Assembly (NCBI GenBank): GCA_963663405.2
Contig: CAXXSM010000041.1
Span: 1 to 64,000 of the forward strand
DNA: 64,000 bases
Direction: 5' to 3'
DNA from: a bacterium
GTDB lineage: Bacteria > Hinthialibacterota > Hinthialibacteria > Hinthialibacterales > Hinthialibacteraceae
The first letter of the stretch is position 1. Every line of letters starts with the position of its first letter. Positions 1 through 64,000 of the stretch are shown here, in pieces. The notes beneath the pieces were generated by a model. It did no database searches and had not been told where the DNA came from. It saw only the letters and a program-made list of their open reading frames with translations. The position numbers and the translations under genes were made by a program.

Positions 1-2102
1 TCGATGTATCCTTCAACTGTATTTGAATCCTTGATGACAAGCCGTACATCATACCAGGTATCGTATTCGACTTTAAACTCTTTCCGTTCTGTTACATCAC
101 CAATTGTAGAGCCTTGGACCGCATCCCATTTCTCAATGACCTGACATGTATTCCCCCATCCTCCAAGGTTCCAAACATAGTAGTCATTGGTTGATGTGAA
201 TCCAAAAATGATACGAAAGCCTTCATTTCCTCCTGATGCTTTGGCTGATAAGGCGCATTCTCCATTCTCAATGACTGGGCTGAAGAGCAATGCCGCTGGA
301 GCGGCATTCGTAATGGATTGACGAAGTACATCTTTGTATAATAACCATTGTCCTCGAAACGGCAGCATCTGTTCGTGAGAATTGATCTCGACCGTTTCTT
401 GGATTGGTTCGGACGGCCATTCCATCCGGTCCAAAACCTGTTGTTCTTCTCCCTGAAATATAACCACAATTTCATCAGAGAGTCCTCTCTGCAATCCGCC
501 TACAGGAGGGCCGTCTGGATTTAATAAATCTTTCTCCCATTCTCCATGACTCGTCCAGATTTCACTGTTATATGCGAGATTGATCACCAGCCCAGAAGGG
601 AGAACGCCCCGCGCGCGGACGATGGGAACATATCCGCCGTATTCTTCCAACTGTTTCTTTTTCAATTCCTGGTTGGCGCCATGTGAACCATCCATCGCCG
701 GGCTGAATTGATACGAAAATGGATCACCAGTGACAGGACAGATAAAGAGCGACGCGTCATCGACATAGTTGGGAACCAGCTCATTCAGTTCCTTGGGAAC
801 GTCTCCCTTGTCCTTTTTGAACCGATCCAAGGCTACTGCGATTTCACGCAGACTCTTGCGGACTTTGCATTCATCTGAATCAAGCGTCTTACCGGTTTGA
901 CTGACATCTTCCCACCTGTTGGTCCTGGTTATGAGAAATTCTCCACCATATGTTAAACTCATGTAGCCGCCGTGATTAAAACAACGGACCAGCGCGACTC
1001 GATCGCCATATTGAGTCAGTTGGTTGTTCTTCCATGAGGATGAATTTGGAGAAAACTCATAGAGATAACTCGTCGTTTTTTCAGGATCTTTTAAATAAAC
1101 AAATTCCTCAGGAAATTCGGGATTGAATGGGCAGATAAGGATTGAGTCGTCATCCAAGTATTTCGGATACAACTCGTGAAGCCATTGAGGCAGTTGCTCA
1201 TTATGGTCCATGCGATACGCAGTAAGAGCCAATCCCAGCTTCCGCAAGTTCATTCGGCAGTCTTCATGTTTTTTACGCTGAGCAGGTGTACCCAGAACCG
1301 ATATCGGAGTTACGACTTCGAAACGCAGTTCTCCAGTCTGATTGAAATCTCTTCTATCCTGCGTTTTCTTTTCGGACGGGATGATGGGTATGGGGAGATC
1401 ATCCAAGGAGACATTTAAGATGTTGGCTATTTTCTCATGAGAATCAAGACCGAATAGATTTTCCGCGATGACACAGCCATTCGTATCAATCAGTATGTTA
1501 TATGGACACGAAGTGACTCCGAGTGTTTCTGTTACCTTCTCTCCATCGGTTTCATCATCCAAAACCGTGGGCCATTGAATCCGCCATTCATCGGCGAATG
1601 ATATGGCCCGATCTTCAATCACATCGACGAACACGCTTAGCATAGTCAATCCACAGGATTGAAATCGTTTGAATAAAATAATTTGATCTTGAATGATCTC
1701 ACGTGAACCGTAGCCTAATGGATTCATGAAAAAAATCAGCGCGTATTTCCCGTTGGATGGGTGGAATGAAACAGGAAGCCCTTCAACACTGAAGACATCA
1801 ATGTCGGGGATGGTGTCGTCAACGCTGAATTTGCTCTTCCCTTGTACTTTGGCTTTAAGATCTGTCGATTGATTCTGCCCACTTGGAACAATCGTTTGAT
1901 CGGCGTTGTTTTCCGCCAGCGCCAGCCCCATTGATAGGGTCACTACAAGAGTAATCCCTTCATGGGTATAAGGGGTAGTGTATCTTATTGAATCCTTATT
2001 TTCTTCAGCGGCGGTTAAATGCGAATTCGGGATGATAATGAATACTGCCAAAAGGATAACATATAAACGAATCATGGAAAAGCGTGAAAATCTCTTTGTC
2101 AT
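1..2102 (-). CDS. Secreted multidomain protein, 3' end outside the window: signal peptide, redoxin/TlpA-like domain lacking CxxC, two GspG/DUF1559-like pseudopilin domains, ConA/LamG-like beta-sandwich
   Basis: Manual translation gives ~700 codons open from ATG 2102 (RBS GGAGAG) to the window edge: MTKRFSRFSMIRLYVILLAVFIII...; CRMNLRKLGLALTAYRMDHNEQLPQWLHELYPKY and CKVRKSLREIAVALDRFKKDKGDVPKELNELVPNY; GGNEGFRIIFG...YYVWNLGGWGNT. Absent from the ORF track, probably because no stop lies in the window. Confidence 0.8.
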   Translation of the reverse strand, partial: MTKRFSRFSMIRLYVILLAVFIIIPNSHLTAAEENKDSIRYTTPYTHEGITLVVTLSMGLALAENNADQTIVPSGQNQSTDLKAKVQGKSKFSVDDTIPDIDVFSVEGLPVSFHPSNGKYALIFFMNPLGYGSREIIQDQIILFKRFQSCGLTMLSVFVDVIEDRAISFADEWRIQWPTVLDDETDGEKVTETLGVTSCPYNILIDTNGCVIAENLFGLDSHEKIANILNVSLDDLPIPIIPSEKKTQDRRDFNQTGELRFEVVTPISVLGTPAQRKKHEDCRMNLRKLGLALTAYRMDHNEQLPQWLHELYPKYLDDDSILICPFNPEFPEEFVYLKDPEKTTSYLYEFSPNSSSWKNNQLTQYGDRVALVRCFNHGGYMSLTYGGEFLITRTNRWEDVSQTGKTLDSDECKVRKSLREIAVALDRFKKDKGDVPKELNELVPNYVDDASLFICPVTGDPFSYQFSPAMDGSHGANQELKKKQLEEYGGYVPIVRARGVLPSGLVINLAYNSEIWTSHGEWEKDLLNPDGPPVGGLQRGLSDEIVVIFQGEEQQVLDRMEWPSEPIQETVEINSHEQMLPFRGQWLLYKDVLRQSITNAAPAALLFSPVIENGECALSAKASGGNEGFRIIFGFTSTNDYYVWNLGGWGNTCQVIEKWDAVQGSTIGDVTERKEFKVEYDTWYDVRLVIKDSNTVEGYI

Positions 2103-2426
2103 GACAATATCTCTCTCCATATATGTTTTACATGGAAGCGCTCTCGTGAAATCCAGGTTTTGATCAGTTTCCACTTCTTAATCCGAACTCATTTCAAGAA
2201 ATTAGACTGAAAAAACATTTCTTTCTCTATATTAATTACGATGATAGACATAAAAAAGTCTACAAATAATTTGATCGGTTATCTTGAAAATTTGATATTT
2301 TGTATGATTGATGTTAGGATCAACGATCAAAATGATGGATGCCGATGAGAATTAGGATTATTGATGGACTGAAAATTCAGCGATAATGAACCATATGTTT
2401 TACTATAATCTTAGGAGGTTTTTGTT

Positions 2427-3731
2427 ATGCGTAAGCGCCAAGAAAGTTTTTACATTTTCATTCTTGTTTTTGCGCTGATGCCTGCCGTTACCGAATCGCA
2501 GATCCGGGATTGGCCGGATGACGAACGCGAAGGTATCAAGATCAATTACACCGAAGCCAACGTTCCCTCCTATACCCTTCCAGATCTCTTGACGCTGCAG
2601 GATGGAAGAAAAGTTACCAGCCCTAAAACCTGGAATGAAGAGAGACGCCCAGAGATTCTTCAACTATTGGTGGAAAATCAATTCGGCCGGGCAGTGGGTA
2701 ATCCAAGCGATGTACGTTTTATTGTATTCGATAAAGGAACCCTCGCCTTTGAAGGAAAAGCCTTACGTAAACAGGTCACAATGCGATTTGGGAAAGGGCC
2801 GGAAGTGGATTTGTTGTTCTATCTTCCGGTGAACGCAGAAAAACCGGCGCCGCTTCTGCTGAATATCTGTTTTATGGCCAACAGTCAGACCGTAAACGAT
2901 CCTGGCGTTAAGGAAGGAAAAATCTGGAACCGGGAGAGGAAGCGTGTGCCAGCCGGACGAAAATCCATATTTCCAAAGACTGATGTGATGCAGTTTATTG
3001 AGCGCGGCTATGGATTTGCCACGGTAAACTATGGAGACTTTGAACCGGATTTCAAGGGAGGATTGGAGTATGGTATTCGCTACCAATATTTAAAGCCGGG
3101 ACAGAGCGCCCCGGAACCGGATGAGTGGGGGGCCATTGCCGCATGGGCGTGGGGATTGAGCCGCGTCCTGGATTATTTCGAAACCGATCCTGACGTAGAC
3201 GCCAAACGAGTGGCCATCACCGGTGTTTCGCGATTGGGCAAAACCGCCCTCTGGACGGCCGCCGCGGATCCACGTTTTGCAATGGCCATTCCAAGCTGCT
3301 CCGGTCAGGGGGGAGCGGCGCTCAGCCGGCGCAATTACGGTGAAACAATCAAACTGATAACGCTGCCCCAACGCTATGGATACCAGTTTTGCGAAAACTA
3401 TGCAAAATGGGGCGATGATCCAAACGCGGCGCCGATAGATGCGCACATGCTCATCGCGCTGATGGCTCCACGGCCGGTGTTGCTGCAAACCGGCGACACT
3501 GATAAATGGTCGGATCCTTTGGGTGAGTTCAAAGCGGCGGTTGCGGCCGAACCGGTTTACAAACTGTTCGGCAAGAAAGGCCTAGGCGTTGCTCAAATCC
3601 CGGTCAGCGGTGTACCGATCCTGAATGATATCGGTTACTACATGCACAAAGGCGGTCACGGGATGCACGCCACAGATGGCGCATCCGACTGGCGTGTATA
3701 TCTGGATTACATGGACCTGTACCTGCAATAA
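2427..3731 (+). CDS. Secreted CE15-like (glucuronoyl/acetylxylan) esterase
   Basis: Signal peptide; WGAIAAWAWG and nucleophile motif GVSRLGK; RBS AGGAGG. Confidence 0.85.
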   Translation: MRKRQESFYIFILVFALMPAVTESQIRDWPDDEREGIKINYTEANVPSYTLPDLLTLQDGRKVTSPKTWNEERRPEILQLLVENQFGRAVGNPSDVRFIVFDKGTLAFEGKALRKQVTMRFGKGPEVDLLFYLPVNAEKPAPLLLNICFMANSQTVNDPGVKEGKIWNRERKRVPAGRKSIFPKTDVMQFIERGYGFATVNYGDFEPDFKGGLEYGIRYQYLKPGQSAPEPDEWGAIAAWAWGLSRVLDYFETDPDVDAKRVAITGVSRLGKTALWTAAADPRFAMAIPSCSGQGGAALSRRNYGETIKLITLPQRYGYQFCENYAKWGDDPNAAPIDAHMLIALMAPRPVLLQTGDTDKWSDPLGEFKAAVAAEPVYKLFGKKGLGVAQIPVSGVPILNDIGYYMHKGGHGMHATDGASDWRVYLDYMDLYLQ

Positions 3732-4169
3732 CGCTCTTTTCCTCTAACGGAAAGAAACGGGATAAGTAGGTCTATAAAATATTCAATCATTGACCTGTTG
3801 ATCCGCTTTGTTTTGCCGTGTATACCGCTTCACGATGTATCAAAGGCCGATGATTAGTATTCTACTGAACGAAGCGATAAACATATGTCCAGACAGACTG
3901 CGTCCTTTCGCATTGAAGCCGCGCAGATCCCCGATAGCGCAGCCATAGCTCCACAAGTCGTCCGTAAGGATCTCGGCTCGCTGGAGAGAAAGCATCGGTG
4001 ACAATATACATTCATGCGCATCTTTCATCGGGCAATACTCCTCACGGGATTGGGGTGTTTAGTTTGGGAAAACTTATGAAAGCCACAATCCTTTATCTCG
4101 GAAGGAGTTACAAAATATAGAGCAACTTCTTGTTGCGACAGAACGACTTCTAAAAAGGAGTGATTTTCC

Positions 4170-5714
4170 ATGGGACATCCATCCAGTCTTCAAATAACCC
4201 GCCGTCAAGCGTTGCAAACCGGTTTATTAGCCGCTACCGCCTTGACTAGCCCAAGCTCACACGCCGCCGCCCGGCGGGAAAGGCCGAATCTTCTTCTCCT
4301 GATGGCCGATCAGTTTCGGGGGGATTGCCTTGGCTCAGACGGTCATCCTGCTGTGCAAACACCGAATCTTGACCGGATCGCGGCGGAAGGCGCGCGGTTC
4401 CGCTGCGCCTATTCATGTACCCCTACCTGCACACCGGCCCGCGCCGCTCTGTTAACGGGATTGAATCCCTGGCGTCATGGAATGCTGGGGTATTCAAGTG
4501 TCGCGGAGCGGTATCCATATGAAATGCCCCGAGTTTTGCGTGAAGCGGGATATTACACTCTTGGTATCGGCAAGATGCATTTCAGACATCAGCGATGTAC
4601 GCACGGATATCACATGACGATCCTGGATGAATCGGGCCGCGAGCAATCCCCCGATTTCCGCAGCGACTATCGTTCGTGGTTCTATAGTGAAGCGCCTACG
4701 CTCAATCCAGACGAAACGGGTATCGGGTGGAACGATTACGCTACCAAACCTTACGCCCTTCCAGAGCGTTTTCATCCGACGGTTTGGACGGGGAACACCG
4801 CCGTGAACTTCATTAATCATTATAAAGGGAAAGATCCATTCTTCTTGAAAGTCTCGTTCGCCCGGCCCCATAGCCCCTACGATCCACCACAACGTCTCTT
4901 TGACCAATACGAAGACGCCGATATCCCAGAAGCCGTCATTGGCGATTGGGCGGAGCGTCACGCCATGCGTGGAGAAAAGCTCCCATCCAACACTTGGCGC
5001 GGGGATCTGGGAAAAGAGCAGGTCCGAATGTCACGCCAAGGGTATTATGGTTCGATTACGTTTATTGATGAACAGATCGGACGTATCCTTGAAGCGTTGG
5101 AACGGCGCGGTCTGCTTGATAACACGATGATATTCTTTATCGCCGATCATGGTGACATGACCGGCGATCATCATCTGTGGCGCAAATCCTACGCCTATGA
5201 AGCCTCCGCCCGCATCCCTATGCTCGCGCGATGGCCGGAAGGGCTGATTTCCGCTAAAAGAGGTCAGACGTTATCACAGCCCGTAGAAATCCGCGACGTG
5301 TTTCCCACCTTCTTGGACGCCGCTTCGATTGAACCGGAACACAAACTGGATGGACAAAGCCTTCTCAAGCCCATTCAAGGTAAAACAGACGACTGGCGGG
5401 AGTATATCGACCTCGAACATGATGTTTGCTATAGCGCCGATAATCATTGGAACGCCCTGACGGACGGCCGCATGAAATATATCTTCCATGCGAAAAGCGG
5501 TGAGGAACAGCTGTTCAATCTGGCGGTCGATCCGGGAGAACTGGAGGACTTATCCGGCTATGTTTCCCAACAGAGTGAGTTGAGATTGTGGCGGAACCGC
5601 ATGATTGAACACCTCGCTGAACGTGGGGAACAATTCGTCAAAAACGGCCGGTTGGCATTACGTCCCGAACGGATGTTGCACTCGCCTAATTATCCACAAT
5701 CCACCCAAAGCTGA
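4170..5714 (+). CDS. Tat-exported arylsulfatase (S1 sulfatase)
   Basis: TRRQAL twin-arginine signal; PNLLLLMADQ; CTPARAALLTG (CxPxR); GKMH; DHGD. Confidence 0.93.
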   Translation: MGHPSSLQITRRQALQTGLLAATALTSPSSHAAARRERPNLLLLMADQFRGDCLGSDGHPAVQTPNLDRIAAEGARFRCAYSCTPTCTPARAALLTGLNPWRHGMLGYSSVAERYPYEMPRVLREAGYYTLGIGKMHFRHQRCTHGYHMTILDESGREQSPDFRSDYRSWFYSEAPTLNPDETGIGWNDYATKPYALPERFHPTVWTGNTAVNFINHYKGKDPFFLKVSFARPHSPYDPPQRLFDQYEDADIPEAVIGDWAERHAMRGEKLPSNTWRGDLGKEQVRMSRQGYYGSITFIDEQIGRILEALERRGLLDNTMIFFIADHGDMTGDHHLWRKSYAYEASARIPMLARWPEGLISAKRGQTLSQPVEIRDVFPTFLDAASIEPEHKLDGQSLLKPIQGKTDDWREYIDLEHDVCYSADNHWNALTDGRMKYIFHAKSGEEQLFNLAVDPGELEDLSGYVSQQSELRLWRNRMIEHLAERGEQFVKNGRLALRPERMLHSPNYPQSTQS

Positions 5715-5868
5715 TGGCGCGCTTATTCTGTAGCGGCGTGATTAATGGCTGGTAAAGTCAAGCAAAATGATTCCGATAATAAATGATGTGGGTTTCTGTG
5801 CGCATACGATTACAGACTCCGGAGCGTGAATTCAATACGCCGGGAATTATGAATATTAGGATAGCGAT

Positions 5869-8800
5869 ATGATCTGCATGAGACAGTCAATCCTGCGCGT
5901 CTCGCATTGTATAGTATTACTGTGGTTGATGATAATAATGGGATGGGACGCTTATGGCGCGAACCGGTCACGGCTTTTTGTATTGGGGCAATCCAATCGC
6001 GAATCATCGGCGGTTTATCCAGCGGCGTCGGTCGAGGACGCGACAATTGATACAATCGCTGGAACCGGCCGCACAGGAACCAATGGTGACGGCGGCCCTG
6101 CTCTCGAAGCGTTCTTGAATTCACCCAAGGATGTGGCCTGGCATCCGGATGGAAGCCTATTAATCACTGATATCAACAATAATAAAGTCCGCCGTTTGGA
6201 TATGGAAACCGGCGTCATGACGACCTTCGCCGGAAACGGCATCAACGCGGCGACGGGAAATCAACGTTTAGCGGTCGAAGCCTCGGTCGCCGCGCCCTAT
6301 TCGATCGCCGTGGATGATGATGGGATGGTCTACATCGCCACGCTGCATCAGATTCGCGTTGTGAACGATGAAGGACGTATTTTCTCATTCGCGGGATCGA
6401 TTGCTGGGGACGCCGGGGATGGAATCCCTATGTCGGAAGCCCAATTTCAAACGTTGGGAGGGCTTGCGATTGACAACGATGGCGCGATTCTTGTCGCCGA
6501 TACGCTCAATCAAAAAGTACGGAAAATTCGAACCGACGGTATTGTGGTTACCATCGCCGGAACCGGCGTGCAGGGAAGCGGCGGGGATGGCGGTCATCCT
6601 TCACGAGCGCAATTGAATAACCCGGTCGATGTCGCAGTCGATATATTCGGTTCAATCTATATTGCTGAACGTTTTGGAAAGCGCATCCGAAAGATTCAAG
6701 ATAACATCATCACAACCTTGTTTGACTCAACGGCTGATTCACGGTTCCTTGGTCCACGTGGGTTGGCGGTTTTCAGCGATTTATTTCTCTATTTTACGGA
6801 TGAAAATCATATCGTTTGGCGTTGGAATTTTTTTGATAGTGAAGCGGAAATCGTCGCGGGAACAGGTGTCGCGGGGTATGCGGGAGACGGTGGCCCCGCC
6901 TTGGAGGCGGAACTGCGATCGCCGATTGGTCTGGCGGCTGATCCCCAGGGGAATGTGTACATCGCTGATTCCAATAATCATGTTGTTCGTATGATCTCAA
7001 TTCCCGATCCGGAAATCCCTTCAACACCGACGCCATCCCATACACCGACGCCGTCTCCCACGGCGACGAAAGGGCCGACCAGCACACCGACACGCACCCC
7101 CAAGCCACGCACCCCCACGCCCACTCATACGCCGATTCCGACCGTCACATCGACCGTCACACCAACTCCCTACCCGGAAGGACAGTTGGCGCCGGAAATC
7201 GCAACGGGGATCTCGGATGGAGCGAACTTTGTTTTCTACGAAAATCAGACGAGTGTAATAATCCCTTCACCGCCGGAATCAGGGAAAGTGCGGGTTCTGT
7301 TATCTTCTTCCCCCGATGGGCTGGGGTATCTATTAACACGTGATACGATCGGGTTATCAGTGCTGCGTCCATCCGGTACGATTGAAAATGTGACCTTCAC
7401 ATTCAGCGATCTCGCGACACCAACCGAACCACAGAACATTACACAACTCTTTGAACAGGGGCGGAATGAAGTCTCGGTTCGCCTTATCGATTCAAAGGGA
7501 TCGGGATATTCCAGTTTTGCTTTATATGTTGTTGTTTTCAGCGCTCCTGAGTTGAAGAATATTCCAGATATCCGGGGATTGGTGGGTGAAGATGTGAATG
7601 ATGTTTACCGGTTGAGTGATTATCTTTCAGATCAGGATACGCCAATCGAAGATATCTTTTGGTCGATCACCCCATTTCCAAACGCGCCCCGCGTACAGAT
7701 TTTGCGCGGATTAGAGAATGACATCTCCATAGAAGCCGCTGATAAACCTCTAGAAAGCGGTTTTATTGTTGAAGCGTCGGATGGGATTTTTAGCGTAACA
7801 GACGAGATTTGGGTGAAATTCTCAACGTTCCGATTACAGGATTTTATTCTTCCGGATGTGCCTTTGGTGGGAGACAGCGCGTACGTATCTCCATACTCAT
7901 TCAGGTCACTTTACGATCCTCCCGATGTCAACACCGCGGATGTTCCGTTTAAAGCGACGTTTGAAGCCGGGCGGGGTGTTGAAGCGGCGCATGTCGCGCA
8001 TGGAATCGTGTATATCTTTCCTGAATTCCCAGGCGGGAAGGCGAATGAGCCGGTCAACATATCTCTCTTGGGCCGCCGGGAGAGCAATCCCGATGATTAT
8101 GACGGCGTCGTGCTCCAAACCTCATCCGCGATTTCACCGGGAGATGGGGATATCTATCGAAACTCAGATTTTTCAGCGGAAACGCTTGCTGAAACCAATT
8201 GGTTTAAGATTATACCCAATCAACTATCGGGCGAAAAATATCCATCAGGCGATCTCTTTCTTGGATCTATACCACCCGAGCCGGATCTTGTAAAAACCGA
8301 TGGATATGGCGTCAATTTCATTGTTGATCCAGGAGAAGCGGTTGTGCTTGTCAGCGATCGAATCACAATGCCTAAAGGCCCCGTGACGATCTCGGCATGG
8401 TTGGCCGTTGAAAAGTCGGATGAAAATAATGATGACACGCCTCAGATCACGCTGGCGTTGGCGGAAGATGACTCCAACCTGGCGTATACCACTATTCGCA
8501 AACAAGAAATATTGGGAGACAGCCGGTACCAATATTTAAGCACAACCTTTGACGTCGTGGGACCGGACGCCTTGGCGCTCGTGCAGATTATTGGAACGCA
8601 AAAAGCAGGTAGAGCGGAAATCTATTTGGATAATCTGCGGATTTATCCCGCGAAACGGGATATCGATATGGCTTTAGCGCCAACGAACCTGCCGGTTCTC
8701 TTTGATGGGATGTTTGAATCGGTTCTCGGTGGATTCGGTCTCTTTTTTGAAATTGACGCGTCTTCGTATGGCGGCAGAGCCTACGTCAGCAAACTCGCAA

Positions 8801-9258
8801 ACCGCTCGGTAATTCCTGGTGGATTCAGGCAGTCATTAATCATGGAGCCGCAGGAACCGGATTCGGCGATCCGTCTAACGGTTGGTCCAACAGAGATCGA
8901 TCGCACGTTGTATCCACGTGTGCTGTCCGTCCGGGCGCATCTCCAAGCGGTCCGGGAAGGAAACGGTGTGTTCGCTTTGGCGTTGTATAATGGAAACCAG
9001 GAAGCCGTAACCTTTGTTTCCGATGACCGTCTTCCAACCGATCCAGATTGGCATGAAATCACAGCCAGCGGAATTTTCTCTGTTCCTGGACCGATTGAGC
9101 CCACGATCGTCCTGCAAAACGTGAAAATCCTAGGCGCGTTTCCCGGCGTAATCCTCGATGGCGCGACAATCGCAGTCGATGACATCACCATCGAAGCCTT
9201 CCAAGATACCACCTATTTATGGGAACACACCCTTCTTCCCAACGCTTCTAGAAATTAA
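5869..9258 (+). CDS. Large secreted NHL-repeat protein with Pro/Thr linker and uncharacterised C-terminal beta domains
   Basis: Repeated GDGGPALEAxLxxPxGxAxDxxGNVYIADxxN NHL motifs; PTPSHTPTPSPT linker; signal-like N-terminus. Confidence 0.85.
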   Translation: MICMRQSILRVSHCIVLLWLMIIMGWDAYGANRSRLFVLGQSNRESSAVYPAASVEDATIDTIAGTGRTGTNGDGGPALEAFLNSPKDVAWHPDGSLLITDINNNKVRRLDMETGVMTTFAGNGINAATGNQRLAVEASVAAPYSIAVDDDGMVYIATLHQIRVVNDEGRIFSFAGSIAGDAGDGIPMSEAQFQTLGGLAIDNDGAILVADTLNQKVRKIRTDGIVVTIAGTGVQGSGGDGGHPSRAQLNNPVDVAVDIFGSIYIAERFGKRIRKIQDNIITTLFDSTADSRFLGPRGLAVFSDLFLYFTDENHIVWRWNFFDSEAEIVAGTGVAGYAGDGGPALEAELRSPIGLAADPQGNVYIADSNNHVVRMISIPDPEIPSTPTPSHTPTPSPTATKGPTSTPTRTPKPRTPTPTHTPIPTVTSTVTPTPYPEGQLAPEIATGISDGANFVFYENQTSVIIPSPPESGKVRVLLSSSPDGLGYLLTRDTIGLSVLRPSGTIENVTFTFSDLATPTEPQNITQLFEQGRNEVSVRLIDSKGSGYSSFALYVVVFSAPELKNIPDIRGLVGEDVNDVYRLSDYLSDQDTPIEDIFWSITPFPNAPRVQILRGLENDISIEAADKPLESGFIVEASDGIFSVTDEIWVKFSTFRLQDFILPDVPLVGDSAYVSPYSFRSLYDPPDVNTADVPFKATFEAGRGVEAAHVAHGIVYIFPEFPGGKANEPVNISLLGRRESNPDDYDGVVLQTSSAISPGDGDIYRNSDFSAETLAETNWFKIIPNQLSGEKYPSGDLFLGSIPPEPDLVKTDGYGVNFIVDPGEAVVLVSDRITMPKGPVTISAWLAVEKSDENNDDTPQITLALAEDDSNLAYTTIRKQEILGDSRYQYLSTTFDVVGPDALALVQIIGTQKAGRAEIYLDNLRIYPAKRDIDMALAPTNLPVLFDGMFESVLGGFGLFFEIDASSYGGRAYVSKLANRSVIPGGFRQSLIMEPQEPDSAIRLTVGPTEIDRTLYPRVLSVRAHLQAVREGNGVFALALYNGNQEAVTFVSDDRLPTDPDWHEITASGIFSVPGPIEPTIVLQNVKILGAFPGVILDGATIAVDDITIEAFQDTTYLWEHTLLPNASRN

Positions 9259-9417
9259 TTCTCAATCCATACAATCCCTGCGTAATAATCAAGTCATTTC
9301 TAAATGATCTGGATGTAGTTATTTGCATTCCTATGCGATAAATGGGAATGAAGAAAGAATATGTCTTCCTGTTAGGTTTATATTTTGGTAACATTAGCAT
9401 ATTGTTAGTCCGATCTT

Positions 9418-11426
9418 GTGAGACAAATACGAATTGAGAAATCGTTGAACGTTTTTTTTCTACTCTTTCTTTTTCTACTGTATCCGATAGCAATCTGGCC
9501 GGATGTTGTTATCAATGAGATCAACTATCATCCACCGGACGACGCGCTTGAAGAATTTATTGAACTCTACAATCCAACGGATCAAGAGATCAATCTCGCT
9601 GGTTATTCCTTTTCAGAAGGCGTTCAATTTTCGTTCTCTCCGTTCGATGTGATTCCACCCAAAGGTTATCTCATCCTCGTTCAACGGCCTGAGGATGTGA
9701 GATGGAGTCACTTCCAAAATCGAATTGTTGGGCCTTATCGCGGAAAACTCGCGAACGAGGGGGAACGGATAACGTTAGTTAATAATGAAGGGGAAATTGT
9801 TGAGTCTGTATATTATTTAGATCAGGCGCCCTGGCCGCTTGGAGCGGATGGGTATGGGGCGTCATTGGAGCGGATTCATCCAGACGCGCCTGCGTATGAT
9901 TTCCATTCCTGGAGACTTTCTCGTTCTACTGGCGGTTCTCCACTGATTCAAAATTCAGTCTATGGCTTTCCTCCTGGACCCGCCCTGCGCGGTATTCGCT
10001 TCACACCGGAACGGCCACGCTCTACGGAATCCACGCAAGTAGAAGTTTTCTTGGATATGGCGGATCAGATCGAGCAAGTAAATCTTTGGGTTCTGCCTAT
10101 GACGGAAACCGCAATTGGGGAAACGTTTGCGATTCCCCTAATCGGTGAGGGATCGAACGAAATTGCCGTATATAAAGGGGAAATTCCTCCGTTCTCTTCC
10201 GAAACTCTCGTTCGAGTGCGAAGCGAGATTCTGCGAACGGATGGGCATGGATTATATTGGCCCGACCGGTTGGAACCGCGTCCTTTTGAATCCTATTTCA
10301 TCTACGATATGAATATCCCCGCCGCGCTTCCAATTCTCTGGCTCTTTGATGGTCCGGTTCCCAATGAATCTGAACATGTCAGGCGGACCGGCGTTGTGAT
10401 TCAGCCCTCTCCAAATTCAATGGTTCAAGTGTTCGATGGCGCCATTGTGGAACCTTCCCGGTCCGGGCAGAAAATCCATTTTCTCAAGGGGGAAGAATAC
10501 GAAGGAAATCGCACGTGGAATCTGCTTTTCCCACATACGCCGGAAATGGGAACCGAAGCGCCCCCACCTCATAGCACCGCCGGTCCAATGACTCCTCATT
10601 TAGAACGGTTGGGATATCAGCTTTACAGCGATTTTGGAGTCCTCTCCCTTGGAACCAGCTGGCATCGCGTGATCGAGCGCGGCAGGCATACGCAGCGCCT
10701 TGTCATTCAACAACCAAACGAAAACTTTCTGGCTCTGAATGGCCGTGATCCAGATGGGGATATCTATAAATTACAGTATGAGAATTGGATTAAGAAAACA
10801 AATCTTGATGAGGGAAGAGAAGAGTTAGAGGCTTTGCTTTGTGTTTTAGAACTGGAAGATCCTGAATTGCGCGGCGCTGGAATGAGGAATTTCTTGGATA
10901 TTCCGGAGATTACCTCCTATGAAGTGGTAACTGTGCTTATCAGTAATTGGGATGGGTTATGGAATAACTTTTTTCTCTATTACGCGCCACCTCCTGTTGA
11001 TCGATGGGAATGCATCCTTGGGATTTAGATCAGACCTGGGGATTTGCGGGTGTGTATGTCAGCATGTTGTATGACATGCCAGTTACATTTCCCATTGACG
11101 GCGTTTCGCGGTTGAGCAAACCACCCGGCCCATTATCCCGTCCCTTTCATCTGGATGAGGAACTAAATCAGCTCTATTTAGATAAAATGCGTGAAGCGCT
11201 GAATGATCAATTCTCTATTGAACGTTTACAAGAAATCCTAATCGAATCCAAAACTCCTTTGTTGGAAGATTTAGACCTTTTGGAAGAATATACGGGTAGA
11301 CCTCGCATGGTTCTGCGCCAGCAGATTGAGGACGCATACAAATATGTTGCTGAATTTATGGAACTTAGGCATGATTATTTAAATGGGATTCTCAATACAA
11401 TGATCGATGATTGGACTCTTTATTAA
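9418..11426 (+). CDS. Lamin-tail-domain + CotH kinase family secreted protein (frameshift near 11020 joins ORFs 9418-11028 and 11004-11426)
   Basis: VVINEINYHP..EFIELYN (LTD); ISNWDG..NNFFLY..RWEC+PWDLDQTWG (CotH) split across two frames; ends IDDWTLY*. Confidence 0.85.
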
Positions 11427-12713
11427 ATGTTTGAATTAAGAAAGGCATATCGTGTGATGTGTTTGATTTTATCGTTCACGATTTGGATAATCGGATCGAT
11501 TCTCCCCAGTTGGGGGAGTGAATTGGATTCAGTAACGATTCCGATATCCGGCCTCGCAAATGACGCCGTTCAATTGGAAATGGAGCCAATCCAGGCTGGC
11601 ACGTTTTTAATGGGCCGTATCTCTGGTGACAATGCGCATGATTATGACGAAGATCCCCAGCATTCTGTAACTCTCACTCGTTCTTTCTATATTGGAAAAT
11701 ACGAAATTACCCAAGCGCAATGGGAAGCGGTCATGGGGAATCAGCCCTCCCGTTTCACCGGGCTGAACCGCCCTGTTGAGTGTGTAAACTGGTATGACGC
11801 GGCGCGTTTTTGCAATGCGTTAAGCGAATCCATTGGATGGGAGCCGGTAATATCAGAAACGAATTGGAAAATCAACGTCGAACTGGGAGGAATCCGCCTC
11901 CCCACCGAAGCGGAATGGGAATACGCCTGCCGGGCGGGAGGGGAGACCGTCTACTCATGGGGCAATGACGCCGCGAGCGCAGTCATCGATCAATACGCAT
12001 GGTATTGGGACAATAGCGGAGCTGTGACGCATGATGTGGGCGCCAAACTGCCTAACGCGTGGGGACTGCACGATCTTAGCGGTAATGTATGGGAGTGGTG
12101 CTGTGACAGGACCGATTCGTTTGGCCGGTATCCAACTTCCGCCGTCGATCCCTTGAATCAATCCACTGCTCTTCCATACCGACCGGGCAGGGGAGGCAGT
12201 TGGTTTAATGGCGCCGAAGCGTGCCGATCCTCCAACCGTGACCGGGGTGATCCTGACAGTTTTAATAGTTTTACTGGATTTCGTATCTGCTTTACATATA
12301 TTCAGCAATCCAGTTCAACAAACTCAGGCCCGATCGTCACCATCACGGATGACGTTCATCATATGGTTGACTTGGCGAACGGACAGGATTTCGATGAAGA
12401 ACAATCCCGCGAACTCGTCATCCGGTGGAATCTCGATCCGGAAGTCGTTGATTTTACCGATATTAAAGACGTACACATCTATACGCGAATCGATAATTCA
12501 GAAGACTATTCCTATCTAGGCCGGACAGGTAATGGAGTGGCGAAACTGTTAGTCTGGAAAGCGAATCAACCCAACATCGAATCACAATTTTCAAACGGCC
12601 CAGAATTCGGCCGATCATACCAATTCCGAATCTTCGCATTAACAAAATCAGGAATCCCCATTGCGCATGGCCCATTCGATTGTGTGGGGAGTGTAGAGTT
12701 CTTGGAACGATGA
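11427..12713 (+). CDS. FGE/SUMF1 (formylglycine-generating enzyme-like) domain protein with extra C-terminal domain
   Basis: GTFLMG, YEITQAQW, RLPTEAEWEYACRAG, NAWGLHDLSGNVWEW, RGGSW, GFR. Confidence 0.9.
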   Translation: MFELRKAYRVMCLILSFTIWIIGSILPSWGSELDSVTIPISGLANDAVQLEMEPIQAGTFLMGRISGDNAHDYDEDPQHSVTLTRSFYIGKYEITQAQWEAVMGNQPSRFTGLNRPVECVNWYDAARFCNALSESIGWEPVISETNWKINVELGGIRLPTEAEWEYACRAGGETVYSWGNDAASAVIDQYAWYWDNSGAVTHDVGAKLPNAWGLHDLSGNVWEWCCDRTDSFGRYPTSAVDPLNQSTALPYRPGRGGSWFNGAEACRSSNRDRGDPDSFNSFTGFRICFTYIQQSSSTNSGPIVTITDDVHHMVDLANGQDFDEEQSRELVIRWNLDPEVVDFTDIKDVHIYTRIDNSEDYSYLGRTGNGVAKLLVWKANQPNIESQFSNGPEFGRSYQFRIFALTKSGIPIAHGPFDCVGSVEFLER

Positions 12714-13417
12714 TTATTAATAGTTTTTTTTGATTTGTATAAAACATAAATCCTCAAACTATCTCCAAACCATCTTCATTTTATCTCCAAAGTCTAAATA
12801 TGGAACTCATCTTGTTGTTAAACTCGCCTTGACTTTTAAGAAAATGTATCATAAATTCGAAAAAAGGTAGAGTGATTTTCTGTATGCAATAATTGTTATG
12901 ATATTGCAATACTGCCAGTAATTTTGACAATCAATATTAGGGCACATCACACAATAAAATTATATCCATCATTGAGGAATTTGAGAATTATATATTGTAA
13001 TTATGCAATCAATAAATTTGGACATAGAATTTCAACTAAAAATATGGACAAAAATAATTGTTTTCATATCAACAAATGTTAATTCTTAGGTATATAACAA
13101 ATGAAACAAAACAGATCCCAAACAGAGAATGATTTAACACAAGCCAGGTCATTAATTCAAAAATGCTTGGATAATCAAGATCATTACCTGGATTTAGGTA
13201 ACTGTGGTATTACTGACTTAAATGACCTACCGGAACTCTTTGAATGCACCCATCTAAAAACTTTGGTTTTAAGCCATGAATATTGGGATTATGAGAAAAA
13301 GGAATGGATAAAAAGTCGTAATATAGGATTCGCAAACAGAATAGAAACAATCCCTTCAGATATTTCTATTCTACAAAATTTAAGGAATTTGTTTCTTAGT
13401 GATACTGGAATCACCAA

Positions 13418-14730
13418 TCTGAGTGTCTTAGAACACCTCACCGGATTACAAACGTTATACCTTAGTAATACTGGACTCACGGATCTGAGTGGCTTAGAAC
13501 ACCTCACCGGATTACAAACGTTAGACCTTAGTAATACTGGACTCACGGATCTGAGTGGCTTAGAACACCTCACCGGATTACAAACGTTAGACCTTAGTAA
13601 TACTGGACTCACGGATCTGAGTGGCTTAGAACACCTCACCGGATTACAAACGTTATACCTTAGTAATACTGGACTCACGGATCTGAGTGGCTTAGAACAC
13701 CTCACCGGATTACAAACGTTAGACCTTGGTTTTAATCAGATTTCCGATCTGAGTGTCTTAGAACACCTCACCGGATTACAAACGTTATACCTTAGTGACA
13801 ATCAGATTTCCGATCTGAGTGTCTTAGAACACCTCACCGGATTACAAACGTTAGACCTTAGTGACAATCAGATTTCCGATCTGAGTGTCTTAGAACACCT
13901 CACCGGATTACAAACGTTAGACCTTAGTGACAATCAGATTTCCGATCTGAGTGGCTTAGAACACCTCACCGGATTACAAACGTTGACCTTAGTGACAATC
14001 AGATTTCCGATCTGAGTGGCTTAGAACACCTCACCGGATTACAAACGTTAGACCTTCGTAATACTGGACTCACGGATCTGAGTGTCTTAGAACACCTCAC
14101 CGGATTACAAACGTTAGACCTTCGTTTTAATAAGATTTCCGATCTGAGTGTCTTAGAACACCTCACCGGATTACAAACGTTAGACCTTCGTTCCAATCAG
14201 ATTTCCGATCTGAGTGTCTTAGAACACCTCACCGGATTACAAACGTTAGACCTTCGTTCCAATCAGATTTCCGATCTGAGTGTCTTAGAACACCTCACCG
14301 GATTACAAACGTTAGACCTTAGTTCCAATCAGATTTCCGATCTGAGTGTCTTAGAACACCTCACCGGATTACAAACGTTATACCTTAGTTCCAATCAGAT
14401 TTCCGATCTGAGTGTCTTAGAACACCTCACCGGATTACAAACGTTAGACCTTGGTTTTAATAAGATTTCCGATCTGAGTGTCTTAGAACACCTCACCGGA
14501 TTACAAACGTTAGACCTTGGTTTTAATAAGATTTCCGATCTGAGTGTCTTAGAACACCTCACCGGATTACAAACGTTAGACCTTAGTTCCAATCAGATTT
14601 CCGATCTGAGTGTCTTAGAACACCTCACCAGATTACAAACGTTATACCTTAGTGACAATCAGATTTCCGATCTGAGTGGCTTAGCACACCTCACCGGATT
14701 ACAAACGTTAGACCTTAGATCAAATCAAAT
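13418..14730 (+). repeat. Tandem array of 20 near-identical 66-bp repeats encoding 22-aa LRRs
   Basis: Unit ttagaacacctcaccggattacaaacgtta(g/t)acctt(a/g/c)gt...gatctgagtg(t/g)c recurs every 66 bp; 20 copies counted. Confidence 0.95.
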
Positions 14731-16772
14731 TAAGGAAATACCATTATTCATATTTCAGTTAGGTATGGAGATAAAATTAGTAGAACATGTTTCTGAAGAT
14801 TTGTGCCTTTATAACAATCCAATTGAATCGCCACCAATGGAGATTCTCCGTCAAGGAGAGCAAGCGGTACTCAACTACTTCCAGGAAATCGAAGCCCAGG
14901 GTGTGGACCAGCTGTTTGAAGCCAAACTGCTAATCGTTGGTGAGGGCGGGGCCGGAAAAACTAGCCTGCTTCGCCGCATGTTCTTTCCCAAAATGAACCT
15001 GCCCACCGAAGACGAAAGCACCCACGGTATCGACATCCATACACATAAATTTCCGATATTCGAAGGACGACGCGATTTCAGGCTCAACACGTGGGACTTC
15101 GGTGGCCAGCAGATTTATCACGCCACGCATCAGTTCTTCTTGACAAAGCGTTCGTTGTACGTGCTGGTCGATGATACGCGGAGGAATAGCCGATCGATCC
15201 ATGACGACGATTTCAAGTTCTGGCTGGAGGTCGTCGATACGCTCAGTGAAAGCAGCCCGCTGTTGATCTTTCAAAACGAGAAAAGCGGGCGAAGCAAACC
15301 AATCGATAAAGCAGGCATTATAAAACACTTTCCCAACGTGCAAGGATTCCATCGCGGTAACCTGGAACATCCGGACGCCGCGGATAGTCTGCGCAAAGCG
15401 GTAGAAGATTCCGCTCAGCATTTGTCTCACATTGGAGAGAATGTACCGGCTAAGTGGATCGCGATTCGTAGGGATTTGGAAAACTTGGCGCAAACAAAAC
15501 CACACATCTCAATAGACAAATATTTCGAGGTCTATGACGATCACCTAGGACTAGATCCCAACAAGGCGCTGCGCCTGAGTCAGTACCTGCATGACCTTGG
15601 TGTGTTCCTGCATTTTCAACAATCGAGGGAGCTGCGTCGTACGGTGTTCCTACAGAACCAGTGGGTGACGAAAGCAGTGTTCCTAATACTTGACGACGAA
15701 CTTGTGAAATCCCAACAGGGCCGGTTCACGCTGGCCGACTGCGACCGCCTGTGGTCCGGAAAGGGCTATGCGGACAAGGATGTGGAATTGCGAACTCTGA
15801 TGGTCCTATTCGAACTCTGTTACCGGCTTCCGGATATGGACAAGGAGACGTGGCTGGTTCCGCAGCACCTTTTACCGTCAACGCCGCCGGAACTGAGCAA
15901 CTGGGCTAAGCCCGGTGACCTGATGCTGACGTACCGCTACGAGTTCCTGCCCAAGGGCCTGGTGAGTCGGCTGATCGTGCGGTTGCACCGTTTCGTGAAG
16001 GATACGAATTTATGCTGGTCGCATGGCGCTTTATTCGAGCATGGCGAGTCACAAGCGCTGGTGGAGACAACCACGAGTGGCAACGAAATCACACTCCGGA
16101 GCCGCGGTCCAGAACAGAATGAACTGATGAGTGTCATCGCGAGCGACCTGGATGCCCTGAACGACAGTTTTCCGGGACTCAAAGAGAAAGTTGGGAAGTG
16201 GGTACCATGCACCTGTAAAACGTGTGCGAGCCTGAATGAACCAGCGATGTTCGAACATAAGGAACTGATCGACCGCAAGAGTCGAGGCAAGCTGACAATC
16301 GAGTGTCCAAAACCGCCTGATTATGCAGATGTCAGCGTACTAGAATTACTCGACGGAATGAATCTGAAGCAATGGCTCGCGCGAGCGAGTAAAGATCTAA
16401 TCCAAAACGACGGTGATTCGACAACATCTATCGAAACGGATCAATCTGTTGTGAATGACGGTGTTGTCATCAAGACTATCCGGATCTTCCTGGCGTCATC
16501 ATCTGAACTTCGTAAGGATCGCGACGCTTTCGATCTGTATTTCAGGCAACAGAACGACCGCCTGCGAAAACAGGGCTTGTACCTTGAGATCGTCCGCTGG
16601 GAGGATTTTCTGGATGCGATGTCTTACACGCAACTGCAGGATGAATACAACAAGGAAATCCGCAATTGCGACATGTTCGTCAGCCTATTTAAGACAAAGA
16701 CAGGTAAGTACACAGAGGAAGAATTTGACGTCGCCCACGAGACCTTCAAGGAAACCGGAAAACCATTAATCT

Positions 16773-19103
16773 CAGACCTCCTGAGCTGGGCCGGGGGATT
16801 CCGTAGAGTTGATGATTTTGGCAAGATACCTTTTTGGGGATAAAAATGATCGATCCAAAAAGGAGCCCAGTTGATGCCACAAGGATTCTTACCCCACTTT
16901 GCCGATGTCGAGGAAGGCTACATCACCGATGTACTCTCGTACCGGAAGCAGGACGGTTCGGTCTATTATTTTCATGGCGCCTTTCCTATTTACACGCATC
17001 CAGAAACCGATCAAAAGAGTTTCCGTTTGATTACCAGTCAGTTTATCGTGAACGGGCAATGCACACAGATGGAGATCGTTCGAGCGTTTGGCGTGAGCGT
17101 GATCAGTGTGAAGCGGTGGGTCAAGAAATACCGGGAAGGTGGAGCGGCGGCGTTTTTTGAAACGCCTCGAACACGAGGCGCGCATGTCTTGACGAAAGAC
17201 GTTCTCCAGCAAGCGCAAGAGTTCTTGAACGAGGGGCTCTCTCGAGCGGAGATCGCCGATCAGTTGGGCCTTAAGCGGAATACGTTGAATAAGGCGATCC
17301 AAGCCGGCCGCCTGGTGGAGCCGCTAAAAAAAACGATGCCGGAGGCCGCCCGAAAAGCGAGCGAAGCGTAGAAGACAGCCAAGCGGCGATGGGGATGGGC
17401 TGTACGCGAATGGTGGAGCGGGTCTGCGCGGCGACCGGGCAGTTGGAGGAAGCCCCGACTCGTTTCGAGACGGAATTGGATGTGGCGCAAGGCGGCGTGT
17501 TATGGGCGATGCCCGCGTTACTCGCCAACGGGCTGCTGAAGAATGTCTCGAAGAACTTTTCTCTCCCCAAAGGATTTTACAGTTGCGTCCACATTTTTAT
17601 TGTGTTGGCTTTCATGGCGTTGACGCGGATCAAAACGCCAGAACAGTTGCGCTATCATCCCGCGGGGGAAGGGGGCAAGTTACTGGGCTTAGATCGAATT
17701 CCCGAAGTGCGGACCCTGCGGGAAAAAATCAAAATTCTCGCCCAACCAGACCAGATCAAAGAATGGGGGGACGAATTGTCCCGGGAGTGGATGGAGGCGG
17801 ATCCGGACGCGGCGGGCGTTTTATATGTCGATGGTCATGTCCGCGTCTATCACGGTTCGCAAACGAAACTGCCCCGCCGCTATGTCGCGCGTCAACGATT
17901 ATGTTTGCGTGGACTCACCGACTATTGGGTGAACGACGGCGAAGGCCGCCCCTTCTTTGTGGTGAGCACTCCATTCACCACCGGCTTGTTGGATCGGCTC
18001 AAACAAGACATTGTTCCACAGTTGCTAAAAGATGTTCCCCATCAACCCACGGCCGAAAACCTTGAATCCAATCCCTATCTCCACCGGTTCGTCCTGGTGT
18101 TCGACCGGGAAGGCTATAGCCCCGGATTCTTCGCTCAGATGTGGGATTCGCGGATCGCGTGTCAAACGTACCGCAAGTTTCAGGGAGAAGATTGGCCAGT
18201 TTCAGAATTCGAGACAGTGAATGTGCGTCTGCCTGGTGGGCATGAATCGCCGATGCGCTTGGCCGAGAGAGGCGTCTTTCTGGGAGGAAAAATCTGGGTG
18301 CGGGAGATTCGCAAGTTGGGGGATACAGGGCATCAAACCGCTGTGATCAGTACGGATTATACATCGGATGCGAGTCAACTGGCGGCGCATATGTTCGCGC
18401 GTTGGTGTCAGGAAAACTTCTTTCGGTACATGATGGAACACTTTCATTTAGATGGACTTATCGGGTATGAAACGGTCTTGCCGGATGAGACGGTGAAAGT
18501 GGTGAATCCGGCCTATCGGAAATTGGAAAGCCAGATCAAAAGCCTGGCGGGGAAAAAGACTCGAAAGCAAGCGGAATTCGGCGCCCTTGTCCTAAAGGAA
18601 TCCTCCGATCCGAAAGAGATCGAATGCTATGAAATCCAGAAAGGCGCCCTCCTTGAAGAGATCGGAGGGATGGAGAAACAACTCGATGAGTTCAAGCGGA
18701 GCCGGAAGCAAACGAAAAAGCATATCGCGTTTGTGGACTTGCCAGAGGAGGCAAAATTTCACCAATTGGCTCCAGCGAAGAAACAATTCATGGATACGAT
18801 TCGAATGATTGCGTATCGGGCGGAAACGGCGATGGTGGCAATCCTGCGGGAGGTGCTGAGCCGGGGAGACGATGCGCGTTCGTTGGCGCGGGAAATCATG
18901 ACCACTGAAGCGGATCTGATTCCCGATGAAAAAAATGAGACTCTCACCATTCGACTCCATCACTTGACCAACCGCCTTTCCGATCAAGCCGCCCGCCATT
19001 TGGCCGCTCAATTGAATGAAACCGAAACCATTTATCCTGGCACGAATCTACGTCTCGTTTACCAATTGGTGTCAGATCAATATCCCCCAGATCAGGAGGC
19101 CTG
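16773..19103 (+). mobile_element. Complete insertion sequence (~2331 bp) with DDE transposase, imperfect 18-bp terminal inverted repeats and 5-bp target duplication AATCT
   Basis: Left end cagacctcctgagctggg versus reverse complement of right end caggcctcctgatctggg (16/18); AATCT at 16768-16772 and 19104-19108; removing it restores CCA TTA ATC TAC ACG (PLIYT) in the host gene. Confidence 0.93.
16871..17371 (+). CDS. IS OrfA, helix-turn-helix DNA-binding part of the transposase
   Basis: EIVRAFGVSVISVKRWVKKYREGG and SRAEIADQLGLKRNTLNKAI HTH motifs; RBS AGGAG; A8 run at 17326-17333. Confidence 0.85.
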   Translation: MMPQGFLPHFADVEEGYITDVLSYRKQDGSVYYFHGAFPIYTHPETDQKSFRLITSQFIVNGQCTQMEIVRAFGVSVISVKRWVKKYREGGAAAFFETPRTRGAHVLTKDVLQQAQEFLNEGLSRAEIADQLGLKRNTLNKAIQAGRLVEPLKKTMPEAARKASEA

Positions 19104-19104
19104 A
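17389..19104 (+). CDS. IS OrfB, DDE transposase catalytic part (probably fused to OrfA by a -1 frameshift)
   Basis: LYVDGH...LVFDREG...RWCQENFFRY DDE triad; lies in the -1 frame relative to OrfA and is open back to the A8 run. Confidence 0.88.
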   Translation: MGMGCTRMVERVCAATGQLEEAPTRFETELDVAQGGVLWAMPALLANGLLKNVSKNFSLPKGFYSCVHIFIVLAFMALTRIKTPEQLRYHPAGEGGKLLGLDRIPEVRTLREKIKILAQPDQIKEWGDELSREWMEADPDAAGVLYVDGHVRVYHGSQTKLPRRYVARQRLCLRGLTDYWVNDGEGRPFFVVSTPFTTGLLDRLKQDIVPQLLKDVPHQPTAENLESNPYLHRFVLVFDREGYSPGFFAQMWDSRIACQTYRKFQGEDWPVSEFETVNVRLPGGHESPMRLAERGVFLGGKIWVREIRKLGDTGHQTAVISTDYTSDASQLAAHMFARWCQENFFRYMMEHFHLDGLIGYETVLPDETVKVVNPAYRKLESQIKSLAGKKTRKQAEFGALVLKESSDPKEIECYEIQKGALLEEIGGMEKQLDEFKRSRKQTKKHIAFVDLPEEAKFHQLAPAKKQFMDTIRMIAYRAETAMVAILREVLSRGDDARSLAREIMTTEADLIPDEKNETLTIRLHHLTNRLSDQAARHLAAQLNETETIYPGTNLRLVYQLVSDQYPPDQEA

Positions 19105-19318
19105 ATCTACACGTATTTCAAGAAGACCACCGTCACGACTAACGCAAGAAAACGTAACGATCTGAATTCACTGTGGGACTTTCAGGAGAAACTCAAAGAT
19201 CTTGGACATTTCCAAACGGAGTACACATCAATCGCCGACCTGCAGAAACAATTCCGGGATCAACTGGATAAGCTACGGATGAGCGGTAAACTGTGAGAGG
19301 CGCAACTCATCCCTATCG

Positions 19319-19561
19319 TTAGCTAATACCCTTCAACCTTTTCACTTTCGCAAGAGATACCACATTCGATCCATACCGCTCCAGCATCTCTGCAAGAGTA
19401 TCCTGCGCAAGATGTGCGTACACCTCAGTAGTAGCCTGCGTAGACTGATTCAACGCCTTCCCAATCATAAGAAGAGGTTCCCCGGAAGAAGCCAACATAG
19501 ATCCCGCCGTCCGCCTCAGATCGTGAATTCGAAGATCCGGCATCCCCGCCCGTTCATGCAC
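19319..19561 (-). pseudogene. C-terminal remnant of a tyrosine recombinase/phage integrase
   Basis: AGMPDLRIHDLRRTAGSMLA...IGKALNQ...TTEVYAHL (HxLR box and catalytic Tyr); N-terminal part missing. Confidence 0.8.
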
Positions 19562-19641
19562 TCGGAGCCATGATCAATTCTCGATTCCGCAGCCCAAAGA
19601 ACAAAAAAAAACTACTCCTTTCGTCTACTACCCTAATCAAC

Positions 19642-21228
19642 TCAAACATCCGATATATTCTCCCACCGCATACCCAGTTTTCGCGCCGCGTAGCCCACTT
19701 CTTTCAAATAATCACCATAGACCATCATCCAGTGGGAATCGCGGACTTCGCTGAGCAGTTTCTTCCACTGTCCTTGAATGCGGACATCCTGTTGTGAACG
19801 GCAGATTGGGAGGAAGGGATTGTCCTCGACGTTCCCACGGAAGCCGATCCAACGCCCGGTGGCGTATTCTGGATCGATGAATGTGACTTCTTGGCCAATG
19901 GGGATATCAACCTTCGGCGCGGCTCCATAATCGGATTCTTCATGGGTGTAGATCGTTGTAGGTTCGTAACGGTCCGCATTCATACGGCGGGGCGCGGAAC
20001 AGTGCGCGCAGGTTACGATGCCATTATGCGGGAAGGTCGAATTGTGCAGGAAGACGGGCGTTCCAGTGATGTGGCGTAAAAGAATCCCTGCGGGAATAAT
20101 GACGAAATCCGACTCACAAAACGCGAGAAGTCCTTCATCATTTAAGAGACCGAGTGTCAGACACGCCGTGGTTTTTGAGATGGGAATGACAACGCTCATA
20201 CAGTCTTTAATCGTAAACGCTGTCGCGCCGTTTTCCGCCATGAGTTCTTTAAAGAGTCCATATAAGAGAAACGCGTTCACAATAAATTGCTGATCCGTTT
20301 TTATTGTGGTCTTAGGAATGGAGAGATACGTTTCCGTCCATTGTTTCGCCAACGCCATTTTTCTGGAATCTTTCAGCGCGCCGCGAATCCGGTCTTCCAC
20401 TTGGCCGTAACCGATTTCGATCAGATCCATCCCAAATTTTTCGCGCGCCAGCTGCGGCGCTTCAGACGCGTATTTTCCCCATACGCCACCCAGCGCCACG
20501 ATTTTTGTTCCGCGAAAGTTTTTGACGCCATATAAGGCTCGCAGACGCCATAAGAGTTCATCGCAATCATCGACGACGATATCATCGACATGTGTTTTTC
20601 CCAATCTTGTCGTCCGGGCGCCGGGTGTGTCTTTCTCAGTCTGCAGGTAGACTGTGCTGAGCCCTTCATACCAATAATACGTCGCGCCGGATCGATGCCG
20701 CGCAAAGATGATCGCGTTTCCATCCGGTGGTGTGCAGGCTTGGAGCAGTTGACCTGATCCAGACGCTGGATAGACGATTACGATATCATGATCACTCTGC
20801 CGCGCTCGTTCCGCGTCTTCGGTGGTTTTGACTTTTTGGACAGGGAGTATCTCCAAAGGAAACTCAGCCTTTTCGGAAAGAGAATAGAGTTCCTTGTCAA
20901 TGCGGTCAGCCTCTTTCGCCGCTGATTCATCACTTAACACATCGCCCCAGGATCGCCACGATCTTTCTTTCCTTGGCGTCGCGACGGTGTACATAAGTAT
21001 CGGCTGCACCCGTAGAGGCTTGCCATAATTCACAAATTGAGCGTTGGGATTCCAACTATCCTCTTCCCAAACCGTTTTCCGCTCCGCCTCGGCTCCTAAG
21101 GCGGATATTCCATAGAGAGCCGCGGAAAATCCCGCGCCGCTTTGTACAAACGACCGGCGGGAAAGCGTGTGACTTTGATCGTTGGTCTTCGAACTAGGTA
21201 ATATAGATTGTTTGTGTTGTTCCGTCAT
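19642..21228 (-). CDS. Tat-signal L-fucose/L-arabinose isomerase-like protein
   Basis: LSRRSFVQSG twin-arginine; CESD and AHC metal-ligand motifs; CRSQ..DSHW C-terminus typical of the FucI/AraA-like fold. Confidence 0.7.
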   Translation of the reverse strand: MTEQHKQSILPSSKTNDQSHTLSRRSFVQSGAGFSAALYGISALGAEAERKTVWEEDSWNPNAQFVNYGKPLRVQPILMYTVATPRKERSWRSWGDVLSDESAAKEADRIDKELYSLSEKAEFPLEILPVQKVKTTEDAERARQSDHDIVIVYPASGSGQLLQACTPPDGNAIIFARHRSGATYYWYEGLSTVYLQTEKDTPGARTTRLGKTHVDDIVVDDCDELLWRLRALYGVKNFRGTKIVALGGVWGKYASEAPQLAREKFGMDLIEIGYGQVEDRIRGALKDSRKMALAKQWTETYLSIPKTTIKTDQQFIVNAFLLYGLFKELMAENGATAFTIKDCMSVVIPISKTTACLTLGLLNDEGLLAFCESDFVIIPAGILLRHITGTPVFLHNSTFPHNGIVTCAHCSAPRRMNADRYEPTTIYTHEESDYGAAPKVDIPIGQEVTFIDPEYATGRWIGFRGNVEDNPFLPICRSQQDVRIQGQWKKLLSEVRDSHWMMVYGDYLKEVGYAARKLGMRWENISDV

Positions 21229-22337
21229 TATTCTTCTTTCTCCTGGAGGCTGTCTTCAAGGTATAGATCCACGATTTCATCGATCGGTTTCTTTTCAAGA
21301 TTAAAGTTGCAGAGAAGAATCACCGAGAATTTTTGTTCTTCAAACCGAACCAGCGCCGTGCGGAACGCTCCGAGTGAGCCGTCATGGCGGATATATTTTA
21401 ATCCACGGTATTCACCATGTCGCAGGCCGAAGGCGTAATCCAACACTTCACCATCATTCAGCGTTCCACGTGTATACATACGCTCGATTAACGATTGTCC
21501 ACCATTACCGAGTTTATTGTTGTAGAAATTCTGATCCCATAAAAACAAATCTTCAATGTTGGAATAGAGTCCCCCCGCTCCCGCGAGTTCGTAGGTGATA
21601 GCGTATGCGTCAAGAGAGATACGGCCATCATTCACATAATACCCGTGGGCGCGTTTGGGGATCAAAACACGGTTATCCGTGTGGAAGGCGGTATTCTTCA
21701 TCCCCAATGGATTGAAAATGTTTTGTTCGGCGAATTCATGAAACGGCATGCCGGACGCTTTTTCCACGATCAAACCCAGTAAAAAATAGGCGGTATTGCT
21801 GTATTTGTATTGGGAGCCCGTGGGGAATAATAGTTGATTAGTTTTGGTAATTAGATCGTACATCTGTTCTTTCTGACCATGCCCAACCAAGTTTTGACCG
21901 GATTCTGTCAATAAATTCGTATAGTCCCGCAATCCACTGATATGGTGTATTAAATGGCGGATTTGAATGGGTTTCTCATATTCCATCAATTCCGGCAGAT
22001 AAGTTCGTATATCGTCGTCTAGCTGGAGTTTCCCCTGTTCTTCAAGGAGCGCGATACACATCGATGTAAACTGTTTCGATACGGAAGCGAGATAAAAGTT
22101 CGTTTGTGGAGTGATGGGAATGTAGTGTTCAAGGTTTGCCATTCCATATCCACGGCTATAGATCAGTTGACCGTCTTTAATAACACCGAGCGCGCATCCA
22201 GGCGAATCCGGATTGTCCCATTGGGAAAACAAACGATCCACTTGATCGGAAAGCGCATCGGAGAAACCAACTGTTTGCCAGCAAACAATAATGCAGACAA
22301 GGATGATGATCCTTCCATATCCTGAAGAGATTCGCAT
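21228..22337 (-). CDS. Serine hydrolase, beta-lactamase class C/AmpC-like family
   Basis: ASVSKQF (SxxK), YSNTAY (YxN), HDGS; signal peptide. Confidence 0.9.
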   Translation of the reverse strand: MRISSGYGRIIILVCIIVCWQTVGFSDALSDQVDRLFSQWDNPDSPGCALGVIKDGQLIYSRGYGMANLEHYIPITPQTNFYLASVSKQFTSMCIALLEEQGKLQLDDDIRTYLPELMEYEKPIQIRHLIHHISGLRDYTNLLTESGQNLVGHGQKEQMYDLITKTNQLLFPTGSQYKYSNTAYFLLGLIVEKASGMPFHEFAEQNIFNPLGMKNTAFHTDNRVLIPKRAHGYYVNDGRISLDAYAITYELAGAGGLYSNIEDLFLWDQNFYNNKLGNGGQSLIERMYTRGTLNDGEVLDYAFGLRHGEYRGLKYIRHDGSLGAFRTALVRFEEQKFSVILLCNFNLEKKPIDEIVDLYLEDSLQEKEE

Positions 22338-22562
22338 CGATATACCTCCTTGATCTCAATCAATTCTTGGAATAGTAACACATTTGTTTTTCCAATATAA
22401 GTCAACTTGGTCAAAGAAGAAAGCCGCTCCCGGTTTAAATGGCCTTGACTTGACATGGCGCCATGCCGGACAATAGTACGGCGTTGTGAAACAGGATATC
22501 TTAAATCCGATTCGAGAATAATCCAACGTAATTGTGTTGTTAATGAAAAAGGAGTCCGATTC

Positions 22563-23594
22563 ATGAAATTCAGAAAAACCACAATTTTTTCATTCACCGT
22601 CTTCCTATTTGTTATCGCTTTTCTACCGCTAACAGACGCGGCAGAGAATGATACCCTTCGATTGCTCGAAACACGGAAAATATGGGATCAAGGGCCAACG
22701 AACGCGTTTACCGATCTCGTTCATTTTAAAGACCGTTTTTTCTGTGTGTTCCGCGAAGCGGAGGCCCATGTTTCGCCGGATGGAACGATCCGGGTGATCT
22801 CCTCCACAGACGGGAAAGAGTGGAAATCAGAGGCGTTGCTGGAATTGAATGGATACGACCTGCGCGATCCAAAGATTGTCGTGCATCCAGATGGAACGCG
22901 TTTGATGATTTATGGCGGCGCGGCGGTTCGTGAAGGAAATCAAACCGCCACAAAACATCGATCGTTTATGTATTCATCGCAGAATGGCCGCGATTGGAGT
23001 CCTATTGAATGGATTGCCGAAGAGGGACAATGGTTGTGGCGCGTGACATGGTTTGGAGATATTACGTATGGCGTAGCCTATGACGCTTCCTTTGAAAGCC
23101 GCAAAGCAAATCGGTATGGAACGGCTTTGCTCCAGAGTTCTGATGGAAGTGAATTCGTAGAGATCGTATCCGATCTTTTCCACGAACATAGCCCAAACGA
23201 AGCGACGCTTCGATTTAGTGACAATGGCGAATGTTATTGTTTGTTACGGCGTGATGGCCGTGAAGATAATTCGGCGCTGTTAGGAACATCAAAACCGCCA
23301 TATAAAAAATGGTCTTGGAAGAATCTTGGCCGCTATTTCGGCGGGCCGAATTTCATTCAAATTCCATCGGGCGCCTGGATCGCGTCAGGACGGTTTAAAA
23401 CGAAAGATGGATCAAAGACAGTCGTCTGCCGGTTGGATGTGGAAAAAGGAGAATTTATCCATCTGATTACACTTCCAAGCGGGGGCGACACGAGCTATCC
23501 CGGTATGATTTTACACGGCGGGAAACTCTGGATCAGCTATTATTCCAGTCATGAAGGAAAAACCTGTATTTACCTGGCGATATTTGACTATTAA
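22563..23594 (+). CDS. Secreted sialidase-like/BNR beta-propeller protein
   Basis: Signal peptide from MKFRK (RBS AGGAG); Asp-box-like SSTDGKEW, SSQNGRDW, SSDGSEF; GDTSYPG. Confidence 0.75.
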   Translation: MKFRKTTIFSFTVFLFVIAFLPLTDAAENDTLRLLETRKIWDQGPTNAFTDLVHFKDRFFCVFREAEAHVSPDGTIRVISSTDGKEWKSEALLELNGYDLRDPKIVVHPDGTRLMIYGGAAVREGNQTATKHRSFMYSSQNGRDWSPIEWIAEEGQWLWRVTWFGDITYGVAYDASFESRKANRYGTALLQSSDGSEFVEIVSDLFHEHSPNEATLRFSDNGECYCLLRRDGREDNSALLGTSKPPYKKWSWKNLGRYFGGPNFIQIPSGAWIASGRFKTKDGSKTVVCRLDVEKGEFIHLITLPSGGDTSYPGMILHGGKLWISYYSSHEGKTCIYLAIFDY

Positions 23595-23622
23595 TGGATT
23601 TTGCTATCCGAAAGAAAAACAA

Positions 23623-25935
23623 ATGATACGTACAAACTGTAATCACTATTTTTTTCTACTCCTTCTTCTTATCCTTATATCCCCTGTATGGGCCGATCCC
23701 ACTTTACCGGTTGGCTCCGCTCCCAAGCCTGTTGAGTTTCTCCATTTTCCCAGCCGGACGCATACATTCATTTGGCGCAATTGGCCGCTTGTTGAAGCGG
23801 AACGGTTGGCCGATGTGTTGGATACGAGTGTGGTTAATGTTCGTTCTGTGGCGGAATCGATGGGATTGCCTCCTCAGCGGCCAATTTCCCCGGAATACAA
23901 GAACCGCGTTTATATCACCTTGATCCGCCGCAACTGGCATTTGCTTCCTTACGAGCAACTCCTGACACTGCTCGATTTCACGCCCGAAGAACTGGCGCAT
24001 TCATTGCGGGAGGATGATTTTCTCTTCATCAAACTCGGTTCGCTTAAACCGGACTGTGAGCCCTTGAAATATACGGCGCCTACAAAAGATGCATTACAAC
24101 GTTGTGAAGAAATCAAGCGAATCGTGGAGGATGATTTCGGCGCCGCGCTCAAACAGCCATATGAAGAACGATTCCATTTTCTAGAGGAACTGAATCAGGT
24201 AAAACCGGTTGTCAGCGCTGCGCCAGGGAAAGAAAACACCCGATTCTCACCTCGTTATATTTATTCGTATTGCGCATTGTATGGCGATCCATTAATGGAT
24301 CCTGATCTAGCATCCTATCCGGATGGCTTGTTACAGAAGCTAGCTGGATTGGGCGTGGACGGCGTTTGGGTACATACTGTCCTCCGGCAGCTCGCGCCAA
24401 GTGAGTTGTTTCCAGAATTTGGAAAGGATTGTGAAATCCGGTTGGAGAACCTGGCTAAACTCGTCCAACGCGCCAAACAGTATGGGATTGGTATTTATTT
24501 ATATGTGAACGAACCGAGGGCGATGCCCGCTGATTTTTATACCAGCCGGGAAGAGATGCGAGGTGTGCAAGAAGGCGATTATTACGCGATGTGCACGTCT
24601 AATTCCCAGGTTCGCCAATGGATCACTGAATCTCTTGCGTATGTGTTCAAGAACGCGCCCGGTCTGGCGGGTGTGTTTACAATCTCCGGCTCCGAAAATC
24701 TGACCAATTGCGCTTCCCATAACGGATATACCCGCTGTCCGAACTGCCGCGATCGGAAACCGTCCGATATTATCGCGGAAGTAAACACAGCGATTGAAAA
24801 AGGCGTTCATCAAGGCGATCCCAACGCCAAAGTGATTGTGTGGGATTGGGGCTGGCGGGATGAATGGGTTGAAGAGATTATCAACCAACTCCCAAAGTCC
24901 ATTTGGCTCATGTCCGTCAGCGAATGGTCAAAACCAATCGAGCGGGGAGGCGTGAAAACCGCCGTGGGTGAATACTCCCTCTCCGCCGTAGGCCCAGGTC
25001 CCCGCGCAATTAAACACTGGGGCATGGCTAAACAGGCTGGTTTAAAGACAATCGCCAAAATGCAGATCAATAATACATGGGAACTTTCCGCCGTTCCCTA
25101 TCTGCCTGTATTGGATCTCGTGGCGGAACATTGTCATAATCTTCTTACTCATGATGTGAACGGATTGATGTTGAGTTGGACCCTCGGCGGGTATCCCTCT
25201 CCAAATTTGGAATTGATACAACAATTTGAGCGGCCTTCTCCACCTACCAAGGAAGAAGCGCTGGACACGTTGGCGCAATCCTATTTTGGAACCAGCGGCG
25301 CGCCTTTTGCCCGAGAAGCGTGGACCCGGTTTAGCCACGCGTTTCAAGAATTTCCTTTCCATGTTGGTGTTGTGTACCGCTGTCCTTCTCAATACGGTCC
25401 CTCGAATTTATTGTACCCCACTCCGACCGGCTATTCCGCGACGATGATCGGTTTTCCCTATGATGATGTAAATGGCTGGCGGGGGCCGTATCCAGCGGAT
25501 GTGTTCGCCGGGCAGTTCTCTAAAATCGCCGAAGGATGGGCGGATGGCTTACAATCATTGAAAAAGGCGGTTTCTATAGCTCCCTCGGAAAATAAATATG
25601 CGGTTGAATCGCAACTGCGTTTCGCCCAAGCCGCGCAACTGCATTTCTCTACTGTCGCCAATCAAGTCAGATTTACAATGATTCGTGATGAATTACTCAA
25701 AAAAACAAGTTCATTAACAAACGAACAACGCAAGGAACTAATAAAAGAAATGACAACAATCCTGCGGGATGAGATCACCATCGCCCGTCAACTGTTTCTT
25801 TTGACAAGACAGGATTCACGCATCGGATTTGAAGCATCCAATCATTATTACTACATACCCATTGACTTGATCGAAAAGGCAGTCAATTGCCGGTATATTC
25901 TTGATCGGATGGATACACTTTTTGCAAAGGAATAA
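23623..25935 (+). CDS. Secreted hypothetical protein, probable glycoside-hydrolase-like TIM barrel
   Basis: Long ORF with signal peptide; AKQYGIGIYLYVNEP and VIVWDWGW strand motifs. Confidence 0.6.
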   Translation: MIRTNCNHYFFLLLLLILISPVWADPTLPVGSAPKPVEFLHFPSRTHTFIWRNWPLVEAERLADVLDTSVVNVRSVAESMGLPPQRPISPEYKNRVYITLIRRNWHLLPYEQLLTLLDFTPEELAHSLREDDFLFIKLGSLKPDCEPLKYTAPTKDALQRCEEIKRIVEDDFGAALKQPYEERFHFLEELNQVKPVVSAAPGKENTRFSPRYIYSYCALYGDPLMDPDLASYPDGLLQKLAGLGVDGVWVHTVLRQLAPSELFPEFGKDCEIRLENLAKLVQRAKQYGIGIYLYVNEPRAMPADFYTSREEMRGVQEGDYYAMCTSNSQVRQWITESLAYVFKNAPGLAGVFTISGSENLTNCASHNGYTRCPNCRDRKPSDIIAEVNTAIEKGVHQGDPNAKVIVWDWGWRDEWVEEIINQLPKSIWLMSVSEWSKPIERGGVKTAVGEYSLSAVGPGPRAIKHWGMAKQAGLKTIAKMQINNTWELSAVPYLPVLDLVAEHCHNLLTHDVNGLMLSWTLGGYPSPNLELIQQFERPSPPTKEEALDTLAQSYFGTSGAPFAREAWTRFSHAFQEFPFHVGVVYRCPSQYGPSNLLYPTPTGYSATMIGFPYDDVNGWRGPYPADVFAGQFSKIAEGWADGLQSLKKAVSIAPSENKYAVESQLRFAQAAQLHFSTVANQVRFTMIRDELLKKTSSLTNEQRKELIKEMTTILRDEITIARQLFLLTRQDSRIGFEASNHYYYIPIDLIEKAVNCRYILDRMDTLFAKE

Positions 25936-26078
25936 ACCGGATGGTTGAAATAAATTGATATTGATAATATGTATGTTCTTGATTCTATTGATTGGATGTC
26001 AGTGCCTCAATGCACTAGGTATAGATTATCCATCAAAAGAAGACGGCAAAGCATGAACTAAAAAATTGGAGTATAACA

Positions 26079-26788
26079 ATGATCAAAATGAATCATATCT
26101 ACATAAATTCTTGTGTCGTAATTTTGTGTATTTTTCTATTTCTAATAACCTATAGAGCATTTCCTAGGGATGAGAAGCAGATAATTGATCTTGACTATCT
26201 TGATGAGATCGTGAATTTTAAAGATGATATAACGAAAAAAAGAATTTTTGAATACGAAAGTTTCCGCGAAACCTTCTGGCCTTTTATTAGACTATAAAAA
26301 TGAAGAAGATTCAGGGATATTTAGAGAAACTATTACTTTTAAAGATAGCTTATTAAAAGCAATATATTTTTTTGAAAGTGATACGGTTGAAGCAATTATG
26401 TTAGAATTTATCATAGTTAGCAATGATTATGTTGAAAAAAGTAAAGAGATTTTTACTGATATACAGACTTTAAAAGGTACAAAGTTTAAATATCTTTTAA
26501 CAGATGAAATGCAATCAAATACAAAGCTATTAAGGTACAAAAATAAACCTTCAGTGATATGGGATGAAAAAAACAAAGGTGTCCATATTTTCTGTTACTA
26601 TTATCAATAATAATAATTTTTCGGGTATATCTTCATATACTTTAGATATTTACAATAAACAGGGTGAAGTGATCAATATCATAGATGAGTTATTAAATAA
26701 GACAACGAATATACGTCCAGATTCTTTTAATGAAAAAGGGAACACTATACTTGAACATTTTCCAGAAAGAATAGAAATGAATCTATAA
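26079..26788 (+). CDS. AT-rich hypothetical membrane-anchored protein split over three overlapping frames (pseudogene or indel errors)
   Basis: Overlapping ORFs 26079-26297, 26248-26610 and 26564-26788; RBS GGAG; N-terminal hydrophobic helix. Confidence 0.5.
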
Positions 26789-26992
26789 TCAACTATCATA
26801 TACTTTTAACATGCTCTAAACGAGAAAACTACGAATTACTCCGGACTTCTGTTCATTTAAAATGAAATGATATAAGCCATGTAGAGCTATGTGCGGATCG
26901 AAGGCCGCCATTCATTGTTCTTGAAATTTGATAACTGCCATTCTATTTCAAATTATCATGGCAGTATATTGGTAAGTTAAGGAGCGCGATCA

Positions 26993-28657
26993 ATGACACG
27001 AAAAAAATGGATATACACAATCATTCTACTCATCATCCCTGCAATCCCGTCCTATTCCGATTCCTTTGACACCGCGAGCCAAAACGCCCGTATGGGGCAG
27101 GAGGCCTTTATCCGCAGCCATCGCGTTCTTCAAGCCTATCTCAAACGGATCGATCCAGTCACGGGACTGCTGCCGCGTAAAGGGGGTGTGAATACATGGT
27201 ACGTGCGAGATTCCGCCGCCGATCTCTATCCCTTTCTTGTCATGGCGGCGTATTATACGGACCGGCCGGTTTTTGATGATCAGATGTATGCGATACTTCG
27301 AAACGAAATCCGTCATTCCACCCGTGTGGGCATGCTCTCAGATAATGTCTTGCCGGGGGGAGAGGGATTTGAACATCCAGAGATCGATATGGATCGAATC
27401 ATCTTCGGTTCCTGTGAATATGTGAAAGATGGGCTGCTGCCACTCACCGAACTGTTTGGCCATCACGCATGGTACGATCGAATGGTGGGTATTATTGATG
27501 AGATGATCGAACGCGCGCCTTATACAACACGATTCGGCCCGGTTCCTTCTTTGAGCGCGGAGGTGAACGGGGAATTTCTGCAAGCGCTTTCCCGATTGGC
27601 GTATTTGACAGGAAATCAAAGGTACATCGGTCAAGCCATCCGCATCGGTTCGTTTTATTTTGAAGAAGTGATCCCCAAATCAAATGGCCTGCCCGCGCAT
27701 CAGTGGAATTTAGAGGATGGAAAACCAGCTGCCGATGTATTTAACTTCGCGGATCATGGAAATGAAATCGCCGGAGGGCTGTCGGAACTCGTTCTCTATT
27801 TGAAAGAATCAGGCCATCCACAGTACGGGCATTTTAAAGAACCGTTTGTCAAATTGATTGATCTTTTATTGGAATGTGGATTGAATCCGGATGGAGTCTG
27901 GTATTCGAAAATCGCGCTATCAGACCGGAAAATCATCGATTCACGACACGCGCATTGTTGGGGGTATCTGTTCAACGCCGTCTATACAGCCTATCTCATT
28001 ACCGGTGAACCACGTTTTCTTGAAGCGGTGGAACGAGCGTTTCAGTCAGTCACCGAAAAACCAACGTACCTTGACGATCCAGATGGCAGCGGGCGCGGAT
28101 ACGGCTCCAACGCGTATTCAGACGCGATCGAGAGCGCCATTGTCTTTCTCAACCGCCTGCCGGATCCCGAAAAAGCGCGTGTTCTCGATCAATGCGTAAA
28201 ACGGTTTCTCAGCCGACAGCGTGAAGATGGCATTATTGAGGACTGGTATGGCGATGGAAACTATGTCCGCACCGCGTTGATGTACGCCTTGATGAAATCG
28301 CAGGGCGCTTGGCTCGAACCGTGGCGAGAAGACGTCCAAACCGGCGCTGTTAGGGAAGGGGAGAGTGTCGCGCTCGTTGTAGAATCCACACGCCCCTGGC
28401 AAGGACATATTCGCTTCGATATCCCCCGGCATCAAGCGCATTTCAACATGTCCGTCAATCCCACGCGGTTGAACGAATTTCCTGAATGGTTCACCGTTGA
28501 CTTGGACCACCTTTATACTGTGGATATCGATGGAGAAACATCTGTACGGCTTGGAGGTGAACTGGCGCGGGGGCTTCCATTGAAACTCCAACTGGACGGG
28601 CGAACGCGCATACGGATATCGCCTTGGAACGCTCCACCTTATGGCGTGACGCCTTGA
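26993..28657 (+). CDS. Secreted hypothetical protein, likely (alpha/alpha)6 six-hairpin glycosidase-like
   Basis: Signal peptide, RBS AAGGAG; helical repeats such as AYLITGEPRFLEAVERA. Confidence 0.55.
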   Translation: MTRKKWIYTIILLIIPAIPSYSDSFDTASQNARMGQEAFIRSHRVLQAYLKRIDPVTGLLPRKGGVNTWYVRDSAADLYPFLVMAAYYTDRPVFDDQMYAILRNEIRHSTRVGMLSDNVLPGGEGFEHPEIDMDRIIFGSCEYVKDGLLPLTELFGHHAWYDRMVGIIDEMIERAPYTTRFGPVPSLSAEVNGEFLQALSRLAYLTGNQRYIGQAIRIGSFYFEEVIPKSNGLPAHQWNLEDGKPAADVFNFADHGNEIAGGLSELVLYLKESGHPQYGHFKEPFVKLIDLLLECGLNPDGVWYSKIALSDRKIIDSRHAHCWGYLFNAVYTAYLITGEPRFLEAVERAFQSVTEKPTYLDDPDGSGRGYGSNAYSDAIESAIVFLNRLPDPEKARVLDQCVKRFLSRQREDGIIEDWYGDGNYVRTALMYALMKSQGAWLEPWREDVQTGAVREGESVALVVESTRPWQGHIRFDIPRHQAHFNMSVNPTRLNEFPEWFTVDLDHLYTVDIDGETSVRLGGELARGLPLKLQLDGRTRIRISPWNAPPYGVTP

Positions 28658-28732
28658 TATCTATTAATAATGATCGAGAATACCCCTCAATTAAAAAATT
28701 CCAAATCAATCATTGAAGGAATTGATGAATCA

Positions 28733-30199
28733 ATGGAGAACAAACAAATCCCAAGAAGGAAACCGCTGCAGGCGAATATCGGCGTATTCGGTGTTGGGCA
28801 TTACACCTATTGGTCTCAGTTTGAAGGATTGCTGGATGAACTGAATCGAAAGAAGGATATCTTCATCCACAAACTAGATCAGCGTCAAGTCAATGTAACC
28901 GATTTTGGAATCATCGATGACGCCAAAAGCGCCTATGCCCTAATACCTAAACTCAAAGCGGCGGATCTCGATTTGATCTTCTGTGATATGCTCACTTACG
29001 CCACATCAAGCACATTCGGGATTATTATACGTGATATTGATTGCCCAATTGTGCTGGTGGCTTTGCAGTCCCTGAAAGCGATGGATTATACGAATGGATC
29101 AACATACATGCAGCTCTGCAACGACGATCTATGCTCTGTGCCGGAATTCACCGGCGTTGCCGTGCGCATGGGAAAAAAGGCGCCTCCCTGCATTCTTGGC
29201 GTGTTGGAAAACGATCCAATCGCCGATACGGAAATAACGGAATACTGTCAAATCGCAAAAGTCTTGCACGATGTTAAACGCGCCCGGATCGGTTTGATGG
29301 GACATGTGTTGGAATCGATGTTGGATATGCACAGTGACCCAACCCAGTTGACCGCCGCGTTCGGCTGTCATATCGTGCAAACGGAACCACATGATGTGTA
29401 CCGCTTGTATCGCGATGTCACGGAAGATGAAATCGAGTTGGAATCTAAGAAAATTCTTGATTTTTTCGATACGCCCGATCCCGGATCGGATCCCATCACC
29501 CGGAAATTGACGGAAGAGGATTTATCGACCGCCGCCAAAGTTTCTGTCGCGCTGAACCGGTTCATCGATGAAAAACAGTTGGATGGATTGGCCTATTATT
29601 ATGAAGGGGAACCGGAAAGTGAACTGCGGAAAGTGGTCACCAATTTTATTGTGGGTAATTCCATATTAATCGCCGCCGGTTTTCCCATGTGCGGCGAGTT
29701 GGATCTCAAAACTTGTCTCGCCATGATGATCATGGACCGTCTGGAAATTGGAGGCAGTTTCGCTGAATTCCATCCAATTGATTTTAGAGAAGGCTTTGTG
29801 TTAGTCGGCCACGATGGTCCCCATCATATCAATATCGCAGAGGGGCGGCCTGTCCTGCGGAGTCTATTGAAATATCATGGAAAACCAGGAAGCGGCGCGA
29901 GCGTTGAATTTAAATTGAAAGAAGGCCCGATCACCATGCTTGGGATTACCTCGACCTATGAGGGGAAATGTAAGTTTGTCATTGGGGAGGGGGAATCGGT
30001 TCACGGCCCGATTCCTCCAACAGGGAACACCAACACAAGAGGATATTTCAAACCGGACATCCGCACATTCTTAAAACAATGGGTGGCGGAAGGGCCGACG
30101 CATCATTACGCATTAGGGATCGGTCATCATGCGGAAACCATAAAAAAAATCGCCGAATTCTTACAGATTGAGGCGGTCATCGTCGCGCCGGGCGCCTGA
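28733..30199 (+). CDS. L-fucose/L-arabinose isomerase family protein (cytoplasmic)
   Basis: CGELD, FAEF, GHDG, TGNTN, GPTHHYALG motifs. Confidence 0.85.
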   Translation: MENKQIPRRKPLQANIGVFGVGHYTYWSQFEGLLDELNRKKDIFIHKLDQRQVNVTDFGIIDDAKSAYALIPKLKAADLDLIFCDMLTYATSSTFGIIIRDIDCPIVLVALQSLKAMDYTNGSTYMQLCNDDLCSVPEFTGVAVRMGKKAPPCILGVLENDPIADTEITEYCQIAKVLHDVKRARIGLMGHVLESMLDMHSDPTQLTAAFGCHIVQTEPHDVYRLYRDVTEDEIELESKKILDFFDTPDPGSDPITRKLTEEDLSTAAKVSVALNRFIDEKQLDGLAYYYEGEPESELRKVVTNFIVGNSILIAAGFPMCGELDLKTCLAMMIMDRLEIGGSFAEFHPIDFREGFVLVGHDGPHHINIAEGRPVLRSLLKYHGKPGSGASVEFKLKEGPITMLGITSTYEGKCKFVIGEGESVHGPIPPTGNTNTRGYFKPDIRTFLKQWVAEGPTHHYALGIGHHAETIKKIAEFLQIEAVIVAPGA

Positions 30200-30207
30200 G
30201 AGGTCTA

Positions 30208-31681
30208 ATGAATCCTGGATTTGTCATCTGTATTGTTCTTGGTTATTTTGGTATTCTATTATTCATCTCGCATTTCACATCGAAAGATACGAGTTCCAAA
30301 GTTTTTTTCATCGCGAATCGCAACTCGCATTGGTTCTTAGTTTCTTTTGGTATGATCGGCGCCGCGTTATCGGGTATCTCGTATGTATCCGTCCCCGGTG
30401 AAGTGGCCGATACCCAATTCGCATATTTTCAACTTGTGATAGGATACGCTCTGGGGATTATTCTCATTGCGGTGATTTTACTGCCTTTATATTATCGGTT
30501 GAATCTAGTTTCCATCTATACATTTCTTGAACGGCGGTTTGGCTTTTGGTCCTATAAAACCGGCGCAGTCTCTTTCTTCATCGCCCAAAGCTTATCGGCG
30601 GCGTTTCGGCTTTATTTAATGGCCAGTGTGCTTCAAATTTCCTTTTTCGATTCCTATCATATACCATTTTCCGTAACCGTTTTGATAACGATTTTATTAA
30701 TCTGGCTATATACGTTCCGGGCGGGGATCAAAACAATTGTCTATACGGATATTCTGCAAACTATATTTCTATTACTGGCTGTGGCGATCAGCATTTATGT
30801 CATCGGAAAAGAACTGCATTTGTCATTTGCGGGGCATATCAATAATTTTTTAGAAACCAGCCAGTCCAGTATGTTCGTCTGGGATTGGAAATCCAAACAG
30901 AACTTCTTCAAGTATCTATTCACAGGCGCTTTTTTAACGATCGTGACGAACGGCCTCGATCAAAGCATGATGCAGAAACATCTGACCTGCCGGACGCTTA
31001 AGGAATCGCAGAAGAATATGTTTTGTTTCAGCGGGATGTTACTTCTCGCGAATCTATTGATCTTATACGCGGGCCTTCTTCTCGTGCAGTACGCCCAGGC
31101 CGCGAACATTTGCCATTCCAGAAAACCGGGATGATCTATATCCTATGCTGGCGATACACCACTTGAGTTTCTCGGCGGGATTCTTTTTCTTAATCGGTAT
31201 CTCCGCCGCCGCGTATTCCAGCGCTGATTCAGCTCTAACGGCGTTGACCACATCATTTTGCATCGATTTTTTGGGAGACTCGGAACAGAACAGAACGAGT
31301 GAGAAAACACGCTTTAAGATACATCTAGGAATTGCGCTCTATTTATATGTACTGATTGTCGTTTTTCATCAATTCAAAGACCAAAGTATTATCAGCGCTT
31401 TTATTGGCGCGTCTGGTTATACATATGGACCATTATTAGGATTGTTTGCGTTTGGTATGTGTACAAAAATGCAAATTCGAGATCGTTGGGTTCCATGGAT
31501 CGCCGCCGCATCACCAACGATCTCTTATCTTTTTTACTTATATTCCGAACGCTTGCTTTGGGGATATCAATTTGGTTACGAAATCTTAATCTTGAATGCC
31601 GCTCTCATGTGTGCGGGATTATGGATTGTACGGAATAAGAAGAAAGCGGAAGTGAAACCAGGAATGGAGGATGGATCATGA
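30208..31681 (+). CDS. Sodium:solute symporter (frameshift near 31130)
   Basis: FFIANRNSHW, SIYTFLERRFG, GIKTIVYTDILQ, DQSMMQKHL, AAAYSSADSALTAL across two frames. Confidence 0.88.
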
Positions 31682-34670
31682 TACGAACAGTAAGCTATTT
31701 TTCGATCGGGATTTTTTTCGCAATGACAGTGTTTTCATCCACTACTTTTGCCGTGGATTTCGGAGTTGGTCTGGAGGATGGATTCCAAAATCCCCCCCTT
31801 ATTGCGAAACCCCGCGCGTATTGGGTGTGGTTGAATGGTAACTTTGATCTGGATCAATTGACCCGAGACCTAGAGGAGATGAAAGACAAAGGCGTAGGCG
31901 GTTTGGAAGTGTTTGACATCGGCGCCAGAGATCCGAAGGGTGTCGTGCCCGATGGACCTGCGTTTATGGGACCTGAATCGGCCAACGCCGTCGCGCACGC
32001 TGTCCGGGAAGCGCAGCGTTTGGGTTTGGAAATAGGATTGATCACATCCAGCAGTTGGAACGCCGGGGGGCCCTGGATTACTCCCCAGCACAGCGCAAAA
32101 GGAATTTTTCAATCCAAAATTCGTGTCCAAGGCCCCCGCCGCGTTTCCGAGCGGCTTTCCCTTACCCAAAATTCCTCAGAAGGCTCCAAAAGGAGCCGAT
32201 GGATTGCCAGCGTATTTCAAAGAGATAGCTGTGCTGGCGATTCCTTCAAAAGAAGGGAACGTAATCAGCGATTTCAGTTCCATCATAGATCTGACGGGAC
32301 GTTGTGATGAAACAGGACGGCTGATCTGGGATGCGCCAAGAGGGGAATGGGACGTGCTGCGGTTGGTCTGCGCGTGCACGGGTGAAACACTAGTGCTCCC
32401 CAGTCCTAATTCTACTGGTCTCATCATCGATCACTGTCGATCCCGCCGCGACGGAGACGCATTTCGAATTTCATGATCGATGTCATGGAGAAAGAATTGG
32501 GAAATTTGGGCGATTCGGCTCTCACATACATGTATCTGCCTAGTTATGAAGTCGCCAGTTATGAAAAAGAGAAGGGGTTGGTTTGGACACCATTGCTGCG
32601 CGAGGAATTCCGAACGCGGCGCGGTTACGATCCAGCCGTTTATCTCCCCATTCTATTAGGATACACAGCGAAACAAACAGAAATCGTGGACCGCTTTCTA
32701 TTTGATTTTAACATGACATTGTCGGATTTAATCATTGATGAGCATTATAGGAAAGCGCGAGAACTCTGCAATCAACATGGGATCAAACTTTGTTCGGAAG
32801 CGGGTGGGCCGGGGCAGCCTCTTCACAATTGTCCGTTTGAAGCGCTGCGGGCTCTCGGCGCGTTGGATGTGCCGCGCGGGTGAATTCTGGTACGATCACC
32901 AAAACTTTGATGAAAACGGCGTGGACATTATGTGGTTAGTGAAAGAGATCGCCTGCGCTTCCCATATTTATGGTAAAACGATTGTGGATGGAGAGGCCGT
33001 TTACGAGCTGGTATCACTGGCAGAATGGCCCCTTTTGTCTTGAAACCGCTGGCCGATCAGGCGATGTGCGGCGGATATAAATCGTTTTACATTCCATACC
33101 GGCGCGCCACAATCCACCGGAAGCGGGCAAACCGGGATGTGGCGTATCACGCCGGCACCCACATGAACGTGAACCGCGCCTGGTGGCCGAAGGAGCAAAG
33201 GATTCATCAATTATCTCGGTCGTTCCTGTTTTCTTCTCCAGCAAGGCCGCTTCGTCGGCGATCTCTGTTATTACTACGGCGATGACGCGCCGAACTTCGT
33301 CAAACCCAAATTTGTCGATCCTTCGTTGGGCTATGGATACGATTACGATGTGGTGAATTCCGAAGTGATATTAACCCGTATGAGCGTTAAGGATGGATGG
33401 ATTGTATTACCAGATGGAATGCGTTATGCGCTGTTGGTTTTACCGGAGCGTGACGACATCAATCTGGATGTGTTGAAGAAACTGGCCTGCGTTAGTACGC
33501 GCTGGCGCCACAGTGGTTGGCCCCAAACCTAAACGCTCAAATGGCCTGAATAATTATTTGTGGCGCGATGAAGAAATTCGCCGTCTGGCCGATCAATTAT
33601 GGGGCGCTTGTGATGGTGTTCAAGTGAAGGAAAACGAATATGGAAAAGGGAAGATTGTGTGGGGGCGGCCGTTGTGCGAGTTGATGATGGAACGAGGAAT
33701 CGGCCCTGATTTTACATTCACAAGCGATACTAAAAACTGCGATCTTGATTTCATCCATCGTAAAACCAAGAACGAAGATATCTATTTTATTTATAATAAA
33801 ACGGCGGAATGGATTGAAGCGGACTGCGCGTTTCGCGTCTCGAATAAAATGCCTGAATTATGGGATCCCGATACTGGCTCCATTCGAAAAATGGCCGTTT
33901 TTGAAAATGAAAAAGCCATAACAAAACTGACATTACAACTGCCTCCATCAGGTTCCATTTTTGTTGTTTTCCGCGAAGAAACCTATCGGGATCATTTCAC
34001 TGCTTTCGAATCTGGTCCAAAGACTTATCAAGCGCAATTGGAAGAAAACAAGCAGATTGAACTACGCGTCTGTGAAGGAGGAGAATACATTTTCGCGGAT
34101 TCAAAGGGAAACGGTCAAGGCTGCACATTCACTGCGTTACCGGATCCGATTGAATTGGATGGGCCTTGGACAGTAACATTTCCCACCGGTTGGGGCGCGC
34201 CCCCGGAAGCGGTCTTTCCAGAGTTGGTCTCATGGACTGATCGTGAAGAGGAAGGGATCAAATATTTTTCGGGGATCGCGGCCTATCATAAAGAATTTTA
34301 TATTCCTGAGCAATGGATTGCGCCTGACCGCCAACTGGAATTGGATTTAGGCGCCGTCAAGGATATCGCGGATATAAACGTGAACGGTCAGCCTCTTGGG
34401 ATTCTTTGGAAACCACCGTTCCGGGTTGATATCACGAGCGCTGTCAAAGCGGGGAAAAACGAACTTTTAATCGAAATCGCTAATCAATGGTCTAACCGCC
34501 TTGTGGGCGATTCCCAATTGCCCGAAGAAAAACGATACACACATACGAACATCACATACTCTATCATGTATAAACGGACCTGGGAAAAAACACCTCTGCA
34601 GGAATCCGGTTTATTGGGTCCGGTCCGAATCCATCCAGCCAGAACGATATTACTCAACATTTCTGAATGA
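31678..34670 (+). CDS. GH106 alpha-L-rhamnosidase-like glycoside hydrolase with multiple frameshifts
   Basis: FQNPP..AKPRAYWVWLNGN, DLEEMKDKGVGG, KEIACASHIYGK, YDYDVVN, WDPDTG, LDLGAVKDIA, SGLLGPV spread over about 7 frame segments. Confidence 0.8.
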
Positions 34671-34733
34671 TCGAGTATACTTCATATTTTCCAATTCCTA
34701 TCTTAATAACGTAACATCAAAAGAGGTTTAGTA

Positions 34734-35297
34734 ATGGAATATCTTCCAATCATTATTCCCAGCGCGATCCTGTTGTTTTTTCTCATCTGGTTTATCGGTA
34801 ATTACAACGCGCTCGTGCGGTTGAGAAACACGATGAATGAATCCTGGTCTGATATCGACACCGAACTCAAACGCCGATACGATCTCATTCCAAATCTGGT
34901 GAATACGGTTAAAGGATACGCCGCCCATGAGAAAGATCTATTCGAACGCATCGTCCAGGCGCGAACCGCCGCGATCCGCAGCGGTGGTTCACCCAAAAGC
35001 CAGGCTTTGGATGAAAATGTTCTTGTGAGTGAACTGCGGCAGCTCTTCGTGGTTGTGGAAAACTATCCCGAACTGAAATCAAACGAGAACTTCTTGAAAT
35101 TACAACGCGAACTTGCCAATACCGAAAACCGCATCCAGCGCGCCCGCCGGTTTTTTAACGCCAACGTGCGGGATCTTAACAACCGTTGTGAGGTTTTTCC
35201 ATCCAACCTGATCGCCAACTGTTTCGGATTCGAAAAAGCCGATTTCTTCGAGGTAGAAAACGCATCGATCCGCGAAGCTCCCTCAACTGAATTCTAA
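34734..35297 (+). CDS. lemA: LemA family protein
   Basis: YNALVRLRN..WSDIDTELKRRYDLIPNLV..VKGYAAHE..ENYPELKSNENFLKLQ. Confidence 0.95.
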   Translation: MEYLPIIIPSAILLFFLIWFIGNYNALVRLRNTMNESWSDIDTELKRRYDLIPNLVNTVKGYAAHEKDLFERIVQARTAAIRSGGSPKSQALDENVLVSELRQLFVVVENYPELKSNENFLKLQRELANTENRIQRARRFFNANVRDLNNRCEVFPSNLIANCFGFEKADFFEVENASIREAPSTEF

Positions 35298-35573
35298 ACG
35301 ATTGTAACTTTCCCAATCCCAGAAATAGACATACGAAACCATTCCATTACATCGTAGAGTCTAAAAATCCATCTACAGAATTCAATTACATCCCCCTTAT
35401 TCAATAGGAATAAGGAAGGTATTAGGTCAGTCACGTGATGTGATATAGTAACAATCATCAACAAAATAAGGTATCAAGAAGCATATTCTCTCTCCAGGCT
35501 TTGGGGGGAGAATACATGCTTTGCATTATGACTATCTTAATTATCACTTCATGCGCCTGACCTTATACAATGC

Positions 35574-35619
35574 TACAAGGTTGGAAAGAAATCCTGCTTG
35601 GATTCTCTCCAACCTTGTA
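35574..35619. terminator. Strong hairpin between convergent lemA and glnK, probable terminator
   Basis: tacaaggttgga...tccaaccttgta perfect 12-bp stem plus inner agaaatcc/ggattct pairing. Confidence 0.6.
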
Positions 35620-35671
35620 TTGTTGAGAAGAAGAAATATAAGCGAATAATCATCCGCTTGTGTTGATCGAA

Positions 35672-36010
35672 TTAAAGCGCTTCTTGCGATCGTTCACCGG
35701 TACGAATTCGAACGACTTCGGCAATCGGATAGATGAAGATTTTTCCATCACCCACCTGACCGGTATTGACCGAACTTCGTACGAGGTCAATCACTTTTTC
35801 CGTCGTTTCTTCTTTAATGACGATCTCGACTTTAATCTTCGGTTGAAAGGCGACATTGTATTCACGGCCTCTATAGAGTTCATGGTGACCTTTCTGCCGT
35901 CCAAAACCACGCACTTCACTGACGGTCATACCGGTAACTCCCAATTCTTCGAGCGCGGTTCGAAGTTCATCTAATTTATGAGGCCGGATTATTGCTTCAA
36001 TTTTATTCAT
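35672..36010 (-). CDS. glnK: P-II nitrogen regulatory protein
   Basis: 112 aa; IEAIIRP, GFGRQKG, YRG, TGQVGDGKIF, RIRTGE; directly downstream of amt. Confidence 0.95.
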   Translation of the reverse strand: MNKIEAIIRPHKLDELRTALEELGVTGMTVSEVRGFGRQKGHHELYRGREYNVAFQPKIKVEIVIKEETTEKVIDLVRSSVNTGQVGDGKIFIYPIAEVVRIRTGERSQEAL

Positions 36011-36068
36011 TTTTTATTTGCTCCTTCTTTGGATTTTACGTAACTGCCTTTGGTTTCAAGACGCTGGA

Positions 36069-37481
36069 TTACCGGGCCATGATCGTGAAGTCTGAATAGG
36101 CGGAAGCTCCGTGTTCACCAATATCCAAACCTTCCATCTCTTCTTGTTCGCTGACTCTCAATCCCATAGTCATATCAATGATCTTGAACATGAGAAAAGC
36201 AATTCCGAATGTCCAAACGAAGCAAGCCAGAATCCCAATGATCTGGACGATGACTTGAGAAATCCCACCCCCGAAGAAGAGTCCATTGACACCGCCAAAC
36301 GATTCTTGCGCAAACAAACCAGCCGACAGCGTTCCCCACGCGCCGCAGACACCATGAACAGAGATTGCGCCGACAGGATCGTCGACTCCGAAATTCTCAA
36401 ACATCAAAACCGCGAACACAACCAAGGTACCGGCAATGAGACCAATAATGATCGCAAAGAGTGGACTGACATTGGCGCAGGGCGCTGTGATGGCGACAAG
36501 TCCAGCCAAGGCGCCGTTTAACGCCATACCCGCGTCAGGCTTTCCAAATTTAAACCAGGCGGTAATCAAGGCGGCTACCGAGCCGGCGGCGGCGGCTAAG
36601 TTTGTCGTAACGGCGATGACGGCCAAATCTCCACCCAATGTAGTCGTGCTGCCAGGATTGAATCCAAACCAGCCTAACCAGAGGATAAACACACCCAATG
36701 CGGCCATCGGAATATTGTGACCGGGGATAACTTGCGGTCTTTTATCGGAACTGTATTTTCCAATTCGGGGACCGAGTACAATTGCGCCCGCTAAGCCAGC
36801 CCACGCGCCGACGGAGTGAACGACAGTAGAACCGGCGAAGTCAATGAAACAGAGTCCATCCCCATTTGAATCAGTAAAACCAAGCCAGCTCAAATCTTCC
36901 AACCAGCCGCCGCCGGAGAACAATCCATTCCAGGCCCATGAACCGAAGACGGGATAAATAATCGCTGTGACCACGATGGAATAAATGAAATAGGCGCTGA
37001 ATTTCATCCGCTCCGCCACGGCGCCGGACACGATCGTGGCTGCGGTCGCCGCAAAGACAGCTTGGAATATCCAAAAGGCGTAGGTCCAATAATTTGTACT
37101 ACCATCCGCATTTACATCATATCCGGACAATCCAAATCCATCCGTTCCAAAGAAACCGAATGGATTGTATCCAAACATGATCCCAAACCCTATCAACCAG
37201 AATACCAACGAACCGATGCTGAAGTCCATCAAGTTCTTCATGATAATGTTGACGGCATTTTTCGCGCGGGTAAATCCACACTCAACCATGGCAAAACCGG
37301 CTTGCATCCAAAAGACGAGAAACGCGGCAATGCAGGTCCAGAGTAAGTTTCCATCATCTTGTAAGACATACGAGGGGGCTTCTTCCTCTTGCGCGAAAGA
37401 AGGTTGCGCCATGCCAACCAACAGGATCACTGTAATGAGGACGAGTGGTATGCAGGATAAAAATCGACTTCGATAAAACAT
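36069..37481 (-). CDS. amtB: Ammonium transporter
   Basis: MQAGFAMVE, DFAGSTVVH, WFGFNPGS, DDPVGAISVH; start at ATG 37481 after RBS AAAGGAG. Confidence 0.96.
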   Translation of the reverse strand: MFYRSRFLSCIPLVLITVILLVGMAQPSFAQEEEAPSYVLQDDGNLLWTCIAAFLVFWMQAGFAMVECGFTRAKNAVNIIMKNLMDFSIGSLVFWLIGFGIMFGYNPFGFFGTDGFGLSGYDVNADGSTNYWTYAFWIFQAVFAATAATIVSGAVAERMKFSAYFIYSIVVTAIIYPVFGSWAWNGLFSGGGWLEDLSWLGFTDSNGDGLCFIDFAGSTVVHSVGAWAGLAGAIVLGPRIGKYSSDKRPQVIPGHNIPMAALGVFILWLGWFGFNPGSTTTLGGDLAVIAVTTNLAAAAGSVAALITAWFKFGKPDAGMALNGALAGLVAITAPCANVSPLFAIIIGLIAGTLVVFAVLMFENFGVDDPVGAISVHGVCGAWGTLSAGLFAQESFGGVNGLFFGGGISQVIVQIIGILACFVWTFGIAFLMFKIIDMTMGLRVSEQEEMEGLDIGEHGASAYSDFTIMAR

Positions 37482-37780
37482 AGATACTTCTCCTTTCAAA
37501 ATGAGTTAACAAACTGCAATTGAATTTCATAATAGAAATACTTCATTTGCTCTACACTTACAAAATAAGTAATGTAAGAAGAATTGCATTCTCATTAATT
37601 CGTTGTGATCTTATATCCTAATGATTTGTTTGATTTGGATATGTGAATGTGAATTTACTTACATAAATCCTATGCGAAATCCATATAGGGATAACAGCAT
37701 GCATACTGTAATATCAGTATGACTTACAAACCTTTATCCTCTTGTAATGATCAGTTTGAGAATGATATGATCGTTACAAA

Positions 37781-37797
37781 AGCAAAGCATATGCCAA
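37781..37797 (-). promoter_or_regulatory. sigma54 (-24/-12) promoter of the amt-glnK operon
   Basis: Minus strand TTGGCATATGCTTTGCT matches GG-N10-GC; context fits a nitrogen-regulated operon. Confidence 0.7.
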
Positions 37798-38210
37798 AAA
37801 ATAAAGGTATTGATTGATGGTTGCTAACTCATGATTTTACAAATACTTGTAAGAGGAAAATGATGAGGGATTGAATGTAATACAATAATGCAGACCGTTC
37901 ATGGCTCGATCAATATCAAACAAACTGTTCAAATAAGAACATTCTTCTATCGCCGCTGTTTTCCAGGAACAATAATTAAATATTTCGGGGAATAAGTGGT
38001 TTCATTGTCAAAAGATTACCTTCTATAACTTGAATCTCATGCAGACTTTACACAATAAAAGGTTCTTCCATCACTCATAAAGTGGAGAGAGACATTTATC
38101 AAAAAAAGGTCTTTGTCTCGATAAACTGAATTTTAATGAAATTTTTCTTGACAATTCAAGAGCCTTTAGTATATATTTGCGATATATCCTCTGATTGCGG
38201 CGTTGTTTTT

Positions 38211-41200
38211 ATGATTGATACAAACGATTTGTATGCAAGATATAGGAAAGCCAACAATTTTCTTTTGCGGGAGAATGATGGTTTTCTTATCAATATGCCG
38301 TCTCTGTTTCGAATATCGCTCGTCGAAAAATGCAACTCCCACTGTTCGTTGTGTTATCGAGAATCTCTTTCGAAAGAGCGATTTTCAGAACTGGATCAGG
38401 AAGCGTTTTCTGTGGCTGTTTACAAAAAATTGGCCCAGGACGCTTTTCCTTATGCGGACAAAGTTGTAATTGGTTTAGCCGGTGAGCCCACTCTCCATCC
38501 CCAGTTTGGCGAATTTCTAGAGATTACCCATTCCTATGGCGTATATCTTGAGGTTTATACCAATGGTTTGTTGCTGAACCGGCCCTCGATAGTGGAGCCG
38601 ATTGTTAACTTTGCGGATTGTTTAACGCTTTCAATGGATGGCGCGACGCAGGATACACTCAACATCACACGCGGCGGCGCTTCGCTTCACAAAATCATTC
38701 AAAATGTTGAACGATTGCAAGATCTAAAGGCGGCTCTGGACCGCTCCAATCCGCTTCAACTTTCATTTCATATCACCATGAGGCGTTCCAATGTTCATGA
38801 GTTAAAACAAATCGTTGCATTAGCGCATGATATGGGAGTGACCAAAATCAGCGCGGCGCATGCCGCGATCCACGATCCGAAAGATCGGGATGAGTCACTA
38901 TTCTCCATGAAAGAGCGATCGGATCAATGCTGCGCCGATGCGATAGAACAAGCAATACAGTTTGGGATTACTCCCGATTTTCCACCTCTGTTTCGAGACA
39001 GCAATTACGCGGAACCGAATCCTCACTTTGACTATTGCTATCAATTGGCCCATGAAGCCTTGATTTTTGGGAACGGGGATGTCGCCGCCTGCTGTCATAC
39101 CGCCGCCCGGTTTAATATGGTGATGGGGAATTTGAAAACAGAGAATTTTCCATCCATCTGGTATGGCCGGCAATATGAATATCTGTGGCAGTCTATCCAG
39201 AATAAAAATTATAATCCCGCTTGCAAGGATTGCGCCAACAACTCAACGTTTATATCCGTGAATGATGATTGGACCGTGGAAGAATATGCGCGGTCTAATA
39301 CTATGAATCTGCGGAAACGATCCATTCTCTCACTCTTTCAATACAATGCGGATTTATTCGAAAAACAGAAACGGATTTATGACCGGATCGTGCCTCTTGA
39401 GAATCGAATTGACCAAGAACTCGCCTCGTTACGGAGATATGAATTATTATTTCCACAGCAATATCATCTAACGAATCATATTCAGAGTCAGATTACTTCA
39501 AGAATCCATCAATTCGTTGTCATCGCCAAACACAGGAAAGAAGGTGAGAGCCTGCGCTCGATGAACCGGGCGCTCTACGAGCGAGGAAGCGAATTCCAAG
39601 GCAATTATCCACTGCATCTTGAAGTCTCGATCATGGCTGGATGCGATATCCGCTGCTTCATGTGCAGTATTGCGCAACTCTCAGAAGAAGAAAACAAAGA
39701 ACTGATGAAACGGCGCATGAGCTGGGAAACCTTTCAGATTCTTGAACGGGATCTGTTCCCCTATGCGGAAAGTATATTTTTCGGGATCGGTGGAGAAGCG
39801 ATGCTGCATCCCGATTTCTGCAAATTTGTCCATTGCGCTTCAACTGCGGGATTAAAAGTCAATCTAACAACAAATGGGATGTCTCTGGTTTCTCCAAAAA
39901 TCGCCCACGTTTGTGTGGATCATGTCAATGATCTGACCTTATCCATCGATGGAGCCACTCCGGAAACGTTTGAACGTATCCGCGTTGGCGCCCGATGGGA
40001 TAAATTACTCAAAGGAATTGAGCGGCTGAACGCGTTAAAAGAGGCTTCCAATCACTCCTCGTTGAAACTGTCGATCAATATCGCCTTGATGCGGCAAAAC
40101 ATTGAGGAACTCCCTGATTTGGTCGAACTGGCGCATCAATGGGGAGTCAAGAGAATCATGGCCGAACATTTCCTTTCGATGGCGCCTGAATTAGAATCAC
40201 AATCCCTCTTCTCCACACCCGAAAAATCGGATCGATATATCCTCGAAGCCATCGCTGTCGCGGAGCCGTATGGAATCCATATGGAAGTTCCAGATTTATT
40301 TTGCAAAGAAAACACACCGGAAATGAAGCATGGAAATATACGCAACGTGCGGCCCATTGAGCGAGAACCCGAGCAACCGCATTGTACATTATTAAATTAT
40401 TCAACGGTCATTTATCCCAGCGGTATGGTCACGTCATGCGGGCATCCCGATGCGATGTATCTATTTCCTGTCGGGAATGTCAATGAACAACCGTTTCATG
40501 AAATTTGGTTTGGAGAACGGTATCAAGCGTTACGTGTTTCCGCTTCAAAAAATAAGATTCCTGAAACCTGCTTAAACTGTTCCATGTCCGGCCGGTCGGA
40601 TGGCGGTTTGCCTACACACAAGCGGGATGATCCACGGATAGAAGAACAGCTTAAGGCTCGATCCTATTCAAAACGGTTTATGCTTCGTCATATCGAGTTT
40701 CAAAGCGAATTGATTTATCGAAATTCACTTCTCACTCATCATCGCAAAACATTAGAAGATATTTATCAGCAAATACAAATCCACCGTCAAAATCTGATTT
40801 CTTTGCGCGTAAAAGAACCGGAAAGCAGGAGGGAAAAACAAATGGAACGTTTGGTTCAAAAGATCCTTAATGTCTTTAACCGGATAAAAAAAAGAATAAA
40901 AAATATAATGCTCGATCAAAACAAATCAACCGCATTCGCCTCCCAAATCGAATGGGTGACACCACCACCTGACTCTGTGATGAAAGATTCCTCTTTCTCA
41001 TTTGATGTCCGCGTAAAAAATGTTGGTCAGGAAGTATGGAAAGATGGCGCAAGCGAAACGGATCGTTCCGTCATGATTGGTGGCGGTTTTTATCATGAAA
41101 ATATATTAATTGCTCATTTTGGTGGATGGGGACAATTGCCTCATCCCCTAAAACCTGCTCAAACGGCCACTGTCTCGATCCAAAGCAACACCTTTTCATT

Positions 41201-42581
41201 ACCCTTGGGAGAAATGATTCTGCGTGTCGAATGCGTTCAACTGGGCAGTGGTTTTTTCAGCGAGTGGGGTTCGCCTGCATTAGAACATAAAATGTCAATC
41301 ATTATCACGAGTGACAGCGAAAATCTATGGCAGCGTGGATTGCGATCCTGCACAAATATGTGGACACCGACGGAAGGTTTCTTTCAGCATGAAAATTATA
41401 CATATCCGTTGTTTATTACAAAAAGCGATAAAGCTAGAGTCTATGATTTACAGAACAAGGAGTACTTGGATTATATAATCGGTTGGGGGACAGCGACGTT
41501 GGGTTATAACCATCCCGAAATTCAGAACGCGATCCGCCGCTGGCTTTCTGTCGGTCCTACTTTGCCATTGACGCATCCCTTACAAGTCGAAGTGGCCGAG
41601 AAATTATCTTCCATCTTGCCCTGCGGAGAGCGTGTGCTGTTTGGTAAAAATGGTTCGGATGTCTTGGAGGCGGCGATCCGCACCGCTCGCTCCTATCGTG
41701 CGAAAGACCGCGTACTATGTTGTGGGTATCATGGTTTTCACGATTGGTTCATTGGAACTGTCGCCGGTGTGAAGGGCGTTCCCCGCGCGGTGCGGGAACT
41801 TGTCGAGATGTTCCCCTATGGAGATTTGGAGTATTTGAAAAATCGTCTTGACCGGGCGGATGATGTGGCCGCCATTGTGATTGAACCTGTGTTTCAGAAT
41901 TGTGAACCCACGGAGTATTTACAAACGATACGCATGTGGACCGAGGAACGGGATATTCCATTGATCTTCGATGAAATCATGTCGGCGTTCCGTATCGCCA
42001 ATGGGGGCGCGCAGGAAAAATACGGCGTGATTCCTGACATGGTAGCGGTAGGAAAAGGGATCGCCAACGGAATGCCGCTGGCCGCATTGGCGGGCAAACG
42101 GAAGATTATGGATTACTGCTTTGATGTTGGCTATGGGCCGACATTTCAAGGAGAAGTCTATTCTCTCGCCGCCGCTTCTACAGCCATTGACATTTACCAG
42201 CGTGAACCGGTTTGTCAGTACATCACTAGTATTGCCATCCAATTACAAAATGGTTTTTTAGAAAAAGCGAGACAACATGAGATTGAGGTGGAGTTGCATG
42301 GAGTACCTACACGTCAGATGGTTCATTTTCATGAAATTAATGGCTACTCGTCCGCGATGATTCGTACCTTCTTTGTGCAGGAATTGCTGCATAGAAATAT
42401 TCTTTGCGCGGGTCATTTCCTCACATGCTATGCGCATACGGATGATGATATCTCCTATACGATCAATACGTTTGATGAAGTCTTGGCAAAATTGAAGAAA
42501 ATACTGATGTCCAAAACGCTTGAACAAAACATACATATTCCCGTTCACCAATTGTTTTTGGGAGAAAAATTGGATGCGTGA
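38211..42581 (+). CDS. Fusion of two radical SAM-SPASM/twitch modules, an Ig-like domain and a class III PLP aminotransferase
   Basis: CNSHCSLC and CDIRCFMC (CX3CX2C), GEPTLHP/GEAMLHP; auxiliary Cys CYQL..ACCH..CKDC and CTLL..SCGH..CLNC; VRVKNVGQEVW Ig-like; FDEIMSAFR..GKGIANGMP. Confidence 0.9.
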   Translation: MIDTNDLYARYRKANNFLLRENDGFLINMPSLFRISLVEKCNSHCSLCYRESLSKERFSELDQEAFSVAVYKKLAQDAFPYADKVVIGLAGEPTLHPQFGEFLEITHSYGVYLEVYTNGLLLNRPSIVEPIVNFADCLTLSMDGATQDTLNITRGGASLHKIIQNVERLQDLKAALDRSNPLQLSFHITMRRSNVHELKQIVALAHDMGVTKISAAHAAIHDPKDRDESLFSMKERSDQCCADAIEQAIQFGITPDFPPLFRDSNYAEPNPHFDYCYQLAHEALIFGNGDVAACCHTAARFNMVMGNLKTENFPSIWYGRQYEYLWQSIQNKNYNPACKDCANNSTFISVNDDWTVEEYARSNTMNLRKRSILSLFQYNADLFEKQKRIYDRIVPLENRIDQELASLRRYELLFPQQYHLTNHIQSQITSRIHQFVVIAKHRKEGESLRSMNRALYERGSEFQGNYPLHLEVSIMAGCDIRCFMCSIAQLSEEENKELMKRRMSWETFQILERDLFPYAESIFFGIGGEAMLHPDFCKFVHCASTAGLKVNLTTNGMSLVSPKIAHVCVDHVNDLTLSIDGATPETFERIRVGARWDKLLKGIERLNALKEASNHSSLKLSINIALMRQNIEELPDLVELAHQWGVKRIMAEHFLSMAPELESQSLFSTPEKSDRYILEAIAVAEPYGIHMEVPDLFCKENTPEMKHGNIRNVRPIEREPEQPHCTLLNYSTVIYPSGMVTSCGHPDAMYLFPVGNVNEQPFHEIWFGERYQALRVSASKNKIPETCLNCSMSGRSDGGLPTHKRDDPRIEEQLKARSYSKRFMLRHIEFQSELIYRNSLLTHHRKTLEDIYQQIQIHRQNLISLRVKEPESRREKQMERLVQKILNVFNRIKKRIKNIMLDQNKSTAFASQIEWVTPPPDSVMKDSSFSFDVRVKNVGQEVWKDGASETDRSVMIGGGFYHENILIAHFGGWGQLPHPLKPAQTATVSIQSNTFSLPLGEMILRVECVQLGSGFFSEWGSPALEHKMSIIITSDSENLWQRGLRSCTNMWTPTEGFFQHENYTYPLFITKSDKARVYDLQNKEYLDYIIGWGTATLGYNHPEIQNAIRRWLSVGPTLPLTHPLQVEVAEKLSSILPCGERVLFGKNGSDVLEAAIRTARSYRAKDRVLCCGYHGFHDWFIGTVAGVKGVPRAVRELVEMFPYGDLEYLKNRLDRADDVAAIVIEPVFQNCEPTEYLQTIRMWTEERDIPLIFDEIMSAFRIANGGAQEKYGVIPDMVAVGKGIANGMPLAALAGKRKIMDYCFDVGYGPTFQGEVYSLAAASTAIDIYQREPVCQYITSIAIQLQNGFLEKARQHEIEVELHGVPTRQMVHFHEINGYSSAMIRTFFVQELLHRNILCAGHFLTCYAHTDDDISYTINTFDEVLAKLKKILMSKTLEQNIHIPVHQLFLGEKLDA

Positions 42582-42614
42582 AATGCGATCCATGCAGATA
42601 GGCGGTATTTCAGA

Positions 42615-43586
42615 ATGTTCTCAACAAAGTGTATGAAAGAACAACTTCGATTCTTGTGGAATCAAGTCAAAGGTTTCAGACAAGACCAGGCTGTTGATCC
42701 TAACGCTCTGCCAACACAAATTCTGGGCCGGACAAACCGTCCCATCACGATTATGACACTGGGAGGTGGACATTTTCGTGACGCGCTCGTCCAACCCGAA
42801 ACGATTCATGCGATTATCGAACGGGCGTATGAACTTGGCATCCGTAGTTTCGATTCCGCGCCGGAATACGAAGAATCACAGATCTATCTAGGTGAAGCGT
42901 TAAAACCACATCGTAAACATATCTTTATATCCAGCAAAGTGGATAAAGCCAATTACCGGGATGCGCGGATCCAGTTGGAAAACAACTTGAAAGTCCTTCA
43001 AACCGATACATTGGATTTAGCCAGCATCCATTGCTTCGGTTATGAGCCGTTGTACCCCGATGTTGAACAGGCGCTTGGAAAAGATGGAGTCTTGGCGGCG
43101 TTAATCGATGCCAAAGAAGATAAACTCATCCGTCATATCGGCGCTTCCGGTCATATATATCCCGCCCGTTACCGTCATTTATTAGAGAGAGATGAAATCG
43201 ATGTATACATGTGCGCTGTCAATTTTGTCATCCGGTTTATGTATAATTTTGAAGAAAAAGTATTTGAACCCGCCCGGCAAAAGAATTGTGGTTTAATCGC
43301 CATGAAAGTCTTGGGCGGCGCGTCCAATTGGGAAGAAGGAATCGCTCCTCTTTGTGGAGATCACTATGACAATGCGATTCGATACGCGATGGGATTGCCG
43401 GGTGTCAGCACTGTGAATATTGGTGTAAGAAAAATTGAGGAATTGGAATTGGCCGTCGATCGCGTCCGCTCTTATAAACCTCTCTCCGATGAGGAACTGG
43501 AATCCCTTCTCGCATTTGGAAAAAACTGGGCGGAAGAACATATCAGACTCTATAAAGCGGGATTTTATGGAAATCCAATGGCATAG
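42615..43586 (+). CDS. Aldo/keto reductase
   Basis: GIRSFDSAPEY, FISSK, LQTDTLDLASIH, IRHIGASGH, IAMKVLGG. Confidence 0.9.
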   Translation: MFSTKCMKEQLRFLWNQVKGFRQDQAVDPNALPTQILGRTNRPITIMTLGGGHFRDALVQPETIHAIIERAYELGIRSFDSAPEYEESQIYLGEALKPHRKHIFISSKVDKANYRDARIQLENNLKVLQTDTLDLASIHCFGYEPLYPDVEQALGKDGVLAALIDAKEDKLIRHIGASGHIYPARYRHLLERDEIDVYMCAVNFVIRFMYNFEEKVFEPARQKNCGLIAMKVLGGASNWEEGIAPLCGDHYDNAIRYAMGLPGVSTVNIGVRKIEELELAVDRVRSYKPLSDEELESLLAFGKNWAEEHIRLYKAGFYGNPMA

Positions 43587-43632
43587 ATTTCGTTATGTTC
43601 ATAAATAGCTAATTAAAATACAAAGCCTATCC

Positions 43633-45129
43633 TTACGAGAGTTCACGGACGATATCATAAGCCGATGGATTTGTTCGCAACGTCCCAGAAAAATCGCGCT
43701 TGGTTTCGATCGCTTTCTTCACTGCGCCTGAAACGGATGTATCCCCAAGCAGGACTGCCCCCACCATACATCCATCACGAAAAACAAAACGATAATATAT
43801 TCCATCTTGCTCTGAATCCAATGCGAGGTAACTCGCGTCTTCCGGTTCGAACTGTCCGATGCTGAGAAGATCGGCGCCTAAGACTTTAAGCGTATTTGAG
43901 CGTGGAATCCCCCCGAATTCAGCGTGTTGACCGGCCGCGTTCATTCCCACAATGTTCCCTTGTGACTGTGACGCGCTCCAATTGCCGTATAACACACCTC
44001 GATGTTCAGAGACATCCCCAGCGGCCAAAACGTCTGGATGTGAGGTTGTGAGATAATTGTCGACGACGACTCCTTTATTGACTTCGAGTCCAGCCCGGCG
44101 GGCCAAGTGACTATTGGGGCGAACGCCCACCGCAATGATAATGAGGCTGGCTGACAGGGATGTTCCGTCTTCCAATAACACCCCAGCGGCTCGTTCATCA
44201 CCGGGTATCTCTTTTACAAGAGCGTTTCTGCGCAGGTGGATCCCTTTGGCCTCCACATATCTTTGTAGATAGTCTCCGGCTTTTTGATTGAGTTGGCGGG
44301 GTATCAACCATCCGTGACCTTCCAGCAATGTGACATCCGCGCCGCGCTGGACTAAGGCTCCCGCGGTTTCCAAACCCAGCAGTCCTCCACCAATGCAGAC
44401 GCATTGAACGCCAGGCTCTAAAGAACTAAGAATTCGCTTTGCGTCATGCAGAGTACGTAAGACGGTTACTCCTTCCCGGCGTGTTCCTGGAACGGGAGGG
44501 ACGAACGCATGGGAGCCGATTGTCAACGCGAGTTTGTCAAATGAAATTTGGTTGTCATTTCTTAAGCGAACGCTTTTTTCGGGGAGTTGTAGTTCCGCCG
44601 CTTCGGCGCCTAACAGGAGATCGATTTTATGCTCGGAGAACCAATCTCTGGAATAGACGGGCAAAGTCTCTTCGGAGATTTCTCCCGCTAGATAGCGGGT
44701 TAAGTTGAGCCGGTAATAGGGGAGTTCTTCTTCTTTCGCAAGTAGGGTAATCTGCCCTTCGGGCGCATATTTCCGATAGGCCTCAACCGCGGAGAGACCG
44801 GCAATACCGGCGCCAATGACGACCAAATGTTCCTTTGAAGCGGCGCGCCCGGTTGCGGCGCCTTCTTCTTGAATGGGCTCAAAACGATCTTTTAACGCGG
44901 CGCAAACCGGACATTCTGAAGGCGGTTCTGATCCCGTATGAACATACGCGCAATTCAAACAACGCCATTGGGACACTCCCATATCCACTTTAGCTGGAGT
45001 TTCTTCTACATGTGGTTCGAAGTCGGTCGCGCCGGCGCCACAGACAGGACAGTACTCTGGCGGTTCCGGCCCCCTATACACAAAACCGCAAACAGCGCAT
45101 CGCCAACTCCGCTCGTTTTTTTCAATCAT
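43633..45129 (-). CDS. Two rubredoxin-like domains fused to an FAD-dependent NAD(P)H oxidoreductase
   Basis: WRCAVC..CPVC and WRCLNC..CPVC; VIGAGIAG, IGGGLLGLE, AAGD; RBS GGAGGAG before ATG 45129. Confidence 0.9.
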   Translation of the reverse strand: MIEKNERSWRCAVCGFVYRGPEPPEYCPVCGAGATDFEPHVEETPAKVDMGVSQWRCLNCAYVHTGSEPPSECPVCAALKDRFEPIQEEGAATGRAASKEHLVVIGAGIAGLSAVEAYRKYAPEGQITLLAKEEELPYYRLNLTRYLAGEISEETLPVYSRDWFSEHKIDLLLGAEAAELQLPEKSVRLRNDNQISFDKLALTIGSHAFVPPVPGTRREGVTVLRTLHDAKRILSSLEPGVQCVCIGGGLLGLETAGALVQRGADVTLLEGHGWLIPRQLNQKAGDYLQRYVEAKGIHLRRNALVKEIPGDERAAGVLLEDGTSLSASLIIIAVGVRPNSHLARRAGLEVNKGVVVDNYLTTSHPDVLAAGDVSEHRGVLYGNWSASQSQGNIVGMNAAGQHAEFGGIPRSNTLKVLGADLLSIGQFEPEDASYLALDSEQDGIYYRFVFRDGCMVGAVLLGDTSVSGAVKKAIETKRDFSGTLRTNPSAYDIVRELS

Positions 45130-45432
45130 TGGTGTCTCCTCCCCGTTGAATTGAATTCTCGTCGAGAGTACCGCCCTAACTCGAAAGGTCAAGTCATTGT
45201 TGTTGATTATCTCGATGAATCGCAACTCATTCAATCGATAAAAAAATGTGGCGCCCGGGTGGCCAGGGCAAGGTTTTTCATCTGACCTGGCGCTATACCC
45301 GCGTTCAGTATACCAAAATAAGTATGGCGCCCGGTTTTTTAGGCCGGGCGCCGGTCGATCGTTTACATCTTGCATGTGTTCATTAAGCCTAGCCAAATCA
45401 TCTCTAGGCCAGCGCTCAACCCCTGCTGTGTT

Positions 45433-46845
45433 TTAGAGAGCTCGCATGAACGCTACTAAATCTTCTTTCTCACGCTCGCTTAATTGAAGCTCTTGAATGA
45501 GATTAAAGAATTCCACAGTGTCCTCAAGAGTTAAGAGGCGGCCGTCATGCATGTATGGAGGAGAATCCTTGATCCCACGCAGAGGAAATGTCTTGATGGG
45601 ACCATCCGCTGACGCCATCCGCCCATTAATCATGCGGGGCGTAAAGAAGCGTTCGGATTTGAGGTTGTGCATCAGATTGTCCGTGTAATACGGCGCTGGA
45701 TGGCACACACTGCACTTCGCTTTACCGAAGAATAATTCTTCTCCCCGCAGTTCAGATTTCGTTGCTTTCTTGGAATCCAGCCTGCCGTAAATATCGAGTT
45801 TCGGGGCGGGAGGGAAGTCCAATATGGATTGAAATTCAGCCATGAAATGAACCTGGCTTCCACGCTCCAACACATTGACGCCTTTCTTTGTGCCGATAAC
45901 CGGATCTCCATCGAAATAGGCCGCCCGTTGCTCAAATTCAGTGAAATCCTCAATGCTTTTCAATGCCCGCTGTGATCCAAACAACCGTTGAACGTTCACT
46001 CCGCGCAGAGGTGGGATGTCAAGCCGGTGTCTTAAAGCCTGTGGACGGATGTCTCCAACGAGATGTGTAGCTCCATTGGAGTGACCATTGGCATGGCAGT
46101 CGAAGCAGGTTACGCCCCGGCTTGGTCTCTCCGAACGCCGATCCTCAGTTGTATTGAACTGCTGTTGGGGGAACGGTGTCACCAATAATCGCAAGCCCTC
46201 CAACTGTTTTGGATTCAGAATACCGTTGAAGAGCTCGTAGTAATTATCGATCGTTACGAGCTTTCCCTGCGAAACATCACCTAGATCGGTCCGGGTGGTC
46301 AAGTACATTGGCGCCGGAAAATCAGGTAGAAAGTGATCCGGTAAATCGAAGTCCAGATCAAACCGTGTCAGATCCCGGCCTTCCTGTTTCAGGATCTCAT
46401 CGATGTGAAATTGCGGGAAGACCATACCGCCTTCTGGATGATTCGGGTGAGGAAGTGGCATGAAACCAGCGGGAAACACGTCTTGTTCACGAATCTCTTC
46501 TGGACTCATGGATCCCAATTTTTTCCAGGTCATTCCTTCGGGAAGTTTAACTCGGATCCCTTCCTGGACCGCTTTCCCTCCCGACATGGTCACACCTTCA
46601 GCGGGCTGGTCACTTAAATCATACCGTTCTTCCAGCAAATTCATCTGCCGTTTCATAATGTCGGGCTTCGCCGCTTTCATCCGAGCTACGGTGTCCGAAA
46701 AATCTTCGGTAATAACAACCGGTGAGTAGCTGGATGCGCCTCGTTTGGCCATTTCATCGCTTTGAACCAAACCCGCGCCGGCGCATAGCATGAAAACGAT
46801 CGGCCACGCCATAATGAATCGGAATTCCATCCTCTTCCTGTTCAT
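45433..46845 (-). CDS. Secreted di-heme cytochrome c (peroxidase/MauG-like)
   Basis: Signal peptide; CFDCH and CSVCH heme motifs; KTFPLRG..SPPYMHDG. Confidence 0.8.
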   Translation of the reverse strand: MNRKRMEFRFIMAWPIVFMLCAGAGLVQSDEMAKRGASSYSPVVITEDFSDTVARMKAAKPDIMKRQMNLLEERYDLSDQPAEGVTMSGGKAVQEGIRVKLPEGMTWKKLGSMSPEEIREQDVFPAGFMPLPHPNHPEGGMVFPQFHIDEILKQEGRDLTRFDLDFDLPDHFLPDFPAPMYLTTRTDLGDVSQGKLVTIDNYYELFNGILNPKQLEGLRLLVTPFPQQQFNTTEDRRSERPSRGVTCFDCHANGHSNGATHLVGDIRPQALRHRLDIPPLRGVNVQRLFGSQRALKSIEDFTEFEQRAAYFDGDPVIGTKKGVNVLERGSQVHFMAEFQSILDFPPAPKLDIYGRLDSKKATKSELRGEELFFGKAKCSVCHPAPYYTDNLMHNLKSERFFTPRMINGRMASADGPIKTFPLRGIKDSPPYMHDGRLLTLEDTVEFFNLIQELQLSEREKEDLVAFMRAL

Positions 46846-47710
46846 GTTTGTTACCTCCCTTTCAATAGGTATTATGGTACTGGGGTACCATAAATTCTGT
46901 TCAATCCTCTTGGAAAAGCGAATCTGCTTTGTTTCGAACCCAAGTATAATACAACGAGTTACTCTATTGTTGATCAGGATATAAATTGTTTCTTTTAATC
47001 CCTTTGGCGCCTCCTGATTTGTATAAAATTACGATTTAGGAATAATAACGATTTAGGAATTATAGCATATTAATAACCATGATCAATACCCGTTTAGAAG
47101 AAACGTAAATCATTCTGATTCCATATTCAACTATACAGGGATTGTATTAAACGAACTCATGGCAAAGTCAATCTATAAAAGAATTATTGGATTCTGTTTC
47201 CTGCCATTCCTGAAAGAGAGAAGTTCATTCGATATCTATTCAGCAATCAACCGTCGTCTCTTTTCTAAAAAAACGACTCCCGCTTTTGAATAATTTAAGT
47301 GGAGTATATTTGAAAAACTAAAAAAAACCAAGCATTTTTTTATATGAAAACGAGTTCCCGGTACCTTCTCATTCGCAAACACTTCCTCGACTCATTTTCA
47401 TTTGCAGGTTGTGATCTCAATCATGATGGTTTGAATCCGGAAAAAGAAGGAGGAAATTATGCGCTAAGAATATTCTTCTTTGTTTTTCTGGTGTAGAATT
47501 GATTTAATTCGGCGAATATCGGTCATTTTTTCAACGGTATTTTACGATTGGCAATTAAATTTATATGATATTCCGCCCAATCCTTTTTTGGGTTGGAATT
47601 AGTATGGTTGTTAAAATATGGCCAGTATCTAGTTTTGAATCCTAGGGGGAATGTTTTTTTTGAATGGAATAACTTAGAGGGAATGATTGCTTTGAAAAAA
47701 TATAGGATGA

Positions 47711-50700
47711 ATGATTATGGTTTTTAACCGAGTTTTTCGAGAATGGACTTTGTTTGTGGGGTATACTTTATCATTTTGCGCTTTTGGGATCGCCGTTGTC
47801 ACGTTTTATCGTTTGACTCTCGTCTCTTGGGCGGAGGAACTTCTTATCTTAGGTGTGCTCCCTATTTTTCACGCGGCTTTCACATGCCATCGTAGAATTT
47901 ACCTTCCATTGAGTATTGCCATCGCGTTAATATCGGTCTTTTCTGTCTCATATATTGTTTCGAATCCTTCTTCTTCGATTGAAATGGTTACATTCATTGT
48001 CAGCATGGTGATTGTCTCCTCGGAAATGGTTTTCAGATCCATGCGAAAACATCGAGTGTCGCAGAAGGAACTGCGAGAGGCCCGTGAGTTTCTCGAAGCT
48101 GTGGTGTCGCAATCACCTTCGGGGATATTGATTGCCGACGCGCCGGACGTAAAGATCCGTATGGCCAATCCAGCTGTATTTGGGATCCGTGGGGAGACAG
48201 ATCGCCCATTAACAACGATTGAATTAGAACAGCATACTATTAACTGGCGTGTTTTCCGACCTGATGGATCTCCCTATCCCAGCGAAGAATTGCCATTAAC
48301 CCGTGCGGTCCTGCGGGGCGAAACAATACACAATGAGGAAATGACTATCCAGGATGAAACCGGAACCGATCATTGGGTGAGCGCCAACGCCGCGCCGATC
48401 CGGAATGCCGAAGGATGTATTACCGCTGGTATTGTCATCTTCCATGATATTACCGAACGTAAAAAGACAGAGGAAGCCCTAAAAAACAATGAAATGTTGT
48501 ACCGTACATTAATAGAGAACCTTCAGCAAAGTGTTTTCTTTAAGGACGTGAATCTCCAGTTCGTATCGGCTAACCGGAGTTTCTGTAATCTACTTGGTAT
48601 TGATCCCGATACGATCGTTGGGAAAACGGATTATGACTTTTTCCCGAAAGAATTATCGGATAAATACAGGGCGGATGATCGAAAGGTCATAGAAACGGGA
48701 ATGCATTTAGCGCTTACAGAAGAAAACATTACCGGGAATACGAAGCGCTGGGTTGAAGTCGTGAAAACGCCGGTTCAAGATGTCGATGGAACAGCCAAAG
48801 GAGTTCTTGGGATATTCTGGGATATTACAACGCGTAAGCGCGCTGAAGAGGCATTACGTGAAAGCGAGGAAAACCTGCGTACGACACTTAATTCGATTGG
48901 CGATGCAGTGATTGTCACAAACACGCAGGGGGCCATTTTCCGAATGAATCCAGTGGCGGAGAAACTGACGGGTTGGACGATTCAAGAAGCCAAAGGCGAA
49001 TCACTCACAAATGTTTTTCATATTGTTAACGCCAAAACGAGAAACATAGCGGACAATCCAGTGAGTAGGGTGCTTGAAACCGGTAAAAATCGTCGGACTT
49101 GCCAATCATACGATGTTGATCGCGCGGGATGGTGAAGAATATCAGATCGCCGATTCCGCCGCCCCGATCCAGGATAATCACGGTCATGCAACCGGAGTCG
49201 TTCTGGTTTTTCGCGATGTGACTGAAGAGTACCGGATGCAAAATGCGTTGGAAGAAAGGGAGCGTTTTTTACAAAATGTCTTTCAAGCTCTTCAAGACGG
49301 ATTAAGTGTCCTTGATCGCAACCTATTTATCGTTCGTACCAACCGGTGGATGGAAGAAATGTATGCCGATGAAATGCCCTTGATCGGGAAGAAATGTTTC
49401 TCCGCGTACCAGAAACGTGATACGCCATGTCCCTGGTGTCCCACTATCGCAGCCATGAAAACGGGGGAAACACGGAGAGTCGAGGTGCCCTATCCAAATT
49501 TCGTTGAGGTGAAAGGATGGATTGATCTCTCGGCCTTTCCACTTAAAAATGAACGCGGTGAAGTGACGGGAGTGATTGAATACGTAAAAGATGTCTCCGA
49601 GCGCAAGCGAGCTGAAGAAGCCCTTCAAAAAAGCGAACAGATGTACCGCGACGCCATTGAAGTGGCGGGAGCGGTTCCTTATTACCAGAACTACCTCACA
49701 AATACTTATGATTTTGTTGGGGATGGAATTTATGACCTTACAGGATATTCGCCGAAAGAATTTAACTTCGATGTATGGCAATCGCTGGAGCAGGAAATCG
49801 TCTTGTTTGGAGATTTAGTGGGTTGTACACCGGACGAATTAGTTCAACGGGCGAGAAACGGGGACGATATTCATTGGCGCGCGGATTGCCGGATCTTGAC
49901 AAGGAATGGTGAAGAACGGTGGTTGGCGAACGCCGCCATCCAGGTTAATAATGAAGAGGGGCAAGTTATCGGATCACTCGGAATTTTACAAGACATCACC
50001 GACCGCAAGCGTGTCGAAGAGGCGCTCCGCCAAAGTGAAGAACGCTATCGAAATTTCATCGTCAACGCAAGCGAAGGAATCTACCGTATTGATTTTGCAT
50101 CCCCCGTTTCCATCGATCTTCCCGATGAAGAACTGAAAGAAACCATTTCTAGACATGCTGTCATTGGCGAAGTCAATGAGGCGCTGGCAAATATGTATGG
50201 ACTCCATGCTCAGGATATGGTCGGACGTTTGGTGATCGACTTTGCCCCCGACTATGGGGATAGGGCTATCCTGGCTGTTCGAGCGCCGCAGCATCAAGTC
50301 CACGACATCGAAACCCAAGATGTAGATAACGATGGACAACCTATTTTCCTTTTGGAAAGTTATTCCGCATTTATCATTGAGGGAATTCTAACCCGTATCT
50401 GGGGGATGCAAAGGAATATCACAGAAAGGAAACGCTTGGAATTACAATTACGTCAAGCGCAAAAAATGGAGGCGATTGGGCAGCTGGCGGGTGGTGTCGC
50501 CCATGATTTCAATAACATTCTTACCGCCATCATCGGGAATTTGAATCTCGCTGTTATGAGCGCTTCTGGAGAAATTCGACCGTATATTGAACACGCCAAA
50601 ACGGCCTCTGACCGTGCGGCCAGTTTGGTTAAACAGCTACTGGCCTTCAGCCGGAAAACGAGTGTTGACTTGAAACCGGTCAATGTGAACGACATTATCG

Positions 50701-51623
50701 CTGAGGTGTATGAACTCACTCGCTATGCGATTGACCGCCGTATTGATATTGTCGTTCACACTGAAAAAGAATTGCCTAGCGTTCTCGTTGACTCGACGCA
50801 GATTAATTCCGTTTTAATGAATCTTTGTATTAACGCCCGTGACGCCATCGATGATGTGTTGAACGGGAAAGTGGCGCCCGAGCGGCAAGGTGATCATTTT
50901 GTGATTTCGATTGAAACAAAGAGTACCATCGTAAGCAAAGAATATTGTGAAATCTATTCATATGCGAATCCCGGTCGTTATATTGTCATCAGCGTAACGG
51001 ATAATGGATCGGGGATCGATGAAGACACTCAACGTCATGTGTTTGAACCTTTTTATAGCACAAAGGAGGTTGGGCAAGGCGCTGGACTGGGATTGGCGAG
51101 TTCATACGGGATTGTTAAACAGCATGGCGGTTGGATTAATCTATACAGTGAACCGGGGGAAGGAACAACGTTCAAGATTTATCTGCCGGTTGCACAATCC
51201 GAAGCCCCGGAGGAGCCGCCTAAACGGATAGAAAAAAATTTTCATGGCGCGGAGACCATTCTCCTTGTTGACGATGAAGCGATGGTTCGTGATCCGGGGA
51301 AACGGATTCTGGAATCCTATGGCTACACCGTTTTACTCGCTGCCGATGGGAAGGAAGCGCTTGAGATATTTCAAAAAGAGCGGGATCGGATCGACTTAAT
51401 TCTTCTTGATCTATCAATGCCGCTGATGTCTGGGCGGGAAGTGTTAGAGCGGTTGCGCGCAATGCCTTCTCAAGTAAAAGTGATTATCTGCAGTGGATAT
51501 GCGGAGAATGGTCAAAGGGGTTACCTTGGCCGGCTTGGCGCCTTGGATTATGTATCGAAACCATATACGCCCACTGAATTAGCGAGCGCGGTACGAGCCG
51601 CGCTGGATACCTCAAGTCCATAA
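47711..51623 (+). CDS. Membrane-bound multi-PAS hybrid histidine kinase/response regulator (frameshift near 49075)
   Basis: N-terminal TM helices; repeated DITERK PAS ends; GGVAHDFNN H-box; GAGLGL; ILLVDDE..DLSMP receiver. Confidence 0.9.
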
Positions 51624-52084
51624 TCAAGGCAAACAGAATACCTAACATATAACCTTCCTGACACAGAAATGATTTAAAAAATATTGGCAATCGTTTCTTC
51701 CTCGTAATGTGATCTGTTTTATATTGTTATCTTTCTGGTGTCCGGCGGGATATTGGTTTTGGCTAAAATTCCTCTTTTTTATATTTATTTTTTGTTGATG
51801 GGTTTGTCAACTAAAACCACTAGCAGTACTATTATTTCTAATAATCTCAACAACTGAATTGTACAAATATGGACTGGGATATATAATACTATATAAAATA
51901 ATATAACAAAACGGAAAAAATTCGAAGAAAAAGATGTGTTCTCTGTATGTAGTGGTTGAGAATAATTCTATATACAAGATATGCTAAACATCGTCATTTT
52001 CGAACTTTTTCCCACTGTATCATAAGAAAATCTTATTACTTTGTTACCGGTATCTTATACGGTTTTAACAAAGCAGGGATAGCT

Positions 52085-52660
52085 ATGGATAATATTATTC
52101 CTCAAAAAATGTTTTTTACCAAAGGCATTGGATATCATCGAAATAAACTGCAAAGTTTTGAATTAGCTCTACGCGATTGTGGTATTGAAACGTGTAATTT
52201 AGTAAACGTTTCTAGCATTTTTCCGCCGAAATGCAAAATTATATCAAAAAAAGAGGGCTTGAAACATCTGATTCCCGGTCAAATTGTTTTTGTTGTCATG
52301 GCTCGTGAATGCACCAGTGAGCCAAACCGAACCCTAACGGCGGCAATCGGTTTGGCTCAGCCTCATGACAAGGAACAATATGGGTACATCAGCGAGCATC
52401 ATGCGTTTGGTGAAACTTTAAGACAAGCGTCCGATTTTGCGGAAGATTTAGCCGCGACTATGCTAGCGTCCACATTGGGCATAGAAATGGATCCGAATAA
52501 AGCGTGGAATGAACGCAAACAACTCTATATCACCAACGCTAATAGACAGTTTAAAAGCCGCAGCATCGCTCAAACCGCCAAAGGGCATAAAGATGGATTG
52601 TGGACTACTGTTGTCGCTTGCGCCGTTTTTATTCTTGAAAAAGAGAAAATAAACAAATGA
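52085..52660 (+). CDS. pdaD: Pyruvoyl-dependent arginine decarboxylase
   Basis: SFELALRDCGI..NLVNVSSIFPP (Ser-Ser self-cleavage site), YGYISEHH. Confidence 0.9.
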   Translation: MDNIIPQKMFFTKGIGYHRNKLQSFELALRDCGIETCNLVNVSSIFPPKCKIISKKEGLKHLIPGQIVFVVMARECTSEPNRTLTAAIGLAQPHDKEQYGYISEHHAFGETLRQASDFAEDLAATMLASTLGIEMDPNKAWNERKQLYITNANRQFKSRSIAQTAKGHKDGLWTTVVACAVFILEKEKINK

Positions 52661-53725
52661 CTTCCGATTCATTGTACCACCTTGCCCCGGATATTATCCC
52701 AAACAAATTGCCCAAAGGATCGTCTGTTTCTACGGTTGTGGAATATATGGGGCAATTGTCCTTTGAAGCTCGTCACGTGTATCACGGCGCCAAATTGTTC
52801 AAAACAATGGTGGATGAAAATGATACCATTTGGCTGGGAATCGCAGGCGCCGGAATCGCCGGGGGAATGGGCGGCCTTGTCATTTCATTATTGGAAAATG
52901 GGTTTATCGATGTAATATGCTCGACTGGCGCTCAGGTGTATCATGACCTTCATTTTGCGTTTGGATTACCCGTTAAAGCGATTAATCCTGTATGCGACGA
53001 TAATCTTCTTCGTCAACATGGGGATACACGAATCTATGATATTGGTATTCGTGAAAAAGAAACCTTGGAAGCGCAAGATGAAATCATACGCGAATTTGTC
53101 AAGCAGCGATATCAACGTTTAAAAGATAAACATATAGCAAGTTGGGAATTCAACTATGAATTAGGGCAGTGGGTAAATGAAACCGCGCCCTATCCCGATC
53201 GAAGTTTTGTCGCCATTGCCGCTTTGATCGGCGTTCCTATTTTTTGGGATTCGCATGCCAACCATTCGATCACAATGAACCTGGTTCAAACCGATCTGGA
53301 AGGTTTTCCCATTCAATTGCATGCGCAAAAAGATATTTTCGATTCCGCGGCGATAACGTACGGTTCGGAAGGTACAGGCTTTTTTGAATTGGGAGGGGGG
53401 GGGGCCTAAAAATTTCATCCAACAAACCGGCCCTACCCTGAGTCAGATCCTCTCTGTGGATTATCAAGGCGCGGAACGAGGCTTGCAAATCGGAACGGCG
53501 GTGGAACGCGAAGGAAGCTTATCCAGCTGCACATTTGGTGAAGCGGTCACATGGGGAAAATACAAAACGAATGATCCTGTCAAACTCGTACAAATATGGG
53601 GAGAATACAGCCTTATTTTTCCCCTTATCACCGCGTATATTCTCGAACAATCTTCTCCTAAAGATCCAAAAAACATTGTCCAAGAAATTCCCAAATTCAT
53701 CGATAAACTCAATAACGCTTTATGA
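52657..53725 (+). CDS. Deoxyhypusine synthase-like protein (SpeY-type), frameshifted at a G10 run (53395-53404)
   Basis: IDVICSTGAQVYHD, ELGGGG|PKNFIQQ (catalytic Lys region), GSLSSCTFGEAVTWGK. Confidence 0.85.
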
Positions 53726-54585
53726 AATACTATACGAAACAATTTCTCGGCGATGATGGCGCCAAGCCGGCGTTCGATCGAGCGAAAGTTGTGGTTTTAC
53801 CTTTTGGATACGAAGGAGGCGTTTCGTATGGCAAAGGCGCCGCAGCAGGGCCGGACGCCATTCTTGACGCTTCATGTCAATTAGAACTGTATGATGAAGT
53901 GTTGGATGTTGAACCTTCTTCGATTGGAATCTGTACCGTTGAGCCGCCTATCTATCAGAATACACCGGAACAGATGGTAGAGGCGCTTTATGAATCAACT
54001 CGATTGCTTCTTTCGAAGGACAAATTCATCGTAGTGGTGGGTGGTGATCACTCGATTACACTCGGTTATTACAAAGCGTTGGTTGAAAAATACGGTCCAC
54101 TCTCTGTGATTCAATTGGACGCCCACGCGGATTTGCGGCATGAATATCTCGATAGTCCATTCAGCCATGCCTGCATTATGTCACGCCTTCGTGAATTGAC
54201 ATCCAATACACTGCAAATCGGCATCCGAAGCATGTCTCATGATGAATCGATACGAATCAAGCGAGAAAATTTGAGCGTTTGTACAATGCATGATTACCGC
54301 GCTGGCCGCTTTGATATAGATGCGGCGCTCGAACAACTTCCCGATCCTGTGTTTATTACATTAGATGTCGATGTTATGGATTGGAGCGTGATCCGAAGCA
54401 CGGGAACGCCGGAACCGGGTGGTTTCTCATGGGATGAATCAATGACTTTGTTAAATAAAATATTTTCGGTGAAGAATACCGTTGGATTTGACTTCGTAGA
54501 GTACGCGTATGATCCAGCTGACGTTAATTCCGCTTTCGCCGCGGCGAAATTGATTTATAAAATGATCGCATTCAAATTTTTCTGA
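53722..54585 (+). CDS. speB: Agmatinase/ureohydrolase
   Basis: GGDHS, DAHADLR, SHAC, DVDVMD, TGTPEPGG. Confidence 0.92.
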   Translation: MKYYTKQFLGDDGAKPAFDRAKVVVLPFGYEGGVSYGKGAAAGPDAILDASCQLELYDEVLDVEPSSIGICTVEPPIYQNTPEQMVEALYESTRLLLSKDKFIVVVGGDHSITLGYYKALVEKYGPLSVIQLDAHADLRHEYLDSPFSHACIMSRLRELTSNTLQIGIRSMSHDESIRIKRENLSVCTMHDYRAGRFDIDAALEQLPDPVFITLDVDVMDWSVIRSTGTPEPGGFSWDESMTLLNKIFSVKNTVGFDFVEYAYDPADVNSAFAAAKLIYKMIAFKFF

Positions 54586-54792
54586 TAGAGAAAGAACCGC
54601 GATGTTTCGAGCGATCCTAGATTCTTTTAAGCCCATTCCTCGCATCCGCCTTTCTTATTTTCAGAGTAATTTCCTCTAGCCTGAATTTCGTTGAATATTG
54701 CAAGTATTATTTTATAACAATGAGATGGTCTCAGTAAAAGTGGAATTTTCTTTTATTTGTTTCGAATGACCCTATCTATTATTGTAGATGAG

Positions 54793-56208
54793 ATGGTTAT
54801 GTTAGATGTACGTAAATCGAAATTGATTGAACAAAACCGCTTGGAACTGGGAGGCGCTTATAATTCCTTGCGTTGGATAAGCGAAAAACAGAGTTTGATA
54901 TCCACACAGGAACGAGACAATCTATTGAAATCGTTAAGGCATAGTGTAACGTTCTCATGTAAAAATACCAAAGTCGCATATCGCAATCTAGCTCCCGGAT
55001 GTGAATTATGCGTTCAAGGTGACTGGTCTTGTCTTTTCATCAATGGCCGTTGTAATTGCCGTTGTTTTTATTGTCCTTCCCGGCAAGATGAGGATTCGCT
55101 TCCAACAACAAATACGATCCAGTTTAGTAATCCACGTGATTACGTGGATTATATCCGTCACATGGATTTTCGGGGAGTAAGTTTTAGCGGGGGTGAACCA
55201 CTGTTAAAACTTGATGAAACCTTTCGATATATCCGATCTATAAAACAGATGTTTGGCGATACAGCGCATACTTGGCTGTATACCAATGGAACTCTGGCGA
55301 ACGTATCCACTTTACGCAAACTAAGAGAAGCGGGACTGGATGAAATTCGTTTTGATATCGGCGCAACAGAGTTAAACCTTGATGCGGCCAAGCGCGCGGT
55401 TGATATGATTGATACGGTTACCGTTGAAATCCCATCGTTACCCGAACAGGTTGAAATCATGAAAGAAAAAATCCTGGAAATGCGCGCGGCTGGAATTAAG
55501 TATCTTAACCTGCATCAGCTACGTCTTACTCTTCATAATCTTCCGGAATTAATCAAACGTAACTATACCTTTTTGCATGGGGAAAGAGTGACTGTGTTCG
55601 AATCTGAATTAACGGCGTTACAGCTGATGTATTGGATCTATACTGAAGGGATACCATTGCCTGTAAATTATTGTTCATTTGTATACAAGAATCGATTTCA
55701 GCGCGCAGCCGCTCGAAAAAAAAATGCTTTGTTTATTCGGAAACCGTATGAAGACATTACTGAGAATGGGTATATCCGAATGATCGAGATTAAAGGGGAA
55801 CCGGACCAATTAGCTCGCCTTATTGATACCTTTCGCCAGAATCGTTTCGATGAAACATTGTGGATGATAGATACTCGTAGCCATTGTTTACGTCTCTCCG
55901 CTTTGTTGTGGATTACTATTGATTGTTCCTTATTCCGTACTTCCGTTTTCTATGCGGAAGCAAAAATTCTTTCCTCGATCACATATCGTAATTTCTTTAT
56001 TAAGGTCACTCTTAATACCCAACGAGATCTATTTGTTGAAAAGATCCCTTGTAATGATGTGATTCATTTGACGAACGAATTCGCTATCCAATGGCAATCA
56101 TGGCTTGCTGGGAACTGTTCGGATCTATACAGCGTCTGTGCCAATACTGTTTGGGAACAATTATATCGATATGAATGTATCGAAGAGGATTTGGCGGAGT
56201 ATTTCTAA
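54793..56208 (+). CDS. Radical SAM protein of unknown function
   Basis: PGCELC..LFINGRCNCRCFYCP; SGGEPL; LYTNG; GLDEIRFD. Confidence 0.85.
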   Translation: MVMLDVRKSKLIEQNRLELGGAYNSLRWISEKQSLISTQERDNLLKSLRHSVTFSCKNTKVAYRNLAPGCELCVQGDWSCLFINGRCNCRCFYCPSRQDEDSLPTTNTIQFSNPRDYVDYIRHMDFRGVSFSGGEPLLKLDETFRYIRSIKQMFGDTAHTWLYTNGTLANVSTLRKLREAGLDEIRFDIGATELNLDAAKRAVDMIDTVTVEIPSLPEQVEIMKEKILEMRAAGIKYLNLHQLRLTLHNLPELIKRNYTFLHGERVTVFESELTALQLMYWIYTEGIPLPVNYCSFVYKNRFQRAAARKKNALFIRKPYEDITENGYIRMIEIKGEPDQLARLIDTFRQNRFDETLWMIDTRSHCLRLSALLWITIDCSLFRTSVFYAEAKILSSITYRNFFIKVTLNTQRDLFVEKIPCNDVIHLTNEFAIQWQSWLAGNCSDLYSVCANTVWEQLYRYECIEEDLAEYF

Positions 56209-56372
56209 GTGAATAGCGCATACGATCCGTTATACAAATACTTGACGACGCTGTAAACACATTCCAGATAGTACAGAATTGAATTTTACATTATTCAATT
56301 ACCACTTCAAAACTTATTGTTTTTTTTCCCCTTCGATTTTTATATTAACAAGCGTGATATATATAAGAAGGT

Positions 56373-56894
56373 TTACCATTTCCGAAGCATAAAATGTCCC
56401 ATGTCAAATGGCTCTGATTTATAACCTCCGACGATCAAAGTGGAGTGTTGATCGATTGTAGCGGAATAATCTAGGGACATTCCATCAGGTCTGCCTTTTA
56501 ATTTGAAAGTTAAACTTGGCGTATACGATCTTTCATTACTTTCACCACCCCCTTGTTCTCCACTGATATTGAATTGCCCTTCTAGATCCATGCGCATACA
56601 GCCTCCGGGCCGCCAGAGGCTCCAGAAGTTCCAATAAATCAATAATTTAACATCAAAAGTCTTATTTTTGGGTATTGGATTGGGTAACTGCGCGATAATC
56701 CGGCCTGAAACCAGGTTCGTTTTACTCTCCCAAACTCCAGCCCAAACATTCTCCTTAAAATCCGGGGGAATTGAAACACGGTACCAAGCATAGTTGAGAA
56801 TAGGCGCAATGATGAAAATGAAAAGGATGAAAACGCTTAGGATTATTAGTATAATATTAGGTGATTTTAGGAATCTCATGATTCTCCTTTTCAT
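56373..56894 (-). CDS. Hypothetical membrane-anchored protein
   Basis: 173-aa ORF with N-terminal TM helix. Confidence 0.6.
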   Translation of the reverse strand: MKRRIMRFLKSPNIILIILSVFILFIFIIAPILNYAWYRVSIPPDFKENVWAGVWESKTNLVSGRIIAQLPNPIPKNKTFDVKLLIYWNFWSLWRPGGCMRMDLEGQFNISGEQGGGESNERSYTPSLTFKLKGRPDGMSLDYSATIDQHSTLIVGGYKSEPFDMGHFMLRKW

Positions 56895-57063
56895 TTGTAC
56901 GTTGTGATCTCAATCACGCTGGTTAATAAGATATTGAATTTGTAATGAGTGGAGATAAATATTTTTACAATCATTGATAAATGTGTAAATTAATTTTGTT
57001 TTTATCTTTTTAGAAGATATACTATAAATAAAGGTGTTACTCTAAAAAAGGGGGTATGTCATC

Positions 57064-57306
57064 ATGAGTCCGGTCAAAGATTCAAACCTAAATCATACGG
57101 AATCCGGGATCGATGATTATACGGCCCGTATGGACAGAATGCTTGACTCATTAAAACAGAAGAGCAAAGAAGTGAAAAGTGACAAGTTCAAAAAACGCCT
57201 GATATGGTTCAGCATTGGAACATTGCTTGTCACACTTCTCCTGTTTTTAATGAGAATTATGAACTCGCGCGGTTTTGGTGGATTATCGATTTTGTTCATG
57301 GAATAA
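57064..57306 (+). CDS. Small hypothetical membrane protein
   Basis: 80 aa, purine-rich RBS, charged region followed by one TM helix. Confidence 0.5.
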   Translation: MSPVKDSNLNHTESGIDDYTARMDRMLDSLKQKSKEVKSDKFKKRLIWFSIGTLLVTLLLFLMRIMNSRGFGGLSILFME

Positions 57307-57336
57307 AGCTAATGCAACAGGCCGCTCTGGTTGAAT

Positions 57337-58743
57337 TTATGAATCCGTTCCATTCTTATCTGAATCGGATTGATCTTTCTTATTATCTGTCCGTTTGACC
57401 AATCGAAGGCGGCCGATGATGTCGTGTTCGAATTCCGGCGATTGCAACATGAGTATTTTACGGTTTAATGAAAAATCCTTCACTCGGCCCAGTATATTTC
57501 TTTCCGTATCAAACCACCGATATTCATACCGGCCTTCAATTGTATAAAATGTCAGTTTCGCTTGTCCTTTGCCCGGTTTTTTTCGGAGCAACCAATAGAT
57601 CCAATCCCCACCCACCAAGTTGTCGGCTAGAAAAAAAGTGTCTTTTGGGTCCAATTCGATAGACGCTTTGGATGGGGGGCGGGGAACTCCCGCTAAATTG
57701 ATTCCGTGATTAAAGTTCCAGACCGCTTCCAGTTGTGAGAGTTCGGCGCTTGCGATCCGATTCGCGCCAGAATGGGGAGGCCCGGCGAACGCGCCGCTGG
57801 TTGATACAACCGGCGGCCACAGTAGATTTTTAAAAAATTCTTCCTGTTCGTTCGGATTTCCTTTCCATACTCCTTCACAAATAAACACCGGCTTTTTGTT
57901 TTTTCTCGCCTCTTGGATAAAGGAATGAGCGCTTTTTGCAGTAAGGAATGGATCTCGAGATTGGATCTGCAGTAAGAGCAGTTTTACAGGTACCAATGAC
58001 ATCAGTCTCGTAGGCATTGTATTGGGCGCAAAGGAGAGAGCGATGAGATGTTTTTCTTGGTCTTCATGTTTGATCTCATCGATCACACGAAGAACCCAGA
58101 ATAAGACCGGATCTTCAAACCGCATGTCCGGAGGGGATTGAAGATCGCCAATATTTACACCCCGTCCCACTTCCCAAGCCAATACCGGCCGCTCCTGATA
58201 GCGGGAGACGATTTGTTTAACTCTCCTCATACATCGAAGAATCGAATCCGGGTTTGTAAAAAAATCTTCTAATCGTTCGCATTGACCGCCGTTATTCGCA
58301 TTGTACGGATGTTTCTCCCATTGCGCCGCTATGGATTGCGTATCAAAAAGCGAGAGAATGGTATACATGCCATGACGTTCGGCGAGAGTGAATATGAAAT
58401 CCAACCGGTTGATTACCGCCTTCGCCAACTCCCCTTTTGACGTTTCGAACGTCTTCCAATTCTCATACGAAGGACACGCGCGGTCGATCGTGATGCGGAG
58501 AGTATTGATTTTGTGTTTAGCCAGTGTCTCAATCTGTTTTTCCACATCTCCATCTTGAACAGAGGGATTCAACAAAAAACCTATATTGGCCGTGTAGGGA
58601 TAAAACACTTCCCCATCTTTTTCAAAGAGATAAAAATTGGTTTTGTGAATCGTAATATCCGGCTTCGCGTAGATACCAACTGGCGCTTGAAGAATCGCCA
58701 CAGCAAGTAGAGTGATAACTAGAATCGTTTTTTTTGTATGCAT
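57337..58743 (-). CDS. Secreted GH5/clan-A-like TIM-barrel protein, acid/base Glu apparently absent
   Basis: KDGEVFY, INTLRI, RLDFIFTLAERHGMY, VLAWEVGRG (canonical WELxNE), KPVFICEG. Confidence 0.65.
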   Translation of the reverse strand: MHTKKTILVITLLAVAILQAPVGIYAKPDITIHKTNFYLFEKDGEVFYPYTANIGFLLNPSVQDGDVEKQIETLAKHKINTLRITIDRACPSYENWKTFETSKGELAKAVINRLDFIFTLAERHGMYTILSLFDTQSIAAQWEKHPYNANNGGQCERLEDFFTNPDSILRCMRRVKQIVSRYQERPVLAWEVGRGVNIGDLQSPPDMRFEDPVLFWVLRVIDEIKHEDQEKHLIALSFAPNTMPTRLMSLVPVKLLLLQIQSRDPFLTAKSAHSFIQEARKNKKPVFICEGVWKGNPNEQEEFFKNLLWPPVVSTSGAFAGPPHSGANRIASAELSQLEAVWNFNHGINLAGVPRPPSKASIELDPKDTFFLADNLVGGDWIYWLLRKKPGKGQAKLTFYTIEGRYEYRWFDTERNILGRVKDFSLNRKILMLQSPEFEHDIIGRLRLVKRTDNKKDQSDSDKNGTDS

Positions 58744-58861
58744 TGAATTCCTCTCTCTATAGGACGCAATCAATCTCAATTCTATTTATGTTATCACATT
58801 ATATCCAGAACGCCCATTTGGACTGGAGAGAGGTGGGATTTGCAAGGTGAAATAAACACTA

Positions 58862-59320
58862 TTAGTCTTTCTGGCGTGTAGGATCTAAAATCTTATTGAG
58901 ATGATGCCGCAAATGTCGGAGGTAATCCGTGACGATGAAATCCAATGAAACGGGTTCGTCTTTCCCGATGTTGCATGGGGCGGATTCGGCGTCCGTTGGA
59001 ATACATTCGATGACATGGCATAAATGTTTATTATATGCGGCCCAGAGTTCGATCAAAGCGGGCCAAGGGATTTCATTGTACCGCTGGATTCTCACCCATT
59101 CATTTTGATCGTAGATAGGGAACTGATCCGCCACTCCATACACTGCGCGTACATATCGTTGATGGTTGTTCGCCGCCGAATCGATCAAATGCCCAAGAAT
59201 CTCCTGTTTCGACCATTTTTCCGGCGCTGGTTTGATTTTAGTGTCTTGCGGATTCAATTGAGATAACAAAGGTTCGCTCTCTTTAATAAGAGTGAGTATC
59301 TGTTGCGCTATTTCTTTCAT
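58862..59320 (-). CDS. DinB family protein
   Basis: KWSKQEILGHLIDSAANNHQR...DYLRHLRHH. Confidence 0.9.
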   Translation of the reverse strand: MKEIAQQILTLIKESEPLLSQLNPQDTKIKPAPEKWSKQEILGHLIDSAANNHQRYVRAVYGVADQFPIYDQNEWVRIQRYNEIPWPALIELWAAYNKHLCHVIECIPTDAESAPCNIGKDEPVSLDFIVTDYLRHLRHHLNKILDPTRQKD

Positions 59321-59432
59321 GATCCTTAACCTGCCGATTCCTCAATAGAGTTTTTTTTTCAATCATATATTGAACATTGTGGGGAGAAAAATGAATCCTT
59401 GACGCTACTCCGTGATAAAAAACGTTATCAAT

Positions 59433-59459
59433 AAAAAAGGGCAGGCGCAAGACCTGCCC
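59433..59459 (-). terminator. Rho-independent terminator
   Basis: Minus strand GGGCAGG-tcttgcg-CCTGCCC-TTTTTT downstream of the PHP gene. Confidence 0.75.
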
Positions 59460-59502
59460 ATATGATGTTTGTAATGAATGACTTGTTTTCAGCAATAAAA
59501 AT

Positions 59503-60636
59503 TTACTCGATCGGTACCATTAAATCGACTTCCAAGCCTTCTTCGGGAGCCACTAAAAGATTCTTTACGCGGTATGATAATACGATCTCATCAACTTCAT
59601 CGTCCGCTTCTTTTTTGACTTCCATCTGTAAAAGAATCGACGCGTTCGCTGGGAGGGTCAGTGATCCCGGTCCGTGATCGCCTGTTTTTTCCATTTCCAT
59701 GATGACGTCTGATTTGTTTTCGATTTCCATCCAGTACGTATTATCCACATGGCGGTGGGGCTTGGCGATTCTAAACGGATGCTTTGAAGAGTGGTTCCAA
59801 ATATTCTTCACGGCCGATCAACTGATTTTTAAACCAGACAGCTGTTCTGCCAGCGAATAACGCTTCTTTAAGGGCTTCCATCGTTTTTTCACGAGCGAAA
59901 ACCAGCGTCATTGTTCGGGTGATTTTCTGGTGCGTGTTCTAAATCAATGATGGGCTGATGGATTGTCCGTGTTTCCCATCATCGTAAGGTTTTTCTCCAT
60001 CGCCCATTGATGGGCTTCCGGGTAGTAAGATCCACCGTTGCAGACCTCGATCCCATGCAGCCATTTTTTTTCGTATATGGTTGTGTGAATATCCCGCCAG
60101 GAACCGAGTTCCGGGCCTTTCCAGCCGGGATGGTTCCAGAAGACAAACGCTCCTTGTTTGTTCGCCGCTTCAATCGCATCGATGAATTCTTCTGTATCTA
60201 ATGGATTAATATCGTTAAGAAAGATCGCATTGAAATGTCCAGGAGGAGTGCTGCGGGTGATCTCCGTGGCTCGTGGAAAGAGAAAGTTTTTCATCGCCGC
60301 GTATGAATGGGTGATTTCATAAGGGCGGTTGTGATTTGTTGGGATATCCTCTTTATGAGGTTGATACTCGATATGATCAGAAATCGAGATTGCGTCCAGT
60401 CCATCCCGCCACGCTTCCTCTACCCGAATGGTCGGCCACACTAGACCATCGGAGAAAACGGTGTGCATATGAAAATCACATTTCAATGTTACATAACCAG
60501 GTATATCGGGGAGTTGAATGGGCTCTTTGCCTTCCCCGTATACTCTCCATTTTGTCTCAACATCACTGAAAGCGGCTGGGATTAGGCAAAGATAGGCCAC
60601 CACAGCCATGAACAATACATTCCTAAAACGTTCCAT
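59503..60636 (-). CDS. Secreted PHP-domain phosphoesterase (frameshift near 59955)
   Basis: CDFHMHTVFSDG, DHIEY, PPGHFN, WNHP, GNTD; continues in another frame as ..RTMTLVFAREKT..GRTAV. Confidence 0.85.
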
Positions 60637-60824
60637 GAATCTGTTCCTTTCTGTTAAATTTGGAAGTCATCCGAGAATAATCTAAGCTGATCGCGCAATC
60701 AAGCAAGGATTTGAAATTATTCAGAAAGCCGAAATGGAATTAATAACGGAAACAAAGCTCAACGGCATCCAAAATTTAACAAAATCGAGGGATTTGCGGT
60801 TCGTGTAATTCTCCTAATAGTACT

Positions 60825-62224
60825 CTAGGAAAGCAATTCCCATCCCCGCCGGTAGGATTTGGTCACAAATTGATTGGCATTGTCATGGTTCGTGAAACGC
60901 ATGTTAGGGCCATCCCAGAGTAATTTCTGTCTTGGGAATCTTAGCGAGAATATTGCCCATGACAACCCATTCGGTCAGAGGGCCGGCGTGTTCGAAATTT
61001 GTACCTGATTCCGAACCGGTTTTGCAGGACCGGATCCAATCTAATTTGTGCATCCGGTCGGCTTCCTGATGTCCATCATTATTCAGAATACTAGGCAGCC
61101 GTGGAATGATGGGATCGGGTTTTTCGAATGTTTCAACAATGCGTCCATTTACAGCCAGCACATTCTTTTCGATCTCCCCTTTCATCACGATCACGCCATT
61201 CTCTCCGACGAACATCGTTCCCGTTTTTTCTTCCAATAGATTGAGATCGGCTCCATAGCCTTTAGGAAGCTTCGGCAACAGCATCCCATCGTACCAGTAA
61301 AGATCGAGCGCATCAAAACCACCCCGTTGAGGGAATTCATAGTGTAGGATCGATTCCGTTGGGTATGTCTGTTCATTCGCGTCTTTGAGGTGAACGCATT
61401 CTATACTGGTTGGATATTCAAGCCGGAGGGCTTTTACGACGGGGCTTAAGTTATGGCATGCGATATCCCCCAGCGCGCCACAACCGTAATCCCACCAACC
61501 GCGCCATTTGAAGGGGCAGTAACCTGGATTGTACGGCCGGACCGGCGCCGGACCGAGCCAGAGATCCCATTTCAGGTGATCGGGAACATCCTGAGCGGGC
61601 AGGGGATTGGGAATTCCCTGCGGCCACCATCCAGTGGGGCGGTCCGTCCAGGAATGCACTTCCCGCACTTGGCCGATCAAGCCACTCCAAATCAGTTCGC
61701 AAATTTCGCGGTGCATGTCGGTCGCCGCTCCCTGATTGCCCATTTGAGTGGCGAGGCCGTATTTTCGAGCCGTTTCCCCGCAACACACGTGCTTCATGGA
61801 CAGTATGCGTCAACGGTTTTTGGACGTACACATGCTTTCCCATTTCCATGCAGCGCATGGCGGCGATCGCGTGCATATGATCCGGTGTAGAGATGGTCAC
61901 CGCGTCAATTTCTTTGCATTCATCCAGCATTTTCCGGAAATCGTGGTACTTTTTGGCATCTGGATAGCGGCGAAATGTACCGGCGGCGTGGCGCCAATCG
62001 ACATCACATAATGCGACAATGTTTTCACTGTTGCAGGTGTCAATGTCGCTGCTTCCTTTTCCTCCTACACCAATGCCAGCGATATTCAATTTCTCGTTTG
62101 GTGATTTAAAACCACTTTTCGAGATGGTTGTTTTTCGAACATTCCCTGTGACGCAACCAGTGGCTGCGATTGAGGCGGCGGAACCAACGAGAAAGAAACG
62201 CCGTGAAATTTTTTTCGTGCTCAT
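60825..62224 (-). CDS. Tat-exported Gfo/Idh/MocA oxidoreductase (two frameshifts)
   Basis: SRRFFL; IGVGGKG; STPDHMH; YVQKPL; QMGNQG; GALGDIACH; C-term LWDGPNMRFTN..YRRGWELLS*. Confidence 0.88.
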
Positions 62225-62263
62225 AATGTCCCCTTTACAGTCAGGATGAATTCAATCTCTTCT

Positions 62264-62784
62264 TTACCAGAGATTGTGTGTATTGACGGGTTTCCCTTGC
62301 AATTTCAGGTAATAGAACAGCTGGTATTTATGTTGATTGAGATGGGTTACCATATTAAGAAGGTGATTGCCCAGGTTTTTCTCCGTTGGATCCCAGGGCG
62401 CCGCCACTGTTTTGCTGGCTAGATCCTCTTCACTGCACTGCGCCAGCATGTCATACGCCAAATCGATGTCTTTCGTCACTGATTCCTTCGCTTCAGCGAG
62501 ACTGGAGACCGTTGGGGAGTTTTTCCGCGGGGGGGCAGCATGTCTTCTGGAGTTAGTTCGCTCAAATCAGCGCCACTAGGAAATCCCCAATCCCCTGTAA
62601 TGAATCCCCGGAAACATACACCGGACGCGTTGGCGATGTGACACAACAGCTGGCCGACCGTCATCCAATTGTTTTCCGTGGAGGGCTTCCAATCAAGAGT
62701 GTCCTCGTCGACGAGGTCGATCAATCCTTTTGTCGATTTAGATGCGGCTTCTAATTCTGACTTGATGAGTTCTGTCCAATTCAT
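62264..62784 (-). CDS. DinB family protein (frameshift near 62525)
   Basis: LDWKP..MTVGQLLCHIA + HLNQHKYQLFYYLKLQG in two frames. Confidence 0.8.
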
Positions 62785-63144
62785 TTGATTTTCTCCCCTC
62801 TGTTTTTACAGCCATCCGAACAGTCTTTGGTCATAACATAGCATAGGAATTGAAAATGGGAAATGGTTTGATCTTTTATTCTTGTGAAAAGGATAATCGT
62901 TACATCTACAACTATTTAAAGTGGAGTGATACGAGCAGGGGAAAGGAATATCTCTGTGTTGATGATATGAAAGATTGTTCTTAGTGTGATTTTAATGAAT
63001 CGTTTAGGTGAATCATTTGTCGATGGGGGGAGCGCCCGGTCCGCAGGGACATAAGTGGAGAATAATCCCACGATCCTTCAGGCCGGGTTCGCTCTTTATG
63101 AATGTCTACGCTCAACGTCAGTTCAAAAATATGGTGGATAGATA

Positions 63145-64000
63145 TTAGTACAAAGCCCAATCCGCTACAGCGACACCGCTGGATAAGGTGAGATTGCCGT
63201 AACTCAACTCATTATGAGCCCGGCCGTTCCAGCTCAGCTGGGCTTGACGATCCAAACCGTCATCGTCATTCACGCCAAGAGTGAATCCCATTGTAGAGTC
63301 ATCTTCAGGATCCATTAGGGCGAACTTCGTGACTTTGAATTCCACCTGATACCCCGTCGCTGTCGTAGAGGCCGCGCCATACCAATCGTCTGTTTCTCCG
63401 AAGAGAGGATTGTTCGCTTCATTGTCCCTCCAGGCGCCGTTCGCTGTAATGACGTATTGGCCTTCATAAGGATCGGGACCGGAGCCGCTGTTGTTGCTGT
63501 CTCCGGGATCGAAGAAGATCTCGACCGAGTCGTCTTCCCAGGTGGAGCCGTCTTCGGATCCCGCTTCCGCGGAATCGGTCGAAACAACATCATCTGTAAC
63601 ATCAACCGCGACGTAGATCGCGTCATCATCATGTACAATCCAGGCGGAATAATCATGGTCGCCGGGTCCCCATCCGTCGTCACCTGACCGGATATCATAG
63701 ACACCCGTGTAGTTCGTGACTACGAGCTCTTCCGCGGCGCTGTACTCCCCATCACTGATAACGCCATCGATGGTGGGAGCAGCCGTTTTCGGCGCCGTGT
63801 AACTCCGGTGACCGAGCAGCAGGTTGCCATAGGTAGCCTCGACATGCGTTTCACCCGACCAGGTGTATTGATTCTCTGCCGTGTCGCCGTCATCGTCATC
63901 GTTGATCGCGACATCGAAACCAATAATGTCACCCGGTTGGGGATTCCCGAACAAATCCAAAGAAAAACGGAACTCGTATTCATAGTTACCACTGCTGTTC
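63145..64000 (-). CDS. C-terminal part of a protein with tandem CBM9-like sugar-binding domains (5' end outside the window)
   Basis: IGFDVAINDDD, PTIDGVISDGEY, IYVAVDVTDD, WEDDSVEIFFD, GYQVEF; ends VAVADWALY*. Confidence 0.8.
   Translation of the reverse strand, partial: NSSGNYEYEFRFSLDLFGNPQPGDIIGFDVAINDDDDGDTAENQYTWSGETHVEATYGNLLLGHRSYTAPKTAAPTIDGVISDGEYSAAEELVVTNYTGVYDIRSGDDGWGPGDHDYSAWIVHDDDAIYVAVDVTDDVVSTDSAEAGSEDGSTWEDDSVEIFFDPGDSNNSGSGPDPYEGQYVITANGAWRDNEANNPLFGETDDWYGAASTTATGYQVEFKVTKFALMDPEDDSTMGFTLGVNDDDGLDRQAQLSWNGRAHNELSYGNLTLSSGVAVADWALY

What the first reader, a model, noticed from the sequence alone, without database searches (positions are those of the whole stretch)
13101..19296. 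Bacterial LRR-Roc-COR receptor with a TIR/DUF4062-like effector: candidate NLR-analogous immune system
Seen: the reconstructed gene has an N-cap, about 21 LRRs, a Roc GTPase, COR (with a CxCxxC...C motif) and a C-terminal domain IFLASSSEL..R..W..CDMFVSLFKTKTGKYTEEEF..A..KPLIYTYFK. Established: DUF4062/TIR/nucleoside-deoxyribosyltransferase-like folds use a conserved Glu to cleave NAD+ or nucleotides and act as effectors in anti-phage systems; Roc-COR acts as a GTP-dependent dimerisation switch. Inference: a sensor-switch-effector chain in which LRR recognition of a foreign ligand activates a toxic or signalling domain. The AT-rich upstream flank and adjacent integrase remnant fit a horizontally acquired defence gene.
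Basis: partly seen in the sequence, partly recalled or inferred. Interest (0 to 1): 0.75.

Follow-up and report, generated by a model that had tools for sequence, protein, structure and literature searches.

The report
Broken Roco sensor gene with TIR-like effector
This is a dead copy, cut by a jumping gene and a one-base deletion, of a widespread bacterial LRR-GTPase protein whose tail looks like an NAD-destroying immune enzyme, a kind of sensor already predicted on paper but never tested.

Summary
Window 13101-19296 (+) is one gene of about 1286 codons: N-cap, about 21 LRRs, Roc GTPase, COR-A/COR-B with a Cys cluster, and a 162-aa C-terminal domain. It is broken by a 1-nt deletion near 13985 and by a 2333-bp IS at 16772-19104 with a 3-bp target duplication. 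The tail at 19105-19293 aligns to the C-termini of intact homologues.

The C-terminal domain is a divergent relative of DUF4062/NIR, which three 2026 preprints report as TIR-like NADases.
- It scores below Pfam's cut-off, but 53 of 57 relatives give weak DUF4062 hits.
- hhalign against canonical DUF4062 gives 91.9% probability.
- The AlphaFold2 model (pLDDT 82.9) matches TIR and nucleoside-deoxyribosyltransferase folds best (Z 10-12.3).
- The putative catalytic Glu is present in 57 of 57 relatives.

Closely related Roc-COR modules carry true TIR_2, SEFIR, EAD11 or cyclase domains at the same position. The same domain also heads NACHT and NB-ARC proteins.

Defence-island context is weak, and there is none in this window. 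The gene is absent from 34 of 34 related genomes, which fits horizontal acquisition.

The concept of an LRR-GTPase-COR protein with a variable effector was predicted by Kaur et al. 2021. The NADase and antiphage functions are inferred, not shown.

The parts
12714..13100 (.). AT-rich intergenic flank upstream of the gene
   Evidence: GC is 0.32-0.35 in the 500-bp windows covering 12500-13500, against 0.40-0.58 elsewhere in 9-23 kb. No ORF with a Pfam hit lies here.
13101..13379 (+). Start codon and N-terminal cap before the regular LRR array (frame 0)
   Evidence: The frame 0 translation from the ATG at 13101 precedes the 66-bp array.
13380..14760 (+). LRR array of about 21 repeats of 22 aa. 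It is coded by near-identical 66-bp units, in frame 0 up to about 13985 and in frame 2 afterwards.
   Evidence: TRF finds period 66, 19.7 copies, 94% matches, at 13417-14718. The LEHLTGLQTL core occurs 20 times. LRR_4 and LRR_8 score E 1e-37 to 1e-59.
13974..14003 (+). Frameshift: one 66-bp unit lacks one base near 13985 compared with all other units
   Evidence: The unit-by-unit print shows the register slipping by one base from the row at 13974 onwards. Frame 0 closes at 14013-14015 and frame 2 continues the same repeat.
14924..15280 (+). Roc GTPase domain (P-loop and DxxGQ present)
   Evidence: Pfam Roc E 1.6e-21, residues 308-426 of window:14003-16840. The region aligns to CtRoco 6hlu/8r4b, E 2e-120 for LRR-Roc-COR.
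15446..15871 (+). COR-A domain
   Evidence: Pfam COR-A E 4.8e-34, residues 482-623.
15920..16357 (+). COR-B domain. Its end holds the conserved CxCxxC...C cluster (16208-16306).
   Evidence: Pfam COR-B E 7.7e-29, residues 640-785. The Cys cluster is conserved in the 8 full-length homologues of alignment A1. The alignment to CtRoco stops just before it.
16358..16471 (+). Variable linker between COR-B and the C-terminal domain
   Evidence: This stretch is poorly conserved in A1.
16472..16771 (+). C-terminal TIR-like (DUF4062/NIR-like) domain, first 100 aa. It includes the FLASS, RWE and TEEEF motifs.
   Evidence: Searches show 60-87% identity to homologues. One search gives DUF4062 at 21.6 bits, under the cut-off. 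One search gives hhalign probability 91.9%. Searches give the fold. Searches give the invariant residues.
16772..19104 (+). Insertion sequence of 2333 bp. It has 19-nt inverted ends (16772-16790 and 19086-19104), an HTH ORF (16871-17371) and a Transposase_29 ORF (17389-19104). The ATC target duplication lies at 16769-16771 and 19105-19107.
   Evidence: Inverted repeat I3 is 89% complementary. The sequence is shown. Pfam Transposase_29 scores E 2.2e-206 and the HTH families are also hit. The own genome holds 12 full-length copies at 93-100% identity, one of them identical.
19105..19296 (+). C-terminal TIR-like domain, last 63 codons plus stop (frame 1)
   Evidence: This piece aligns end to end with the C-termini of intact homologues. 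The A2 profile matches it at E 1.2e-23.
19319..19561 (-). Remnant of a tyrosine recombinase (C-terminal catalytic part only)
   Evidence: Pfam Phage_integrase E 1.3e-5, 25.5 bits (cut-off 27.1), profile positions 118-170 of 172.

Best explanation
The locus is a recently inactivated gene for a single-chain, NLR-like sensor of the Roco (Roc-COR, 'AP-GTPase') family.

The intact protein of about 1286 aa would have four parts:
- a fast-evolving LRR array as the ligand-binding part;
- a Roc GTPase with COR-A/COR-B as a nucleotide-dependent conformational and oligomeric switch, as in CtRoco;
- a small Cys cluster;
- a C-terminal 162-aa TIR-like domain of the DUF4062/NIR superfamily as the output.

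Most likely mechanism (inferred): binding of an invader-derived ligand to the LRRs changes the Roc-COR nucleotide or oligomer state. That change brings the C-terminal domains into an active assembly. With its invariant Glu, this assembly cleaves NAD+ or a related nucleotide and stops growth of the infected cell.

In this genome the gene is dead. A 1-nt deletion splits the LRR region. An active IS (12 copies in the genome) has cut the effector domain after its fourth strand. The gene was probably acquired horizontally.

Shown: the architecture, the two breaks, the fold, remote homology to DUF4062, conservation of the Glu, effector swapping and patchy distribution.
Inferred: the ligand, the coupling, the substrate and the role in defence.
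For: Architecture and breaks.

The IS is active and the insertion is recent. There are 12 full-length copies, one 100% identical, and the 3-bp duplication is intact. Apart from the two breaks, no other stop interrupts the reading through 13101-16771 and 19105-19293.

Effector domain:
- 53 of 57 relatives hit DUF4062 at E<=0.1 (best 1.2e-5), 50 of 57 hit NPHP3 and 42 of 57 hit TIR_2. The next family reaches only 4 of 57.
- hhalign against 7 canonical DUF4062 sequences gives probability 91.9% and E 7e-7 over 91 columns. It pairs the first strand motif and the T-E-x-E-F/Y..A motif.
- The AF2 model has pLDDT 82.9 and pTM 0.80.
- The best structural matches are TIRAP (Z 12.3), 7m5h (12.2), the TIR of SfSTING (12.2), MilB (12.1), the MAL TIR (12.1), NDT (11.9), RPS4 and MyD88 TIR domains, SARM1 (10.8) and ThsB (10.4). 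Small GTPases appear only from about Z 10.1.
- E94 is present in 57 of 57, E54 in 57 of 57 and W53 in 56 of 57.
- DUF4062 is reported as an NADase effector whose conserved Glu is required for defence. I saw this as abstracts and passages of three 2026 bioRxiv preprints.

Effector position and module behaviour:
- 67 of 80 genome loci carry the domain at the C-terminus of a Roc/COR ORF.
- Roc-COR modules 58-80% identical carry other domains at that position: TIR_2 above its cut-off, SEFIR, EAD11 or a nucleotide cyclase. One such tail is unrelated to this domain.
- The same domain heads NACHT, NB-ARC, iSTAND and nSTAND proteins.

Switch: CtRoco is dimeric without nucleotide and monomerises on GTP binding (passages of PMC11052575).

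Prior prediction of the kind: Kaur et al. 2021.

Horizontal origin: 0 of 34 related genomes have the domain. The flank is AT-rich and an integrase remnant lies next to the gene.
Against: - The domain does not reach Pfam's gathering score for DUF4062, NPHP3 or TIR_2. It has no sequence relative in the PDB.
- The fold is the common flavodoxin-like one. Small GTPases score only about 2 Z units lower, and Foldseek mixes Ras, TIR and NDT hits at E 6e-5 to 1e-3.
- PADLOC does not recognise the protein.
- Genomic context does not mark it as defence. The window holds polysaccharide-utilisation genes.
- In 25 homologous loci most of the 146 nearest ORFs are metabolic. Only 10 hit PADLOC at E<=1e-10, and 6 of those are generic (ABC-F, a small-domain methyltransferase, a DEAD-box helicase, RecD). 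No background rate was computed.
- The effector is unusually conserved for an immune effector: 60-87% identity across phyla.
- GTP drives CtRoco apart rather than together. How a Roc-COR switch would assemble a TIR-like active site is therefore not obvious.
- No experiment on any bacterial Roco protein in defence turned up in my searches.
Confidence: 0.6

Rival explanations
1. The C-terminal domain is a nucleotide or nucleoside N-glycosidase of the deoxyribosyltransferase type (like MilB or DNPH1), not an NADase. The sensor would deplete or modify a nucleotide pool such as CMP or dNMPs when triggered.
For: MilB (Z 12.1), several nucleoside 2'-deoxyribosyltransferases (Z 10.2-11.9), RCL (10.8) and YtoQ (10.5) score as high as TIR domains. 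Foldseek also lists MilB, DNPH1 and NDT. According to the passages, DUF4062 lies between TIR and NDT, and the Avs2 effector was first annotated as a CMP hydrolase.
Against: All DUF4062 members tested in the three preprints hydrolysed or depleted NAD+. The Pfam weak hits go to DUF4062, NPHP3 and TIR_2, and none of the 20 families listed is an NDT family.
Confidence: 0.12
2. The domain is a signal-making TIR-like enzyme or a non-catalytic assembly and adaptor module. The Roco protein would then pass a signal to a separate effector, or scaffold a complex, rather than kill by NAD+ depletion.
For: The preprint discussion read raises both options for NIR domains. Some DUF4062 domains lacked NADase activity there. 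The very high conservation of the domain across phyla would fit a conserved partner or product. Related Roc-COR proteins carry adaptor-type EAD11 domains at the same position.
Against: No conserved neighbouring gene that could be the receiver was found in 25 loci. The Glu and the surrounding motif are invariant in 57 of 57, which argues for catalysis.
Confidence: 0.12
3. The protein is a housekeeping signalling GTPase unrelated to conflict with phages or other invaders. It might regulate metabolism or cell behaviour. Its loss here would be neutral decay of an accessory gene.
For: Neighbourhoods are mostly metabolic genes. PADLOC gives no hit. The sequence is highly conserved. The biological role of bacterial Roco proteins, CtRoco included, did not appear in the passages I read.
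Against: - The gene is patchily distributed (1 of 35 genomes) and found across many phyla at 60-87% identity.
- The LRR repeat array is hyper-repetitive.
- Effectors are swapped with TIR_2, SEFIR, EAD11 and cyclase domains.
- The domain is shared with NACHT, NB-ARC and STAND proteins.
- It was inactivated by an IS.

All of these are hallmarks of conflict systems as described by Kaur et al..
Confidence: 0.1
4. The frameshift is an assembly or sequencing error in the repeat array. Only the IS insertion would then be a true lesion.
For: The deletion lies in a 1.3-kb array of 94%-identical 66-bp units. The genome is a 170-contig draft. Read support is about 2-fold and comes from contigs only.
Against: The missing base is not in a homopolymer. 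No contig of run X2 showed an alternative indel (table 4), though cover of that very place was not shown.
Confidence: 0.3

Closest known systems
Prokaryotic 'AP-GTPase'-centred counter-invader systems (Kaur, Iyer, Burroughs, Aravind 2021, eLife 10:e70394; passages read)
   Same: The layout is the same: fast-evolving N-terminal LRRs, an AP-GTPase (Roc), COR, and a variable C-terminal effector. They list TIR, DRHyd, caspase, trypsin, FGS, GT4 and EADs among at least 24 domains. I re-found the swapping with TIR_2, SEFIR, EAD11 and a cyclase.
   Different: Their text does not name DUF4062. I could not see their Figure 6D or its source data, so I cannot tell whether this domain is among their 24, perhaps counted as 'TIR'. 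Their claim is computational, and this copy is a pseudogene.
DUF4062 / NIR TIR-like NADase effectors: PsAvs2, Vulcan, Vesta, Swarozyc (KpSwz), Evangelion (Eva01), human TEP1 (three bioRxiv preprints of 2026; abstracts and passages)
   Same: - The fold is TIR-like.
- A first-strand motif, a W-E type motif and a Glu-aromatic catalytic motif lie at matching places.
- The model shows a helix, a short strand and a helix after the fifth strand. This resembles the helix, small sheet and stalk helix described for KpSwz (against the passage).
- The domain is used as the effector of NLR-like proteins.
   Different: - It scores below the Pfam cut-off for PF13271.
- It sits at the C-terminus behind a Roc-COR GTPase, not at the N-terminus of a STAND ATPase or before a small sensor domain.
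- None of the three main texts contains 'Roc', 'Roco', 'LRR' or 'GTPase'. 'Leucine-rich' occurs once, in the phrase NLR-like.
- Activity is untested.
Chlorobium tepidum Roco (CtRoco; PDB 6hlu, 8r4b, 3dpu)
   Same: It is the best solved relative of the LRR-Roc-COR part: E 2.2e-120, aligned from the LRRs to the end of COR-B. It is the model for the GTP-driven dimer-to-monomer switch.
   Different: The alignment ends before the Cys cluster. CtRoco's last 150 residues, which gave no density, show no sequence similarity to this domain.
Human LRRK2 and DAPK1 (eukaryotic Roco proteins)
   Same: LRR-Roc-COR core. LRRK2 chains match at E about 1e-38 over the LRR-Roc-COR part.
   Different: Their output domain is a protein kinase. 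Here it is a TIR-like domain.
Canonical TIR and nucleoside 2'-deoxyribosyltransferase folds (SARM1, ThsB, SPARTA TIR-APAZ, MilB, DNPH1)
   Same: Fold match at Z 10-12.3, covering residues 7-172 of the model.
   Different: Sequence identity is 5-19%. No Pfam cut-off is reached for TIR_2, and no NDT family appears among the 20 families listed there.

Membership tests
Roco (Roc-COR) proteins | Roc GTPase domain with a P-loop, directly followed by COR-A and COR-B | tested here: met
   Pfam Roc 1.6e-21, COR-A 4.8e-34 and COR-B 7.7e-29, in that order. P-loop and DxxGQ motifs are visible in the translation. CtRoco matches at E 2.2e-120.
Roco (Roc-COR) proteins | GTP binding and hydrolysis, and a nucleotide-dependent dimer/monomer cycle | not testable with these tools
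   Known for CtRoco only (passages of PMC11052575).
Roco (Roc-COR) proteins | Intact open reading frame in this genome | tested here: not met
   A 1-nt deletion near 13985 and an IS at 16772-19104. The genome holds no second copy of the C-terminal domain.
AP-GTPase-centred conflict systems (Kaur et al. 2021) | N-terminal LRRs, then AP-GTPase and COR, then a C-terminal effector position filled by different domains in relatives | tested here: met
   Architecture. Of the 120 closest Roc-COR proteins listed, 18 have PF13676, 3 have EAD11 and 1 has a cyclase. TIR_2 (37-46 bits, cut-off 28), SEFIR, EAD11 and Guanylate_cyc were confirmed at the C-terminus of 8 proteins. The P0268 tail is unrelated to A2.
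DUF4062 / NIR (PF13271) | Score above Pfam's gathering threshold (24.7 bits) | tested here: not met
   16.6 bits, and 21.6 bits for the domain alone. Close homologues score 15.7-20.8 bits.
DUF4062 / NIR (PF13271) | Remote homology by consistent weak hits and profile-profile comparison | tested here: met
   53 of 57 members hit DUF4062 and 50 of 57 hit NPHP3 at E<=0.1. hhalign gives probability 91.9%, E 7e-7, 91 columns, against only 7 canonical sequences.
DUF4062 / NIR (PF13271) | TIR-like alpha/beta fold with a five-stranded parallel sheet | tested here: met
   The AF2 model has pLDDT 82.9 with five alternating strands and helices. Top matches are TIR and NDT domains, Z 10-12.3.
DUF4062 / NIR (PF13271) | Conserved catalytic Glu at the start of the helix after the third strand | tested here: met
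   E94 is present in 57 of 57. It lies in helix 89-105, after strand 78-83, and aligns to the T-E-x-E motif of canonical DUF4062. The window copy keeps it. No 3-D superposition on a solved active site was made.
DUF4062 / NIR (PF13271) | NAD+ hydrolysis and Glu-dependent phage defence | not testable with these tools
   Needs enzyme and plaque assays.
DUF4062 / NIR (PF13271) | Enrichment near known defence genes | tested here: inconclusive
   8 of 25 loci have a conflict-type Pfam neighbour. 10 of 146 ORFs hit PADLOC, 4 of them specific. There was no background control. The window itself has none.
Canonical TIR (PF13676 TIR_2) | Score above the gathering threshold (28 bits) | tested here: not met
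   Weak hits only: 42 of 57 at E<=0.1, best 2e-5, and 17.8-20.5 bits in homologues.
Nucleoside 2'-deoxyribosyltransferase-like (MilB, DNPH1) | Sequence or profile match to the family | tested here: inconclusive
   The fold matches at Z 10-12. No NDT family is among the 20 Pfam families listed for the 57 members.
Insertion sequence with a Transposase_29 (PF21804) transposase | Terminal inverted repeats, a target-site duplication, a transposase ORF and multiple copies | tested here: met
   19-nt inverted repeats, ATC on both sides, PF21804 at E 2e-206, and 12 full-length copies.

The most novel reading that the evidence does not exclude
A large subfamily of bacterial Roco proteins, spread across phyla, would be GTPase-gated NADases. 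Roc-COR would replace the STAND ATPase of classical NLRs as the switch that arms a divergent NIR/TIR-like effector. Because this effector falls below the DUF4062 model threshold, the 2026 surveys of that family may have missed it. If so, bacterial Roco proteins would gain their first defined biological output, and the LRRK2-type Roc-COR switch would gain a simple enzymatic read-out.
Probability: 0.4. Interest if true: 0.7.

Novelty: new member of a known kind. Interest (0 to 1): 0.5.

Why it matters
In what I read, bacterial Roco proteins are studied mainly as structural models of the Parkinson's disease kinase LRRK2, and no cellular function was stated for them. This locus belongs to a large subfamily:
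- 451 proteins matched in the length-limited search.
- 2133 clusters at 50% identity hold the domain.
- The best 80 of 104 matching genome stretches come from many phyla.

The output of this subfamily is a TIR-like domain related to the newly described DUF4062/NIR NADases. That makes a concrete function testable: GTPase-controlled NAD+ depletion in response to an invader. It would also extend the NLR-like logic of sensor, nucleotide switch and NADase from STAND ATPases to a Ras-like GTPase.

For this genome the practical message is simpler. The gene is an IS-disrupted pseudogene and should be annotated as such.

Tried and rejected
- The search for related loci with alignment A1 failed because it had no conserved stretch. 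I repeated it with the 100-aa window piece.
- A sequence search of the PDB with the domain or with its profile gave only chance hits: a MarR regulator at E 0.055, YqeY, and uS13 at E 1.3.
- PADLOC on the window's pieces gave one marginal hit on the 63-aa tail (PDC-S60, E 0.0076). I took it as chance.
- The homodimer prediction for the C-terminal domain gave no answer (score 0.12, mark 0.42).
- Synteny test for an insertion. The left flank gene belongs to a 43-copy FGE-sulfatase family. The right flank gene has orthologues in 18 of 19 family genomes. The four neighbourhoods I fetched share nothing else with the window in the same arrangement, so the test is inconclusive.
- No tRNA gene lies in 8-26 kb as a possible integration site.
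- Reads. Only Logan contigs were available, at about 2-fold depth. Runs X3 and X1 hold only parts, at 90-97% likeness, from other organisms or from IS copies.
- The idea that CtRoco's unresolved last 150 residues are the same domain is rejected at the sequence level.
- Figures and supplements of the papers could not be seen. Figure 6D and its source data in Kaur et al., and the supplementary architecture figures of the DUF4062 preprints, may already list this fusion.

Full report
WHAT IS THERE

On the + strand, window 13101-19296 holds one long gene in three reading-frame pieces. Frame 0 opens at the ATG at 13101 with a cap of about 93 aa and then enters a leucine-rich-repeat array. Tandem Repeats Finder reports 19.7 copies of a 66-bp unit, 94% alike, at 13417-14718. 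The core LEHLTGLQTL occurs 20 times, 9 in frame 0 and 11 in frame 2.

Pfam on the pieces gives:
- LRR_4 and LRR_8 at E 1e-37 to 1e-59;
- Roc at 1.6e-21;
- COR-A at 4.8e-34;
- COR-B at 7.7e-29;
- a sub-threshold DUF4062 hit (E 0.0095, 16.6 bits against a cut-off of 24.7) on the last part before the frame closes.

The CxCxxC...C cluster sits at 16208-16306, at the end of COR-B. It is kept in all eight full-length homologues that I aligned.

THE TWO BREAKS

First break. The 66-bp unit that starts at 13974 is one base shorter than every other unit, and the register slips from there on. This moves the reading from frame 0 to frame 2.

Second break. A 2333-bp insertion sequence lies at 16772-19104.
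- It has 19-nt inverted ends.
- The triplet ATC stands on both sides.
- It carries an HTH ORF and a 571-aa Transposase_29 ORF (E 2e-206).
- The genome holds 12 full-length copies at 93-100% identity, one of them identical to this copy. The element is therefore active and this insertion is young.

Across the IS the protein reads ...GKPLI | YTYFKK.... The 63-codon tail at 19105-19293 aligns end to end with the C-termini of intact homologues. The two pieces of 100 and 63 aa, less the duplicated codon, give 162 aa. That is the distance from domain start to stop in most of the 80 homologous loci.

No other stop interrupts the reading through 13101-16771 and 19105-19293, so the decay looks recent.

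Public contigs of run X2 hold 98% of the sampled words. They follow the gene from 14689 to 16801, which is 30 nt into the IS, and show no indel row. Depth is about 2, and this run may be the source sample. The 1-nt deletion could still be an assembly error in the repeat array. The IS insertion is well supported.

THE C-TERMINAL DOMAIN

A search restricted to residues 790-923 found 451 proteins of 507-1616 aa. Nearly all are Roc-COR proteins, from cyanobacteria, Nitrospira, Nitrosomonas, Methylococcales, Planctomycetes, sulfur-oxidising symbionts and others. They are 60-84% identical in this domain. An exhaustive phmmer run found 2133 clusters at 50% identity with E<=1e-3, and 1271 with E<=1e-10.

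In one genome per species, 104 stretches matched and the best 80 were kept. They come from Planctomycetota, Chlorobiales, Cyanobacteria, Bacteroidota, Desulfuromonas, Acidobacteriota, Nitrospirales, Verrucomicrobiae, Chloroflexota, Polyangiaceae and more.

Among the ORFs that hold the domain in those 80 loci:
- 67 also contain Roc and/or COR;
- 51 have Roc, COR-A and COR-B;
- 42 of those have LRRs like the window's.

An alignment of 57 such domains (A2) has 17 invariant columns. Scanned one by one against Pfam at E<=0.1:
- 53 of 57 hit DUF4062 (best 1.2e-5);
- 50 of 57 hit the NPHP3 domain (best 1e-6);
- 42 of 57 hit TIR_2 (best 2e-5);
- the next family reaches only 4 of 57.

hhalign of A2 against seven canonical DUF4062 sequences gave probability 91.9% and E 7e-7 over 91 columns. 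It pairs the first-strand motif and the T-E-x-E-F/Y..A motif. The seven sequences were five from related genomes and the middle domains of P0062 and P0063.

AlphaFold2 on A2 gave pLDDT 82.9 and pTM 0.80. The model has five alternating strands and helices, followed by a helix, a short strand and a last helix.

A full scan of 48,161 solved chains ranked these highest:
- TIRAP (Z 12.3);
- an Enterococcus protein, 7m5h (12.2);
- the TIR of SfSTING (12.2);
- MilB (12.1);
- the MAL TIR (12.1);
- a deoxyribosyltransferase (11.9);
- the RPS4, IL-1RAcPb and MyD88 TIR domains (11.7-11.9);
- SARM1 (10.8);
- ThsB (10.4).

Small GTPases begin at about Z 10.1. Foldseek gave a mixed list of Ras, TIR, MilB, DNPH1 and NDT at E 6e-5 to 1e-3.

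The Glu of the TEEEF motif is present in 57 of 57 sequences, as are the Glu of the RWE motif and the FLASS serines. The window copy keeps them all. The domain has no sequence relative in the PDB.

In short, it is a TIR/NDT-like fold and a divergent sister of DUF4062, but not a member by Pfam's own threshold.

WHAT IS KNOWN ABOUT SUCH DOMAINS

Three bioRxiv preprints of 2026 report that DUF4062 (renamed NIR in one) is a TIR-like NADase. I read their abstracts and text passages. They report that its conserved Glu is required for phage defence in Avs2, Vulcan, Vesta, Swarozyc and Evangelion, and that human TEP1 has the activity.

The same texts say that NWD1, NWD2 and NPHP3 showed no activity under the tested conditions. 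They also note that NIR domains might make signals or act as interaction modules.

None of the three main texts contains 'Roc', 'Roco', 'LRR' or 'GTPase'. 'Leucine-rich' occurs once, within 'NLR-like'. Their supplements were not available to me.

THE ROC-COR PART AND THE PUBLISHED PREDICTION

The best solved relative is CtRoco (6hlu, 8r4b; E about 1e-120). The alignment ends at the end of COR-B, before the Cys cluster. Passages of Galicia et al. 2024 describe CtRoco as a nucleotide-free dimer that monomerises and opens on GTP binding, with no density for its last 150 residues. That tail is not detectably related to the domain here.

Kaur et al. 2021 (eLife 10:e70394; passages) already describe 'prokaryotic conflict systems centred on the AP-GTPase'. 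These have rapidly evolving N-terminal LRRs, then the GTPase and COR, and then a C-terminal position filled by at least 24 different domains, including TIR, DRHyd, caspase, trypsin, FGS, GT4 and EADs.

My searches found no experimental test of any bacterial Roco protein in defence. The searches were 'Roco'+'anti-phage', 'Roco proteins'+'prokaryotic'+'TIR', 'Roc-COR'+'phage', 'Roco'+'bacterial'+'NADase' and 'AP-GTPase'.

EFFECTOR SWAPPING

A search with the Roc-COR part (residues 300-790) found 6479 proteins at E<=1e-20. Among the 120 best, which are 58-80% identical:
- 18 carry PF13676;
- 3 carry EAD11;
- 1 carries a nucleotide cyclase.

A Pfam scan of eight of them confirmed, at the C-terminal position:
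- TIR_2 above its cut-off (37-46 bits);
- SEFIR together with TIR_2;
- EAD11;
- Guanylate_cyc.

The tail of P0268 has a Roc-COR 78% identical to the window's, yet it shows no relation to A2 (hhalign probability 0.1%).

Conversely, the A2-type domain stands at the N-terminus of NACHT-HEAT/TPR, NB-ARC-TPR and iSTAND proteins. It also occurs with EAD11, FGE-sulfatase-like, GUN4, AAA_35, nSTAND, TIR_2 and canonical DUF4062 domains. It behaves as a mobile effector module of NLR-like proteins.

CONTEXT

The window around the gene codes for a glucuronyl esterase, a sulfatase, an NHL-repeat protein, an LTD/CotH protein, an FGE-sulfatase-like protein, a beta-lactamase-family hydrolase, a sugar isomerase and a transporter. 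It is not a defence island.

For 25 full-length homologues I scanned the three nearest ORFs on each side, 146 ORFs in all. I left out loci L069 and L070 and one 3122-aa ORF of L038 to fit the size limits. Most of the ORFs with a Pfam hit are metabolic or housekeeping genes.

Conflict-type families appear in 8 of the 25 loci:
- SLATT_2;
- ParE with MazG-like;
- HsdM with a RecD2-type helicase;
- CopG/BrnT;
- nSTAND1;
- a Tse2-like ADP-ribosyltransferase;
- FitA;
- patatin with RHS.

PADLOC at E<=1e-10 hit 10 of the 146 ORFs. Only four hits are specific: a type I methylase, TIR-TM, PDC-M05A and DEDDh. There is no conserved partner gene. I computed no background rate, so this neither supports nor refutes a defence association.

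The gene is patchy. The A2 profile finds it in this genome only, out of the 35 species genomes held for its phylum. The other 34 have none; they are 68-99% complete, 17 of them at or above 92%. Together with the AT-rich flank and the integrase remnant, this fits horizontal acquisition. A direct synteny test was inconclusive.

MECHANISM AND VERDICT

I read the intact protein as a single-chain sensor.
- The LRRs bind a trigger.
- Roc-COR converts binding into a change of nucleotide and oligomer state.
- The C-terminal NIR-like domains are thereby allowed to assemble and cleave NAD+ or a related nucleotide through the invariant Glu, which arrests the cell.

The domain order, fold, motif conservation and module swapping are shown. 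The trigger, the coupling, the substrate and the biological role are inferred.

One difficulty is that GTP drives CtRoco apart, whereas TIR-type enzymes usually need to come together. The coupling may therefore differ from that of NLRs. A homodimer prediction of the domain gave no answer.

In this genome the gene is a pseudogene. The finding is a further member of a predicted but untested kind. Its interest lies in tying a very large Roco subfamily to the newly characterised DUF4062/NIR NADases.

Noticed in passing
window 9418-11426 (+): Two overlapping ORFs, 9418-11028 (LTD domain) and 11004-11426 (the last third of a CotH domain, profile 206-322 of 322), look like one CotH-type gene split by a frameshift.
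   Followed up: no
window 16772-19104; own genome contigs C27, C143, C133, C122, C118, C155, C53, C22, C112, C164, C38: The Transposase_29 IS has 12 full-length copies at 93-100% identity in the 8.44-Mb draft genome, plus two fragments. In run X3 a related IS end has a different flank (loose end before 16767).
   Followed up: partly
window 11427-12713 (+): The FGE-sulfatase-like gene just upstream belongs to a family with 43 matches in this genome and 6-56 in its relatives. The same Pfam domain is fused to the NIR-like domain in other organisms (P0256, P0253, P0199, P0209). Whether the adjacency here means anything was not tested.
   Followed up: no
P0062, P0063 (534 and 536 aa): These proteins carry three TIR-type domains in a row: TIR_2 (E 9e-17), canonical DUF4062 (E 2.7e-17) and the domain studied here.
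   Followed up: partly
L009, L011, L013 (Candidatus Thiodiazotropha MAGs), ORFs of 354 aa: The domain ends a 354-aa protein with no Roc or COR. The N-terminal 190 aa are unidentified, and the phmmer envelope 61-291 hints at a second, weaker copy.
   Followed up: no
L017, L024, L045, L047, L059, L062, L065, L066, L072, L078: In 10 of the 67 Roc/COR-linked loci the ORF that holds the domain starts inside COR, although the contig goes on upstream. In L024 a 575-aa ORF abuts it. Either split Roco genes are common or MAG assemblies carry frameshifts.
   Followed up: no
window 19642-21228 (-): This 528-aa protein has no Pfam family. It is conserved at 64-71% identity in 13 of 19 genomes of the family, with one or two more distant paralogues each.
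   Followed up: no
window 13417-14718: The LRR units are 94% identical at the DNA level. Differences cluster in the stretch that codes the few residues before the conserved DLS. This suggests recent unit duplication or conversion.
   Followed up: no
L044:10591-10863 (-), L001:10928-11860 (-): Directly downstream of two full-length homologues lie a 91-aa fragment matching PADLOC TIR-TM (E 1e-24) and a SLATT_2 membrane effector (E 1.9e-26).
   Followed up: no

Follow-up and report, generated by a model that had tools for sequence, protein, structure and literature searches.

Near-identical leucine-rich repeats with recurrent hot positions in a disrupted bacterial Roco gene: a probable case of concerted evolution and diversification of a conflict-system sensor

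Why do the 20 leucine-rich repeat (LRR) units of a single bacterial gene share an almost invariant scaffold and differ at a handful of codons? The gene lies in the first 64,000 nucleotides of contig C41 (the whole stretch of DNA that was analysed, hereafter the window) of a metagenome-assembled genome (MAG) of 170 contigs and 8.44 Mb that is 82 per cent complete. An earlier note, made from the sequence of the window, had proposed a receptor whose binding specificity is rewritten by recombination between the repeats.

Tandem Repeats Finder recognizes a single array at 13417-14718 (period 66, 19.7 copies, 94 per cent matches, score 1978), which places it among high-internal-conservation (HIC) repeats, defined by units at least about 80 per cent identical within one gene. 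Units cut by anchoring on a 7-nt motif number 20, with starts from 13419 to 14672 and a spacing of 66 throughout, except for 65 between units 9 and 10; the 20-copy, 66-bp array described in the earlier note is thereby confirmed. Both pieces of the gene match Pfam LRR_4 (E=1.2e-62 and 2.9e-55) as well as LRR_8, and the unit consensus is LS[VG]LEHLTGLQTL[YD]L[SGR][NDSF][TN][GQK][LI][TS]D. Across units 1-19, 51 of 66 nucleotide columns are invariant, and the 15 variable columns are confined to unit codons 3, 9, 14, and 16-21, with 13 codons invariant and 14 distinct unit haplotypes among the 19 units. No codon position in these units holds a pair of synonymous codons, and each of the 13 alternative codon alleles alters the encoded amino acid; extra synonymous changes (TCA, CAA, AGA) appear in unit 20. 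A scaffold free of synonymous drift before the last copy, as the note had it, is thus what the alignment contains, and the alleles it listed (Y/D, S/G/R, N/D/S/F, TGLT versus NQIS/NKIS, and G/V) are all found. To call the variation "almost purely non-synonymous" was an overstatement: a formal NG86 estimate of pN/pS in units 1-19 comes to 0.87 for all sites and to 0.86 for the x positions of the LRR motif, because multi-base codon differences contain silent steps even where every allele changes the residue. Positive selection in the sense of dN/dS > 1 is therefore not detected at the x-sites of the window array by NG86 over units 1-19.

The array belongs to a gene that is broken in two places (Table 1). 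Loss of a base in unit 9, at 13985, causes the ORF that begins at 13101 to stop at 14015 and leaves the remainder in another frame, which stays open between 13985 and 16843. We considered and rejected a programmed ribosomal frameshift at 13985, as inspection of ...CAAACGTTGACC... reveals no slippery run. The second break is an insertion sequence (IS) within the DUF4062/TIR-like domain, beyond which the displaced 3' tail (19105..19296) resembles the C-termini of intact relatives. Eleven further copies of this IS (92.9-99.9 per cent identity) are present on other contigs, with 3-bp target site duplications (TSDs) here and at others, and an IS-free site exists in a relative of ~90 per cent identity from run X1. 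Of the 32 differences from the X1 relative that are listed within 14765-15157, 19 fall at third codon positions (P = 0.002), an enrichment which indicates that the gene was constrained until recently. The gene has most likely become a pseudogene recently, broken by the unit 9 deletion and by the IS in its output domain, and because it is broken, present function is not required of anything described here. The surrounding region is IS-rich and decaying, and includes other decayed genes (CotH, SSF, and GH106). Elsewhere, the same genome encodes a second, intact Roco (contig C102) and a TIR-NB-ARC-TPR protein with 126-bp repeats (85 per cent matches).

Table 1. Features of the disrupted Roco gene and of the inserted IS element (positions in the window).
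Feature	Position	Strand	Details
Roco gene start codon and N-terminal cap region	13101..13352	+	ORF 13101..14015
Degenerate leading LRR unit, 'xTGxT' subtype, PSDISILQNLRNLFLSDTGITN	13353..13418	+	unit cut in register
20 near-identical LRR units	13419..14737	+	66 bp = 22 aa each; unit 9 = 65 bp
1-bp deletion in unit 9 (TTA -> TT)	13984..13985	+	-1 frameshift
LRR C-cap and linker, IPLFIFQLGMEI...NNPIESPPMEILRQGEQAVLNYFQEIE	14738..14923	+	similarity to set-B chassis relatives starts here
Roc GTPase domain	14924..15280	+	Pfam Roc E=1.6e-21, residues 314-432 of P0001 (downstream piece)
COR-A and COR-B	15446..16357 (COR-A 15446-15871; COR-B 15920-16357)	+	Pfam E=4.9e-34; E=7.7e-29
DUF4062-like domain (tentatively TIR-like fold), first part up to IS	16481..16771	+	TSD ATC at 16769-16771
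IS element, 2333 bp	16772..19104	+	terminal inverted repeats TCAGACCTCCTGA.../...TCAGGAGGCCTGA; 3-bp TSD ATC
IS ORFs	HTH 16871-17371; Transposase_29 17389-19104	+	Pfam Transposase_29 E=2.2e-206
Second TSD copy (19105-19107) and displaced Roco 3' end	19105..19296	+	YTYFKK...LRMSGKL, stop 19294-19296

The gene is a Roco gene: Pfam places Roc, COR-A, and COR-B in that order, and the Chlorobium tepidum protein CtRoco (6hlu) matches with E=2.6e-120. Its N-terminal LRR domain, evident from the LRR_4/LRR_8 matches, a solenoid model, and the match to the CtRoco LRR, is also as in prokaryotic Roco proteins. The P-loop GEGGAGKT and the motif DFGGQ are present, and the position of NKID in CtRoco reads NEKS or NEKG in the alignment of the window gene and its chassis relatives. 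Pfam yields no match to the STAND NTPase that defines NLRs, the switch being Roc-COR; judged from its domains, the gene would work like an NLR without being one. The C-terminal domain matches Pfam DUF4062 below the cut-off (E=0.0096), and P0001 matches none of the PADLOC models. The intact homologous domain of a related locus, L005, matches the N-terminus of PADLOC PDC-S60 (1.5e-12), has DUF4062/ThsB-like Atlas clusters in 25 of 30 matches, and retrieves TIR domains in Foldseek (SPARTA, RRS1, RPS4, AbTir, and L6; E 1e-4 to 1e-3, TM ~0.5-0.6), with Ras and flavodoxin folds at similar E; on these sequence and model comparisons, the output domain is only weakly identified as TIR-like. Many unrelated proteins also have the C-terminal domain of ~165 aa, in their case at the N-terminus (45-64 per cent identity), and chassis relatives that carry TIR_2 (PF13676) in its place cover only 82-86 per cent of the query. 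This recurrence, the PDC-S60 match, and the replacement by TIR_2 correspond to the variable effector found C-terminal to COR in AP-GTPase conflict systems. From the domain comparisons, the array is probably the sensing part of a receptor-like protein built around an NTPase switch, in which LRR-Roc-COR is joined to a TIR-like domain. To that extent, the receptor proposed in the earlier note stands; the analysis of this genome found no sign of ongoing or somatic rewriting.

The hot positions of the array are x5, x7, x8, and x10 of LxxLxLxxNxL (unit positions 14, 16, 17, and 19). AF2 models the array as an LRR solenoid (pLDDT 85.9), with a strand at unit positions 12-14 and a helix at unit positions 2-6, and the top Foldseek matches of this model are the CtRoco LRR (TMq 0.83, 43 per cent identity) and InlA (TMq 0.80). 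With a strand at positions 12-14, Y/D belongs to the concave strand, and S/G/R as well as N/D/S/F come directly after it, as the note had expected of a modelled structure. From the secondary structure of the model combined with the textbook LRR register, the assignment of the hot positions to x positions of the predicted concave face and ascending loop is supported. The array would thus display the few hypervariable positions on a binding surface that characterize HIC repeats, yet V/G, T/N, and L/I vary off the concave surface. V/G (codon 3) is in a short convex helix of the model, and T/N and L/I (codons 18 and 20) are Asn-ladder and core positions in the LRR register; because the TGLT/NQIS block alters Asn-ladder and core residues, part of the variation is structural and not at the surface. 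Confinement of the variation to the ligand face, as proposed in the earlier note, thus does not hold for every variable site.

The arrangement of units along the array is not random. Mean neighbour distance is 3.5, as compared with 6.84 +/- 0.91 in 20000 shuffles (P = 1e-4), and the adjacent pairs 2-3, 7-8, 12-13, and 16-17 are identical; this likeness of neighbours indicates local tandem duplication and not free shuffling. Among 105 site pairs, 35 are incompatible, every one of them pairing nt 8, 40, or 46 with the block of nt 49-63, which itself acts as five non-recombining haplotypes. Reassortment of alleles between units, another element of the earlier note, is therefore seen for nt 8, 40, and 46, which are spread over block types, but not within the block, and unit order is locally clustered.

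Among 15 related loci, eight have 66-bp arrays (72-96 per cent matches) and three have 69-bp arrays, each with a scaffold of its own. In the four 66-bp arrays examined (L005, L084, L085, and the window), variable residues occupy unit positions 12, 14, 16, 17, and 19, and all four have their hot spots at the same x positions. The pN/pS at x-sites versus the rest is 2.64 versus 0.04 in L005 and 2.52 versus 0.18 in L084, both of which thus exceed dN/dS = 1 at the x-sites, whereas L085 does not (x-site pN/pS 0.70). The closest chassis relatives use 25-aa LRRs with unrelated scaffolds, and the four most variable positions of their arrays include x8 in 12 of 12, x5 in 10 of 12, x7 in 8 of 12, and x10 in 6 of 12. 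Independent relatives thus share these hot positions although each has a homogenized scaffold of its own, which is the signature of concerted evolution combined with diversification. Chassis relatives that are 72-89 per cent identical (13 in all) carry anything from 1 to 15 unit motifs. One close ortholog pair, L084 and L085, differs in its arrays although the chassis are identical at 683 of 733 residues (94 per cent); over six aligned LRR units, 107 of 132 residues are identical. Between the two, pN is 0.307 at x-sites versus 0.034 in the chassis, and pS in the scaffold (0.068) is below that of the chassis (0.115). At the x-sites, pS is likewise high (0.396, giving a ratio of 0.78), which fits replacement of units and provides no dN/dS signal.

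The window gene is, in addition, a mosaic. Its sensor is 59-68 per cent identical to one Roco lineage and its chassis 73-80 per cent identical to another, with 25-aa LRRs; the N-cap is 52-59 per cent identical to the N-termini of three Roco proteins (P0127, P0133, and P0164) and has no match in the closest chassis relatives. A search of longer proteins with the sensor piece P0002 found no near-identical scaffold (best 53-63 per cent identical), and an exact 26-mer of the scaffold has 0 matches in metagenome contigs. Full-length relatives are 26-45 per cent identical in genome contigs and at most 38 per cent in metagenome contigs, closer ones coming from the protein homologue search only. Family members derive from Acaryochloris marina (P0010, an isolate), cyanobacteria, Nitrospira, Bacteroidota, Thiosymbion, and Thiodiazotropha. 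For Amt, the best named homologues come from MAGs labelled Omnitrophota or Hinthialibacter (68-76 per cent).

We consider that the locus probably reflects concerted evolution and diversification of a conflict-system sensor, an LRR-Roc-COR protein with a DUF4062/TIR-like output, accompanied by module exchange and now disrupted. In this view, the array would form the N-terminal domain by which a bacterial Roco ('AP-GTPase') protein with such an output senses its ligand. Repeated local tandem duplication, together with unequal crossing-over or conversion, would keep the 20 units near-identical, and differences would survive, and across the family build up, at x5, x7, x8, and x10, predicted to line the concave face and ascending loop. 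Because the variable positions line that surface, gain, loss, and exchange of units could alter binding and leave the solenoid unharmed. Whole sensor modules are also swapped between Roco chassis, in this case a 22-aa-unit sensor onto a chassis whose closest relatives all have 25-aa units. Binding by the LRRs would act through the GTPase switch on the TIR-like effector and so lead to defence. We give little credence to the far broader idea that bacterial Roco sensors are recombination-driven, population-level 'anticipatory' receptors, in which unit and module exchange is fast enough for arrays to differ between cells of one species. In its boldest form, a dedicated mechanism may operate in place of ordinary homologous recombination, and the unit 9 deletion may be a by-product of the instability.

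A neutral and very recent amplification, in which a few founder units (SNTGLT, SDNQIS, SSNQIS, and GFNQIS/GFNKIS) were copied by slippage and acquired a few point changes with no selection for diversity, would account for the likeness of neighbouring units (P = 1e-4) with its four identical adjacent pairs, for the five non-recombining haplotypes of nt 49-63, and for the pN/pS of 0.87. The two disruptions and the decayed neighbours CotH, SSF, and GH106 agree with it too, and the amplification may even have arisen in an already dead gene. We nevertheless regard this as unlikely, given that variation is concentrated at the same x positions in four of four 66-bp and 12 of 12 25-aa arrays with unrelated scaffolds. 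Moreover, the founder types differ at 8 of the 12 bases of codons 18-21 and at 0 scaffold bases; founders so diverged with identical scaffolds require scaffold homogenization and not copying alone. Each of nt 8, 40, and 46 occurs on at least three block types, the other 48 scaffold columns holding one private change in 19 units, and the third-position enrichment relative to the X1 relative speaks for constraint until recently. An origin of the unit number, unit order, or 1-bp deletion in the assembly of metagenomic repeats or in strain mixing is very unlikely. It would suit a fragmented and incomplete MAG, a unit 9 deletion known from the assembly consensus alone, and contigs of relatives that often end at arrays (L009, L010, and L084; the X1 contig starts at 14688). 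In Logan contigs of run X2, the flanks and the IS junction are covered and the array is present as short fragments only; array fragments in the best-covering run have lengths such as 54 nt, with a flank word depth of ~2, and stretches that lack cover were not counted as evidence. Against such an origin, the longest exact repeat within the array is 131 nt, hence each 132-mer is unique and reads of 150 nt or k=141 can order the array. In addition, 12 IS copies of 2.3 kb were assembled inside contigs, eight of them at 98 per cent identity or more without indels relative to the one in the Roco gene, and similar arrays are found in many independent assemblies, including those of isolates (P0010 of Acaryochloris marina; CtRoco crystal structures).

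Rewriting of the array at a high rate by a dedicated system, through silent cassettes like those of lamprey VLRs or through a diversity-generating retroelement, almost certainly does not apply. Apart from the resemblance pointed out in the earlier note and the three single-base sites that occur across block types, nothing favours it, and local clustering of unit order is at odds with it. A blastn search with the gene against the whole 8.44-Mb, 82-per-cent-complete assembly found no unit copy outside the array; outside contig C41, it matched only IS ends and one Roc paralog. With no unit copy elsewhere in the 82-per-cent-complete genome, there is no VLR-like cassette library, and the VLR-like part of the note's proposal is thus not supported. 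Nor does the locus resemble a diversity-generating retroelement: no reverse transcriptase is encoded by the 40 window ORFs scanned, no template copy was found in the assembly, and the variable bases (T/G, G/A, T/G, and A/G/C) are not adenine-specific. An 'eukaryote-like' LRR protein for interaction with hosts or prey, as opposed to an intracellular immune sensor, is suggested by the resemblance of the LRRs to internalin A (E=1.8e-64; Foldseek TMq 0.80) and by close chassis homologues from the symbionts Thiosymbion and Thiodiazotropha. We judge it highly improbable, since by inspection the translated N-terminus has no obvious hydrophobic leader, fusion of LRRs to Roc-COR and a TIR-like domain is the architecture of a cytoplasmic switch, and the family extends over free-living cyanobacteria, Nitrospira, and Bacteroidota.

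Our preferred reading, concerted evolution and diversification of a Roco sensor, involves a pattern that is already known from HIC repeats and from AP-GTPase systems with "rapidly evolving LRRs". The window gene provides a clean codon-level case, in a bacterial Roco GTPase, of a pattern that earlier work reported from fungal NLRs and brown-algal ROCOs, in which repeats stay identical and putative contact residues differ. Variation returns to the same positions where scaffolds are unrelated and where the LRRs belong to a second class, and this recurrence, along with a sensor module moved onto another chassis, supports the published prediction that LRR-AP-GTPase-COR proteins are sensors of invaders. 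Our literature search, which took in articles without their supplements and is not proof of absence, turned up no account of hypervariability at the level of units in the LRRs of bacterial Roco proteins. For this genome, the meaning is more modest, as the gene is twice interrupted and lies in a decaying, IS-rich region; its intact homologues are candidates for studies of specificity by unit swaps.

How does the gene compare with known systems? In lamprey VLRs, the concave face of the LRRs is the variable binding surface, and the receptors are assembled somatically from flanking cassette libraries; the window genome differs in that blastn detects no cassette copies in its 82-per-cent-complete assembly. 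CtRoco (PDB 6hlu, 5il7, and 8r4b) shares the LRR-Roc-COR order, with a match of E=2.6e-120 across all three, and its own 22-aa LRRs are also highly alike in alignment. Unlike CtRoco, the window gene has an extra C-terminal DUF4062/TIR-like domain, another N-cap, and 20 almost identical units, and it is disrupted. The AP-GTPase-COR conflict systems (Kaur, Iyer, Burroughs and Aravind 2021; PMC8195603) combine N-terminal 'rapidly evolving' LRRs, an AP-GTPase, COR, and a variable C-terminal effector (TIR and DRHyd among them), and LRR-AP-GTPase-COR is predicted there to be an intracellular counter-invader sensor, of which a genome may have several paralogs. The domain order is the same in the window gene, and the second Roco on contig C102 would accord with such paralogs. 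Near-identity of units, hot positions, and swapping of sensors are not described in the accessible text of PMC8195603, and the window effector is DUF4062-like and not a canonical Pfam TIR as in the list given there. The accessible text of Kaur et al. 2020 (PMC7159879) likewise does not mention near-identical hypervariable repeats.

NLR-like proteins with HIC repeats are known from every domain of life, bacteria included (PMC13449251). Those of fungal NLRs (HET-E/NWD WD40, ANK, and TPR; PMC4986451; PMC13449251; bioRxiv 10.1101/2020.01.06.895854) appear to resemble the window array: their units are near-identical, hypervariability is limited to a few positions of the binding surface, repeats are gained, lost, and shuffled, and genes exchange repeats with one another. 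The analogy drawn in the earlier note is thus borne out by near-identical repeats and by hot putative contact positions that recur in independent relatives. In the window gene, however, a Roc GTPase takes the place of the NACHT or NB-ARC ATPase as the switch, the repeats are LRRs, from which prokaryotic NLRs are typically free (bioRxiv 10.1101/2020.01.06.895854), dN/dS does not exceed 1 in the array, and there is no RIP. The brown-algal LRR-ROCO genes, in which four concave sites are reported to be positively selected (PMC11378527; Zambounis 2012, cited there), share with the window gene the LRR-ROC-COR order and near-identical units that are shuffled, and the algal selected sites lie, as far as that account goes, at comparable places of LxxLxLxxNxL. 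In the algae, each unit is an exon, and exon shuffling or alternative splicing has been invoked (PMC11378527), whereas the window units are contiguous in one ORF, so that change must come from recombination of the DNA.

Tandem Repeats Finder (TRF) delimits a single array at 13417–14718 (period 66, 19.7 copies, 94 per cent matches, score 1978), which has the top score among in-frame-period arrays of the whole 8.44-Mb assembly and ranks 1st of the 23 that pass the filter. Cut in codon register, the units have the consensus LS[VG]LEHLTGLQTL[YD]L[SGR][NDSF][TN][GQK][LI][TS]D. In units 1–19, 51 of the 66 columns are invariant, and the 15 variable columns all lie within codons 3, 9, 14 and 16–21; synonymous variants are confined to unit 20. 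The register cut and column count bear out the sequence facts that the earlier note listed for the 66-bp units. It overlooked that a base is absent at 13985 in unit 9 (TTA to TT), where the spacing from unit 9 to unit 10 is 65 rather than 66 bp.

Features of the Roco gene and its insertion sequence (IS) in the window
Feature	Position	Details
Degenerate leading unit	13353–13418	precedes the 20-unit array
20 LRR units	13419–14737	cut in codon register
LRR_4		both gene pieces; Pfam 1.2e-62 and 2.9e-55
Roc		Pfam 1.6e-21
COR-A		Pfam 4.9e-34
COR-B		Pfam 7.7e-29
DUF4062		Pfam 0.0096, below cut-off
IS, 2333 bp	16772–19104	Transposase_29 ORF and upstream HTH ORF; flanked by 3-bp duplication ATC
Displaced 3' end of Roco gene (YTYFKK...SGKL)	stop 19294–19296	beyond the IS; frame continues

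The ORF from 13101 ends at 14015, ten codons past the deletion; the frame into which the deletion leads stays open over 13985–16843. The two gene pieces jointly encode an N-cap and the LRR array, then Roc, COR-A and COR-B, and finally a C-terminal domain. Among solved structures, CtRoco, the Roco protein of Chlorobium tepidum (6hlu; E = 2.6e-120), is the best match; internalin A comes next for the LRRs and LRRK2 for Roc-COR. In the Roc G4 region (~15340–15365), the window and its 73–78 per cent identical relatives (P0004–P0024) have NEKS/NEKG versus NKID in CtRoco, possibly an altered nucleotide-binding motif.

The apparent ORF ends in 72–77 nt that recur on 11 other contigs and are the left end of the IS. 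The tail beyond the IS resembles the C-termini of intact relatives. A ~90 per cent identical relative in the public sequencing run X1 covers window positions 14688–16772 (lacking 3 bp at 15066 and diverged over 15435–15554) and crosses the IS site without the IS, its C-terminal domain uninterrupted; its contig begins inside unit 20 and thus breaks at its own array. A contig of a second run, X2, bridges the left IS junction by 31 nt. The insertion is well supported, and the gene is disrupted twice, by the verified IS and by a putative frameshift of the assembled sequence. Because the assembly holds 12 IS copies, including that of the window, at 92.9–99.9 per cent identity (the others on contigs C27, C133, C122, C143, C118, C53, C155, C22, C112, C164 and C38), transposition looks recent or ongoing; 3-bp target duplications accompany the copies. 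Third codon positions account for 19 of the 32 listed differences from the X1 relative within 14765–15157 (binomial P = 0.002; the count rests on the 36 differences listed among 181), an excess that indicates purifying selection on the gene until recently.

Other genes of the window are also in pieces. An LTD-CotH gene (9418–11426) lies in two overlapping ORFs (9418–11028 and 11004–11426) that match Pfam CotH positions 84–206 and 206–322, which looks like a frameshift near 11000–11010. Region 30208–34670 appears to be decaying: a sodium:solute symporter (SSF) is split at 31134/31145, and three fragments remain of a GH106 alpha-L-rhamnosidase (profile positions 1–133, 293–391 and 623–739), its middle being absent. 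The window also encodes an unusual 1481-aa fusion (ORF 38136–42581) of two radical-SAM/SPASM modules with a class-III aminotransferase domain, and a polyamine gene cluster (51956–54585) of a pyruvoyl-dependent arginine decarboxylase, a deoxyhypusine-synthase-like protein (matched only at profile positions 2–218 of 288) and a member of the arginase/agmatinase family.

The C-terminal ~165 residues are a very widespread module, found elsewhere mostly at N-termini and at 45–64 per cent identity to the window. The intact copy of the related Roco locus L005, modelled with 29 homologues (pLDDT 87.8), has a beta-alpha sandwich fold. Foldseek matched it at E = 1e-4 to 1e-3 to TIR domains (SPARTA TIR-APAZ, RRS1, RPS4, AbTir, L6) as well as to BcmB, a CMP N-glycosidase, and nucleoside deoxyribosyltransferase, with similar scores for Ras-like and flavodoxin-like folds. 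PADLOC matched it to the N-terminus of the candidate system PDC-S60 (1.5e-12), DUF4062 clusters make up 25 of 30 Atlas feature matches (one named DUF4062/ThsB TIR-like), and Pfam TIR_2 occupies the same place in some relatives of the chassis (the Roc-COR-C-terminal part). The output domain is thus predicted to be DUF4062-like with a TIR-like fold.

An AlphaFold2 model of 13985–14884, built with no alignment (mean pLDDT 85.9, pTM 0.85), has a 22-residue rhythm, with a strand at unit positions 12–14 (T, L, Y/D) and a short helix at positions 2–6 (S, V/G, L, E, H); Foldseek matched it to the CtRoco LRRs (TMq 0.83, 43 per cent identity) and InlA (TMq about 0.80). The textbook LRR register is LxxLxLxxNxL. 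On it, Y/D is x5, S/G/R x7, N/D/S/F x8 and G/Q/K x10, sites predicted to lie on the concave face or where the ascending loop begins. Variation had been described as confined to the ligand-binding face, which is only partly right, because V/G sits in the convex helix of the model, and in the textbook register T/N is the Asn-ladder position and L/I a core position. T/N and L/I covary, giving two LRR subtypes (xNTGLT, xxNQIS); the degenerate leading unit already belongs to the xNTGLT subtype.

The variation had also been called almost purely non-synonymous. All 13 alternative codon alleles of units 1–19 do alter the residue, but 7 of the 13 are single-base changes, of which about three-quarters would be nonsynonymous at random, and silent steps are hidden in the codon pairs AAT/GAC, CTC/ATT and ACG/TCC. 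NG86 counts give a pN/pS of 0.87 for the whole unit and 0.86 for the x-sites, and positive selection is not demonstrated by them in the window array. Among 19 units there are 14 haplotypes, and of 105 site pairs, 35 are incompatible; these pairs always set nt 8, 40 or 46 against the block nt 49–63, which has five haplotypes only and zero internal incompatibility, and behaves as non-recombining. The 'combinatorial' pattern is three single-base sites spread over five blocks.

Random recurrent mutation is an unlikely source of this pattern, because nt 8, 40 and 46 each occur on at least three block types, whereas across 19 units the other 48 scaffold columns hold a single private change; either site-specific selection or recombination inside the unit is needed. 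Unit order is locally clustered: neighbours differ by 3.5 bases on average versus 6.84 ± 0.91 in 20000 shuffles (P = 1e-4), and runs of similar units include 1–4, 6–9, 12–13 and 16–17. Local tandem duplication was probably the main generator of units. The founder subtypes are distinguished by 8 of the 12 bases of codons 18–21 and by 0 in the scaffold, which calls for concerted evolution: homogenization of the scaffold from one subtype to another. An assembly artefact is likewise an unlikely explanation, because no exact repeat within the array exceeds 131 nt and similar arrays recur in many independent genomes.

Among 15 related Roco loci, TRF found 66-bp arrays in 8 (L005, 92 per cent matches; L010, 95; L009, 96; L084, 89; L085, 84; L087, 81; L007, 75; L006, 72), 69-bp arrays in 3 (L002, L003, L014) and none in 4, in three of which (L004, L086, L088) the contig stops just upstream of Roc. 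The scaffold differs gene by gene, yet in L005, L084, L085 and the window gene the variable residues fall at common unit positions, 12, 14, 16, 17 and 19. The pN/pS of x-sites versus the rest is 2.64 versus 0.04 in L005, 2.52 versus 0.18 in L084 and 0.70 versus 0.30 in L085. In the L084/L085 ortholog pair, 683 of 733 chassis residues are identical (pS 0.115, pN 0.034), but only 107 of 132 residues in a six-unit LRR alignment anchored at the C-cap (x-site pN 0.307, pS 0.396; scaffold pN 0.038, pS 0.068). These arrays outpace the chassis, via unit replacement rather than point substitution alone. L003, a second Roco of the window's assembly (C102:5050–7752), is apparently intact, with a 1144-aa frame and 23-aa LRR units (69 bp × 16.3, 80 per cent matches); it is 34 per cent identical to the window Roc-COR, and its C-terminal region is different.

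Of 8000 proteins scored in a chassis homologue search, 6296 reached E ≤ 1e-30. The closest, 73–78 per cent identical over the Roc-COR-C-terminal part, come from cyanobacteria, sulfur-oxidising symbionts, Desulfuromonas and others. The 13 chassis relatives inspected all have another N-cap and 25-residue LRRs (LGQLTSLxLxxNxVGxAGARAIAEH), with 1 to 15 unit motifs each at 72–89 per cent chassis identity. The four most variable positions of their arrays include x8 in 12 of 12, x5 in 10, x7 in 8 and x10 in 6. Five of the 20 best chassis homologues (P0004, P0015, P0018, P0019, P0022; 791–819 aa) have no Pfam LRR match, and P0004 has its N-terminus at the last degenerate LRR; frameshifts, gene-calling or assembly breaks may have split off the arrays of these five.

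The proteins closest in sensor (set A: P0127, P0133, P0164, P0138, P0142, P0199) are 52–59 per cent identical to the window gene in the N-cap, 59–68 per cent in the LRR part and 24–38 per cent in Roc-COR, with no match in the C-terminal domain. Those closest in chassis (set B: P0004–P0023) have no detectable similarity in the N-cap and are 31–44 per cent identical over parts of the LRRs, 73–80 per cent in Roc-COR and 81–85 per cent in the C-terminal domain. Similarity switches in the cap and in the linker ahead of Roc. By these comparisons, the window gene is a mosaic of a 22-aa-unit sensor on a chassis lineage otherwise with 25-aa units.

The earlier note's observation is confirmed, and its proposal of a receptor rewritten by recombination is partly supported. 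The array serves as sensor of a switch protein of Roco type that resembles NLRs, and it probably evolves through local duplication and concerted evolution, with diversification at positions of the concave face. Rewriting of a VLR-like or retroelement-driven kind was not supported, and selection is not shown in the window array. The same assembly encodes a 978-aa TIR-NB-ARC-TPR protein (C123:10779–13715; L164:3780–6716, minus strand; 126-bp TPR units × 7.6, 85 per cent matches), a bacterial NLR-like protein of the classical type whose repeats are internally conserved, and, on C144, a TPR protein with 144-bp units.

In the literature searched, we found no explicit account of bacterial Roco LRR variation at codon level, of identical hot positions returning in two LRR classes or of the sensor swap, though supplements may contain one. 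Repeats of 'high internal conservation', near-identical except at a few hypervariable positions, are known from fungal NLRs and have been noted in bacterial WD/TPR NLRs (bioRxiv 10.1101/2020.01.06.895854), and have been surveyed across all domains of life, LRR proteins included (PMC13449251); the window array clearly belongs to this already known kind. For fungal NLRs with such repeats, sensor-repeat exchange between genes is likewise reported (PMC13449251), and brown-algal LRR-ROCO genes have shuffled LRR exons and four positively selected concave sites (PMC11378527).
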